This document shows positions 1 to 64,000 of a DNA stretch of 64,000 nt, one piece after another; position 1 is the first letter of the stretch, and each line of letters begins with the position of its first letter. The notes beneath the pieces were generated by a model. The model was not told the origin of the DNA, did no database searches, and saw nothing but the letters and a program-made list of their open reading frames with translations. Origin of the DNA: Raillietiella orientalis. Its lineage: Eukaryota. The position numbers and the translations under genes are program-made. Location of the stretch: assembly GCA_036172245.1 (NCBI GenBank), contig JAYWIR010000040.1, positions 1,860,001 to 1,924,000 of the forward strand, read 5' to 3'.

Positions 1-199
1 ATGCTTGAGGGGATCGGTTTCCATCATTGGAAAAGAAACATACGTGCAATTTGTATTTGGAATTAAGATGTTTCATGGTAAACTTTCATTTACACACAAA
101 AGGGATTTCTTTCAGGAACTTAACAACATACGTCCATTATGGATGGCTAAAATTACATTACTTGAAACTAAAACAGAAATATGATTAAACACTCTGCAA

Positions 200-530
200 A
201 CTGTAAGCAAATTGCGTTATTTTGTTATGCAAACTTTTGCGATCCGAGGGAGAAACTTCAAGTACTTTATTTACAATACACATTGACCAAATGAACTTCG
301 CACCTTTTATGTATCTACTTATACGACTAAGGAAATGAAAATTATTTAAATACTAGCTGAAGCATTCTTTTTGCATGGACTTTACTTTTCCCATAATATT
401 GCCTTACAGATCAAAACGATCAAGATCATTCATTCATTTTTAACCTGTGGACAACTTGTTATATGTAAAATTCAACTGAGCAATATGTGAGAACTCATCC
501 CATAATCGTGGACGTGTTTGTAAACAGAAC
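200..530 (-). CDS. Partial multi-exon gene with tiny introns, possibly F-box (FBXO33/39-like); boundaries approximate
   Basis: Removing GT-AG introns 403-444 (42 nt), 353-385 (33 nt) and 265-303 (39 nt) gives an open frame RPRLWDEFSHIAQLNFTYNKLSTGNIMGKYLNNFHFLSRISRYIKVLEVSPSDRKSLHNK. The F-box-like call rests only on weak recalled similarity (PRLW; FLSRISRYIKVLEV). Confidence 0.3.
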
Positions 531-1499
531 TCTTCGACGTTGAACGATTCGAAGAACTAAACCCACTTTGCGCCAGCAAAGCTTGCTAACCTCGAAAACG
601 CGTTCGATGTTTGGAAGCAATAATTTATATTTCATTTGAAATCGATATTATTCGAAATCATAATGTCACTTACTAAAATAAAAAAACGTAAGAATATGGA
701 GCTAAAAGTTGTACAAGACGAACAGAATGAAAATTTTAGGCTATATCTTACGTGCTTTTAATCAATACCCGTCAAGTCGCAAGTTATTTTCCATACATCA
801 CAACAGTTACGCAGCTTAGTTTAGTAATTTTTTCTTGTTTATTTTAATACGGATTTATTTAAAGCATGAAATTCAAAATTAAAAACAATGGCTAGCAAAA
901 AAACTTATGCAAATCACATACACTGACATATTTTTTATGATACATATGCCTACTACAAAATAAGTCAGATCTACATTTTGTTGCATATTCAGATGAATTA
1001 TAAAGTCACAAAAATAAAGCAACGAAGCATAGAAAAATGCAATGACTCTAAGTATGATGCAAATAATTCACATAAGTATGCATAAATATATGCGAATAAA
1101 TCATAAGTACCTCACTACCTGATGGTTCCATATTTCTGTTGTATCCACAAATACATAAGCATTGCCTATAAGTGCACAACAGATCTTATGTACTGTAATG
1201 AGAAGAGACAGCACGTGAAGACTATATTTTCATTCTATTGATCTTGTAGCTCACATCCCCTAGGAATAGGAATTTCAAGACAATTTGTGTACATAAAATC
1301 GAGCTTATTACTAGATGTTGCCTGTCGATACAAAAAATCCCTGTTGATACAGAAAATGTTCTATACCTTTGTCATTAGTTATGAAAACAATTTAGTTAAC
1401 CCAGAAAATAAAAAATTCGTAAAAGAAAGATTTCATCGTTTAAATATTTACCATCTTTATAGCAATCTTCTAGTGTACCATAACATCATTGGGATACGC

Positions 1500-3430
1500 A
1501 CAACTTGTTTCATGCACTTGCAGGTTGTTCTTGTCATTACGAAGTTATTTCTTCATACACTGACTGTAAAATTTCCGTTTCCCATATCATGATAATTTAT
1601 TTCTTATACATGTCCTTGTCCTTTTGGATCTTTGAACTGTCACGAAAACAAATTCGATGAAATTTTCATTTCTGTAGTGCATTTACAGTTCGGGAATCGA
1701 AGTTCTATTTTGGTAACAAAAAAATATGTGCTCATTCAGAAAAATAAAAACATATGTTCTGGGTGTTATATTTCTCCTATAAGTAAGTTATATTCCTTAC
1801 TCCGAGGTCTCTAATGAAATTCTGGTAAATAGATTTATTAAACACGATTTATACATTTTGTTGCTTGTTCCTACTGAGATTTTGTATTATTCTATTTTGG
1901 CAATACGGAACAATTTGCAGCTTCTATAAATGATATCCAGTGTAACTAGATTCAAGAGCAAAAGCCAAGAGGAAACTTGTTATATAGCTCACTATAAGAT
2001 TTTACGGAAATACGATGACATCAGAACAATTATGTGCTACAGCTTTGTGCTCTTTGATCATATGAAAATATGCACCAAGTAATAAGTCTTTACACTTACA
2101 ATAACTCAGTTTCCACTCCATTACTGTATGAGAACTGATTACAACATTCTCCGTTCTTGGTTTCTTCCATTTACGAGAAATATTTTATTCATTCAGGTCT
2201 CCTGGTCGCCGATCAGTTTCAGCCTTCTTTACACTTGAGCACTAACAAAAGCACCAAGCTGTTGTATGCATCGAGAGCTTAACTTCCTGGTGTGAGAACT
2301 CAGCTATTTTCTGCTCCTTTGTGGCCTTTTTCCGATGATGTTGTGCTCAATGATCTTAATCATGGGTTCTAATTGAAAAGAGGATGAAATAGTGGTTCCC
2401 ATACAAACCTAATCCTAATCCTCCACGGCAGCAACACCTAATCCTTGTTTCTGAGGTTGGCATTAGCGGACAGAGGGGAAGCATGACATTAATAAGCAGA
2501 TGTTAGGGAGGAATGAGATAGAAAAAAAGACAAGCAAAGTAAAGGAATTAAAGCAAGATATAATTCCCCTGAAAGGATGAAAATATTTCGGACTTGAATA
2601 GAAAGGATGAACAAAGGTTTGCCTTTGGGAGTGCGTTACCTACTATGGAATAAACTTTCCCAAGATGCCTACCACATGCATGAAGAGAAACGTTTTTATT
2701 TTCACACTTGCCTTCTGTGCAACGTGTGCGAAATATCATCAAAGACGGATGAGGTTTTTTCGTTTTCTTAGCAAGACTACGAATATCAAGAGTGTAAAGT
2801 TAATCGTATGAAATTGATGGAGTAAGCAGTATCTACAAACATCTATAACATGTATATTTGTGGGAATAACAAGTTATATTCCATAACTGCAATAGTTTGT
2901 TGAGGATATGAGATGCAGTTTACAGAAAATCTTCATTCAAAAGAAGTAACTTCCTGCAGTATGATGTGTCGGGAACCTGTTAGCCCAAAGGAGAAACTGT
3001 GTCCTCATCTCAAACGAGGCGAAGCAAGTTGGTTATTATATTCACGTAATATCGTCCAACTATGCTAATTCATTTCCAAGGTATCCAAAATCATACCGAT
3101 GCTACCTGACATTGACTTCTTCTTGTTAATCGAAAGAACAGGCATAATTTCCCAGATGTTAAGAGAGTCAGGGAAGTAAAAGAGCTTACATCAGAGCAAC
3201 CTTTTCTCGATCGGTCTGTCTTGTGCTTTTTTCTAAGCACAAGTGTTTTTTGCTGTACTGTCTCAAAATTTGCCATATTCTTGACAACATGACTAGGTAT
3301 TCGAAGAAAGATCTAGGCTGTTCAACCTCGGAATCATAGATTTTCTTTGATGTTTAATTTTGTAAAATACTTTGTCCTGCTCTTGGTGATTTTCTCGTTG
3401 TTTATTGAAACCGAACACATCTGGTAAGAC
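1500..3430 (-). CDS. Probable multi-exon gene of unknown product, divergent from ARL1; exon structure unresolved
   Basis: Open stretch at about 3190-3340 ending at a strong GTAAGC donor (about 3189), with several further short GT..AG candidate introns. No consistent full model could be built. Confidence 0.25.
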
Positions 3431-3736
3431 CTAAAAAACAGCTCAATAAAAATACTAAATTGGGGGTCTTTCATGGAATAAAACTTTTATAAATCATTCA
3501 GATTCCTTATAATAGCGTATTTTGAAAGTTATCAATTTACACAACACAAATCTTCATTACTCAAAATTCATAAGGCTATTTAGATTTCAGTGTAAGAGGA
3601 TGGTAACACTGAATGCTAACGTGTTCTGTACTTTGGAGTGAGGAATGGAGCATCACTTAAATGGGAGCTCAAAAAACATTCGAATATGGATAACTAGTCA
3701 TTTTGTTGTCCCTTGAGAACTCCTAATCGTGTTGTT

Positions 3737-4714
3737 ATGGGTAAAAGTATTTTTTCATGTGAAACGCCTTTACGACATATTATCAAGTAACAAAATTTTT
3801 TTGTATAATTTTTGTTCTGGCTATTTTTGAACTGTAATAAAAGTAACTGGCACCAACCGCTTTTCATGCAAAAATCAGTATTACTACCTATAATTGATAT
3901 GTTATTTAATATGAAGGAGGCCTGCTGAGCTATCTGAAGAATTTATTTGGAAGTAAGGAGTTGAGGATTTTAATATTAGGATTGGATGGAGCAGGCAAAA
4001 CCACTATTTTGTATAGGTAATTAACTGCTATTTTGAGTCATATCTACAATTGAAGTGTTTGAATTGATCTAATTAAAAAAGATTGAAATACATTGTCATG
4101 AGTGTTCATTTTGACAGCTAAATTGTCATGTATGATTACACAACTGTGAATTGGCTTATTAAGTCATTTGAATGTTTCAGAATGCAAGTTGGAGAAATTG
4201 TAACTACAATTCCAACTATAGGCTTTAATGTTGAGCAAGTTTTGTATAAAAACCTGAAACTTCAGGTTTGGGATCTAGGTGGTCAGACTAGCATACGGTG
4301 ATAATTTACCCTATTTACTCTTTCATTATATTCGTTATTTAGACCTTATTGGAGATGTTATTATTCAAATACTGATGCCATTATTTATGTCGTTGATTCA
4401 GCAGATCGTGAACGTATCAGCGTTTCCAAACAAGAATTAGTATCTATGCTCGAGGTAACTTTTTAAAAGGTTTCAATCTTTTGGTTTTGTAATTTGATTT
4501 CAAGGAAGAAGAACTGAAATCAGCTGTTCTGGTTGTTCTTGCAAATAAACAAGATTTAGAGGGAGCAATGACAGTAGCTGAAGTTCATCAATTTCTTGGT
4601 CTGGATGCACTTAGAGGTCGTACATTCCAAATTTTCAAAGCTTCAGCTTTAAAAGGAGAAGGATTAGATGCTGCATTAGAGTGGTTGTCCATATCTTTGC
4701 AATCGCGAAAATGA
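3737..4714 (+). CDS. ARL1: ADP-ribosylation factor-like protein 1, 180 aa, 5 coding exons: 3737-3740, 3917-4016, 4181-4297, 4343-4454, 4505-4714
   Basis: Spliced translation [55 protein letters not shown]...[31 protein letters not shown]...LANKQDL...[10 protein letters not shown]. Shows the myristoylation Gly2, P-loop [18 protein letters not shown] and the ARL1-typical [12 protein letters not shown]. All introns are GT-AG (176, 164, 45, 50 nt); exons sum to 543 nt. Confidence 0.97.
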
Positions 4715-7465
4715 TCGAGTGTCTGGAATATAAATATTATACCCTTTTTTTATCAATGAAGTAAGTTTTTAAAAGTTTGACAAGCATTTAAGTGATATTT
4801 GCAGTGCGGATTATTTATCTCTTAAAGCTGAATACCATTGTCTAACTTGTTTAAGTTTGTTGAGTGAAAAAAACTGAATTATAAGAATAAGAAATATAAA
4901 CAGACCAGTTATTAATTAATCAATGCTAAGGTAGAATATTTAGTAAAAGGGAACATTCAGCTGGAGCAGAAAGAGCTTGTTTACGGAAGAGAAAAAGGTA
5001 AATATAGAAATTGCAGAATTTATGCAGGAAAGTAAGGACTGAAATTCAGATGATATTGAAAAAGATTCTATTTTTTTGTCCTTTTTTTTCCATGTTTCTA
5101 TGTTTGATCTTCAATATTTGGATTGTTTAATGAGTTAGCCTAATTTCTTGTTTAAGTGGTTTTCATTAGCATTTGACCAATTAAATATTTTAGCTGTTTC
5201 GAGGAAAATCTGCCGGGAGAATTCCTTTTTTCATTCATTTTTTTTTTTTTTTTTTGCCATTATCAGTTCTTTGTAAGATCATTAGTTTCAGCAATATCTA
5301 ACATAATTATTGAAGTTTGGAATTTTAAATGAACTGGATTAATGTGATTTTCGATTTTCATACCTATTGCATTTTTATCTTATGTCATCCAACATTATAA
5401 TTATATTCTTTTAAAACAACTTTCCAAAAGACTTTCCAAAGAGATAAGATTTCCAAAGCAGATGATTAGGAACTGAAGTATTTTCACATGCCAAGTCTGA
5501 TAATCCAAGTAGATTTCTTGAGAATCACTCCTGTTATTTTTCTAGTTTAAGAGTTCTTTCTTATCATATAAAAACTACACCAATTTAGGCTTCAGTTGTT
5601 GTTTTATTAGTGTTTCAATGTAAATGTTTGCGGGTTTTTATTTGCGCATTTTAATTATGCACAGGCCCTTTTAAGGCATCATTTTTTTGCACAATGTTAC
5701 TAAATTTTGTTGTCTTTCTTGAAGGGGCATGACACACATTAAATTTGTTCCATTTAAAGCTGATAGTTGTAGGTTCAGAATCTATCTCTATGTGCATCCC
5801 TACATAATCTGTAATGTCCCAGAGTAGAATAACCTCATGTATGTAGATGCATGCAATTTGTCATGCATACATCACCCACTGTTTGTTCTTGTGTAACTGA
5901 CTTACCCTTTCTATATTGCACAAGTAGAAAACCAAGCATGGTAAATCTGGAGAGGATGGTGGAAAGTTTATGTATTAGTCCTTGTTATGTGATTTGTTGA
6001 CCAGAAAGATTCTGAACAATATGGCGGAATGGAAAAAATGATCTTGAAAAATGTCGTTTCTTTAATCATAGGCACAGCAGATGGTGTTAAGGAAGTTAAA
6101 CTAACGTTTTCTTTATGCTTTTTGAAGAAAAACATTTCAACTGACAGTGGGAGCTGATGCCAACCCAGTGAATTATTTTGACAGATGCACTTATTTCATG
6201 AAATGATGGTGATTAGTAGTACTATACTACAGTGCACACATTATCTCAGTTTATGCAGTATTTCAGCTTGAGAATTTTCATCTGACAAGATAATTTAGTT
6301 GTGCCTAATCTGGATCCCATCTAAAACCACTCCAGATGAAACATAGTAGTCATTTGTTTTTACCTGTATGCATTAGCAGGGAAATCATGGTTTCCAGAAA
6401 GCATCTTTCAAGATTTGATGTAGTCTATTTGCTACTAATTCCTATCACGTTTTATTGTCATATTGGGTCTTGATGACTTCAAATGTGGTTACTGCTGCTG
6501 TAATGTTGCCATGGTTCTTCATGTGCTGTTTGCTTTTTTCTTTAAGTGCATTTTGACTGTATAATGTGTTTCAAGTGTGATCTCAGTTTGTCAGTCAAGG
6601 TGTTGATGTAAATCACTTCATTGTACTTGCTTGAGCTGCCTGAAAGACAGGTTTTCTACTGCAGCGTTGCTTGCATATTGGCAGGCCTACTGTCATTTGA
6701 ACTTTCAAAACCACTATGGATCCTGAGTATCTGCCCTGCTCAAGAGTTGAATGTAATTACATTGCATTACAGCTGCCTGCATATCTTAATTTGTTCTGAT
6801 CCAAACATTGATCCCAGAAAACGTAAATCATCCATTACACCATGAGAACTTGTTCGAACATGAAACTGCAAGTAATTTCTTAAATGGTCTTTAGACTGGG
6901 TAAATGGCCAACTGCGATGCAGTTAATGGATTTCTTTTACAAATAGACTTGGAAAGTTACCAAAAGTGTTTCTTTTCAACGTTAATTTGAATTTTATATG
7001 TTACACACTTTAAGAGTTTTCTGTTTCGGATTTATTTCAAAGAAACGGTTCAGGTGTCGGCTCCTTTTTTGCCATCTCGCAAAAGTATTCCCGAGGAGGA
7101 GTCTCGAATACCAATCAGGCATTTTGGGGGTACAGATTCATATTCCTTAATACTAGAATAAAATACCAACATTAGCGTGGACCGTTTTGACTCGGAAGTG
7201 CGGAAAATTTTCAACAAATTGGCCAAAAAAAAAATGAAATGGCAATCCACGATTCCGTTTTTGTTAATTCTCACTTTGTGGCATGCTGTTTTTCCATTCA
7301 AAATAAAGAGAATCTCCGCGTGGCCGAATTCAAAACAATAAAAAGAATTTTAGTAGACGTAAATAAAAAGAATCATAGGTTGAGTGGGAGACAGAAAAAA
7401 TAAACACGTATAGGGACTGAATTCGGAAGTACACATTGAATTCATAAGAAATTGGTACTACCGTC

Positions 7466-9192
7466 ATGGCAGAAAACATGTGCAGACAGAAAAGAGTACA
7501 TTGCTTTTATATCGCTGCATTCCATTGCAGAGTCCTTTTGCAAAAGTGGGAGGAAATCACACTAGAGGAAATGCTATCTCTGCATGTAATGTTAAGGATT
7601 CAAGTTCATGGCATTGGTCATGGCTACGATAAAAAAAAAAAAGCCTGTTTTCAGCATTAATGTGTTATCGAAAATTACAATGCTAACGAGGCATGGAAAC
7701 CTCGAAGGAGGTATTGCATTTCCTGGTGATTGGATGATAGTTTTAGGTGCCGGATTTCTGGTTTCATTCATCAGAGCGCCGTGTTTTGTTATCTTTAGAA
7801 GTTTTCGAATCAAATTCTCGTGTTTGTTTAAATTGAGTGACAAAAGGGTTATCGGACGAGGTGCTTTATCAGCACCTGTGATCAATGATTTCATCACTTT
7901 ATATTAAATGATTTATTTTTGAACGCTCTGTTTGTATTCTGCATTTGCGTAAAAAGTACATTCGTAATCGTTACATCCATCCGTTTATTCGCAGATCCTC
8001 AATTCGTACTTATTCGTACCTTCTTAAAGAGCCATAATCTCACTGTTAGCTTTTAATCGAAGAGTTCAGTAAATTGGGTTGAAATGAAAGACAGTCTGGA
8101 AGTTGCGATATTGCTTGAGTAAGAAGGAAGACGTATGTAACGTACTGCCGAAAAGTAACACTTAGCATCTGCCTGCAAGAACTGTGGTTGTAGAGATGGC
8201 AGTAGTAAATTCGAACATTCTTCGGAAAGATCAACTATATTGATGCTCAAAGCAGTTGCTAATTCGTTGCAATCTCACAAGGAATTTCCTCTTGTCAGAC
8301 GTCCATTGGTCATCCATAAAATCGAATGATTTATAGATTTCGACCAACGATTGGATTGCTCACTGTATTCATTTTATCAGCTTCCATCTTCAATTCTATC
8401 CCCCTAATCGTATTGATTATCAAAGGAGAATGCCGTTGCTAATGACTGCAAGGAATCGTTGCTTACAAGTTGCAAGTTTTGCTGCGTGCACACAGGCAGG
8501 AGGTATAATCTGATTTTCGGAATCTCAGTGTGTTCCTAGGAGTATTTGGTTTCTTACTAGAAGTACCAGTTCCATATGGCTTTATGTTACATATGCCATG
8601 GTGCAATTCTTTCCTCTGCGGCAAGCGATTGCCATCGGCTTCTCTCTCCTCCTTTGGCGGTGCTGCTCAGGAAGTTTGTTGGAAGTATGTCGACTTGATG
8701 TTGCATTTTCATTTTCAAAAGTCAATTCTCGACAAATATTGCATTCCTGCTTCAGTTGCCTACAGTGATGTAAGACATCAGGGTATTCCCTTACGTGTAC
8801 GCATTTTAGCTTTCGTTTTATGGGCTTTGTAATCATAAATGGGGTGATATATGCATCACGCATATACCAGAACTCTGTACAGGGAGTCAGTACGCACACA
8901 GAAACGCTTGTATCTGCAAACCATTGCAGATGGGTAACAGAAGGACATCAGTTGAAGGAATGCCTTTTCCTGAAGATACCTGATGAAATTATGAGTAATT
9001 TCGAACTGCATCCGTTTTGCCTCTTTTGATGAATTAAATGCACTGTACAAATGTTTTTACAGGTTAAGAATGTTCCTCTAGGGTGTTGGTGGCTTATTAC
9101 TGAAGTCGGTTGCTCATGAAGGTGCATACTATCCTTGGTGGAGCAAAAAGATGGAACGCCCGAGTGCAGATTTTGAGCGATATTTGAATTAG
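7466..9192 (+). CDS. Multi-exon gene of unknown product with short introns; 5' part uncertain
   Basis: Exon 8381-8502 (FHLQFYPPNRIDYQRRMPLLMTARNRCLQVASFAACTQAG) joins in phase across the 37-nt intron 8503-8539 to GVFGFLLEVPVPYGFMLHMPWCNSFLCGKRLPSASLSSFGGAAQEVCW. A likely last exon at about 9082-9192 reads GVGGLLLKSVAHEGAYYPWWSKKMERPSADFERYLN*. Confidence 0.5.
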
Positions 9193-9329
9193 AAGAATAA
9201 GAGTAACTGAAAATGAAAGAATACCAAGGTGGATGAAGTTTCTGAAATTTCCTTGAAGTCCATGTGACACCTTGGACGGTCTCCTTCGCAAGAAGTGGGT
9301 TTTGGTACTTGCATACAAATCACAAGTGT

Positions 9330-12300
9330 TCCTAAGGCTTATTCTTCAAAAGCATATTCAGCAGGTCAACATCGGATTTTTGACTTGCCTCTTTTGTTTG
9401 TTCTCTTATCTGACTCTCGAAGGCCAGTGTTATTTCTGAGATGTTTTCTATGCTTCGTCTAGAGAACAGATACCATAATTTGCAAAATCATACCCCTAGA
9501 CTTTTGATACCATTTTCCTGGACGATCAGCTGGGGTTATTTTCCGAGAACTCCTATCTGTGCATATCTTTGTTGTTTCAAGTGCCTTGAATTTTGCAAGC
9601 ATCAGCCACTACTGAAAACTGAAAAGGAGGAGCTTCCTAATGCTTCTTCCTGCGCTTTCTTCATGACTTCTGTTTCTACGATAGGTGGGTTACTGGGAAT
9701 AGACTGGATACGCCTGTTAGAAAATACAAGAAGCTTTTCTTGCTGATACTCAGAACTTGGTCCTCATGGGATTCGTGAAATCACTTGAGAGAGCATGTCC
9801 TTAATATCTTCAGATGATTGTCGGAGATCGAGTTGGAAGGAGCATGAGATCAGAGACTCTTTTTTGCCTTTGACGATATCGGTCGCGATCCACGTCGATT
9901 AGTCGATCCTGCCAGCACGAAGGATCTTGGTATTTCCTTGGCCAGCATGCTCTCCTTTTTTCCGACACAATCTGTTTTTTTTGCGAACGTGCTTTTCTGC
10001 ATTGGATCCACAGATTTTTCCTTTCACCTTTCATTTCTCTCTTGACATAGTGATATTCATTCATACTGATGTTACGCAGAGCTTCTGATGCTTGACAAGT
10101 GAGCGTTGTGATTCTTACAGCGTCTCATCGCGACTCTTGCTTTTCATGTTTTCAAATCGAAATACTGTGATTAGATCATTTGAAATGCTTTCTCTGTTAT
10201 ATCTCTGGAGTTATTAATTGAGTTTCCAGAAGATACGAACATTCCTGGATGGTTTCTGAAAAGTCTAAACTTCTGATCCCTTCGATGGTTCTCAGGGATG
10301 AAGTTCGGTGGCTCCTCGTAAGGACGCTCTGGTTTCGTTTTTGACCGTGTATCATGCTCTTCATCAGGGAGTAAACCGAATGTCAGCTTTCGCGAAAGTT
10401 TAGCTCAACAAATTTCAAGCCGAACCCTTGTTATCTTCATCATCAACTCCATGTCAGCGTAGGAGCTGTTCCAAAGTTTGCTCGTTGTTTCAATCCGAAC
10501 AGCAACTTCTCCAGACAGTTAGTTGCCTTACCCGAGTAGACGGCGTTATTCGTTAGCATTAGAGAAGAGGTATTAGAGGTTCCTACACACCCCATTGCTT
10601 CCTGAAAGAAGGGCAGAATACAGCGTTTGAGAGCACTTCACTTTTCTGATATTTACGTATTGAATGACAATCGAATGTTGCATTTCACCTTCTCTTGAGA
10701 TGCTTAGTGTGTATTTTGAAATGTTTGATTGATTTGAACAGTATTCTTTTCCTCCTTTCAGTTTGGACATCTTTCATTCCAAAAACCATTTTCACATTCC
10801 TGTAGTTCAGTCATTTTTTCCGGTTTTCCCCATTGCTGTACAGCTTGCAAGTTCATGTTTAACTTGTTGAAAACTGAGCTCTCAGGAATAACAGCAACCT
10901 CCGAAAGTCAATCATCGTGAGATGGACTTTTGAATTATTACAGATTTTCGAATGTAAATTCTAAATTAAACCGATATGGTTTGTAGTTTGTCCGTAAAAC
11001 AAGTGTTTCGTGCAGACTTTTGAAATTTTTGGCTCATTCTATGTATCGCAAAGAATTTCGAATGGAGGGTAATTAATTATTGGTCTGATCAGAATGACTT
11101 CATATTGCTGAGTTTTTTCAGGACTCATCATTTTTCGACACTTAAACTTTGGTTGAAAACACATCATAACAACCTAATTCTGCAGTTGATTGGTATCAGA
11201 TACTCAGCAGAAATCTTTGTACAAGATGATCTGTGCAGTCTCTGTCACTAATCACAATTCAGAATCCGGGTTGATAGTCGATTTGACCAAGTGTCCATCA
11301 ACTTTTCCCAAACATTCAGAATTTGTGAATTGTGGATCCAAACGTCATTGTGTTTAGCCATTATGGCGATATGATGGACCAAAGTACACAATGGACGTCA
11401 GATGTTTAATAAACAACAGATTATTGGTTGTTTTGGTGCCTGGCGAAGAAATACAGAGAATGTTTTTCGAGAATTTTCTTAGAATGTTTATAGTGCACAG
11501 AACAAAGATTCATTAAGAAACCAGTTAAAAAGCAGGAAAGATTCAAAGAAAAATAGACATCAACACAAGCAAAGCTGCCAAGGGGCGAGCTGGAGAGGGA
11601 GCAATGCACCTTCAAAAAGTAAGCAAATGAAGGGATATGTGTTGAAGATAGTTACTATTTGTTGACTACAAAGGATGGCTATATGCACACTATAAGATCA
11701 ATGTAAAGTATGCAAAAGATAATTAAGACAAGATCCCCACCGTGAAGTAAGTTGTGCTTCATGTGATCATGGAAACATTGCTTTCGGGTAGAATTCTTCT
11801 GCAGTGGATCACTAATAAGATTAAGGACTTCTAAATCACTATGTTTTCCTAGTTGAGAAGAAAGTGCTTCATTCCATTGATGTTTGAATATCATGGGCCA
11901 ACTGGAGCAATTTATTCCGGTTCAGCTGCTGATTTTTATTCTGAAAGTAATCAAAGTGGAACAGAAACAATCTCCAAACTGGAATAGAAGTGGTTTCCAA
12001 AGTTTGAATAGTTCGAGAGGTACTTCATGTCTATTAAAAGTTCCATTTTTCTGGAGGAACCCCATTGATGGAAAGACAGGATTGCTTGCTTTCGTGATGG
12101 GGTAGGAAACATGAGCCAGAATGCGGGGTCATTTAGTAAAAGAGGAAAACAATACATATGGACCCAACCTTGAGATTGCTGTTTCCGCTGCGAATTCCAT
12201 TCGAAGATGGAATGGTCATCCTCTGTTTTCTGTCTTTATGTTTCCTTAAAAAAAAAAAATGTATTGCTTAACAACAACACACTTTAACTATTGAAAACAG

Positions 12301-13130
12301 AAGACAAACAGAAGACTCAGTAATGTATCTCAAGAACACAAGATGCAATACACTTTTAGTACGATTGGCAAGGCTTCGGACGCGTTTTAGCACGACCTCT
12401 TGAAAGTTATCAAGAAACTCGGATGTAATATGCTTCCTAATGCTAATGGACTGCCAGACATTGTATTTATGATAGGTTAAATCTGAGCCTTCGAGTAGGT
12501 TAGATGAATGGGTTCCAGGAATAAGAAGAAATTAGTTAGTAGGTTTTCTTTCGACATAGGAACACTTCTATAGGAGTTCTGTTTCTTCAGAATATATTTG
12601 TGTTAAGATTATCATTCTCTTCTCTCTGATGAAGGATGTTTGTGATTTCGCAAATTGATTTTATTTTGAAGTACTTCCGTAATTTAAGAGTGAAATTCAA
12701 ACCATTCTTAATTTCAAACACGATGCAAGAGAATTTCCATAATTCCAGAAAAACTTATGAAGGGAATATATAAGAGATAAGTAAAGTACTGATATGTTTA
12801 CTGTTACATTCTCCAAAAAGTGAAATGTTCGACGCTGAGGAACTTTATTCTTTTACTTGTTCAAAAATCTTTAGCAGGAGAGCTTTTTTTCAGAGAAATA
12901 TCTTCAATATGTAATACCTCTTGGTTTTATGTGAGCCATTTTTAGAGATCGACAGCTTATGTTCTCTGAAGATCAAATAAAAGTGTTCCTTGTGTGTTCT
13001 CCGGGCTGGAAATAAGATGCTTTTTATGAGGATGTGACACGAAGCTTCTCAAAGACTCAGTAATCTATCTCGGGAATGCAAGATGCAATGTGCTTTTAGT
13101 ACGATTGCGTCTGTTTGTGCTTGGACATAT
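9330..13130 (-). CDS. One or more probable multi-exon genes or decaying genes, product unknown; structure unresolved
   Basis: Several protein-like open stretches flanked by splice signals, e.g. RSIENISEITLAFESQIREQTKEASQKSDVDLLNMLLKNKP* (about 9333-9458) and RIQSIPSNPPIVETEVMKKAQEEALG (about 9640-9712), interrupted by stops that I could not all explain with introns. Confidence 0.25.
12312..13107. repeat. 56-bp imperfect direct repeat: 12312-12367 and 13052-13107
   Basis: aagactcagtaatgtatctcaagaacacaagatgcaatacacttttagtacgattg vs aagactcagtaatctatctcgggaatgcaagatgcaatgtgcttttagtacgattg; 48/56 identical, ungapped. Confidence 0.9.
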
Positions 13131-16083
13131 TTTGAACACATGTTTCTAATTTTTAACGAATTTTTTGTAAATTTGAAGTCATAATACTACTTCAAATGAC
13201 ACTTTTCTCTAAAATTTACTAGACCCTTGCTTCAAGTAATACGAGGAGGGTCTTGGTGCCCCCACAGAGTTGCTTTGTTATCAGTCTCATCTCCAGAAGA
13301 AAAGAGTTTGCCATCAGTCTGAAACATGAGTTTCAAGAGTCTTCGTAACGGGAGAGAGAATATGTAATCAATTTATTCTTAAAAAGCTAGAATATGGAGT
13401 TGTCACTTTTCCTGTTAATCTATAGTCTTTTCCTCCAAGAACTCTTCGCACTTGAAATTTGCTGTTTTTTTTTTATGTGTTCCAGTGTTTCAGCAGATTG
13501 CTAGTGAATACCTTTGGCTTCCTCGTTCTCTTGTTTTGAAGCATTAGTCTAGATAAAATTGCAGTAATTGGAGTTTACTAAATATTTCAATGTCACACTT
13601 TGAAGAAAAAACAGCAATAGAAGTTTCAGTAAAAGATGTGATGCAGCAGTTTTAGATGGTCGACTCCACAGTTAATAGGTGACGTGAAAGTGCTATGTTA
13701 TGCTATGTTTACTGGTACTTCAATATTTGACGATTTAAATATTGAAAGCACTTAATGATATACAATAATCTGAGGTCAAAGAAAGTTCGGCATCCTTTAT
13801 TCTCTGATTAAGAACTTATTTAATGAAACTGAATTTCAAAGTATTTAAGGATCATACATTATATTCACGTATTACATAAACCCGTACGTACATATATGTG
13901 TTTGTGTGTGTATATGTATTAGGTTTTCTCTAATGTCACTCTTTCTACTAGACTATTACTAAACTATTGTAATCTGTCACTACATTAGGAAAATTATCAA
14001 ACAGTCACGTCTTTTCTCTCCTAGGAATTTCATGCCATTTAGTACAAAGTAACAAAATATTTGCATCGTGTAACGTGATAGGGCAAGTATTTCATTTAGG
14101 AAACCATTGTGAAAACATTTCACCGTTATCTGACGCTTTGTCTTTTTCAAAAATGTCGGGTGCTCAGGCACTAGACAAAAACTTTGCACATTTGATTGAA
14201 CAATTATGAGTAAAATACACAAAATACGGATGATTAGGAAAAAATATATAAGGAATGTATGCTTTAACAGGGTTTTGGAAGTTCCAAAACGATGAGTAAG
14301 TTATAATAACGAGTCAAGGAAACATGCACAAGTAATGTCTTGTGCATCTTATATTGATTTTCGTACAGAAACCACGGTAGTCTGGCTCCGAATCACTGTT
14401 AAAGGCAGTCACTTAGCAGCCTGTGATTCCTACAAAACATCTCAAGCTGATTTTGCTGTGAACAGTACATTTCCTTAAATCCTGTAAAGCCAATCCTGTG
14501 GTGATGTGTTTGAGTGTTGCATCCCGAGTTTTGAAAGATATGAATTTAGAAAAATTCTCAAGCGCAGTATTGGCATATTTGCATATGACAAGAGACATAG
14601 AACACAGTGTCTAATTCCATTAGAACTATATTTTCCATAAATTTAATAACAGCCTACTTATAGAAGCCAAAAAATTCTCATAATGTAACCAACAATTTTA
14701 ACAGTTATGAAGGTATATAGAAGTCCAGAATGCTAATGTATAAGGAAAACAAACAAACAAGCACCCTTGTGCTACCTAATACTCGTTCTACTATAGATTG
14801 AATATTAATGTTGGTGTTCTGTGAACAGTATTATACCCAAAGTCTGTATGCAAATTTTCCCAGTTAGCGAATATCAATGTTTGAATGACATGGAAAAAAG
14901 AGTTCATACAAAAACATTCTTCAAATGGATTGCAATTCGGTGTTATTCAGAATTCCTCTCAATTTGAATATCGAGCTTTTTTTAACACATAAGCTTGGGT
15001 ACAAATCCAGGTACCGACATCTGGTGTATGCTGCTTTTTACGAAGAATGTCATCTGAACGGACTTTTTATTCTTTGGTTTCTATTCAGGATCATTGTACC
15101 ACCTTTCCAGTCTGAAAAGTTGAAAATTCAGCTCTCAATTCTCTTCGATATAGGTACATGTAATAAGGCTAATCGTTTCATTCAACCATCTAGAATATCG
15201 AGACTTCCATATCAAAGTTTGGATTGTTTTGTTTTTTTTCTCCATATCTCAAATCAAAATCATCGACGAAATGGTATTGCAAGCCTGAATCTGTGTTGTG
15301 AAAAACCTTTCCTGCGAAACTGGTAACATGTGCTTGTGTATGGATATTGGTACAGTGTGAACGACAGTACGCTCCAAATCTGTTTCTGGATTAACGAGTT
15401 TGCTGTTTATTTTTTCCTCGACAATAGCCGTAAGGGTTTTGGCACATAATTTTTGCCTCTGACTGTCAATACTGAAATTAAGAAAAAACAAAATCTTCTT
15501 GGATGCTTTTATGTTATATGCATATTTGTATGGGTGAATGAGCCCTGATCCGATAACGTTCCCATTTTATACTCCGCTTTGGTGATTGGTAGAGTAAATT
15601 AGAAGTCAAAATGTTTTCACTCGCTGTTCACGTAGCTCATGTGAATGTTGAATGGTATCATGTTATTCAAATGTGAAGCAGTACAATGCAACTATTTGCC
15701 ACAAGTGACGTTTCTTTCAGTGCTCCATGCTCCAGTTGGTAAAAAAACTGAATCTAAGAAGAGGATTCCAGATGTGCAAATTATGGTATTATAATAGCTG
15801 TGAAGTATTTATTAAAAGTCTTAAGTAGGTTGCCAAGTTCGGCAGCATATGGAGCATCTGCTGTGCTGTTCTTTGTTCATGTGACAAGTCTGGAAAACTT
15901 AATTTTTCAAAATGTGCCTAAAATTAGGCGATCGTAAGTGTTTCCTATGTATGGTTTTCATGCTTTTGGTTTTCCCCTTTTCAGATCATCATCGTAAGAT
16001 GTACATTAAAAAATCAGTCTAGAAATACATTATATTGTTACATATTTTGGAATTCTAAATTATTTTCTTGCAATTTGTTAAAT

Positions 16084-16242
16084 TCAATCTTTGATCAAGT
16101 TCTGGATTTCGGTTTTTGCATTTCTTAATAATCTATACGTTTGGAATTCTTTGCCACCAATACAAAGTATATAAATACTAAATGCTGCTAGGCCAATGCC
16201 AGAAATCTTAAGGACTTTTTTCAGTTCCACTTTGGGTTTCAT
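16084..16242 (-). CDS. 52-aa single-TM microprotein, tentatively SMIM11/FAM165-like; overlaps the PIGBOS1-like ORF by 35 nt
   Basis: MKPKVELKKVLKISGIGLAAFSIYILCIGGKEFQTYRLLRNAKTEIQNLIKD*: basic N-terminus, one hydrophobic helix, charged helical tail. KVL..LAA..ILC..G.K.FQ..RL resembles SMIM11 as recalled. Confidence 0.55.
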   Translation of the reverse strand: MKPKVELKKVLKISGIGLAAFSIYILCIGGKEFQTYRLLRNAKTEIQNLIKD

Positions 16243-16369
16243 TTGGAAAATCCAGGGTGTATTTTGTTGAATAGAATTCTCTCAGTAAAGGTATTGTGAT
16301 ATAGTATCCAGTAATGACTCCAGCGATGACAGCAATGTACAAATCAGTTTTTCTCAATCTGTGAAACAT
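16208..16369 (-). CDS. 53-aa single-TM microprotein, PIGBOS1-like
   Basis: MFHRLRKTDLYIAVIAGVITGYYITIPLLREFYSTKYTLDFPNETQSGTEKSP*. Length and pattern match human PIGBOS1 as recalled (MFRRL..Q.L.A.V.G..GG.YI..P). A strong tttcag acceptor lies at 16415-16420. Below the 60-aa ORF-track cutoff. Confidence 0.7.
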   Translation of the reverse strand: MFHRLRKTDLYIAVIAGVITGYYITIPLLREFYSTKYTLDFPNETQSGTEKSP

Positions 16370-19300
16370 CAGCTACTGCAGCAAGTGGACTAAAATAAGG
16401 CATCTAGTCGCTAACTGAAAGGAAAATTAATGAAAACTTTCAGGTGGTTTCATTTCATTTAATACAAGACTTTTTTGTCTTACTTTTTGCACAGATACAT
16501 GCCTATGCAAATAATTCATTTCCTTGAGGATATTTGTTGCCCACATTTAACAAATGGTGAAAAAACAACTATTCTATCAGAACCAAAGGAAAACAGTACA
16601 AAGTACACACTTGAAACAATAGGGCATCAATTGCAAACTATGCACAAGAGGATACCATTTGCAATTTCTTGCCTGACTCGAACTGTAATCAATTAAAAGA
16701 CTGATATGTCAAATGTGACGACAATCATGTAATCCTACGTCGCTTACACAACTGTAAAAAATTTTTTTAAAATTCTCACAGCTTACTCTTCAATGGACTT
16801 CGCTAAGGAGATCTATTGTCGAATGTACAATAATCCCACCAGAAAAATCTCAGCCGATTCCAGTCACGAAAAAAACCTCATCAGACATAAGGAACGATTG
16901 CTAAACGGGTAGCCGAAACGAACATTTTTGCAAAGGCACGTTTTCCTGGCAAGAAGTTTCATGAATCGTTTAGCAAGCAGTGCTACCAATTCTTCATGAA
17001 TTTATAAATAAAGTAATAATGACACAAATATGATGATAATTTTAAATCAAAGAAGCAGTTGACAAATGAACTGAGACAGCTCAGGAAAATTGATGCATTG
17101 TTATCATTAATTAAGACGCAAAAATGAATTGCATCTGAAGATTCCTCGCATACTTTGAATTAGGTTTCAGCGCATGGAATTAACGTGGAAATTCGGTACA
17201 ACCGCTGGTACACAAGAAAGTGTTAGAATTACGTGGTCTCTTGTTACATGCAGTGATGCACTTAATAGATGGGGGTAAATCAAGGAAATTTGATTTGAAA
17301 GACGATTAATTGGGAATTCACATTTTAAAAAGTAAATTTTCCGTATAGTTATCTGGAAAATTTTGATTGTAGAGAATTTCTCCAAATGTAACTGTAATAA
17401 ATAATTATTGTATTGTATTACGAGCATGCTTTCAGCACTTGAATCATTTAGTCGATTTTGGATTTCAAGCTCTGAGTTACTTTTTTCTGCTAATAAATGA
17501 TGAAGTCTCAGTACTAACTTCCACGAAGTTCAAATTTAATCCGTGATGATTAAAAAAAAATTTGTTCCATAGTTCTAGTCATTGTGACTTAGAGCATTAC
17601 ATCCACAAAAAGTGAAAATTTTGTAGAAGCAATCAACCTACGTATGTTACACATGCTATATTAGGTTGTTACCTCCAAGTTAGTTTTCTAACCTGTTCGC
17701 TAGAGATTGTTGGGAGGCGGATGCTTTTAAGATAAGCCATGACAAATTTCCGGATTTATTTATCATATTTTTTAGATTCTAAAAGGTTCCTGTGAAAATA
17801 ATTCTCTCAAAGAAGCGGAAAACGATTTAAATCAATAAATAGTTTATCTCTGGAATGATGATTTCTATATCCGAAATGGAAGAACTAAAGAGGAATAGCA
17901 GTGCAGTTGAGATGGAAGCATGAACAGCGACAACACTTAATTTTGCGGACGAATATTGTTTTCGGTAAAAGTGTTGCGAGGTGTGCACTCTTGTGCACTG
18001 CTGTCATGCTCCTGTGTTGGGAGACTGCATGCACTGTGTAGTGCAGCGTTTCCCAAACTATGTTCCGCGAAAAGTCGATAAGTGTTCCGTGAAAAATTAT
18101 GGACATTAATATATTTTAAATGCTGCGCCCAGTTGAAATATGTTTGAAACTCAGGCACCCCTCACTTTGTATATCAGCTTTTTACTATTGTGCCTGATAT
18201 CAAAAGAATCTGTGATTCAAAGACCTCAAAACATCGAAGTCATTACACACGTAATTTGACTATATATACGCTAGTTTATTTTACTATTTTCATGTGTTTT
18301 GCTTTGCATAATTCAAATTTGAGAATAAACGTCTGTTTTGTTTTCTGAACTCTTGTATTTACTTGCTTAATTAATTTATTATTAATGTCAACCTACCCTA
18401 TAAAATAACCAAGGTATTTCGTTAGCATTTCAGGATTCGTGAAGTGTTCCGTCATGGGAAAAGTTTTAAGAGAAGCTGGTGTAGTGTATACATTGAATGG
18501 AGTATTGAATTTGGCTCTAGTAATCAGCTGTTTGGCTGGAAACGCAGAGCGGCTGTGGAAGAGAGAATTTTCCAAGTGGCCCACAAGTTAAGAACGTGCC
18601 ACCACGAGGTTCTTTGGCATTCTGGAGGCTTCAATCCCTCAAGTCAAGGATCATCTACTATTCTCAACCACTCTCGGAATGATCCAGCCCCGCACCCTCC
18701 CGCAACTCCTTGGACTCAGGACTGGAGGCGTATCCCATTTCCAAATAGGCAAACCAGTAGTCTTGTGTGCAAAGATAATTTACTTTATCTTTTTATGTGT
18801 AGTTGCACATGCCAGTTCATCGTATGTACCGTCTGCGTCTCTCGCGTGCTTCCCATCTTGCGGGCATCATCAGTGAGGTCCCATTGCAAGTAGATTCCTC
18901 GATGAATCAGTGAATGACTGCAACTCATGAGCAAGCGGTGATGGATGTTAGGTATTATGATCTCTCTCAGCAACGTTGGCAGCTTTTTCTTCACGTGCCT
19001 CCCGTTTCCTGTAAAATGTTCTCATCAGCTTAATTTCTGCGGGGACCTGAGTAAAATCCGAGCGGGCCTGGTGGCTCTCGTCTCGGTTACCACTGTGAAC
19101 CCTTACCTCAGCTCACCTCCTTAGGTTGGTTTAAAGTGCTCGCCTTGGTTGTGCTTATGACCCACAATCAGCCAGCGAACAGATAAAGAAGTTTCGAGTG
19201 CCTTCTTCATTCAGTCTTAGCCCTTTGTATCCTAAGTCGCGTCGTTAGGGATCGTAGCGCGTGTAAGACTATGGAGGGTCAGCCTCAATGATGGACTCTG

Positions 19301-20257
19301 GGCATAGTCCTCAGGCACAGCTCTGCTTGGCAAAATTTCGATCCTGAAAAGTTTTTCGAAGAACTTCTTCCGTGTCTTCCCCATCACATTCATTTAATCT
19401 TTCCATGTGCAAATAAAGTTATACTTTTCAGGACGATGTCCCTCCTATCCATCCAGAACAACGAGAGGCGGAAGTGGAAGGGAAGGAAGTATTCCTTGCC
19501 ATTCTTTGATCCTGACAGTATGGCTAATTTTGGGACTGCACAGGCCCCACGATATCGCCTGCTTCTGCTCACCCTATTTCCTGGCCGCTGTCCGACTCGC
19601 CTTTGCTTCACTACAGACATGCCGGTGGAAGGAAAGACTCCGTTGCCAGCAGACTACCTGATCTCCCAGTTTCCTGTTTCGCCTTTGCACACGACTGCTA
19701 CTCTCCGATGAAATGTGCTGCCTCAAGGGATCCACGTGGACGAAGAGAGTCTCGCTGCACCAGGATTCTGCACCTAAAGGTGCATTCTACTCCAAGGACT
19801 GGTGACGGCATCCTACGCATAGGTGCGGTGCAGGGGAATGAAAAATAGCCAGAAGTTTACGTGGTGACCACACAAAAGTTCCTGACACGGAGAGAGGTCG
19901 CGACCTTCATCAGCTAGTGGTGAAAATGGACCGCAAAACACAAGTGGCGGCTCGTCAAGTAGGTCTACAGAAGGGCGAGATGTCCTACTGAGCAAGCGGA
20001 GTGCGTATTTCCCCACCGCCGCCAACGCAAGCTGAAGCAAAAGGGTGGTGAGGTTTGAACCCGCACCCACGATTTCCGCGTCGCGTGCACGACCCAAACC
20101 ACCACCGTCAATGTGTACTTGCAACTAGCGTGCGCGCCCCCTTATATGGCTCGCGCAACGCTCTTTCCGCACTGCGAACGGGGCGCGTGAGTCTTTCGAC
20201 CAAAGGAACAACAAGGTGACTCATTCATCGCCTCCGGCCGGAACCCCATCGGGGAGA

Positions 20258-20980
20258 GTTCTGCCAGGTCGAACCGCAACGAAAAGAACGGCGGCCAACC
20301 GCCTCACATGCAAAAATCCGTTCCGCTACCTGCAGTCCATGTGCTGTCGAATAGGAAGCAGACATGCCGAGCTCATCTGCAGAAGTAGGGAGAGGAGCAT
20401 TTTCATGGGAGGATTCGATGGAGCAGGCAAAACTACCATTTCGCATAGGTTTTGAGTCATATCTACAATCGAAGTGTGCGAATTGACACGACTGGAAGAC
20501 TTTCACTGGCACGTGTGTTCACGTTGACAGCTGACCTGTCACGTGGGATTGCACAACTGTGAATTGGCTCGTCAATGCTTCCGGATGCAATTTGCATGAA
20601 TTGTAGCTGCCGTTCCGACTACACGCTTAAATGTTGAGCAAGTTTTTGAAAAAACGGAATTCGAAGAATGGGGAACATGAAGAGATCACGTATTGATGGA
20701 TCGATGCTGAGGTAGAATATTGAAGGAGATAGAAACATTCAGCTGGAGCGGAAAGTGCTTTTTTTTTTTTCGGGGTTACACAAGGGAAGGAGGGAGGTAG
20801 TCATGGAAATCTTCAAATTCATGCAGGAAAGCAAAGGACTGAAATTCGGATGATGTTGCAAAGGACTGAAATTTTTTTTGCCCCCTTTTTCTGCATGTGC
20901 TCACGTACATTCGAATCCCACCAGGGAAGAATTCGACCCCCAGAAATGGGTGCTTCGTGGGTTTCGAGTCTCCCCCTCAG
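20258..20980 (+). pseudogene. Unprocessed, internally deleted ARL1 pseudogene (DNA-level duplicate of about 3814-4258 plus 4869-5360)
   Basis: Aligns by eye to intron 1, exon 2 ([14 protein letters not shown]), intron 2 and part of exon 3 (..aatgttgagcaagtttt). It then jumps to ARL1 3' flank sequence (atgctgaggtagaatatt..aacattcagctggagc). Splice sites and reading frame are destroyed. Confidence 0.92.
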
Positions 20981-23319
20981 GATGACTCTGGTTTGCTTAT
21001 TAGGTTGCGGCACGGTTTACAGCCGGAACTTTGATGACTGGCTCGGTTCGGAACTTGGCCCTCCGGGTTCTTTCCAGGAACCAAGGAACTGGTCCCCATC
21101 GGAATTCCACTCTGGTTGTGAAAATGGAGCCTTGCCCCTGCTCGAGGGGAGCCTTTATATTGTGCAATGGAGTTGGCTCTCGACCTTCTTCGGTGGTTTG
21201 TTTCCAGAGTGTAAGAAGAGCGCTGCTTCCTTTAGGAAGCCTTTTTCAGAGGAACGTGGAGGCGTCCTTTCGGTTCTCTCTACGGTGGAGTAACAAGGAG
21301 CGCATCTTTTCCGTGGGGCTCCTTCGGATAAAAAAAAATCATCCTCTCGAGGTTCGCTTCGGAGAAGAAACGAGGAGCTGTTCCCCTTTGGGGGTCACAC
21401 AGGCAGACCTTATTTCATACGTCAGCACTTTGGTGGGAATGTCCAGGCAAAGGAGCGTGGCTGGGGAGCAAACGGAACCTTCTCGGGTCAGGCGAACGCC
21501 GAGTGACATCAACCATCCGCGATACGTGGGAGCTGCCGCAGTGCTGAGAAGGGGAGAAAGGGGGATCTGCGTCGAGGATGTAATCCTCACTGCGGGAAGT
21601 TGCTTGGCGCGTGTGGACTGCAGCATTCGTCCCCGTCCGTTTTCCTGCTAGGGCGCCTTCTGATCTCCGGCGTTATGGAGCCTTCTTCTCGTGGCGCCAT
21701 CTCGTAACAGGGAATGGTAGCTACTCAGGCATTTGGCTTTTTTCCGCAGGGAGCCTCGAAAACGGGAAACACATGCTGAAAGTCGACGCGTTGCTGCTGC
21801 GTGTTTGTTCTGCAAAGGTCCCTTCCGTTGCTGGGAAGGAATTGAGACGGCTAAAAGTCCCTATAACAGGAGACAACGAATTCAACCAAAAAAAAAAAAG
21901 TCTCGAATTTGCACGCTGGTTGCTGGTATGTTGCAAAGTCAAAATCGCCTAACCTTAATCTTTTGTTTAATGGAAGGAAGATGAGACAGGTGAAACATTA
22001 TGCGGAGTCAGTTGCATGGCATCCGAGTTTCCACGCATGAAGAAATTTCACGCGATGGTTCATTCAAGTGGACGAGACGCTCGCGGTGGGAAGCCTCGTT
22101 TTCGGGGTGCGCCGTGTTTCTGAGAAGGGAGCTCAAGGACTTGCCATGCGTGGGTCGGCACTAGGGAGCGGAGGAAGTGGAGGAAGGTGTCGAATCACGC
22201 CGTACTTCCTAAGGATGCTTCTGGATCCAAGGTTTGGTATGGACAGCCAGACTTTCCAGGTAGTGGCTGGTGACTGATCAGCATGCCCCCGCGGAAGTCA
22301 CAACCAAATTCGAACGGGTTGCAACCTCCGCGGAAACGATCCGTCCGATTTGTCCTCAGAAGGCTTTGGTTGGCCCAACTGTTCAACCAAAGCAACAGAT
22401 GTTCTTGGAACAGATGATTGCAACATATGTTCTTGCACATGGAAGAATCACACCTGACTCAGAGCTTCCGGCTTCGGAGCAGAGCCTGACCCTGCATTCA
22501 GAATTCCTCAGAGCTGCTTCTCGAGACGTGTCAGTACTGCTTCTGCATGCGAAAAGATCAATGCTCCTGACGTAACTTAACGAATTCCATCGACAGATCA
22601 ACTATTCTTCCGTGGAGGAGGATGCGAACCGAATTTCCGATCTTCGTGAGTGCCACAGCAGCATCGCCGAAAAGACAAAAAACCCAGGTCCAAGGTCACC
22701 AGGGAAGAGGATAAGGATTAGTTCCAAGTTCCTTTGTGCAGTCCTGAGACGCTCACTTGACAACAGAGTCCGAGAACACTTGGGAAGTCAGGAAGCATCG
22801 TCCGACCGGCGTTGCTAAGAAACGAGCATGGCAGTCCTCTAACGTTAGGGAAGAGGGTGCTCTCGTCGAGTCGAGGAGAACTGTTGGCTAACCAGGCTGC
22901 ATTCATGGGGTGATTTCTTCGGGGTCACTGTTCAACTTGAAGATTTACACGCACCCTCGGATGACGTGAACGGTGTGAAAGAGTGATCCGCCTCTACTCT
23001 AGAAGCAGGTTACTTCTCTCTACATACAAAGCAGCCCCATCACCGCTAGTCACGCCTGCGTCGGAGGCCACGTGGTTGCTGTCTCCATGCATGGCATCAG
23101 GCGTCGCGGGTTCGAATCCCCTCGGTAAGGATCGACGCCAAGAGTTTGTGCACGTCGTGGGTTAGAGTTCCTCCTGCAAGATGATGCTGGTTGCCCTGCA
23201 TTCGGGTGCGGCGCCGATAGGGGTTCAAACCGGGAAGCTTCCGATGAGTGGCCGGGACTGGGAATCGACCTCCGGGCCCTTTCAGGAATCAAGGAATGGG
23301 AGTTTCTCCCATCAAAGGA

Positions 23320-23700
23320 GCGGAACCCCTTCGGGGGGACCCGCTGTGGAGTAGGTGTGTCGCCACCTCTCAGAGTTCAGAGAAGAGTGCCGCACCCTTC
23401 GGGGAGCGCCCTTCTGAGAAGATTCGGGAGTTCGAGGTTCCCTTCAGAGGAGTAAACAGGAGCCGTTCCCTTGCGGGTGGTCCCCCTGGAGAAGAAATTC
23501 CTACTTGCGGACCCATTCCCGGGGTCCCTCCGGAGAGAGTAAGGAAGGATTCTCTTTGGAGGATTCTGAAGGATTCTTCAGGGTTCTCTTTGGAGGCAGC
23601 CAGGGTGGAAGTGTTCCCTTCGGGGATCGTCCTCCAGGTGTGAGAGGAACGGACTCTGAGCCCTTCATGGATATCATAGGGACGTCCTCTCCCGGAGTAC
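23320..23700 (-). repeat. Degenerate minisatellite-like array (core about TTCTCCGAAGGGAAC on the minus strand), related to 56020-56260
   Basis: Recurring plus-strand cccttcgggg / gttcccttc..gagaag units at roughly 40-bp spacing; the reverse complement resembles the 56-kb array. Confidence 0.5.
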
Positions 23701-24749
23701 CACCTATCTTGAAGAATTCCAAGCACCCTCGGGTGGCGTGGAACAATGTCGAAGAGCTGCGTAGGCTGCCAGGCGCGCGGCGGTTCTTGAGGTGCTCAGC
23801 AAACCAAAAAATAAAAGCTGAAAGGAAATAACAGGGAAGACAGAAACGAACCCCAAAAGTACTCCCATAATCCTAGGGTGCCTGCAAAGTCTCTGCAGAT
23901 CCGAGGATGGGGAAACATCCCCGTCGAAAGGGCCACCTGATTTCCATCCCTACGGACGACCATCTTTTCCCTCTGCAGCCCAGCGTGGAAGCGCACCAAA
24001 CCCCCCCTTCCTCCGTCGTTGCAAGAAACGGGGCAAGTATAGAGGAATTCTCTGTGGCACTCCTGGAAAAAGAGAGACATGAGGTCAAAGAGGGCGTGTG
24101 CTGCGGAATGGGACGTTTTTGAGGAGCTCAGGGTGAGGAGCTCCGGTGGGGATGAAAGAGAGGAGGGGAAGAGAGACAGGGGAAGAAGGCAGTTCCAAGC
24201 CGGCCCTGACTGCCAAACGGAAGTGGTCAACAGCGCTCTCCAAGGCCACTTCCGTTCTTGAGGGAGCCGGAGTTAAAGTTGCATGTGGAGTCCCCAGCAG
24301 TCAAGACAAGGACCAGAGAACAAGATGGAAAGGGAAAGAGGATGAGGATGGAAGGGATCGGACTGGGAGAGGCGGCAGCAAGAAAAAAGGGAGCGACATG
24401 ATAAAAGGAGCGTTCTCTCGACGTGATGCTGCCGGTATCGCCCTAGGCTCTTCGCTGCTGCGAGTCGCGATAGTGGCCCAGCAATCCAGAAAGGAAATCA
24501 ACTCGCAGAGCAAGGGCGAGAGCACAGGAAGAGATCGAGTGGGCGGATGGTGTCGCTCGCCGGATGGTCACAACAGCGAGGGTAAGGCTCAAAAGTTGGA
24601 ACCGGCCGCTACTGGAGAGGCGTCTAGCAAGGAATGAGGGAAGGTTATCAAATGATGCAAAACAGTGTACACCACAATACAATCACTGAAAAATGGTCCA
24701 GGGGACGTGAGGGGAGGAGGAGGGAAAACAGTAAAGAGCTGGTGTGGTA

Positions 24750-25300
24750 ATAGGATGGACTGTAAGTTCAGTTTCGGGACTTCCGAAAATACGCATCGAG
24801 GGTAGGGGTAGAGTGGGCCAGCGGCGGAAGATGGACTTAGTCTCCCTTCTCCGGTGCTCCTGGGCTTCAAGAAGTCGAGCCTCGCTTTGCTGTCTCCTCC
24901 ATCGAGAAGATGGCGGGTATTGCCCTTCTCTGCGGTGGACGCTACCACAATCTCTGCTTTCACGTTCGTGCTCCATCTTCCGCTCCCTGCTTTTTGTTTG
25001 TCCTCTGCCGAGACGTATGACCAAGCAGACTAGGATCTCCTAAGTATCGTCCTGTGGGGCACAGGGAGGTCTCGAGTACGCCCGAAGGGCTTGTGCGCTC
25101 CGCGTCGTGACGCAGGCCTTAGTCTCCTGACTCTGGAGAGCCTGGAGCTTCAGCTCCAGTGGAGGACGCTTGCCCCAGTGGCGAAGCTTTGGATCTTGAA
25201 CTGGTGCGAGCCCACGCGACACCTGGTCAAGCAAGCCACCGGCTACGCGGGACTGTCTTCGTTCCTGGCGCGGCAGCGCAGATGCAACGTGCCCAGCTAA
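24750..25300 (+). mobile_element. Possible non-LTR retrotransposon C-terminal remnant (R1/LOA/I-like)
   Basis: RHLVKQATGYAGLSSFLAR resembles the LTQLLTGHG..xxYLxR motif that precedes the LINE C-terminal zinc knuckle; very degenerate. Confidence 0.3.
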
Positions 25301-25559
25301 GGATTGGAGCTTCGGTGAATGGCCAAGCTGACCAACAACTGGGTCTTCTGACGGCCCGTGAGCGGCAGTACCTGGTTGCAGGAAATCATTCGCACATGGG
25401 CCGAGAACAACGAAGCAAGCCTGGAGATGCGGCAGCGACTGCTGCACTCCTTCTACAACAACGCTCGCTGCAGGACATCATCGTTCAGCCTACCACGTGT
25501 GTGGAGGGGCAAAGAACCTCCCTAACCGCGGTACTTCCCTCCCTCAGGGATCACCTGGA

Positions 25560-27380
25560 CAGTAGACAACAGGACAAATGGAAGGTGAGTTGCGAAATCA
25601 GTCAGAAGAACAGGGCCACCCGAAAGGGACGGCAGTTTTGCAGCCTTTTGCAGGGCGCAGGAGGTCTCAAGGTTTTCCTCGTATTGGAGGGCTGTTTGAA
25701 TGACGTCCTCCCTCCAATACGGGCGGGCGGGGTGTGGCTGCCGCCGGTCCTTAGAAGGAGCCTCCCTCTGCACCACTCCTCTGCGATCTCGTTGGTTGCC
25801 ATTTGGTCTCCTTGGAAGGTCAGTGTCGGCCCTCCGAAAGGAATCGTGAAAATGATCCAGAAGATCCGGAGGAAACGGCTGCTCTTCCTGAGATAGTGCG
25901 GAACACGTTCGTGGCCGCTCTCCTCCGCCCCTGCATTTTGTTTGCTCCTACTGCAAGTGATGGAGAACTGCGAACCGAGGACCTCCTGACGAAGACCCTT
26001 TGGAGCACATATCGGTCCCGTGTTTGCTTAAAAGACTTATGTGCTCTGTTCTGGGACGGAGGACTTGGCTTTCGGACACTGGAACGCATGAGTGTCAGCT
26101 CGAATTCTGAAGATTGGCCCTGAGGGCCGAGTATCGAGGGACACGCCAGTGCATTCCTTCACACCTCCTCGCCAAGGAGCAGCCGGCTTGGAGATCCTTA
26201 CGTCTTCCTTCCTCTCTCGCCATCGGAGCCTGCCCCGAGCTTCGGCAAATGACAGCCTTGGCGCCGGACCACGCCTGGATCTCCTGCTTGTCCACGAACT
26301 GCGGCTTCCTGGAAATGGGAAGCAATTCAGACGTGGGCGCAAATCAACGGCAAAGCCCGGAGCAACCGCCTGCGATACTCCAATTATGCGTGGAGCTCGC
26401 TGCAGATCATCGAAAGCCCCAGGAAGAACACGTGGGCGGACGGAACCCCATTTGCAGCAGCACGGCCCTTTCTTCGGGGCATCAGCAACGGTGACTAATC
26501 GGTACGTTGGCAAGGAGGTGCCCTGCAAAGTCGCAGTAAGGGGAAAAAAATTGTTGGGATGCTGGACGGCGGATCAAATGGCTGGCTCACCCACCCCCGA
26601 AGTCCACCTCAAAGGAATTCTCCTCTAGACACGCGCATCTCTTCCAAATTTTTTTTAGAGGGAGTCGAGATCCTCGCAGGGTTTTTTTTTGACGGCTTTG
26701 CGCTTAACTGGCAGTGTCAGGACTCGGAGATGCGACTGTCGCACTTGGCCGTCCCGAGCAACGCATGCCTTCACCACTGGACCCGGGGGAGTACGGCCCC
26801 GGACTGTGCCCGGTGCGGTGAAATGAAAACCTTCCCGCATATGCTAAAACTGAGTGTGCTGCTGCCCCCCGGAGCGCACGGGAACGTTTTGCTATGGCCC
26901 TGCAATTCCCGAGGGACAACCAGAAAGTCGTGTTGGGACGCGTGGCTTCAAGCGTGGGGCAACGTCGCTCAGGAGACGCTGGCAACTTTGTGCTGCCTCT
27001 GGCGGAGCCGTGGCGGAGAGATGCTACATCAAAAGAGGCCACACGAACAGGGACACTGTCCCCATCGTCGTCTACTTCCTGAGGATCACAACGAGATACA
27101 CAAGAAAAAGCTTGCCTGCATCCTGGACAGGATGCCAAGGGCTCCAGAGAGGTCATCGCAATCCTTTCCCTCACCCCCAAACTTTTAAAAACAATTTTCT
27201 TTGTTTATTTTTCCTTTTGTTTACTCGTCACCCTTTATTTTTCCTGTGAGGACTTCCGTCGGCAAGCTGGTCGCGAACAGCAATCGCATCCGGGAATCTT
27301 GCCGACGTAGCGGGTAATGCACCCCGAGTTGACCAGCTTATTTGCAAAGATGCATTTTTGTTTCTTTTTTTTCCAATAAA
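25560..27380 (+). mobile_element. Degenerate L1/Tx1-like LINE, 3' part of ORF2 plus 3' UTR
   Basis: Collinear decayed motifs across frames: RATRKGRQFCSLL..FLVLEG (RGVRQGCPLSPLLF.LVLEP), IVRNTFVAALL, RVSRDT..PPRQGAAGL (RV.R..L.LP...GGLGL), and RLSHLAVPSNACLHHW..PDCARCGEMKTFPHML (zinc knuckle). Followed by a T-rich tract and AATAAA at about 27375. Confidence 0.65.
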
Positions 27381-27559
27381 CGTTCTGGAGTGACCGGGAG
27401 AAGGCCATCTGTTAGATGGGAATTCGCAATGCTCTGGTCAGCCTAGTGCCAGGTCTCCCCTGCGCAAAGAGAGACTGCTGCTTCTCCTTCTGGACTTCTC
27501 CATGTCTCTACATCCTCTTCTACCCCTCTCCTTCTTCCCACGATCGGTCTCCCACTCCG

Positions 27560-29100
27560 GAGAACAGAAGGACGGGAGGCAGCGGTCCTCCTGTGTCACA
27601 CGCGCTCCTTTTGTGGGCCGCGACACGCCTCCAGGCAACATCCGAAGGCCAACTCGGGGTGCATTAGGGCATGCGGACAGGGGGAGTCTCCCAGGGTTCG
27701 CCAGCAAAAGACTCATACGCCGGACATCCACACTGCTCTTCAGACGCCCGGCGCAAGCGCAACTCGGCTCAGAGCCCGCAGGAATGGTGGGAGACCCGCA
27801 TGGGAAGCCCAGCATGGCAGTCAGTGTCGCCTGAGGTCCTCCCATCCCCTCTCGTCGATGGACGCCGTCTGTTCTCTCACCACAGCAGATCCTAGCTACG
27901 TGGTGGGTGATTCCCACATCCTCGAAGGTGAGGGTGGAACCTCAGGCTTCCCTCGGGGGCTGAAAATCAAGCGCAAGCACATGTGCTTAGAACACTCGTG
28001 ATGAGGGTTACGGGAAGACGTGTGATTGGGGTTTGTTTCCTGTGAAATGATGCGATGAAAGTGCTCAGCCTTCGTGCACGGCGACGCTGGTGCACGTGGA
28101 TGGGAATCTGGAATTGGGCACTCCTGCTACATCCTGAGCGCTGACCTTAGGCAGAGAATCCTCAAGACGACCCCCCCTTCTTGGGTTTCCTATTTGCATC
28201 CGGTTCGTTGTACGTTGGATTTCGGCAACGGGGGGCCTTTCTGAACCTAGCCCACCGACTCCCCACGCGCTTCTGCTTCCCTGTCGAAGGAGAGTTCTTG
28301 GCGGTCGCACGATGGCGCGCCGGAAGGCGGTTCCGTCTCGCAGTGGCGCGCATCGGTGATCGGTCTCTCCAGAGAATGCGTGCCACGAACTCTGGAACAG
28401 GCACACTCCAGCCCGCCGGCGCGGATCCTGCTTCCGAGTAGGGTGCCCTGCCACGGGAGGCCCTTGCTGTGGAAAAGCCTTCGTCACGGGAAACGCCTAC
28501 AGCATCTCCGCGGTTTCCTGCACTCCGGTGGCGTGGCGCTCGAACACGCGCGTTCGTTCTGTCATCGCCTTCGAGGTTTCCGCCCAGACCGCGAGACGCC
28601 ACTGCTGTTGGTCCTGCACGATTCGATCAGAGGCACAGGGTCCTTCGGAGCGAGAGCCTGCCTGAGGACCTCCTCTTCTCTTGTGGGTACCCGGAGCTAC
28701 TTGCCCTCGCGTCAAAGGGGTCGCGGTGCACTCCTTGGCCCCTCGCCTGCCGGGTGAATGCCATCCCTGTCCTGCATGGCGATCCGAAAGCAGATTGCGC
28801 AGCACGAGGTCACCAACGGCGCAGGTCTTCGACGTTTCCTGAGCTTCGACGGCCTCGCGCAAGAGGGGTTCCTTGTTCCGCCTCCGACTTCGGGACACCG
28901 CGCAGGGAAGGTCACCGGACAAGCACCTCCGTTGCTTTCCGCAACCTAGTCATTGCGGATCGCGAGATTGCTAGAAGGCAAGCCTGGAAGGCAAGCCGTT
29001 TCCATGCTTGCCCTCGCATCATGTACAAAGCGCGCACGGGAGTTTTGTACGCGGGAGCTACTGAGTAGTGCAAACGAAGGAGGGACCGCTTTAAGCGTGC
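27560..29100 (+). mobile_element. Degenerate Ty3/gypsy RNase H-integrase remnant
   Basis: In order: GFASKRL (AYASK.L), LVDGRRLFSHH (YL.GR.F...TDH), VPRTLEQAHSSP (integrase Zn region), AIPVLHGDPKAD (G.P..LHSDQG), TSGHRAG (T.YHPQ); heavily frameshifted. Confidence 0.45.
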
Positions 29101-30375
29101 CTCCTCTCCAGGCATGCTGCCATCGAAATGCGTTGCTGCAGGGGAGCTCCAATGGCCCAGGACTCCTTTGCACTTTGACACCGCGCGCCCCCACGGATGC
29201 ACCTTTGTAAGGTGCTGGTCCAGGAAGGATGAATTTTCGTGCTACTGTCGTCCTTAAGAAGTCTGCCCAGTCCTTGAGAAGACAAGAAGTGTCAAATTTT
29301 CCCCATCACTCTTCGTTCCCGGACGTGATGTGGTTCTATTTGGTTTCCCTTTTCCCTGTTGCCGGAGTTGTCGGGAGATTCGATAGGCGCCGTGACTGCC
29401 CTTCGCCGCCTCCTTTCCTCGACTTTCCTGCCTTTCCGTTTCTTTCGCTACGCCGACTATGTTCCCTTCTGTTCTCAGTGGGAACCTCCATCCGTAGTCT
29501 AAAGAACAGGAAAAAAAGTTTTTGCTGAGGATACAGGAGGAAAAGAGCGTGCGGATGCATCTTCAAGCAAAGCGCGTGAGCTTCCGAACCCCGCCGTGAT
29601 CCGCCGTGGAGATTTGGCTTGCGCAGGAGCCACTGATGGCTGATTGCCTTTCGTGAAGGGAGCGAGGCTGTTTCCTGGACATCCCACCCCCCTCGTGTGC
29701 AAGCAAGTGCGCTGTCCAGCGACGGGAGTCTACTGGCTGGGCGCGCCCTTCCACCTGCCCCCTCCTCATCGTGTGGGGACGGTGGTGGTCTTCTCCGCTG
29801 GAGCATTCTGTGTGGTAGCCGGTGCTGAAGGTCGCGAGAGATGGCGCGCTTCATAGGCGCCAGCAAGGTTGTTGGCCACGAAATGATCGATCGATCCGTG
29901 CGCTTAGCAACGACTAGACCGCGAGCAACGCCGAAGTTTTTGGTCTTTCCTCCATAATTGCGAGCCGGGCTGCAGATCGGGGACGGAAAAGAGCATTCCA
30001 TAGGCACTCTGTAGGGGCGAGGGCTTCTTCCTTAGAGATCTGGGTCGCAGGATCCGGCGGGACGCAACTCTGGTTTCCATGGAGACGCACGATGCTTACC
30101 GCGAGCCCGCTCCGGTGCGTTTTCGCTGAAGACTCGCCGAACGAAGACGGGGTCCTTCTGCGCGCCCTTCGCCGGAAGTTCTGGTGCTCCCCCTTCTCCT
30201 CCTTCGTGGTCATGAAGGAAAAATGGAACGCGCCCGCTCCGCTCGATGAAGCTGGCGCCCCGCGCCCGAGTGCCAGTCGGCACCGCGAGGAGCGCCTTCC
30301 TTTTATTGTGTCCGTCTCAGACCGTGCTCAGGGGCGCTGCCGCGGACGGAAGGCCGGGCCAGGGGCGGAGACTCG

Positions 30376-33300
30376 CTACCCCCACTGGAATATCCCCTTG
30401 CGCTGGCACAAGCAGTTGGTGCCGAACAGGTTGCAGCGGCAGAACAGGTTCGGGCAGCAGCGATCAGGCCTGTGGTCGCATCTTCTCTCCTGCTTGATGC
30501 AGAACTGCCTGTAAAGGAAGATCGACCGCGTTAGAGGGCAGCAGCAGTAGCGCCGCCGCAGTTGCGAGCAGCCGAGGGGGAGGAAGGGGCCGAAGTCTTG
30601 CAACGGGGGAAACAGGGATTTTCTGTTCCTTTTCACGTCTTTCTCTCCCCTCCCTTCCTCTCATTCCCATGGCCTGCAAAACGCATCCCCCTTCCCCCCT
30701 TCCTCGCCCGCGAGCTCTCCTGCGCAGGGGCTCCTGGGCACCAACAGGGGGCAAGCTCTTCGGCAGGCGGCGTTCGGAACTGCGGGATTTGATGGCTCTG
30801 CCCCTGCTTGGGCGGAAGTTGAATCGCGGAAGATCTCGATCGATCGATAGCGCTCCGGAGAGAGGAGGATCAGGGAGCAGAGAGAAAGATGGCGCCTTCG
30901 GCAAATCAGTAGATGTTTGATGAGACTTTCAGGAGGCAATCAGGCAGAGAGGCGACCGTGGAAAGAGAAGCGGCCCTGATCGAAGAGCGGAGTGATCGAG
31001 CGTCCCGCGGATTCCGGAGGAGAAGTACTTTCCAGGTCGCTTATATCCGCGCGTGAGAGTCCGACCAGTGGAACTCTCTTCACGTGTTGCATGCAGTGCG
31101 GATCGATCCCCTCGGTCCGCCTGCTCCTCGCATCTTCCACGCAGCCTCCCGCGAGAGCGGCCTCCGCATCTCGCAAGGGTACTGCTGCCACTGGCTTTGC
31201 CTCTCCATCCTCCCGGCAGGAGGCACGCACTCGCACTCGGAAGCGCGACTTTTCGACGTTCAAAGATCTCGCGGAGGATGGGCGGCTGAGTGCACAAAGT
31301 AGTCAAGGAGCCCTGGAAGCGTTCAGGGCCTCCCTCTTTTACCGAGGATCTTTTTCGACTTCATCTGACCTCGAAAAGGGATACCACTGCAGGATACGGT
31401 CTCGATTCTTCCGGTTGGCGGAAGCACACTGCGCTCCTCTTCCTCTAAAAAACTCTGCCTCTGGAGAACGGCTAAGAGTAGCCTCAGAGTGAATCTGGCG
31501 GGAATGACCCCGGGGATTTGCGAATTGTGGATGATTTGTGGATGATTCATAGTCCACCGCATCGGCAGCTCGGCTGGGGCTTCGAGCTCACCGCCTCGAG
31601 TCGAGGTGCTTCCAGCGCGAACGGGAGGGAGGAAGGACGGCGGCGCTCCAGGTGAGGGTTGCCCTCTCAGCCCCCGCAGAGCGGCGGAGAGCTGCTATGG
31701 AGGGGGCAACACATCAAGTCAAACCATTCCCTGTGGCCCTCTGCTGATCCTAGGAATCGAATCAAGCAAAAGTCGGGATGCCCTCGCTTCCCATCGTGGC
31801 TCCTCGACGTACATTTCCAGAGAAGGAGCCGGAAAACCTTAGCAACGTAGCCCATGATTCTTGGGAAGGGAGGAAGGGAGGGGAGATTCCCGGTGAGGTT
31901 CGGTCGAGTGATGGAGCCGAGGGTTCCCAAGATGTGACGATCATCTAGCAACATGAACTGCCAAAACAACCACGGTTTCAGCTCGCTCCATTCAGGAAAC
32001 GACGGATTCAGGACCTAGAGGAGCAGCATCCACTGATTACAGCAAATGATCCCTTCCGCTGCGCCGATTTCAAGATCAGTTATTCAGTTTTCGATTCAGC
32101 CACGGAGAAATGCGGCTTCTAACATGTCAACAGGTTTCCAAGGGACCAGTAATCTTTGCTCCATTATCGTCCCTAAGCTTCATTAAAATGTTCCCGGAAG
32201 CTTCCGAATGAATGCGCCCGCCGAGGAGAGTCACCTCTTTGGTACGAAACAATGATCTCTGTTAATGGAGGTTCTGCCGGATGCAAACTGATCCGCCCAG
32301 CAAAAATGGCCGTCGCGAACGCGCATCAGCTTCGTTCCCGGAGAGCTCGCTCCAGGATCTTACTTACGAAACCGGGTGTGCTCGCTCATCGCCTCCAGCC
32401 TCCAGCACATGCGTGCTGCTGCACACTTGCCAGCATCATCGCTGCTTCAAATAAGCACACAAAAAATCGGTCTACAAATGAAAAAGCGCAGCATTCGAGA
32501 GCCAGAAGATGCTGGAAAACCCTGAACAACTGGAGCTAGGGGGATCCATAGATCAGATGATGCTGTAAAAAAAGAAAAGAAAAGAAAAGGACTGATGAAG
32601 GATGCAATAAAAATTGTCGTGAAAAAAAAAAGAAAAAGAAAAAAGGGAGGCACGAAGAGATGAGAGACGAGGATGCATGCAAATCGAGCAGCATGAACCG
32701 TGATGAAACATCCAGGTTGTTTCTGGAGAAGTTCCAGGAGCGCAGCGCCTGAAGAGATGGAAAACAAACTAAGAGAGCAAACCTGACAACAGACGTTGCA
32801 CCGTGGAGGATGCTGAAACAAACAACTGCCGTCTGGCAACTGCTCATCGCGTTTCTCCACACGGGGTCCCCCACTCGAGTGAGACGACCCGCGTTGCAGG
32901 ACCCACGAGAGGCTTCAGCGCCTCGCACATGCAACCAACTCAGAGCATCTCTCTGCATGCAGAGGTAGCCACGAGCAGAGCACTTTGAAACACCCGTCAA
33001 AAGGGGGTCTCAGCTCAACGGATTCGTAAAAAGGGGGTACACCCAGCGGATACTCGACCTCTCCTCCTCCTCCGGCAAAATAGCCTGTCACCAAAATGGG
33101 AACGAGATGTGGGCATTGATTCCGGGTCAAAAGGAGTCCCGATAGGATAGGTAAACAGTAATGCTGTCTATAATATATCTGCTTATGTCAATGCTACTGA
33201 TGACGATCCCATCAAACAGGAAGGGAAAACTTATTTCGATTTCCTGTCCGAGTTATCAGGAGCCGCAGTGGTCCCTTGGACAGGACTTCTGATCACTTAG

Positions 33301-36300
33301 AAACTTGCCGTGATCTTAGTCCCCACCCTGACAAGCAACAGAGAAACCCGTGGGAGGGCAATTCCTTGCACAGTCTCTGAGCACGTGATTCCAAGGACGA
33401 GCGCAAGACCCGAGTCACGTTTGCTTGGGTTCCCTCGTTTCCAAGCCCTTTAGGAGAAAACGAGCCAGTTCCGTTCAAGATGGACTGCTTGTCTCCCCAG
33501 AGAACAGCTGGCTTCTAGTTGTGCAGCCACGCGCACGCCTTACTTCCTGGTGCACGTAGGTTTCCATGAGATATCAGGTGAGCTGCCCCTCTGCCGAAGC
33601 CGCGGCCGCTTTCAACCGAGATGTCCAGTGTCTGGTGAAGCTAAAGTTTCATCTAGACCCTTGTGCCTTCCTCTCCATCTTTTGAAAAGATCCTTCCACG
33701 CAATGAACAACTTGTTCAATTGGAATCGACGAAGGAAGCGTGCTGCTAATGTCATTGCGCGCCTCATTCCGTCCTTTAGATTTAAAATTTAATTTTGAAA
33801 TTTTATCCAGAAAATCCAAACTGCAACCTCTCCCTTGGCTTGATGCCCATCTTTTTTCCACCTCTCCTCTATGCGCATGCCTTCACTTCTCGAAGACGGT
33901 TCCATGAGAAGACGGGTTCCTCTCCACCATTTCCCAGCCATCCACTTTCCCTTGAATACTTTCTCCCTCAGCGACACTTCTTCCTCAACGGTTCTTTGTC
34001 CGTGTCACCTTTCTGAACATCCCAAAGCTCAGAGTGAATTCCTGATCTGTGGCAGGCGGTTTCCGTATCCTGCCTCGAGTTCTCCTGCTAAGGAGGCGTC
34101 TTCCAATCCGCTCTCGTCGACCGACTGTTTTGTGGGTCCCTTCGAAGATTGTGACTAACGACCTCTGAGTCCGCCGACTGCAGTCCATCTTCGAGCAAGG
34201 GTTTCCCTCTGCGGCTTTTTGGTAAGGAGCCTCGGAGCGGAAATTCCAGTCCAAGAGTCATGGACACTCAGAGCGTCTTCCTGGAACCACTACGAATTTC
34301 CAATTTTCCATGTATCCCTTGTTTCGAGAGGATCCCAACGTTCGGCCCCCGACGAATTCGGCAACCGAACCAGGAGGTTCTCATCTTCGAGATGAATAGG
34401 TCCGAGGGTGCCCGAGCTGCTGCCACCTTTCCAGATGTCTTCTTGTCGGATCTGAGGAATTCCCTTCTAGAATTTTCTGGAAAGAAAAAAACCCGATGAG
34501 GTCCGCGGAGGCCCGTAGGAGAAGAAGTGCGGCCAACAATTTGTTTTGTTGCAGGATGACAGTCCGAATCTGGACCAAACCGAACAGACAACCAGGAGTT
34601 CAGTGACGCTTCTTTAGACGGTCTCTTCTTTTCTTCATCACGAAGGCATGATCTCTACAACGCTTTCTTTTAGCTTTGGCATTCATAAGGAGGTGAACCA
34701 AAGTGTTTGCAGCAGCCATTTTCTGAGAGCATGCGCCTAGCTAAAATCTGGGCACTGCAAGAATTCCTTCTGTGCAGCCGTCTTGAAATGCATGGGGACG
34801 ATGGTCCGGGGGCAAAGCGACGAAGAGGGAAAGGCCGGACACGGGAAAGGCTTCTGTAGCTCTCTAGCATTTTTCAATGGAGCTGTCTACACTCTCGACG
34901 GAAGAAGAGTGCGGTTGCATGGAGCAGCATCGGTTCCTCCGCTTTATTCTCAAGGCGGAGGCAGGAGTACAAGAAACGACCTTTGGTGAGTTCCCAAATC
35001 GCTACATGTCTTGCGAGATCACGGTTCCCGTGTTCCATCCTTTGGAGGGTGGACTTCTGGAACTGTTTTCCTGCAAGGGGCATCTTTGAGACTCATAGGG
35101 AAGGGATAGGCCATAGAAACTGCTCAATGGAGTGGCAGTGGACGAACTCGCGATGAAGGCCATTTTCTTGGTCATAGCTGACTGGTCGCGGTTTGCGGAC
35201 ATCGATTCCGATAGCTGCATCGGAATGTGCCGGAACTGCAACTCCTGCTAAGGAGGTCGCAGTGTAAACATAATATGAAGCGGGGAAGCGACTCCCGTTG
35301 CAGCAGAAGACTCATTCAGCACTAGAGCCAATCTATGCGCAGCGAGGTGTAGCGACCTGTAAATGATGGACACTTTTCCGTCCGGGATGGGAGTCCGGAA
35401 GATAAACTGTTCATGTCCTGCACCGGGTGGCGCCGTGGAGGGAAGAGGTTCCGCAGTTCTCTTCCCAGCAGGAACCATTTGCGCTTGCAAATTCATGCGT
35501 GCCTTGACATTCTGAGACACGCCTGGGAGGGACCGATGGGAAGTCGGTCCTTCCTCTGGTGCCAGACAGGGGACGACACGCTGCCGCACATCTAAGATCA
35601 CTGCGCACGTTGCCGTCAACTCTACACCGGATCCTCTACGTCAAGCAGGCAGAGCACGGTCATTGGGAGACTATGGTAGACGGCTGAGGGACACCCAGGG
35701 TCGAGTCGTCAATGAGAGTTGACCTCGTTCTAAGGAGAGGCAGCTGAGTCGTCACGTTGGATACGTGCTGTTCCATTCGAATCGACAGCGCCCTGGCAGC
35801 GCTTGAAGAAACGTGCGAAGGAAGCGAGGAAAAACATTGGCAGAGCACCCATTCCCCTTCCCCCTCAGGAACGTGAGGTTCTTTCCACATGATCCTGATA
35901 CGATCATCGAATTCATGGGAACATTCTGGTCTCTTTATGCTCTCTGAAAGAGCCGGAAACATCCGGAAAATGAGCGACAGAGTTCGGCAGGCTGATGAAT
36001 TCATCCATTTGCTGGCTCGACCACGCACCGAACGACTGAGCTCAGACCCACATGGTGGAGTCTCCAGAGGAAGATCAAGAGCAAACTCTATGTCTGCGTA
36101 ACTACGACTCTCAAGGACTCAGGTTTGGAATCCAATAGAGGGAATCTATGGTTACGAGCAAAGGGGTTGCGTGTCGCGGACCAGCCCTTGGCGAATTACA
36201 TTGGAACCGGCTGAGGTGGGAGACGTGGAAAGTCAATTCTTTGCATTCTCTTCTGATGAACGACAACGACACGGATGGAGTCTGAACCTCTTTAGAATTA

Positions 36301-39300
36301 CGAGACTCCTTAGCCGAGGGATACCTTTCTTTCCCGAATGGCCTCGAAGCCTCTTCCGTAAATCCCTGTCTGCAGTCTGGTAGGCCCACGACAAAGCGAG
36401 GACGAAGTCGTCACCCAAAAGGAGGGCTCATGTAACAGGAAGAAGTTTTTCCAGAGTGGCGAGTAAAGTGACTTTCATGCCATCTCCTCGGCAGCATCCC
36501 ACGCGTTTGTGGATGCAGACCGCGTTCGCAGCAAAGAAAGATGCAAGGCACCTCCGTCTTGGCGGAAAGTATTTTTTTCTTTTTTCGAAGTGCTCGCCCT
36601 CTGAAGGTCATCAGACCCAGAGATCCTAGAATTCCCCAACATCAAATTGCCAACATCTGTTTTCAAGAAATGCGCTTGCGGAGAGGATGGGGACTGATCA
36701 TGGCAGCTGGGGCGAGATCAGCAGTCAGGTACCTGTATCGGCGGGAAACCCAGGAAACCGTCGGTAGAAGGTGAGTGGCGATTTTGCTGGAGCCAGTTGA
36801 GCGGCGGCAGCATTCTCTTCCCTCGGTAAGCATCTTTCCCAAGGAGCTCGCGAATACGGATGTGGCCAGGGCAAGCTGGTCTTATGCTATCATGTCTCGA
36901 GAGCAGGGCGCGCTTGCGAGGCAACAGCATTTTCTCTCACCCACACGTGGGGATCACGAGGAACGTCCACTCGGTCTTCGGACGGCTGAGGGCCGGCGTT
37001 CCGGACTCTCCCCCAACCACCCACCTTTTTCTCGTGGATGACCGCGTGGAAAGCCCGCCGAAAATTTCCGGATCTGGACCCCGAAGTCGGGTGCTTTGGG
37101 GCGAGTTTGGAACGGATTTGCAGCACAAGACGACAGCGACGGTTCACAGCGACTCCAGCGCGAGCTATGCAGAAAGTTCGAAGGGGAGGAACGAATCGAT
37201 GGCGTGGTCCTTTCTATTTACCCCTCGCCGAAGCCTCCCAAGAAGGGTTTTTCCTTCTTCTTCTCTACAAATCCTCGATCAGAAGGGTTCCTTCTCAGTA
37301 GATTGCAGCGCGGCGGCTAAGTGCAATATCCCGGTAGGTACGTAAGCCGTCCACCGACGATTTGACAACTGCACGTTCGCCATACTGGATGCTCGACGAC
37401 GCTCCGGATCACGCAGATGCGCGCATCGCGGGCCGAGTCGCCCTGCGCGCTTCCCGGAAGGACGTCAGGTTTCCCCTTGCCGAGGCACGACGGCGGCGGC
37501 GGGACTCGTCCCTGGAGAGCGGAGGAATGTCCCGGCATGCTTAAACTGCCTGCCTGACGCCGGGAGGTGCAAGTGCATCGCTGCTGTCGACTGGGACGGA
37601 TTTTGCCTTGGAGGCGCACGGACATAACCCGGTGGATAGTGGCTTCGCTCCGCTGGCCGCTCGACCAAGAACCTGAGGTTCCTCTCGTACTGAGCATGAT
37701 TTCCACGGCAGCGACCATGCATCAGTAGGATGAAACGAACCTGTCTCGCGAAGTTTTTTTTCCCACCGAAAGCCAAGGAGTGAGGAGGAGCTCCGGGACG
37801 GATTCTCCCGCAAGAACGTTCGGGAAACATGCTAGAATGTTTCGGAAGCGTTCATCGCTCCATCTCGCCGGATCTGATGCAGAGCAAGAGCAGGTGATTC
37901 TGGGTGTGGTCATCCTCAGAAAGGAAGGAGGAAACGTTCCCTTTTTGTTGAGCCCTGAAGGACCAGTGGTGACAGAGGGGAGCATTAGAAGCTTCTGGCC
38001 TGCTGAGCTGCTGCCCGGGATGCTGCTGGTACAAAAGCGGGGTCGACCCGGTCACGCAGCTGGCAGTTTGGTGCGAAAGTTCCTCCTTCTTTCCAGGAAT
38101 CGTTCTCACCGCACGAAAGGGTTCCGAGGAGACGATTCGAGAGTGGCTAGGAGGAGGGGGATAGCTGTCTCGCGTTTCGAGATCCTACTCCTGGAGGCCG
38201 AGGAGATGGGCCCAAGTGGATGCGGAGATCCGGGAGACTGCGGAACGCCTCCTTGCTCGTCTTCTCATACGACTAATCACGTTGAGATACTGTTGGAATC
38301 CTGTATCCTTTTTTTTTGGAGCCGATAGGTGGAGTGCCCACCTCTTGGTGCGCCTGCTGTTTCCCATGACAACGCGTCCTTTCATGCGGGCGAGCCTTGC
38401 CCGAATGCTTGCCACCAGGCGGCCACGGCGCCCTGCTTGTCGAGGATTTCCATGAAATACTGTGAGCCGTCCAACTGACTCTCCCGCAGAATACCGGACG
38501 CTCCATTCCGCTGCCGCCTCTAGGCTCCTGCGCGCAGTGCCACCGAGTGTGTCGATCCATTCCGCCGCAAATAGGAGCGCTGCCTGTTGGCGCTGGACCA
38601 CTAGGGGATGCAAGGGAGGGAAAGCGCTCGACGGCGCTGCCACCGCCAGGTCTCGCGAGGTGACGGCATGCTCCGTGGCAGCCGGGCCTCCGCACTCTGG
38701 AGACCGCTCTCTCAGAATTCGGTCCTACCTCCCTCCACTCAGCCCCTTCCCTCGTCCTACGCTATGGACGCTCTGAGAGGAGTATCTAGGCAGGCTGAGG
38801 AAGAAGAAGAGAAAAGGCGTTTAGCCGCGAGGGTACTCGCTAGAAGTCTTTTCTTGTGCTAAGAGCCCTTGTTCTCAAAGGGAACGATCGGTCGCGCGGG
38901 CCACTCAGGGCCCCGACGGGGAAAGAGAGCTTCTGCGTGCGGCTGTCGAGTCATTCGATGCCGCGTCCTCTTTGCTACCGCAACCCTGTGAGTTTCGTGC
39001 ACTCAACGGCTGGGAAACGCAAGGGGCCTTCATCCCGGACAGACATCGATTGACCCGACAGATTTCAAGCAAGTGGAGGCACTTACGGGTTGTTGTTGGC
39101 CAACTTCATCAACATGTTCAGGTACGTGCTCACGTCATCATCTGCAAACAGAGAGGAATCGTTTTAACCGGTTTGCTGAAGGACAGGAAGAACTGCGGTG
39201 CCACTCAAAAGACCAGTACGGTGGAGCTCATCGGCACAGGCAAGGGATCAGGGGGAGCTGAGGGAACAATAGGTGCTTTCGATTTACCGACTTCTTCCTC

Positions 39301-39363
39301 GTAAGCACTGATGAACGCCTTGAGGAGTACAAGGAAAAAGAGGACGCTCGTGATCTGATTCAT
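30376..39363 (-). CDS. Agatoxin-like ICK peptide precursor, copy 1 (87 aa if spliced directly). Exons 39363-39288, 39141-39087, 30508-30376
   Basis: Exon 1 encodes the signal peptide MNQITSVLFFLVLLKAFISA-YEEEV (donor G|gtaaat). Exon 2 encodes the propeptide DDDVSTYLNMLMKLANNNP (tttgcag| ... |gtaagt). Exon 3 follows ctaac..ctttacag and encodes QFCIKQERRCDHRPDRCCPNLFCRCNLFGTNCLCQRKGIFQWG*. Cys spacing is C-x6-C-x6-CC-x4-C-x-C-x6-C-x-C; intron phases (1, 2) match copy 2. The exon 2-exon 3 join across 8.6 kb is inferred. Confidence 0.85.
34100..35620 (-). mobile_element. Degenerate Ty3/gypsy pol (RT-RNase H) remnant, inside intron 2 of ICK gene copy 1
   Basis: In order: PDGKVSIIYRSL (DG..R.C.DYR.L), KKMAFI (KTAFI), PMSLKDAP..FQ (PFGLKNAP..FQ), RRFAPG, IRTVILQQ (IGAVLLQ), KLLAALL, LERWQQL. 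Confidence 0.55.
35850..38330 (+). mobile_element. Degenerate Ty3/gypsy pol (RT-RNase H-integrase) remnant, inside intron 2 of ICK gene copy 1
   Basis: Collinear: GLRFGIQ*RE (SLRFC.DYR), WRITL..FAF, KKDARHLRLGGKY (KK.VR.FLG.AGYY), VAILLE, SIFPKEL..SYAIMSRE (A.FSKKL..NYST.E.E), IAAVDWDG, GAPGRILPQERSGN (G.P..I.SDQGSN), VPFLL..SFWPAELLPG (GFSPAELLFG). Confidence 0.7.
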
Positions 39364-42300
39364 CTCTAGCACCTGGTGCTGCCGATTTTCACACTTGCTG
39401 AGCGACCCTCGGGCAGCAGATTTGTCGGCCGGGAATCTGGAAGCATGGCGGAATTTTCATCCTCCGGAGGACCGGATCGAAGGGGCTGCCCGTTCCCTCG
39501 TCACCGGCTCCAAGCATCAGCTGCGCCACGGATTCGCGCCGCATCCTCCCTTCCTCCACGCGCTGGGAAATTCGCAGCCGCCGCGGATCTTTCCTCGAAT
39601 TACGCAGACGAGTACGTCGCTGGGTCAGGTCAGCTCGGGGCTCCTGCCCCAAGATGACCTACTCATTCTCCTCCCCCGCCTCCTGTTTGAGGGAGTTGGG
39701 TGAGGTTTGGGTAGGGAAGCTCGGGGTCAGAGAGTGGGAGGTAGGGGAGCTACATCACCTTAGGGCATAGAGGAAATCGGGTTAGGGTAAAATCGGGTTA
39801 GGTTAATGAAGGGGCGTTCGCCCGGAAGAAGCGAAAGGCATGCATGCATGGAATAGGGCGGCCGCAACGCTTGCAGCCACTTTCGGACGTAGAGGATCAT
39901 GCCCAGAGGAAAGTTGGTTGTTGTTGTTGGTGGCTTCGCTGCCTCTGGCCACAGTCTGCGCGTGGGCTTGCTCGTTTGACTGCGCATGCATCGAGCAGCT
40001 TGAGGGAGAGCGTGCACTTGCTCCATCCCTCCAGCGTCCAGCGGGCGCCGCCGCTCGCACACGCCGACAGTTTTTGCCTTGCGAGGCGCGACTCCGTTCC
40101 GCGGAACGGGGGAACTCGGAAGCACACAGGCGCTCGCACGGCGCCATCGCGTAGTCGGTCGAACTGTGCGTCGGCTGCGTATCGGCGCGTGTTCGATCCT
40201 TCCGCTTGGCGTAGATTCTGGCGCTCAAGTTCCTGTAATCGCGCCTCCACCTCTCTGAATCTGCCCGTCGCTTCTTTTCCGCCCGTTTCGCTCATCCGGC
40301 TCGTCTCGTCGCGCGTCGTCCGTGAGGCCCTCTCGTGGCGCCGCCGGTCTACGAATCTGCCACCATCCCGGTGACGGTGTTTTAAGAAGGGATCTTTTTT
40401 CTTTTTTCCGAACAAAGTAGTCACATGCAGATCAAACCACCTTGATTTCGGATGCGCGGAGGCCGAGACGCCTGGAATGAAGGAGGAAAGATGACAGGAA
40501 AGGGACAGCGGGGAGAGATCCGGAAGGCCATCAGCCGAGGAGGCGAGGAGGAGGAAGAAAAGGGGACATTCGACGCCGCTCTCTGGGGAGGGCCCTCGGG
40601 TGGGTCTCTGGGAAATCACCGAGGGAGGACCCGCAAGCAGGACGGGAGACAAGGAGAAACCCTGTAGGGAGAGAGGAGGACCATGAGTGCTGCGGCAATC
40701 TGTTCCCAGCATCTCCGCCTTAGCAGCGGTATCTTTCGGAAGAGTGCACGAGCCGAGAGTTCCACGTCTTTGAGAGAGCGAGTTTGAATGAGGACCAAGG
40801 GGAACTCTTTGAGAGGAAGTCGGGGTTATGGAACAATTAACTGCCGATCAAAGACCTCCCGAAAGCCGGCTGGACGGTGGTCCCCTCCTCCCGCCAACGC
40901 CCTACTGCGGAAGGAGCTGCAGGTCTGTTGGGCCTCTCTACCAGTTCCCACGGCCACCTTCTCTGAGGATGAGCAAGCGAATCTCGGGGGAGGGAGGGCG
41001 GACCTCACTGAGGCGTCCGTTTCCAGGACTCCCTGAAAACCCGAGGCTGCTTCTCGCTGCACATAAGGAAACGCACGGCTTCCCAGAAGGGGCGGCAGTG
41101 GAGGAATCGTCTGCTCCTGCTGCCTCCAATCAGCAAGCAACGGAAAGGATTGTTCTTTTCTCGCTCGCGACTGCCTCGCAGGCAAGAGCATTCGAGACTC
41201 GGAGGGATGGGACAGAGGCCTCAAACGTCTTCTGTGTCCGGGGAGCATCCTTTTCGTTCTCGAGGGACTCACGGGACGGGTCGCGAACCTCCTGCAAGAT
41301 CCGCACTCGTTGTCCGGGTTGAGGAGCTGTTCCTTAAGGCATATGGGGGTTCGAGCGAGCGGTGGGTTAGCAGCATCCCTCGTGACAGGCGGGGAGTGTC
41401 GTGACGAGGCTATCGAAGAAAATGGGAATCCTCCACGCCCTTTGCTTGTGGGGTCGCCGGCGCCATGGAGACGCTCTCAGTCCATGCGGGGAAATTCATC
41501 AGACCCATGTGAGGAAAAGGAAAAAGGATAGCCTTCATCACCGGGGAGAGAGAGGTTTTGAGCAGCAGCTCTGGAGGAAGCTCTCATTCCGTGGCGGGTT
41601 GTTTTCAGAAGAGCTCATCAGCCCATCTCATCTTCAACCTTGCGTATCCTCTCACAGGAAGAAAAGAGGATCAGGGACCTCCCATTAGCATGGTCAGGTC
41701 GACCAGGATGGAGACGATCATCCTAAGGATGCCGGGTGCGGTCTTCGGGAGTTTCACGTCAGCTCTGGAGCTCGGGGTTTCCAAGGAGACTATCGATCCT
41801 TCCTTGCTTTCCGGGATTGTCTTTTACGATCCCGGATCACCCCCTCCCCCCTCTTTGCATCCCTCGCGAGAGACGTCAGAGATCCCGTCGAGGTCTTATG
41901 AATCGAGTTCGACACGGGATATTCCGGAAAATCTCGGTCGCTTCTCTATCATCCGGAAAACGCGTGCGCGCGGGAAACACGCTCTTGCAGCATGGCGGAA
42001 GTGGTGGAGGAGGAATGGAATTGCGCATCCACGAAGAGATGAAGATCCTCGAGAACACGAGATGACTGTCGGGACGCTGCGGACTCTCAGGTTGCTATAG
42101 CGGCATCGGTCTATTCGAACGGGAGAAGGAAGGAGGAAGGAGTAGCGGAGATGAAAAAGGTCTGTCTGCTGAAGGAGGAAGAGAAGGAAGGAAGAGGGAA
42201 GGGGAAGGTAGAAATGGAATTTTCCTTTTGGTTATCAAGCTGACAACGCTTGAAAGAAGAAGTCCTAGGAGCTGGAGGAAGCCAGCTGGAACAGCGCTGC

Positions 42301-45300
42301 TCACATTCCGCAGAGACGTTAGAAGAGATCCGTTAGGAATGTAACACTCGCTGATGGCGTTTCCTAGATTGTCTTTTGGAAAACCGGTACGGGAAGGGCC
42401 AGGGTTCACTGCATGTCTCTAACGTCATGAGAGTGTTTCCAGCGAGGTCCTCAGGTCATGAAGGAGACGGTGGTGTTCCAAAGCAGCAGGAGGAGGAGGC
42501 TCCAGGCACCCCTTTGGCGAGAGATATTGGAAGGTCTTTATCCGGAGAAAGTAGGCAACAAGATCATGCCACGAAGCACGGAGAAAAACGTGCAGTTGCT
42601 TGGCGACGGCTAATTAACACGAGACGAGGACGAGTATCACGGATTCCCGCAGACACGCCGGCACGTTGACCCGCCGCTTGCATGAAGGGCATCCCACGAC
42701 CCTCGGACTGGAGAAAGTCGCCAACAATCAAATTCCTCTCCACTTCTTTTCGAATGACTCCGGATGGTAGCTGCTGTTGACCTCGCCTTCCTGTTCTTGC
42801 GCATGCATCTGCTTCTGTGGCTGCCATAGCCGGCAACGCAAGTCATCATCGAACACCACCCGCCGAGTACTGCTGATCTCATCAAAGGCAACACAGAGTT
42901 CTTCTCATGAGAAAACTTTCTGCTCTTCTTCTTCCGTCATAGTGCAGCTCTTTCTGAACTGTAGCAAACAGCGTTAGCTGGTGGCTATCTTCAGCAGTTC
43001 CCCCATCGCATTGATTTCGGATAGCCTTTCGCAATGCTTGAGGTCATCGAAAAATCTCGTGTCATCTTTGCACTTAGGGTGTGTTGGTGGTCACTGCTGC
43101 ATGTGCTCCTACCAGCGTTGTTTAAGAGATCGCGACTAGATCTGCGGTTTTGTGTCAGGAGGTGACCTCTCTGGTTGAAAAGTTGAAGGGCAGCTGAGGA
43201 GATATCTGCAATCTGGGACTCATCTCGCCGGGTTTTTCTTTCTTTTTTTTTTTTCTGCGAAATAGCGAGCCGCGAGCGAGCCTCGTGCCCACGAGTCGGG
43301 AGTCAACAGAAGAGCGCGGTCATAGCCGAGGAGTCGTACTCAACGATGTGCGTCAACCGCAGATCCCCGATCCACCAGATGCAGAGGCGGGTCTTTCTCC
43401 CTTCTCAGGGTTCTTGGTTGCCACACTCAGGGTGTGTGAAGAAGGCTCCATGGAAACTCAGTTTCTCCAATAGTCCTGGACTAGGAGACCTCTCAGGCTA
43501 AGCATTCAGTGAGCTGAGGCCGGGAACGAGAAAGGCCGTTCTACTTACGTGAAGGAGACTCGGGCAGATCTGAAAGATCGTGTTGTGCTCTGCGGGAGGA
43601 GATGCGGATCGATTTGCTTGTGATTGGAAGGGAGCTTTCCGCCTCGCGAGGAGGAGCGAAGTGGAAGAGGCATCAGTCCAGGATCGACTCAGGGTTCTGG
43701 ACGTCTTAAGGAGCGCCCGCACCTCAGGCGAAGGTCTCACTACTTTGGAAGACCCGAACGAATTGGAAGGAGGAACGATTTTCCCCCTCAGAAGTTCGCA
43801 AGCATCCGGACGAAAACGGGAATCTCTCGGAAGCGGTCACGGTAGGCTACCTTGATCTTGAGGTCTGGGAAACACCTGAGGTGCTCAGTGTACCGAGGAT
43901 TTTGTAGTTGCACAGAGAATCCTCTGCAGCCCGAGCGAAGGAGACTATAGTAATGCGGACGAGCCTTATACTACTCGCGTTTTCTTAGGGAAAAGGTGAA
44001 CGCGTCAACACAAGTCCTCCATAGCATGGCATCTCTAAACCCCCATGTCAACCTTGGTAGACGTGACGCAGTCTTCTAAAGGGATCAGAGTTACAGAGTG
44101 AGGTTCATGACCCCAGAGCATTCGTGATCGCCCGTTGACCTCCTCTCTCACAGGCCGATGGAGGGAGAACTCGTCCCGTATCGAATTCGAGACACCGTAA
44201 CTCTCGAGTAGAGGTGGTCACTTTCGAGGGAGGCAGCCCAATCTACTTTCACTGTGTCCTCATTTTGGACCTTCAGGGTGAGCAAGGCATACATATGTCC
44301 TGATCCCTCAAATCAGGTCTTTCCTGGATCCAGGAGCTGTCGAAAAAGTCCAGAAGAGAGATGTGCCAGTGCGCAAGGAGACACCGAGTGTGTCTTTAAG
44401 CCACATTCCAGACCGTCCTCCAGATTCGGCAGTGCATTCCACTGGGAGCAAGCCTATGGAGAAGGGCGCGGCCCCAGGATACGTAGAGAGTCCCTCTGAC
44501 GAGGGACTTCCGAAAAAGAAGCGGGCTCGAAGGCTTTCGTTCGACTGTTCTCCAGGGATGGCATGCGAGCGCCCAGGAAGGTGGCAACAGACGTGCGCCA
44601 CCGTGAGAAGTGACTTTCCAAACACAAGCCCTGGGTAGTTTTGCCACATGAGGAGGTTTACCAGCACGGGTGGCGACACGCGGAGGTTCTCAATGTCATC
44701 TTTAGCCATGCATGGAGCGATGATCAGGAGCGTTCAGGGATAGAATACGCGTCCTGATGGACTCCCGGGTATCGCCGCGGGTGACCTTCACGTCTCGAGT
44801 CATCTCCCTTTTTCCAGTCAAGTCTTCCACGTGCGTGAGAATCAGGAAGAAGAGGTCTTGCTCCTGACCGACGCGATCTGGAGATGGTAACCTCCTGCTG
44901 AATGACTCTCTGGGACCCGTTAGTGTCAGAGGGTGGAATTCCTCTTCATTTCCCCAGTCACTCCATCCCCCCAGATCCTTGCGCGAATTCAAAGAAGCGT
45001 TCCAATGTTCCCAATTTCGGTCTTCCTCCGGGTGGCCTCGCGAGAGCCATTTTTCCCTTTCCCCACAGGAAGAAACTGGACCTACGGGGAGCGAAGCGAA
45101 TTGATCCACTCCTGATTCGCAACCCCACGAGCGGACCGAGGTCCCTCGATCGGAAGGATGGCCACCGCACCAGCCTCCTCAACTCCAGAGGGGCAATTTC
45201 CGTGTTCCCACGAGTCACGAGCAGAGTTCTGAGGAGTTAGAGGGAAGGCAGGCCCTTCTGCACTTGGAATTTCCCCAGGGGAACTCTGGATTGCGAGAGT

Positions 45301-46399
45301 GCGCAAGAACGAGTGGAATTCCGGGAGATTCCTCGTTGATGTCCGGGAAGGAAAAGGGGGAGCGAAGGATCGCATGGGAGAGTGGTCTACCCGCGGAGAC
45401 GAAGAAATTCCGCATCGGGTCTGTCGCTCTTTCCTCCGGCTGCACCCAGAGAGAACCTCCGCTCCCTGGAGCTCTCCGGGACGGAGACCGCGAGTGACCA
45501 TCTTCCTTCCTCTTACGGAAAGTCCTCCTTGCAGCAGGTTCAACAGGGAAAGGAGCACTGCCTTCGCCCCAAGAAAGGAAGGGCCAGCGTGGTGGCTCAG
45601 AAGACCCCGGGATCTCCTAGGTGAAGGGGCAGTGCCAAAGGTAGACTCCTGTCTGGGTGATTCCTCCTGCTCAGCCCATTCAGATCAGGGTGCGCTTATG
45701 CCTCGCGCTGGCCTGATAGGGCGACGCGTTTCTTCGGCCGCAATGCCTCCAGACGGTTGGAATCCTGAACCTCCCCTGAAGGGGAAGGGTCTTATGAGCC
45801 TCAACTTCCTTTTAAAGGCCCTCGAATGCTGCTGCGCACAGAGACGTACAGAGATGCCGAGGACCCGGACGTCTCGCAAGCGGAGCGAAAAGCTACAGGA
45901 AGCGGGAGGGGCTGCTCTTCTTCCTCAAACCTTGGCTCGGAGGGCGATCCAAGGTCTCGAGGCGTCCCATTGGTCACTAGTGCGTCTCGGTCCTGCTGGA
46001 GGGAAGCTGCTGGTTCCGGCCGACAGCCTCCATTCTAACAGGGTACTGTCCTTCCCACCGCCAACACAATGGGGAGAACTGCTTCCTGGTCGCCACGGTG
46101 ACTTAAAGGCGTACTCCCTTCCATGCGAGAAAGAAGGGGGTTGGGACGCGTGCTAATAGATCTTCTCTTCTCTTTCTTCCATCAGAGAGCGGTTTGTCTA
46201 TACCGGGGTGCTCCCGATAGGAGTGAAGAGGAGAGCGCCAACCAAGGAGCAACTAGCTCCAGTAGAGAGAGCTCTCTCCTTGTTTGGGTTCCCTGGAAAG
46301 ATTCTGCGTTCGGGGGTCAAAACGGGATTCTGATTTCCCTCTCCTTATTTCTTCACCTCCCCCGTGCGGGATTCCTCCTACGTTAGGCCCTCCGGAAAG

Positions 46400-46800
46400 C
46401 ACTGGGTAGAACAAGAGGAGACTCCCATCGTCTTCCCGGAAATACCCTCAAGGCTTGAGGGTGTGGCATGCTCCTCTCTCGGGAGGCAGTCTCGCCGGGA
46501 TCAGCACCGAACCTAGCACCGGTCGGTGCAAACCAATGTTTCAGGCTGGGGCATCTGCGCGCGAGCTGCGCGGACATGGAACAGCTCTCCAGGGTCGTCA
46601 TGGACTTGCGGAGGGGAAAATTCCATGATTTTTGGTCTCTTCTGGACCTTCGACGAACGCTCCTACCTCCACCACCACCATACGGTGCTCCCGGTAAGGA
46701 AAGGGTGGGGTTTGAAGAGAATGGAATTTTCCAACGATTGCTGGTGGAGGAACGAGGTGATCCGCGCACAGCGAACGTGGAGCGAGGTCAGTCGCCAGCG
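46400..46800 (+). mobile_element. Possible Ty3/gypsy RT fragment
   Basis: GHLRASCADMEQLSRV (G.LR.CVD.R.LN.V), DLRRGKF..WSLLDLR (L.GAK.FS.LDL), IFQRLL. Confidence 0.35.
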
Positions 46801-49800
46801 GGGCGATGGACCACCCTCGCGGCGAGCAGTTCGAGGGGTGGAACGAGGAGGAGGAGGAAGAGGGAAATTGGTGAGGAGCTTTGCAGGAGGGCACTGGGGG
46901 TGCGAGAAGGCCCGCTCTGCCTCGGCGACGGCGATCGCAGCCGAAAACGCACTCACGGGGTGGAAGCAAAGTCGAAAAAACACTCACGGGGAAAAGAGAG
47001 AGAGAGAGAGGGGGGGGGTAGGCGGAGGCAAAGGGGGAAAAGTCCTCTCGTGGGGCCAGCGTTCGGGTCAGCGCCTCCGCAGACTCTCGGCGCGCCTCGG
47101 CACAGGACGCCGATGAGCAGCTCGGGAAATGTAAGCCCTGGCCGCTCTTAATCGAATTGGCGGTGACGAATGGAGTTGCTTGTCGGGCGCGCCGCCTGAG
47201 AACGGACGGGACTTTTGCATGCAGCGGCAACGAGGGAGCGACCCCAGCGGGAGTGGGGTTCCGGACAGGATCGACCGACGGACCCTCCTCTCCCCCATTC
47301 CGGAAAGCGAGCCTCTCTTCGCAGTGGCGGACTCTGCGCGGGAGGAGCGAAGTAGGCTGCGGGAAGAGGGGAGCTAGAAGGCAGCGGTTGCCTCCGGCGC
47401 CGAACGCACTGGCAGCATCGGAAGGAGAAACTTTCCAAACGCGTGAGGGGGAGAGGGGAAGGGAGACCCAACCGGCATCCCCCTCTCGCCCCTTTTGCGT
47501 ATCCTGCTTCGCATAGGAACAACGCGCCCGGACTGCAGGGTGAGCCATCGCCGAAGGGAGCCAGATGCCTCTAGCGAGTGGATGCTGCTGAGACTTCCCT
47601 GAGCCATCTTTGAGTGGAGCCCGTGACTCCCGATCCGGGGCGATCCACAGGGAGCGCCTTGCAATTGGCGACTCCTCGGGCGTTCAGCGGGGGGCGCGAA
47701 TCCCCATGAAGGAGGAAAGAAGCGGTACCGTGAGTGACGCAGCAATGCTGTTGTGTCGACGCAGCGCCGTCGCGCTTATATCAGCCCACACGGCCCCCTC
47801 CCGGGCAGTCGTCAGACGGCAGAGGCGGCTGGAAAGATAACTGATCCCGGAAGGGGGGAAGGTAAGGGAGGTTTTCAGGTGACGGAACGTGACGAATGGG
47901 AATGGGAGGGAAGGTCACGTAGCTGGGTATCGTGGTAGGGATGTCCACGTCTCACGGATGCTGCGCTGCTGGGGTGGCGAAGCATCCGTGGCGGTGATGT
48001 AACAGAGCTCCTCGACGTCTGGAGGGACATTCCGCCGGCCAACCCGCGCCTCCGAGGCGGGCCGCGCCATCTCCGCCTCTGTGCCATATGTCTCCACACC
48101 TTCGGCGGCGCTTCTCGCTTCCGGCTCGCACACCGCAGGCCGTACGGAAAATTATGCACTGTTTCTGAGGGCGTCTCCTCTCGGTTCCCGCGGCCAGCTC
48201 TCCCGGTGGCGGACACGGCTGCGAGGGAGGATGGATGCTGGGAGCACGAGAAGGGGGGGGGGGATTCGGAAGGATTTCGGAACTCTGCGTTCCTGGAGTG
48301 TGAGGAGGAACTCGAGGGAGGGGGAGGAAGGCAGCGGCCCCATTCACCCCATGACAAGCATCTGAGAGTGACCCATGCAAAGCATGCAAAAATCCCAAGC
48401 AAGCAGGCAGGCCTGTGCGTACCCGCGCCGAGGCCACGGTGAGTCGCCCACAGCGAGAGACGAAGGCGCCAGGGCGACCCACCGCGTGCCACCAAGGATG
48501 AACCCAGAGCTCCCATACTCACGACGGGAAGAAGGGACTTTCGGTCGCAGTGATCACGTGCTTTCGTATCCTGTGGGATCTGCGTAGGAGCCGGAGACGG
48601 GCAGGACGAGCGGAGAACGGTTTTAGGAAGGAGAGCATGCCGAGGCCTCATTCTTTTATTCGCGGCTCTGATACTGCGCAGAAGGGATGGGGGACGTGGC
48701 GGCGGAAACGAGGACGGGATAGACGGCAGCGGCAGCGGCGGATGGAAAGACCCGATTGGAGCAAGGCGGGGCCTCTCCTCAAAGGTTTTCCGACCTCTGA
48801 AAACCCAGTCGAGCCTAGAGAGGGTGGGACCACTTCCCGGAAGCCGGGGACTCGGAATCGGGCTCGACTTCCTACCCGAGAGGGTCGTTCACCGCCTGGG
48901 GCGAACCCTACCGGGGACTCCACATGTGTGGAGAGTTCTGGGATTTATGTATGAGGAATCCTGGGGCGGAGGGGTGGAGAGTGGTAAGGACGTTCGGCGA
49001 TTTGTCGTGTTAGCTCCAGGAGGTGACGCAGACTTGCTGTTTGGAAGGGCTGTCCCTAATGCAGGCGATGAAGGAGGACTCTTCCCATGGTTTTGGGTAC
49101 CTCTCCCTCACTAACCTGTCTCCTTCAGCACCTCCTCAGAACCGGTGTCCTTCAGAGTTGTCCGCAAGGGAGTCGGTTTCTCGCAGTCGGTTGCGATGGG
49201 AACAATTCTTTGAAGACCTCAGCAACTTAGCCGGTGCAGCTACCCCTTCCTTAATCCCTTTCGTCCGAAGGCACTCGCCGGTCAGGGACCTTTCGCTCGG
49301 CGTGGTCCGGTGGGCGTGGCGAGGCACAGCCCTCCTCGAGGATCGCCTCTGGTTGTCCTCTTGCTTTATGGGTCTCCGGGAGAGACACGCCTCGACACCC
49401 TGCGGGCTTGACGCGGCCTGGTGATACCGATCCCGCTTCTTCTCGGCAGCGCATGCGCAAGCCGCCGAGTGCTTCCCGGAGCATCGAATGGTGCACTTTG
49501 GTCTCCAAGAAGCTCTCCACGTCGACATCTCAGCATCGACTTCTTTCTTCCCCTTTCCTCGAAAGGAAGCGGAGATGCTGGTCCCGGTCGACCTATTCCA
49601 GGAGTGGGTGGCAAAGCTGAAGCCGGAAGGTCCGGTGCTCTAGGGAGAAGGAAAGGTACTGATGCTGAGCGTCGCTGCGGATACTCAGAAAAGGTTTTGG
49701 GAGTGGCATGGCGAGAGAAGGCGGCAGGCATCGCATCCTAGTCCTCCATCTCCCCTCCAGGGGATCGCTTGCATCGGTGCGAGCGTTGAGGGAGCTAAAA

Positions 49801-50506
49801 GGAGGTTCACGAAAGGATGGAAGGGAAAGGAGGGAGTCCCTAAGGAAGTGGTGTTCTCAAACATGCGACATCCCCGGGATGCCTGCTGGTCATAGTGTTG
49901 GATAAACCGCCTCCGAAGATGAATGCTACCTCCAAGACTCGCAGCCTCTTCATGGAGCAGAGTCGAAGAGAAGAGACCAAAGGAGCAGAAGGTGAGCATC
50001 GCCCTCCTCCTCGCTGCTCATTTTGAGCTCTCCCCGTTTTAATCTGATTTGCGAACGGATGGAAGAAGAGAAAAGAAGAGCACAGGAGCCCGCCGCGGAA
50101 CGCTTTAACTTGCTCCACAGACGAAGATACCGCTGCACGAAATCTGCTTCATTGCATTTGTTCCGTCTCGTAGAGGAGCATCGAGGGAGGCTCCCTGCAC
50201 CTCGGCGGCAGAGAGGCAGTTTCCGGGCCGGATCCTCTGGACGCAAAGAAGCGAGATCACGAGAAATCCTGCTCTGAATGCCGAATCGGGATGTCTCAGG
50301 GGGTTGCGCGGCTCCCCGTTCCCGGAATGGCGAAAGCGATTCCGTCTTCCCGCTCCATCGGTCGGTTCCCTCTGCTCGTTTCGATCCCGCTTGCCCACTC
50401 TTATGGCCTCCGGCGACGCGAGTGTTCCACCCGGCAGTGCACTTCTGCATCTGGGAAGGCAGGGTAAGAGAGGAGGAGGGGAGAGATTTCTCCACATGGA
50501 CGTGGC

Positions 50507-51361
50507 CTGTGCGTTTAGTCGAGCATCCTCCGATTTCCCACGTTCCGACCGAGAGGACGCAAGATCAGGATCTTCTCCCACACGCAACTTCCTTCCCGCT
50601 CCCTGACCACCTCGTAATGCCCTCCCGGGAGATTGTATTTTCGCCTCGCAGGTGCGAAGCTGCAAAAATGATGAATGCAGTGATAAACGCTCCAGCATCC
50701 GCTTTCCATTACCGCAGCTTCCATATGAAATTTTTCAGCCTGCTCGAGCTCGCTCGCAAGTCTTCAAGAGCAAATTTCAGGGTGTGAGGTAGCCGGTGTA
50801 TTAGATGGTTATTAAATTCCTTTCCTATCGCTCCATGATTACGGATCATTTAATTTATCCCGTGATAGATGATCGCAGCTTGTGCTGATGCACTCCTCTT
50901 ATCGCATTCGCCATCGGATTCGAGAGCAGCGAGCGCTTGTAGTACCGAAATGCAATTAGGGTGTTTCTGCTCCTCCCCCTTCGTTCCGCGTCCATTACAC
51001 CATCATCTCGTAATGAGTTGGTTTGTCCCCCATCGTCTATCCCTTACAAGCACCCCTTCGGAAGCGAATTCGCTGGATTTTTCCGGACGGCGAGGGAATT
51101 TCCGCGACAGCACAAGCTTCCGCATCGGCGGCTGGTGCTCTCTCGCGCCTTCGCCGTCTTCCTTTTCGCCAAGGTCCTTCTTTACCGAATCTGGAGCGAA
51201 ACCTCCTCGGACGTGGTCCCCAGCGTTGACGGATGAGGTCGCTCTCGCCTCCATGTGAGACTTCAGGCCGGGGAAGGCAGGTCCGAGCAAAGGATCCGAG
51301 CGCATGCAGGTCCTTTCGGTCGGAGCGTAATAAAGCAGAGGATGGTCGACTGAACGCACAG
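50507..51361. mobile_element. About 855-bp element bounded by ~90-bp imperfect inverted repeats (MITE-like, or a local inversion)
   Basis: 50507-50597 (ctgtgcgtttagtcgagcatcctccgatttcccacgttccgaccgagaggac...) matches the reverse complement of 51271-51361 (ctgtgcgttcagtcgaccatcctctgctttattacgctccgaccgaaaggac...). The interior is AT-richer and has no credible ORF. Confidence 0.6.
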
Positions 51362-51559
51362 TTTTCGCCCGCGGAGCGAGGACACTCTGCCTCGTCACCG
51401 CCTCCCACAGCTCTCCCATCCTTCTGCATCAGGGATGGCAGTGGAAGGAGGAAGAGAGGGGGAAGGGCTGTGGAGCGTTGCTCGACCTCCGGCGCTCAGG
51501 GGGGGGGGGGGGCGAGAGGGCGGACTAGGGAACACTCCAGAGAGAACGGGCCCGTCAGT

Positions 51560-53000
51560 TCAGAATGAACCGGAAACTCGAAGGAGATGCGGAAACACGC
51601 CGTGCTCCACACAGCAAACAGATTCGAGGAGCCCGCAGACACCATCCCGAACTTCATTTCCAGAGCAAACACCCATTCCTTATTTTCCGCGAGGCGTGTT
51701 TTCTTAAGAGAAACACCCAAACAGAACCAAAGGCAGGCGGCATCTCAAAACTGATTGAACGCCAACTCCTCGCAACGGAAATCCGAAAAAGATGGTTCTG
51801 GTCCAGCAAGGCAAACATTCGAAAAATGTCTGAGTCCCCGCTTCGAGCACACATCCGGGAAACAGATAACACCCATTCAGTACAGCCCAACAGATGCCTC
51901 CTCTCAAGTGGGGACTCTCCTTACGGGTCTCAAACTCCCGCGTCATTCTCCGTTGTCGACTCGAATCTGCAGCGGAGGAGAATTCAGCAGGAGAGCGCCC
52001 TCTGCTCGCTCTCCTCCGAGAAGCTGGCGGCGAGTTCTGAAATCTCGTCGTTTCATCCTTCCCCTTCAGATGAAGGAATTCGCTCCTCAGATGCGCTCGA
52101 TATCCCCGGATGCGCTAAAGTTGCACGAAGGAGCAAACTTGCCATTCCTTGGCTACCCTTCGATGTTCTGGAGGAAAAATCCCTTTGACGAGGCCCGACA
52201 TCCCTAAGGAAAAATTGAATTGCTGGCAGGTGCTCTGACGGGAGAGAGCTCCAAACATATCTCGTCGCGAAAGGTACGGAAGAAAAGGAGCTCTTCGACG
52301 GGAATGTCATCTTCATGGAGACCTGCTTCTGAATAACCCCGCTGGAGGACTGCGGGAACAAGTCAGCGGCCTACATGCGATGCGTAGCTCAGGAGAATAT
52401 CGGTGACCCTGGCTCCCTCTCCTTCCATCTCCACATAAAAAGTTTTTTTCCTTTCCTTTCCTAGCATCCCTTTTCTTTACTCGATGGACAAGTCAGAATG
52501 CTTCCCGACAGAACATCCAGAGTTCCTCGAATCTTCATAGTGACCGGGGTCCCGTTCCTCACTCTGAAATCTGTTTTTCTTTCGGATGTTTATGGTTACA
52601 GGTTGGGGTGGGGCGCCCCGATGTCACAGCGTACCCCATCAGCTTTCGGAAAGCAGTTTGGCATGCTGGCCGCCGGATGGGTGTCGGCGCGTCAAACTGA
52701 AGCTGATAAGTGGAGGATTACGTTCCAAAAACCTGAGGGCGAAGCGCATGGCAAATGTCAGGGTGCAGCGCCACATCCTCGTTCTCAAAATGGCGTTCGT
52801 TCTGCGGGTCAAAACCAAAATCGTTCAGGTGAAGAGGCTCGCTGTTTAGATTCGTTTCCGCCTTCTTGAATTCTTCTGGCCACCTTACCGCCGAAGCAAA
52901 CACCCCCTTATCAGGAGGACCCAGTTGGGGCATGCTGGACGTCTTAATCGGACCCTCCTGGTAAGTCCGGTCTCGGCGGAATTTCCATATCAAGGCGTGC
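51560..53000 (+). mobile_element. Degenerate LINE (APE endonuclease plus RT; Jockey/CR1-like)
   Basis: FLKRNTQTEPKAGGISKLI (R.DR....GGVAILI), IVTGVP..VFLSDV (ITAGVPQG..IYI.D), and ADKWRITF (W..KWRI.FN) occur in the expected order. Confidence 0.5.
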
Positions 53001-56000
53001 TTGCGTCTTCCGAACGGCCCCCAAGCCCCAGAACTCCATCAATCGCGGGAGATGCTGCTGCTCTGTGGAGGCTGTGGCATCGGACTGAGAGCCAGCATGA
53101 CTCCGTGCAACGCAGGCCGACTCTTCACAGAAGAGAAGAATCCCCGTTCCCTCCAGTCTTGCTCTTTGGGCACGCGCCGTCAGTGAATCCGGCCATGAGA
53201 TACCGACAGGCGCTGCTTGTGCGCTCTTAAAAGTGAGATGCTGAGGTGTGGAGAGATAAAGTGAGATGGCAGAGCGTGGAACTCACGGTCTGGACAACCG
53301 TAGGACTCTGAGGGCTGTAAACGTGAGGATGTTCTTTCTTCTTTTCCTTTGTGGGATCATGGAGCTAGAGGATCTCGACAGGAAGAAATGGCTCCTCTGC
53401 ATCCACACAGCCAAGATTGCCTGAAGAATGAGAGGAGCGCCGAGATACCGAATCACATCTGTTTGTGATGCTCCAATGGATGGAGCGCCATCGACTTGGG
53501 ATGCCGGCGCATTCGAGAATAGATGGAGTGCCATCTCAAGGAGCTGGAGGTGCGGATGGCATTCCCTTCCAGGCGTGCTGAAAAAAAAGTCTGGTTTAGC
53601 TTCAGGCCGAGCAGAGAGGTCAGGCTCGGAGCTCCAAGTTCCCTCCCGTCCCGTTCCGACTGCTGGATCTGCCAAGTCGCCTTCTCCGCCGCTTTGCATT
53701 TCGGTGTGCCGCGTCGTCCAGCTGCTCGGGGGATCTCGCCGGACACGGATATTTTGCCCTGAGTCCGGAAACAGGGCACTCCTTCCAGGATGGTGCAACC
53801 GGAATGCTGGAATTCTTCGCCTCGAAGCGCGGACCACTTTCGAGCCAGAACGAGCCCTCATCCCTGAGAGGTACTCGTCAGTCCATCAAAGGCTGATGAG
53901 GTCTCAGACAGAGCTCGAGGAGCCTCCCCATTGGCAAATGAACTCATGGGAACGATCCAGAAATCACCTCGCTTCCTCCGCTCTCCCAGCTACGCCGTCT
54001 TTCTCTCTCGACCGCCTGGGGCACTTTGGGAGGCTTGTCCTTTCGCGTGCCCTGGTTCCGCTCTCTTATCACTATTCTGGACCCTTCGTCCTGGATGGGA
54101 ACCGATAAAGCATCTTCCTGAGATGCTCATCTTAGCTCCTTCCGTAAACTGAGGGGATCACAAGGGCAGAGGCGCTGCTCCCGGAGCGCGCAAAGAGCGG
54201 AATGGATGCTGCGAGACTGCTCTGCTCTCGTTGGTGCTTCGGGGCGGGAGGTAGTGTGCTCCGAGGAAGGGTCGACGACGGAGGGATTTCATGAGATGTT
54301 TGCGAAGAGAAGAAGGGATGCTTGATCGGGAGGGCAGTGGAATCCGGAGCAGAAGCTTCCGGCAGGCAGACCCATCCGCACTCCCAGACAGCTGCTTCGG
54401 AGGGGGTAGGGATCACCAAGGTGCAGCCTCTGGAGCTGATGCGCTCCTCACCCTCGAAAAACCTATTACGTTCCGAAGTTCGTAGAAGAGGGCAAAAGAG
54501 GATTGGGAATCCGGGGAAGGGTATACCGGCAGGGTCAGGGAAAGACTGTGATGGCCGGGAGCACGGGCAAACCATAGAGTGGCGTCCGAGGGAGTGACCA
54601 CAGTAGACGCATGCAGGGAAGCGACCTACGCTCTTTGCGATCCCCAGGGCACGAGATTCCAAGGGGCCACGTCGCTGAGCTCGTTTGGTTCAGGAAGTAG
54701 GGATCTCTCGGGCTCACTGAGCCTGCGCTCAGTCGACTGCGGTGCTGCTCCGCTTCTGCTGGATGTTTGGGAACGGAACGTCTTCTTTGCGCGAGGGGGG
54801 AGTGGGGATTCGTCTCGTCTTAGCTTTATGGGTGTCGCCGCGACTCTTCCGCAGGACGTTGGGGGGGAGGGGAAGGGAGGGCGAGGCTAACCATCAGGGG
54901 TCACTTTTACAGTCCTCGAAGATCCATGAAATCTGCACGTTCCTCTCTCTTCTTGAGGAGAGGGAAAAAAAGCGCGCAATGCAGCATGAAACCGAGTGTA
55001 GGATTGCCTCACCTCCTGGAAGAGGAGTTAGTTATTTCCCCACTGGACCGCTGGCCGTCTGAACAGAAGCCTGCGTTCCCACCATTTGGCGCTTCCGTCC
55101 TCACTTCCCTGAGAGGTGGGACAAGTCAGGGAGGTCAATTCCTAAAGAGCTGGAAAACCTACTCTCGATGGGGAATGCAGAAGGAGTCTCTCTAACCCCC
55201 CTCTTCTGTTTCAGGATGATGGAGATCCTTTTGATTCTTTCCTGTTTTCTCTGCTACCCATCCAGATTTTTTTTTTTCTTTTTGGTTTTCGCCAAGTTCT
55301 GAAGAACCGTTCGCTTCCTTAGGATGAGGTGGGGGAAGTCATCCTTTAACATTGTCCACGCCACCCAGGGATCCGTGTTGATTCTTCAAGCTACGACCAC
55401 CCTATGGATTCCGAAAGAAGGAGTGCGATCCTCTCGCTACTGGGAGGGATCCCCGAAGGGAACTCTCCTCCTTAGTTGTCTTCGATTTCCACCCGAACAC
55501 TCCGGAGCGTTTCTTGAAATTTGAAGGTAACTCACAAATTGTGGTGGTCCTATCACTTTCCGTTTGTCCATGGGCCTGCCCGGCCGCCGGTATGCAGACC
55601 GGCGGGACTCCCTCCGACAGTTGAGGGGGATGCGAGAAAACGAAAGAGTAAATAAAGAATAAATACAAATCTTTGGGAGGCCCGGGAAGGGAACACTGTC
55701 CACTGGAGGGAGACATTTGCATCTTTCCTAGGATTCCATCTGGGTCCGTCCGCATGAGTCCCAGGTAGGGCCATCTGGCCGCTATCCTCAGGAAGCGAAC
55801 TGCGAACCGGAAGGCATCCCTCCGGTCTCATAACCTGTCGGCTTCGCTCCAGGCCGCCGCAATCCCGCGGATGCAGCAAAGAGCTGCTGGGGCTGCGGCT
55901 GGCTGCGAGGCATCCCGCACAAAGAGGAGCCTCAAAACGTCCCTGGGGGTGCCAGTCGAGGTCCGTAGAGTCATCCTAAAACCTTCCCTCAGGGGCCGGA

Positions 56001-56019
56001 AGGCAACCCCGTTCACTGG

Positions 56020-56260
56020 TTGTCTCCGAAAGGAGCCCCTAAGGGAACCTCTTTCTTATTTTCTTCAGAGGGACCTCCCGGAAAGGGCCACTCTATTATT
56101 TCTTCTCCGAAGGGAACCTGGAAAGGATACGTTCCTGGAATTTCTTCTCCGGAGAAGAAATTCCGCAAGGGAAACTGCTCCTTGCTTCCCCCTCTGAAGA
56201 GAACCCCTTAGGACCGCTTCCAAATTTCTCTAAAGGGCGCCTCCCGAAAGGAGCAGCGCA
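56020..56260 (+). repeat. Degenerate ~40-bp tandem repeat, about 6 units
   Basis: Units begin tctccgaaagg, tcttcagaggg, tctccgaaggg, tctccggagaa, tctgaagaga, tctctaaaggg. Confidence 0.6.
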
Positions 56261-56599
56261 CTTCTGACATTCTGGAGAGGTATCGATCCACCAGTCCTAT
56301 GATACACGATAGAGGGTCCTCCCCCAAGGGGAGGAGATGGCTTTATTCTCACAACCGGAGGAGAATTCCGAAGTGCACTGGCTCTTTGGTTTTTGGAAAT
56401 ACCCCGGAGAGCCAACTTGCAATCCCGACCAATCAACGATGGCATCCGGTTCCCGGCTTCCTACCGGTACCGCATTCGAAGTCCGTGCGCCAACCGGCAT
56501 CGTCCTGCGGGGGAGGAAGGGGAAATAGAAACCCACGACGCACCTATTTCTTTACGTCAATCCTTAATTCGAACCCGCAACACTTGGTACTAAGCGTGG

Positions 56600-58520
56600 A
56601 GACCGCAGCCACGCGCCCTGCAAGGCGGGCAGTGAGGCCTTCCTGAAGAACTGGCGCTCGCTTTCGGAAGATTCCAGGAATTCCAGAGCACCTGCCGCCA
56701 TTGTTCGGCTGTGTGATCCCACGAGAGTCTTCTGCATATCGGATTCTTTTCGGAGATTCTTTTTGGATTCGGCTCCAGGATGGTTTCAGGTCTCTTTCTT
56801 GATAAATCACTGGATGCTGGCGGCGGTTCTTCACCACGCTGATCCAACGCGCGGCGTCTCAATGTGATCTTCACGAGAAATGCAATCCTGAGGTCCCAAC
56901 TTGAGACTCAACGCGAGCTCATTACGCATCACTATATGTACAGGATAACAAATAATGCGGGCCGTGGGCACTGGTGATGGGGCTCTGTGCAAATCTCGTC
57001 CCACTCTGGGACGAGTTTGTTTCCCCACTCCGGCTTTCCCACCGCGAATTTGTTTTCCTTTTCCGTTGAAAACGATGATACCAGTTCCAGGTTTTCCCTT
57101 CTTGTCCTCGGAGGAAGAGAAACAGTGCGTGTGTTTGGAAGACTCGCTCAGGAGTCGGGACCCACCGCTGCCGACCTCTGGCGGTGCTGCCTGAGGTGTT
57201 CAGCACGCCGCCGCCGCTCTACTGGATGCTGTCGATGCGCGTCGACGGAGACTTAGGAATCCTCCTCAGGTCACTCCAGCAACCCAAGTCCCTGCTGGCT
57301 CCTAGGCAGCCAAGTGATTTCGCAGAACACCAGCCTCTCGCCGAATGGTCACCGAACAACCTTTCGGTGACTAGACTGCTCGGCGACTCAACCCGCCTCC
57401 TCCTTTAGAAGCCTGCGCAAGGATGTCTGGAACAAGCATTCAGCCATCCCTCCCATCCCAACTCCACCGCTCCCAGCGCCCTCAGGGAATAAGCCCTCCC
57501 TTCACCTTCTTCATGAATCTTCTTGAATTTTTATCCTCGCGAAGTCACTAGAAACTCAGGTCATGTCTTGCATCCCAGACATGTGCAGACACTTGTCAAT
57601 GAAATACGCTTGAGTCAGCTTGCAGCTCCTCTCCTCACCGACTTCTTTCTCGCCGCGCAGCTACAAGGACTTCTCAGGCCGCAGATGGTCTGCGAAAGTC
57701 GCGCACTCGCTTCCGCTACTTGAGTAGCAAGTACCATCCTCTTATCTCCTTTCTGGAATGATGAGACTTCCGATTTGTGCAGCATCAAAAACAGTGTTCT
57801 TTCCGCTTAGGTAAGGAATCAGCTGCATGGTGAAGCTACACTACCTGTTCTCATTCTCAAAGCAGCTGCTGAGAAAATGGATACAAAGAGTGGGCACCCA
57901 CTGCCCCCCACGCGTGCTCTCAAGGTTTCAAGGTAACATCTTATCGTCAGACACAGACACTTCCCATTGCAGGGCACCCAGATCAAGGGGAAGACCGTGT
58001 TCTGAGCTAGGCTGCATCGCGCCTCGGGCATTTTATGTTCAGCAGCGAACACTTTGGTTCGGAATACGAAGGGATGCATGAGGAGCTGGTGATTCAAATC
58101 AAAAGCAATGGAAGTTGATAGCCAAACCATCCGGAGAACAGCAGACTCGAAATTACAACCAGATCCTGTGCTCCAGGGCGAAGGGTAGGTGATTATGCTG
58201 GACACCTCCTGCCCTTAAGAGTTTGCATCAGCAGCGATGGAAGGGGCGAAACAGAATGAACATCAAGGGCTGGTCCTCCACTTCTTCCCAAAAGAGTGCC
58301 CTCCATAGTCACGACAGTTCCTGTGGAATCCCCGGGATCTTGGGATAACTCATTGAAAGAGTTACAAATTTCCCCCAACCAAACATGTGGGGCAACAGAA
58401 AAGACATGGTGTGCTCGGACATGCAGCATTTCCCGGATGTGTACTGGAAATGGGCCACTTCCCTAGTTAAGAGCTCTCTCACCTTTTGCTGGACTGCAGT
58501 GCCCTGAAGGACTTGTGGTG
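56600..58520 (-). mobile_element. Fragments of Ty3/gypsy integrase (about 57950-58520) and RNase H (about 56600-57000), probably from separate copies
   Basis: GSGCNFESAVLR (SDQGRNFESAVF), TARIICYP (TAPILAYP), and QHPVIYQERDLKPS (EHPVAY.SR.L.P). Confidence 0.4.
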
Positions 58521-61500
58521 GGGGCTCGCTTCCGCGCTCCGACAACGCAGGACATAGCTTTGGACTGTGGCGCTTCTTCACCAGAGGTAAACTGAAGAAG
58601 AGAGATGTGATCGCAACAAAATCGGTTGCATCCGCTCCATAGTGACAGCCCGCCAAGTGTTGGAGTCAGATTCGTGGCGAATAGGGGTCACCAGCATGGC
58701 AGCAGCCCTCATGAGGACAGCAGCAAGGTGACCTCATCTGCCAGAAGCCGCCAGGGAGCTTGCCACCGTCCAGAGCTGCTTTTAGAAGGAAAGGGACATC
58801 TTTAATTAAAGACTACCTATACTCCCTTCCATCTTTTTTTTGTTTATCTATTGTCTCCCCCTGCCATTCCCTACCTTTTGGAAACCGTCTGTGTGCCAAT
58901 GGCTATCCCGGATAAACTTCTCCCTTTTTTTTTTGGCATTTCTCGGTTTTGAGGAATTCTTGTAGTTTGTTTTTTAAAATAAATTCCCCAGTGTCACTGG
59001 GTAAAAACTGTAAGAAAAGCTCGGAGTATCGCCAAGGGAGTTGAATAGAAGAGATGGGAGAAGATGACGATGTTTATGTCCTCTGAAGAAGTGTAAGCAC
59101 CGGCTACTCAACAAAATTGCTGCAACGTCCACAAAATCGATAGCACACTAAAATACAGATTCTCTCCATAGAAGAACTGGATACCACAAATGGGTTCCTT
59201 TTTTGCGGCCTTTTATATCAATAAATACCCCAGCAAGAATCCTACAAATTCAGAAAGCAGAGTGGTGACCATAGAATTCTCACTTACTGACCGATGGAGA
59301 AGACGACTCAGCCTCAAGTACAACGGGGAAAACCTTTTACAAAAGTAAGGGACGGTGCTCAAAGACGTTGGAAGATGTTTTGGAAGAAATAGGCTGAGCG
59401 TTTACGTGTGAGCCCACTTTATAAAGCCACATATACAAGACAGGTAAAATATGGGGCCAATGGAAAACAATGAAACAGACCGTTCGCTGAACTCCTGCGA
59501 GACTCGTAGAGATAGAAAAGGAGAACGGGAGTGGACGATGCTCGATAGACCCAACTACCTCGATCAAAAACACCTTAGGGACGAGAAGGAGAAAGAAGAT
59601 GGGTGCAGAGGAAGGAGAAAGGAGGGCAGAGGAAGCAAAGCTATCCATGAGGGATTCGGCTGAAGACGTTTTCTCAGAAAATAGCTCAGATCTTCAAGCA
59701 CGTATCCGCCACTCTTGATGGATTCTGCTCCCTTCAACTTTGGATCCATGGTCCAGAGTGACAAGTCGCATCCAGAAGTTAGCTGATGCCAACTGCTTGC
59801 CAAGGGAAAAAGCGAAGCGGGTCACCTCTGGGAAGAAAGATTCGGAGGATCCAACGAGGTCGTCCTCCCCTTCCTCGTCAAACCAGGAGGAACTGCTGAT
59901 GTGCCGGAGTCCTTGAGCGTGACACGGCTAACAGTCCTCGAGGGCATGGGAAGGCAGCCAATGGCTGACCACTCCCTCCTTTATAAGGAGGAAAGGAGAA
60001 GGAAGGAAGGATGAAAGAGGAGTCGAAGTTTCTGGTGGTAGCGGCTGCACGAAACCAGGGATGAGAGTTCTTCGATAGCGCCTGCAGGGGCAGAAGCTGA
60101 CTCCTTCCCTTCCCCACTCCTACTCCGAGGAGGATCTTCGAACGAGTGAGGGAAGAGTGGGAATGAATAATGCAGGGCAATCAATAACGGAAAAAAAAGA
60201 AGCTACCTACAGAGCACGATCCCTAGGGACAACCTTATAGGTTCAGCAAGGCTGGAGAAGTAGATGGCCGCCCTGGAAGAGCCACGTGGATCTGCCTCTC
60301 CGTGCCATCCCAGGTGCGCCTTCCCGAAAGTCGCAGCTGCTGGAGGTTGTGCAGCTCTCACGACACAGAAGGAGAGGGAGAACTTCCCTCTCGAGTGTCC
60401 CAAAATTTTGCATCCGGTAGCAATCCCGGAACGCTATCGATGGGGTCCCTAAGGCAGCTTCCGGGAATCTTTCGTCCCTTCAAGGAAGAGCATTCGCTCA
60501 TTCGCCCGGACAGGAGCCTAGCAGCCACCTCTTAGCCACAGCGCTCCAGGACGATGGGTGTCTAGTGTGCAGGACACGCCGGCTTTATTCAGCTCCGGGT
60601 GGTTCCGATCCCCCATGAGTGGGGAGATCAAAGCCCTCCAGATGTCGCCCTCCCTCGAAGAGATTAATCGTCAAGAAAGGGCCCCATGAAGCTGAGGGGG
60701 AATGTACTCACCTCCGCAGGGGACCAATTGGTGGATCTCCCGACTTTCCCCCTTCTCTCTTCCCTGGAACTCTTCAGGAAGGACGGTGTGGGTTGAAAAT
60801 TCCCAGTACCGAATCCCGTGGATTGGATAGCCATGCAAACCAGCGCCCCACGATGACTCTCTCCCAATCTTTCGAGACTCCCCTCAGGCGTTGCTGACTC
60901 GCGATGCTCGTTCGGGACACCTCCTCCCGGCAACCGGCTCCTGTATCTTGCGCTGCGGGCGTCATTCCAGATCACGTATCCCCGTTGAGTTGGCCGACGG
61001 GACGCCGCAGCAAGTGCTCACTGGCCTTTCCCTGTGAAAACCCCTCTTTGGCATCATCACTACGGGGACGCAGGACATCCAGGGAAGCAGAGCGCCTGCG
61101 CGGCACCCTCGGTAGCGCCGCCATCCAGTAGGCACTGTTGCTGCTACTGCTGTATCCACGTAGCAACAAATTGTCGCCTGATGTTCGTCGCCTGCGGTCC
61201 CCAGAGTGAGAGTGGCAGGAGGGAGAGGAAGGCAAGGAAACTGTAAAAGGAAGGGGAGAGAGTGGAGGAGGGAGAAGTTCCTTTCTCCTTCCTTTCCCTC
61301 CCTGGAAGTACCTAGCTCCCCTAAGCTCCTTTAGTAAGGATGGGGTGAGATGGTACTTCCCAGCCCCAAATCCCGTGCAACTGCAGATTCCCTCAGTTTC
61401 TCCAGGGTCGAATCGCCATGCCAATTGGCACGGCACGATGACTCCCTTCGGATCTTCTGAGGTTCCCCATGCGTTTCTGGCCCCATCGCTCGGGACGCCT

Positions 61501-61627
61501 TCTTTCCGCTCAAGCTCTGTATTTCACCCCGATCCCTTTAGCCGCAGCCTTTCTTTCTTCTTCCTGCAGGCAAGGAGGGAGGAGGGGAGATCACTTCCCC
61601 TTCCCGTTTCCTCCGGACCCCTCGCTC

Positions 61628-63334
61628 TCATCCGAAGATGCGCCCCTTCGGCTGGCAGGAGCAGTTGGACCCGAAGAAGTTGCAGCGGCAGTAGTACCGG
61701 GAGCAGCACCTGTGAGGGTGGAAGTCGCACCTCTCGCCGGAGCGCATGCAGAAGCGTCTGAAAAAGAGAGAAAGGAGAAGGAGGATCACTACAAACTGGT
61801 CTCCACCTTCCCATTGGGGTGATCCCCTTTCCTCTTCCCTCTCCGGTTTCCTTCTTCTCCCCTTGGGGATGTGTGCATCCCGGCAAGGAAGGTTTCGCGT
61901 ACGAAACCTTTTCTCCTCCTCCCAGCGACCGGCCGTGCCAGAAGGTGAGTGAACAAGGAGAGGGAAGGGAGTCAAGGAAAGACGGATGGGCCTTTCCGAC
62001 CACGCCCTCGCTTCTCCTCGCGTCGACGAACCGTCCCGATTCGGAGAAAAGAAGTGGAGGGCAAAGCGAGCTCCCACCCACCCTCCTCCGCATCATTGCA
62101 GTCTCCAAAGGAGATCTCTCCGTCTCCGATCTCCTGCGTCTCCACGAGTCTGCCATCCCTTGGTCCCGTTCCGCCCGCCCCAGGGAGGGTAGCTCACGCG
62201 AAACGAACCGCCTCTGGTGGGAGGCGTGCCGGAGCTCTCGCCCCTTTCTGGTGGTTCACTCGATGGTCTTTTCCTGTGCCCTTCCTCTGTGGTCCACGCA
62301 AGAAAACAACAAACCCTCGTCCCACGGGGAGACCCAAGTCGGCGGTCCTCGAGAGCATCCTTCCTCCCCCCTCCCTGAACTTCCTCCATAGGAGCGGACA
62401 GGATGCGCCGAAAGCTCCGGCTGCGCTGAGGAGGCTGAGAGATGAAGGATTGCATCTCTCTCCGGAGGGTCGATCACAGTCCTTGCCGTAGGTTGTTGGA
62501 TCGTCCCTTTTCAAAGAGACCGAGGCTTCAGATCTGACCTTTGCTCTAAACCAGGGAGTGGAAGACACGCCCGCTCTATCGGCCCGAGGAAAGCGCCTGT
62601 GGCAGCAGCGATTCGGAAGGTGGAGGCGGAACTCTTCTTGCCTCTGCAGCTTTCGATCTCGTTGGTCCGTTGGAGATCTCACATTGAAGAAGCCGATCCT
62701 CCGGGAGCTTGAAAGGAGGCTTTTCAAGGACGAACAGTTTGAGGTCACGGTTCCCGGGGGGCATAGAAGCGAGGCGAGGGGACGGATCAGCCTGAAACTC
62801 ATGGCAGGCGAAGTCGATGGACCCATCGCTTCTAGCGCACGCCACACGGGAGGCTGGGAGAAGCCACGAGTCGCCATCATCCACTTATAGCCTCCCTAAC
62901 GGAGCTTTGTTGTCTGGGACGCTTTCGGCGACACTACGCAACCCGTGGGCGAAACGACGAAACTTTACGGACACATGGCGTCTTTCCGAGCACACTGGGG
63001 TCTCACTCAACACGCTTCCTTCCGAGTCACGCCCGCACAAGAGACGTATACTCACTTACTTGTTGCCGATGATTTTCATCAGCTTGTAATAGAGCTCCTC
63101 ATCTTCATCCTCATCCTCCGAGGCGATGTCAGGGTTCGGCCCACCTGGAAGAGGAGACACCAATCAGAATCGATACCGTGAGCCGTCAGCGCGCGCCCTT
63201 CCGCCCCGTTTTCAACAGGGCAAAAGGAAGGAATGGCTGCTGGGCTCACCTGACTCATCTTCGTCGAGGGATGCGCCAACGATGGCGGACAGTAAGAGGA
63301 AGGCGGCAGCGGAGACCTGCACGCGCCGGTTCAT
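61628..63334 (-). CDS. Agatoxin-like ICK peptide precursor, copy 2, 99 aa. Exons 63334-63250, 63144-63060, 61757-61628
   Basis: MNRRVQVSAAAFLLLSAIVGA-SLDEDESGGPNPDIASEDEDEDEELYYKLMKIIGN-KR-FCMRSGERCDFHPHRCCSRYYCRCNFFGSNCSCQPKGRIFG*. Signal peptide, acidic propeptide, KR convertase site formed across the splice junction, 8-Cys ICK and C-terminal Gly. Splice sites are consensus (gtgagc, ttccag, gtaagt, tttttcag); introns are 105 and 1302 nt. Confidence 0.93.
62540..62650 (-). pseudogene. Possible decayed copy of an ICK mature-peptide exon, inside intron 2 of copy 2
   Basis: QEEFRLHLPNRCCHRRFPRADRAG aligns without gaps to copy 1 QERRCDHRPDRCCPNLFCRCNLFG (10/24 identical; Cys2 TGC->CGC). An upstream TGC sits at the Cys1 position if one base was lost. 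Confidence 0.4.
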
Positions 63335-64000
63335 GGCACGCCTGTTGATGGTCCTGGAGAGAAAGGGAAGGGTCGAGGGGTCGCTCCTGGAAAGCATGAA
63401 AAAAGCAGCTTCCCACCGCCTCCTAGAAAATTTCTGATCCCGTGGCGCTCATCGACCCCCTCCTCCGCGCTCACCCGATTTGGCACCTCGAGACACCCGT
63501 GACTGCGCTGACGCCGGGGAACGGAGGAGCATCTGCGAAAGCTCGTTCGTCTCCTCCTCCTTGCTCTTCCAGTTCCGTCCTTCCACCCTCGCCCCCTTTC
63601 CCCACCCTTCACTTTTGTTTTTATTCATCGGAGCCTCTGGGAAGGCTCCAGACCATTCTTTCCTCTCAGGGAGAGGATGAAGAGGAGATGCGCAGAGCAT
63701 CCTTCGGACGGAACTGGGCGCAAGCATCACCCTCTCTCTCTAATGTGCTCTCCCGCGAGACTGACACCGTTAGATTCGTTCCTCCCCTATTTCGCGGGAA
63801 CGCCATCCTTCCCCCCTTTACCCCCACAGCGGCGCGAGCCTCTCTGAGTGGTGACGGAGAGCACCTTTCTCTTCTCTAGGGTCCCCTTTGAGGTCGAGGG
63901 GTGCCATCCGCGAACCAGACAGCCAGGATACTCCGGCGCACCACCTTCCGCTCCTCCCTTCTTTCCCATCTCAAAGGAATGCTCACGTTGCCGTGGAGTC

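Follow-up and report, generated by a model that had tools for sequence, protein, structure and literature searches.

Within the 64,000-nt stretch of DNA analysed here (in the following called the window), a small ORF on the reverse strand is, judged from its sequence, a genuine PIGBOS1-family gene that has probably remained unannotated. A second ORF of similar length, located on the same strand, overlaps its 3′ end in another frame. The probable reading of this arrangement is a PIGBOS1-family smORF gene in which the second ORF is an untranslated or unselected chance ORF, situated in the transcript's AT-rich 3′ part. Such a gene would give rise to a 53-aa PIGBOS1-family microprotein, composed of a single membrane helix at the N-terminus and a polar tail, and the second ORF would most likely not add a second conserved microprotein.

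The ORF list was generated with the standard genetic code and contains ORFs beginning with ATG. The PIGBOS1-family coding sequence, called ORF1 in the following, occupies positions 16208–16369 of the reverse strand, stop codon included, and encodes 53 amino acids. The candidate second ORF, ORF2, occupies positions 16084–16242 of the reverse strand and encodes 52 amino acids; its stop-to-stop frame extends over 16087–16281. The two ORFs share 35 nt (16208–16242, reverse strand), which are read in two frames. Because the distance from ATG to ATG is 127 nt, ORF2 lies in the +1 frame relative to ORF1. The original prediction had described an overlapping pair of microprotein ORFs, and its coordinates, lengths, 35-nt overlap and different frames all agree with our ORF list. 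It had also assigned one TM helix and a charged tail to each product, and each ORF indeed possesses one hydrophobic window and a polar tail. The best 19-residue hydropathy window consists of residues 10–28 in both ORFs, with Kyte-Doolittle means of 1.81 (ORF1) and 2.07 (ORF2), and both begin with a basic N-terminus. The tail of ORF1 (residues 29–53) has a net charge of −1.

ORF1 had been called PIGBOS1-like beforehand, and both a Pfam score above the curated cut-off and the nearest neighbours in the Atlas bear this out. The match to Pfam family PF23670 (PIGBOS1), the sole Pfam family found for ORF1, scored 28.3 bits at a curated cut-off of 27 (E-value 1.9e-6), and the alignment joins residues 1–47 to profile positions 1–44 of 54, with Met1 at position 1. 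The same match recurred at 28.2 bits in a Pfam scan of 130 ORFs and is one of very few Pfam matches among the 260 stop-to-stop ORFs of at least 38 aa located between 1 and 20 kb of the window. The three nearest Atlas clusters of ORF1 are all PIGBOS1 clusters (scores 0.90, 0.89 and 0.88, with 190–195 shared features; recognition 3323), and 80–98% of the members of these three clusters contain PF23670. The taxa represented in them are Chordata and Basidiomycota. A word-index protein search yielded no word-sharing candidate for ORF1, a PDB search no match at E≤10, and a metagenome scan 311 pattern matches, none of which was confirmed as a relative. Because of its family match, ORF1 stands above chance. 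The mitochondrial outer membrane is the probable anchoring site of its product. This location, like the function, is assigned by homology.

Human PIGBOS is described as a protein of 54 aa with a TM segment at residues 7–29, which resides in the outer membrane of mitochondria and binds CLCC1 with its C-terminal region (PMC11837024). ORF1 resembles it in length (53 versus 54 aa) and in a profile match that begins at Met1. It also shares the single N-terminal hydrophobic segment (residues 10–28 in ORF1, 7–29 in the human protein, according to PMC11837024), followed in ORF1 by a polar tail. The two differ in their genomic surroundings. The original prediction had assumed a PIGB-type synteny, and this assumption was not borne out. 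Neither a glycosyltransferase-22 nor a Rab match, as expected for exons of PIGB or RAB27A, was found among the 260 ORFs of at least 38 aa between 1 and 20 kb, nor was either gene found among 150/151 ORFs of at least 108 aa between 20 and 64 kb, and short exons could escape the length limits of both scans. As there is no PIGB or RAB27A exon among the scanned ORFs, the ORF1 locus does not show the arrangement on the opposite strand of PIGB. The position opposite PIGB is the origin of the vertebrate gene name and not a trait that defines the family.

A further difference from the human gene concerns the host genome. An intact gene for an ARL1-like small GTPase lies on the forward strand at positions 3917–4714 of the window, with exons at 3917–4016, 4181–4297, 4343–4454 and 4505–4714; an ATG-bearing first exon was not located. 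Its last exon is closest to ARL1 chains in the PDB (72.7 bits), and its introns measure 164, 45 and 50 nt. With introns this short, the host does not have a typical vertebrate genome. The CpG observed/expected ratio is 0.68 in the AT-rich part and 0.81–0.88 in the rest of the window, and this range of 0.68–0.88, together with intron lengths of 45–164 nt, is unlike a typical vertebrate.

Looking upstream of ORF1, a candidate intron of 69 nt can be recognized on the reverse strand (16415–16483), with a GTAAGA donor at 16483 and a pyrimidine run followed by a CAG acceptor ending at 16415. The intron's length lies inside the span of 45–164 nt covered by the ARL1-like gene introns, and the acceptor-like motif ending at 16415 resembles the three acceptors of that gene. 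The exon start at 16414 contained in the original prediction is plausible as a candidate derived from this splice motif. An exon beginning there would include an upstream ORF of 19 codons (16344–16403, reverse strand) that covers the start codon of ORF1 out of frame and that counts only with this exon start. In the other direction, a hexamer scan detected no poly(A)-signal-like hexamer between the stop codon of ORF1 and that of ORF2. The first such hexamer beyond the ORF1 stop is AATAAT (16059–16064, reverse strand), about 20 nt past the ORF2 stop, and AATATA begins at 16036. Both lie within about 50 nt after the ORF2 stop, where the GC content declines to 0.17–0.23, and the sole canonical AATAAA starts at 15813. 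The limits of a transcript that would include both ORFs are putative.

For ORF2, the search for relatives returned 0 Pfam families at E≤10 and no word-sharing candidate in the word-index protein search. A phmmer search against 1.84 billion representatives gave a single match, a 494-aa protein (P0001) aligned over 24 residues in two stretches; this is a tandem-repeat protein, and the match was rejected as a repeat artefact. The only PDB matches, designed Kelch-repeat proteins, were rejected likewise, as their score is summed from 3–4 bits per repeat. In the Atlas, the best score of ORF2 was 0.83, with unnamed clusters (recognition 1851), and 598 pattern matches in the metagenome scan included no confirmed relative. 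We found no second copy of ORF1 or ORF2 elsewhere in the window. A BLASTP comparison of the two ORFs gave no alignment at E≤100, so they are not paralogues. A complex prediction for both proteins (score 0.02, mark 0.34) gave no answer and is evidence neither way.

ORF2 had been proposed to be SMIM11-like. SMIM11 (small integral membrane protein 11) is a small protein with one hydrophobic helix, and these generic features, small size and a single hydrophobic helix, are all that ORF2 has in common with it. The label is unsupported because ORF2 matches no Pfam family at E≤10, and with no credible homologue in any search, the 1.84 billion representatives included, we dropped the SMIM11 identity. 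The missing homologues are, in themselves, weak evidence against a functional ORF2, because ORF1 as a true family member likewise lacks a word-sharing candidate and because small unannotated ORFs are rarely deposited in protein databases.

How often an ORF like ORF2 arises by chance depends on the local base composition. The GC content of the first 18 kb of the window ranges from 31 to 41%, at roughly 34%. Both strands of positions 1–18000 contain 29 ATG-ORFs of at least 52 aa, and 8 of these 29 are TM-like, defined by a 19-residue hydropathy window with a mean of at least 1.6 (ORF1 and ORF2 are counted in both numbers). In a mock test, every position on the same strand was treated as an ORF end, and an ORF of at least 52 aa in another frame was sought that starts within a comparable span of 222 nt. 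About 11% of the mock ends had such an ORF, and for about 2.6% it was also TM-like. Dinucleotide shuffling of the 500-nt 3′ flank with ORF1 kept produced an other-frame ORF of at least 52 codons in 187 of 3000 shuffles. The forward strand of the same 1.5 kb contains ATG-ORFs of 65 and 49 aa, and a stop-to-stop frame on this strand (15928–16125) has a sub-threshold match to a transmembrane Pfam family. A crude score of codon-position composition, for which the ARL1-like gene served as training set, placed ORF2 above 38 of 44 background ORFs and ORF1 above 28 of 44; because the genuine ORF1 ranks only mid-field, this score has little or no power.

The joint chance of the ORF1/ORF2 layout is roughly 1–3%, calculated with thresholds that were set after ORF2 had been seen. 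ORF2 is not clearly above chance in AT-rich DNA, ORFs of its kind being frequent in this background, and we infer that it is non-coding. Several observations speak against the chance reading, namely that the ATG of ORF2 is the next one after that of ORF1, that the start context of ORF1 is poor and that of ORF2 better, that the two stop codons have no poly(A)-like hexamer between them and are followed by a drop in GC content, and that a TM-like neighbouring ORF is expected in only about 2.6% of cases.

These observations belong to the most probable of the rival readings, an overlapping bicistronic gene in which a PIGBOS1-like protein and a second single-pass membrane microprotein would both be made, the latter through leaky scanning to the next ATG or through reinitiation. 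We regard such a gene as rather unlikely. The fuller version, in which ORF2 would encode an unrelated single-pass membrane microprotein in the overlapping +1 frame of the same mRNA as the PIGBOS1-family gene and would provide PIGBOS1 with a co-expressed partner from a new family, we consider doubtful. No ATG occurs between those at 16369 and 16242. Among the 781 ATGs of the AT-rich part, 53 are followed by an ATG-free gap of at least 127 nt, and such a gap also follows 5 of the 48 ATGs that open ORFs of at least 45 codons, which corresponds to an empirical p of about 0.07–0.10. ORF1 starts in the context tagctgATGt, with C at −3 and T at +4, and ORF2 in ttccaaATGa. The former is poor, and the latter (CCAAATGA) is nearer to CAAAATG, which is given as the optimum for Drosophila (PMC9681215) and may not be that of the host. 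With its weak first start and no intervening ATG, the layout is compatible with leaky scanning. With an exon start at 16414, the upstream ORF (16403–16344) would stop 102 nt short of the ORF2 ATG, making reinitiation there possible.

The bicistronic gene is further favored by the poly(A)-like hexamers, none of which precedes the ORF2 stop, and by the chance of about 1–3% for a TM-like ORF of at least 52 aa at the position of ORF2, an estimate weakened by thresholds chosen when ORF2 was already known. It is opposed by the outcome of the Pfam, protein, PDB, Atlas and metagenome searches, which returned no homologue, family or related locus for ORF2, and by the abundance of ORFs of this size in the background. 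Moreover, such gene structures are described as relatively rare in eukaryotes (PMC9681215).

A precedent is the Drosophila pair sloth1/sloth2. Its frameshifted ORFs are separated by 5 nt, the first one has a Kozak sequence that is non-optimal, and leaky scanning was shown with a reporter assay (PMC9681215). According to the same source, the two are paralogues (27% similar) that are conserved across eukaryotes and whose shared transcript was demonstrated experimentally (PMC9681215). ORF1 and ORF2 resemble this pair as two close, frameshifted small ORFs on one strand with one predicted TM helix each, and in both pairs the first ORF has a non-optimal start context (PMC9681215). The differences are that ORF1 and ORF2 overlap by 35 nt, whereas the sloth ORFs are separated by a gap of 5 nt, and that the pair reported here is known from sequence alone. 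Nor are ORF1 and ORF2 similar to each other, whereas sloth1 and sloth2 are paralogues, and in contrast to the widely conserved sloth pair, ORF2 has no known relatives. A second comparison can be made with the human bicistronic mRNA RPP14/HsHTD2, which carries the coding sequence of a second protein in its 3′ UTR (PMC11837024). If ORF2 were real, both would have a protein-coding ORF downstream of the first; the downstream ORF of RPP14/HsHTD2 encodes a conserved enzyme with clear homologues, whereas ORF2 has none. In literature listings on PIGBOS1, bicistronic and Drosophila smORF context included, we found no hint that the locus of a PIGBOS1 gene contains a second ORF.

Two other explanations are far less probable. 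In one of them, ORF1 and ORF2 would be parts of one longer protein with two helices, either because the assembly has one base too many in a run of six A within the overlap (16216–16221, reverse strand) or because a 43-nt GT..AG segment is spliced out. This we consider very improbable. One A fewer in 16221–16216 would join the two frames, placing codons 1–51 of ORF1 in frame with codons 10–52 of ORF2. Long-read assemblies commonly contain errors in homopolymer length, and such an error could explain the run. The 43-nt segment lies within the overlap region, its length (1 mod 3) would shift the frame, and local introns are as short as 45 nt. Yet this candidate intron lacks a pyrimidine tract and its donor is poor, and excising it would delete half of the hydrophobic segment of ORF2. 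In addition, ORF1 is already typical for the family with 53 aa, compared to 54 profile positions aligned from position 1. The PIGBOS1 clusters listed in the Atlas range from 49 to 60 aa, and we found no PIGBOS1-like example with two helices.

In the other explanation, which is likewise highly unlikely, ORF2 would be real and would originate from a transcript or isoform of its own, through an internal acceptor or trans-splice site within ORF1 or a separate promoter, so that both proteins would not be co-translated. An acceptor-like AG at about 16290 precedes the ORF2 ATG by about 48 nt and, if used, would make this ATG the first one of the transcript. As for the bicistronic gene, we found no conservation support for ORF2 that would argue for such an isoform. 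Programmed −1 frameshifting was rejected, because the frame of ORF2 is +1 and the sequence offers no suitable slippery heptamer.

Several other parts of the window drew our attention independently of the PIGBOS1-like locus. At position 18600 the GC content jumps abruptly from about 34% to 50–60% and stays high for 45 kb (18600–64000). Within this block, no tandem repeats (TRF) and no Rfam matches were detected, and a knottin-like frame provided the only Pfam match among 150/151 ORFs of at least 108 aa. Strongly GC-biased evolution of this region or an assembly join could account for the block. It contains, at 20271–20898, a partial copy of the ARL1-like region 3829–5095, with an intron included and without 4252–4867, at 69–71% identity. 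Mismatches between the two copies are A/T in the AT-rich copy and G/C in the other at 101 sites and the reverse at 13. The two paralogous segments, 16 kb apart, are an example of strongly one-directional compositional drift. In this window, duplication of a segment was detected for the ARL1-like region only.

The knottin-like piece (61631–61780, reverse strand) forms the end of a 154-aa open frame and has eight cysteines spaced like in an inhibitor-cystine-knot. It matched Pfam PF02819 (Toxin_9) exactly at the cut-off (21.3 bits; E-value 3.5e-4, 150 ORFs scanned), and a word-index search found no word-sharing homologue. The match may be due to chance, or the piece may represent a knottin exon. 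In the AT-rich part, a segment on the reverse strand (12271–12531) weakly matches the HR1-HR2 domain of a retroviral-type envelope, with a score below the threshold (17.9 bits, cut-off 27). Near it, a 56-nt direct repeat with 86% identity is located at 12312–13107, its copies 740 nt apart, and both elements possibly belong to a decayed mobile element. On the reverse strand (8582–9319), a single stop codon separates two open frames, 121 and 123 aa long, that share the same frame. They coincide with a local peak in GC content (41%), and no Pfam match was obtained for either.

Read as a PIGBOS1-family gene followed by a chance ORF2, the locus contributes a probably unannotated PIGBOS1-like gene from a genome of non-vertebrate appearance. 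This is not surprising, because PIGBOS1 clusters span chordates and basidiomycetes. The locus also illustrates how easily AT-rich DNA yields TM-like ORFs of about 50 aa. The bicistronic idea is mechanistically possible and currently unsupported. If ORF2 were translated and conserved, the locus would be the second well-defined example of one mRNA from which overlapping or adjacent membrane microproteins are made. ORF2 would then be a candidate partner for PIGBOS1, a protein whose structure and oligomeric state are described as still open (PMC11837024).

What the first reader, a model, noticed from the sequence alone, without database searches (positions are those of the whole stretch)
20258..20980. 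ARL1 pseudogene records strongly directional AT->GC substitution in the GC-rich compartment
Seen: parent intron gagtgttcattttgacagctaaattgtcatgtatgattacacaactgtgaattggcttattaa vs copy gtgtgttcacgttgacagctgacctgtcacgtgggattgcacaactgtgaattggctcgtcaa; 12 of 13 differences are A/T in the parent and G/C in the copy. Conserved ARL1 residues polarise the direction: ACT->GCT, ACA->GCC, ATT->GTT and ATA->ACA in VTTIPTIG must have occurred in the copy. Known: neutral decay in most animals is biased toward AT. Inference: 16 kb from its parent, neutral DNA is being driven toward GC, pointing to very strong GC-biased gene conversion or a region-specific mutational or repair process.
Basis: partly seen in the sequence, partly recalled or inferred. 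Interest (0 to 1): 0.72.

Follow-up and report, generated by a model that had tools for sequence, protein, structure and literature searches.

The report
Dead ARL1 copy drifting toward GC
A broken copy of the housekeeping gene ARL1 in an arthropod genome has swapped about a quarter of its A and T bases for G and C while the working gene barely changed, a clear case of a known kind of GC-favouring drift whose cause could not be settled from one genome.

Summary
Confirmed: window 20258-20898 is an unprocessed, truncated ARL1 pseudogene of the intact gene at 3737-4714. Over 623 aligned columns, 104 differences are parent A/T to copy G/C and 16 the reverse (p=1e-5 after allowing for the parent's 69% AT). 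Amino-acid changes at conserved residues run 12:2, so the copy changed. CpG rose from 2 to 30 and TpA fell from 63 to 16. Parent introns show at most 2 of the reverse class, so they moved at least 4-6 times less.

The compartment reading is only partly supported. Fifty-two copies of an AT-rich MITE also drift GC-ward (GC* 0.60), differently at each locus, but the direction does not follow flanking GC. Two GC-rich SINE-like families decay toward AT (GC* 0.38, 0.42) even in GC-rich flanks.

Best reading: locus-variable GC-biased gene conversion acting on released AT-rich DNA, with CpG-depleted gene bodies shielded, as in honeybee (0.5). A context-dependent mutation or repair bias is the main rival. 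There are no polymorphism data. The scan already noted this drift on another pseudogene of this genome (e1-7512982). New member of a known kind.

The parts
3737..4714 (+). Intact parent ARL1 gene: coding exons 3737-3740, 3917-4016, 4181-4297, 4343-4454, 4505-4714; 180 aa
   Evidence: open 543-nt CDS; exon 5 68-78% identical to listed ARL1 homologs, named hits mostly arthropod; single full-length match in G000
3814..4251 (+). Parent segment 1 that was copied (end of intron 1, exon 2, intron 2, first 71 nt of exon 3)
4868..5095 (+). Parent segment 2 that was copied (downstream of the stop; probably 3' UTR, inferred)
20258..20654 (+). Pseudogene part 1: no exon 1, +1 insertion near 20374, 11- and 13-base deletions, premature TGA at 20597-20599; 71 W>S versus 8 S>W
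20649..20898 (+). Pseudogene part 2, joined across a roughly 616-base deletion (rest of exon 3 to past exon 5) at an A-run; 33 W>S versus 8 S>W
20011..22101 (+). Segment carrying the pseudogene, recently duplicated to G000:C49:1227797-1229887 (99.3%) and in part to G000:C24:563727-564270 (97.6%)
20910..21390 (+). Old GC-rich SINE-like repeat copy directly after the pseudogene (control family OLD)
18043..18480 (.). AT-rich MITE with terminal inverted repeats at the AT/GC border (control family; the hAT-like label is recalled, not tested)
1..18500 (.). AT-rich block, GC 0.31-0.42 per kb, CpG o/e 0.68 overall and 0.14 in the copied ARL1 segments
19000..64000 (.). GC-rich block, GC 0.556, TpA o/e 0.43, CpG o/e 0.85

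Best explanation
A DNA-level partial duplicate of ARL1 left its AT-rich, CpG-depleted (probably germline-methylated) gene body, lost function and came to lie in non-genic DNA (duplication and loss shown; methylation inferred). There, strong but locally variable GC-biased gene conversion raised fixation of A/T>G/C and lowered fixation of G/C>A/T, on top of an AT-biased, neighbour-dependent mutation process (inferred). The parent was shielded by low recombination or a low substitution rate in the gene body, plus intron constraint (slow parent shown; cause inferred). Much of the visible skew is relaxation of a 31%-GC sequence toward a 40-60% genome background. This locus sits at the upper end of that range. 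Implied B is about 1.8-3.6, depending on the assumed mutation bias.
For: Both W>S transitions (0.172 per W site) and W>S transversions (0.070) exceed W>W (0.037), while C>T (0.041) is below C>G (0.073). C>T is 5.6 times C>G among de novo mutations in Daphnia obtusa (PMC12458238, passage). So S>W looks suppressed as well as W>S boosted, the two-sided mark of a fixation bias. Among 52 MITE copies on a star-like tree, W>S counts are overdispersed 3.7-fold (p=1e-17) while GC-conservative counts are not (1.2, p=0.15). The WS:SW ratio is heterogeneous (p=0.0003), and W>S and S>W rates are negatively related within subfamilies (rho -0.41 and -0.28, neither significant). 10 of 52 copies reach GC* of 0.745 or more. 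All classes rise with flank GC in the MITE, as in the gerbil high-GC region (PMC7403616). CpG o/e below 0.5 occurs in 20 of 49 bins with GC<0.40 and in 0 of 175 others, echoing honeybee, where methylated genes have low crossover and B averages 5.7 (PMC4406589). A SPO11-like locus, two DNA-methylase loci and seven MutS-domain loci are present, including MSH2-, MSH3- and MSH6-like exons.
Against: No polymorphism or recombination data. In the MITE, S>W does not fall as flank GC rises (slope +0.25+/-0.14 per 0.1 GC). A same-age model with all rates raised (lnL 2639.8) beats a gBGC gradient (at most 2622.0), and with copy-specific ages no model beats the null. GC-rich SINE-like copies decay AT-ward (GC* 0.38, 22 copies; 0.42, 30 copies), and trinucleotide standardisation does not close the gap to the MITE. 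One locus-level B should act on both kinds, and this is unexplained. TpA-creating C>T is lower and TpA-destroying A>G about twice as high in all four data sets, which simple gBGC does not predict. Parent introns show no excess of GC-conservative change (10 of 236 versus 8 of 160 in exons), which points to a rate difference rather than a fixation bias alone. Honeybee gBGC is confined to transitions; here A>C is raised too.
Confidence: 0.5

Rival explanations
1. Mutation or repair bias. Non-genic DNA has a high, neighbour-dependent mutation process (A>G at TpA favoured, TpA creation disfavoured) with an equilibrium near 45-60% GC. Methylated, transcribed gene bodies are repaired better and stay slow and AT-rich. 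The compartments differ in clock speed more than in direction.
For: All MITE classes scale with flank GC. The parent's introns are nearly frozen: P(2 or fewer)=0.003 if their W>S rate were a quarter of the copy's. TpA effects occur in every family. Simulated equilibria reproduce the signs of the GC block's dinucleotide biases (pooled GC 0.48, TpA 0.57, GpA 1.28 versus observed 0.556, 0.43, 1.30). A Wolbachia-like nuclear insert gives u=v=0.17 at non-degenerate sites (one distant outgroup, so confounded).
Against: Simulating the parent under any family's context rates gives a W>S share of 0.60-0.78 against 0.867 observed (best case P about 0.003), although exons alone (20:6) fit the MITE rates. 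MITE W>S varies among loci without matching overdispersion of conservative changes. A twofold rate difference looks too small to hold blocks at 33% and 56% GC (my estimate). MSH2/3/6-like exons are present, so there is no plain loss of mismatch repair.
Confidence: 0.33
2. The ancestor was GC-richer and the parent lost GC (methyl-CpG decay in the gene body), so the apparent direction is reversed.
For: Introns show more W>S (51 of 164) than exons (20 of 103), p=0.046, and 20 of those 51 sit in a CpG in the copy. Part of the intron excess may be on the parent's branch.
Against: Amino-acid-changing differences at residues conserved across 79 homologs must be on the copy's branch and run 12:2. The rate at non-degenerate sites (9 of 39, 0.23) matches the overall rate (0.24). 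Only 8 of the 51 intron differences are TpG/CpA versus CpG.
Confidence: 0.07
3. The changes came from RNA editing or error-prone copying while the fragment was carried by a mobile element.
For: The segment has been re-copied into composite blocks on two other contigs.
Against: Introns are retained. A>G (39) and T>C (35) are balanced and 30 W>S transversions occur. The carrier segments have only three copies, and those copies are 98-99% identical, so they postdate the roughly 25% divergence.
Confidence: 0.03

Closest known systems
Honeybee gBGC with methylated low-recombination genes (Wallberg et al. 2015, PMC4406589; passages and section 10 part 1 read)
   Same: Arthropod genome with strong GC heterogeneity; CpG depletion confined to AT-rich parts; W>S excess led by transitions; neighbour effects; implied B in the range reported for honeybee
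   Different: Honeybee gBGC was shown from frequency spectra, is confined to transitions and gives CpG o/e of about 1.65. Here A>C is raised too, CpG o/e is 0.85, the standout context is TpA, and no polymorphism was available.
Mouse Fxy moved into the pseudoautosomal region (as described in PMC2631073, passages read)
   Same: A sequence moved to a new genomic setting gains many W>S substitutions, including at conserved residues
   Different: Fxy is a working gene in a region of known extreme recombination, with 28 of 28 replacements W>S. This is a dead copy, 104:16, with unknown recombination, in a genome where GC-rich DNA is the majority of the stretches sampled.
Runaway GC regions of gerbils (Pracana et al. 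2020, PMC7403616; abstract and first part of Discussion read)
   Same: All substitution classes are higher in GC-rich surroundings, W>S the most
   Different: Megabase clusters in a mammal, versus 10-100 kb blocks here, where GC-rich repeats decay toward AT.

Membership tests
Unprocessed (duplicated) pseudogene | Homology to an intact parent with introns retained | tested here: met
   intron 1 end, exon 2, intron 2 and part of exon 3 align; parent intact
Unprocessed (duplicated) pseudogene | Disabling lesions, no sign of coding constraint | tested here: met
   no start exon, frameshifting indels, TGA at 20597, large deletion; 20 amino-acid-changing differences at conserved residues
gBGC-driven sequence | Excess W>S over S>W on the lineage, beyond base composition | tested here: met
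   104:16, p=1e-5 against the composition null; 12:2 polarised
gBGC-driven sequence | S>W reduced as W>S rises, GC-conservative changes unaffected | tested here: inconclusive
   Met in the ARL1 copy (C>T below C>G) and in MITE overdispersion; not met along flank GC, where all classes rise
gBGC-driven sequence | W>S variants at higher frequency than S>W variants | not testable with these tools
   only one low-depth contig run was listed
gBGC-driven sequence | Link to recombination rate | not testable with these tools
   no map; only a SPO11-like locus found
Compartment-specific (isochore-like) substitution direction | Neutral GC* of the same element rises with flank GC | tested here: not met
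   MITE rho 0.07, SINE -0.25, OLD 0.13, none significant; few copies lie in deeply CpG-depleted flanks, so gene bodies are not sampled
Gene-body methylation of the parent block | CpG depletion plus DNA methyltransferase genes; direct 5mC | tested here: inconclusive
   CpG o/e 0.14 and two DNA-methylase loci, not typed; no methylation data

The most novel reading that the evidence does not exclude
This arthropod has a mean-reverting neutral process not explained by one gBGC coefficient or by trinucleotide mutation rates. AT-rich inserts (pseudogene, MITE) are driven toward 60-75% GC, GC-rich retroposons in similar surroundings decay toward 40%, TpA is avoided in both directions, and CpG-depleted gene bodies are almost frozen. 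That would mean conversion bias or repair is set by the sequence or chromatin of each element (for example breaks placed in AT-rich unmethylated DNA and excluded from silenced repeats and methylated genes). The AT-rich blocks would then be slow refuges rather than AT-ward domains.
Probability: 0.2. Interest if true: 0.75.

Novelty: new member of a known kind. Interest (0 to 1): 0.45.

Why it matters
A parent and its dead copy 16 kb apart give an internally polarised measure of neutral substitution in a lineage with no close sequenced relative. They show that leaving a gene body can raise A/T>G/C change at least 4-6 fold. That is known in kind from honeybee, Fxy and gerbils. The added value is the set of controls: repeat families in the same genome disagree in direction, which sets a precise test for whether conversion or mutation builds GC compartments in arthropods.

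Tried and rejected
Outgroup by reads: one DNA run was listed and no RNA holder. Its contigs were sparse, with no listed difference in the ARL1 parent or copy, so it gave no outgroup or SNPs.

More parent-pseudogene pairs: a search with 5200-18000 found only small repeats (4 matches).

Recent direction from the three pseudogene copies: too few changes (22 variable sites in 2091 bases; C40-private 3 W>S, 1 S>S among three-way sites). Segment 29455-29880 differs 15 S>W versus 5 W>S toward the AT-flanked C49 copy (p=0.04), but 29198-29368 differs 10:3 the other way toward C24. I treat both as noise.

Temporal shift (old GC-ward, recent AT-ward): rejected because the older GC-rich family also gives GC* 0.42. 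Young SINE branches give 0.37 versus 0.38.

Polarisation artefact of majority rule: quartet counts give 0.56, 0.38 and 0.40, and pairwise sharing is low. Strand-specific editing: only small asymmetries. Methylation of SINE copies: CpG>T 0.056 versus other C>T 0.049.

A first 30-copy MITE run suggested that only W>S tracks flank GC (rho 0.62); with 52 copies all classes did.

A structured RNA holding the parent introns: no Rfam match in introns 1-2 at E up to 1. Tandem duplicate at 12312/13052: too short.

The metagenome scan gave one locus about 70% identical, too distant for clean polarity. A fourth repeat family was listed but not fetched.

Literature searches listed no paper describing a polarised W>S pseudogene decay in an arthropod. 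The library lacks most subscription papers, and no supplements were read.

Full report
What is there. The window has an AT-rich block (1-18.5 kb, GC about 0.35) and a GC-rich block (19-64 kb, GC 0.556). An intact five-exon ARL1 gene lies at 3737-4714 and encodes 180 aa. Its last exon is 68-78% identical to the listed homologs, whose named members are mostly arthropods; none is close, so the lineage is an unidentified arthropod by inference. At 20258-20898 lies an intron-containing partial copy: parent 3814-4251 and 4868-5095, joined across a roughly 616-base deletion, with no start exon, several indels and a TGA at 20597. The 2.1-kb segment holding the copy was recently re-copied to C49 (99.3%) and in part to C24 (97.6%).

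The skew. Over 623 columns there are 150 mismatches: 104 W>S, 16 S>W, 16 W>W and 14 S>S. By class they are A>G 74, A>C 30 and A>T 16 on 430 W sites, and C>T 8, C>A 8 and C>G 14 on 193 S sites. With equal per-site rates 69% of W/S differences would already be W>S; the excess over that has p=1e-5, and GC* is 0.745 (0.65-0.84). CpG went from 2 to 30 and TpA from 63 to 16. W sites in TpA changed at 39 of 112 versus 65 of 318 elsewhere, p=0.003.

Direction. I aligned 79 homologs of 170-215 aa, out of 121 proteins held. At residues conserved in at least 90%, amino-acid-changing differences are 12 W>S, 2 S>W, 4 S>S and 2 W>W. At non-degenerate sites they are 9 of 39 versus 2 of 31 (p=0.013, 0.029 and 0.096 by three tests). 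The polarised rate (0.23) equals the overall rate (0.24), so most change is on the copy's branch. In introns only 2 of 72 S sites are W in the copy, which caps parent W>S events. If the parent's introns had changed at a quarter of the copy's rate, P(2 or fewer) would be 0.003; at one sixth, 0.04. Conservative differences are no higher in introns (10 of 236) than in exons (8 of 160). So the parent's introns barely moved. Against this, introns have more W>S than exons (p=0.046), so some intron differences may be S>W on the parent's branch.

An AT-rich MITE (copy at 18043-18480) gave 54 copies from two searches that each scored only the best 40 candidates. I used 52, dropping two recent relatives of one copy. 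The tree is star-like. Against column majorities W>S is 0.103, S>W 0.069 and conservative 0.015, so GC* is 0.60 (0.56-0.65), and 0.54, 0.56, 0.65, 0.59 by rising flank GC. All classes rise with flank GC, partly confounded by two subfamilies; an all-rates model fits best, and with copy-specific ages nothing beats the null. W>S is strongly overdispersed among copies (3.7), conservative changes are not (1.2), and 10 of 52 copies reach the pseudogene's GC*.

The TE control, GC-rich families. A 780-base SINE-like family (label inferred from a CAT-repeat tail and flanking duplications) gave 32 aligned copies, 30 of them from the top hits among 3360 candidates. The 22 star-like copies give GC* 0.38 (0.34-0.42), flat over flanks of 0.38-0.57, and the 10 clade members' young branches give 0.37. 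An older GC-rich family, 30 of 35 copies kept, gives 0.42. Standardising for trinucleotides leaves 0.57-0.60, 0.38-0.42 and 0.42-0.50; quartet polarisation agrees. A Wolbachia-like insert against one 70%-identical relative gives 0.50 at non-degenerate sites, which is weak. In all four main sets C>T that makes TpA is lower (about half in three, two-thirds in the oldest family) and A>G that destroys TpA is about 1.7-2 times higher. Simulating the parent under MITE rates gives a W>S share of 0.78 (0.72-0.84), under pooled rates 0.69 and under SINE rates 0.60, against 0.867 observed.

Reading. The pseudogene is therefore an upper-range example of how AT-rich neutral DNA behaves in this genome. It is not proof that everything in the GC-rich block is pushed to GC. 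The real contrast is between the slow, CpG-depleted gene body and non-genic DNA: CpG o/e under 0.5 occurs in 20 of 49 AT-rich 2-kb bins and in 0 of 175 others.

Mechanism. I favour locus-variable gBGC (0.5). Both W>S classes are up, and C>T is below C>G where de novo C>T is 5.6 times C>G in Daphnia (PMC12458238, passages). W>S alone is strongly overdispersed among copies of one family. The layout matches honeybee, where methylated genes recombine less and B averages 5.7 (PMC4406589, passages and one section). Recombination, methylase and mismatch-repair genes are present (two further MutS loci match MSH2/3/6 weakly and may be MSH4/5, inferred). Implied B for the copy is 1.8 with a Daphnia-like mutation bias and 3.6 with a honeybee-like one (my calculation). 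A context-dependent mutation or repair process with slow gene bodies is the main rival (0.33). It explains the TpA effects, the all-class rise and the frozen parent, but it under-predicts the skew. Neither explains why GC-rich retroposons decay AT-ward in similar flanks.

Comparison with what is known. It works like Fxy after translocation (PMC2631073, passages), gerbil high-GC regions (PMC7403616, abstract and part of the Discussion) and honeybee; PMC10978632 (passages) treats gBGC as widespread in insects. Membership in gBGC proper needs frequency spectra and recombination data that I could not get. Eight literature searches listed no arthropod pseudogene case; supplements were not read. Earlier notes of this scan report the same drift on a thioredoxin-reductase pseudogene and many sharp GC borders in this genome; these are unchecked AI notes, and they pointed me to the honeybee and gerbil papers and to the Wolbachia inserts.

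Verdict: real, correctly polarised, a new member of a known kind; interest 0.45.

Noticed in passing
window 30376-30513 (-), relative near 61643-61767: Open exon for a cysteine-rich peptide matching Pfam Toxin_9 (E 7e-7); resembles the arthropod agatoxin-like neuropeptide (recalled). A 69%-identical relative lies near 61.7 kb.
   Followed up: partly
G000:C49:1227279-1230318 (L008): A 3-kb GC-rich island in AT-richer DNA, stitched from window 20011-22101, 29455-29880, a 29295-29368-like piece and about 520 bases shared only with C24. The parts differ in identity (99%, 95%, 86% for the C24 piece), suggesting stepwise capture; three copies only.
   Followed up: partly
window 18043-18480: The MITE sits at the AT-to-GC border; two copies on C19 about 200 kb apart are 98.9% identical over the element only.
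   Followed up: partly
L161 485-3225: Wolbachia-like frr-uppS-cdsA nuclear insert split by a high-copy 1-kb repeat.
   Followed up: partly
L055 3144-5156 (end of contig C40): Tandem array with a period of about 277 bases, 90-93% identical, running to the contig end.
   Followed up: no
window 19000-64000 and sampled genome stretches: TpA o/e falls from 0.69 in AT-rich bins to 0.44 in GC-rich bins (rho -0.80 over 224 bins), with ApC/GpT also low (0.75).
   Followed up: partly
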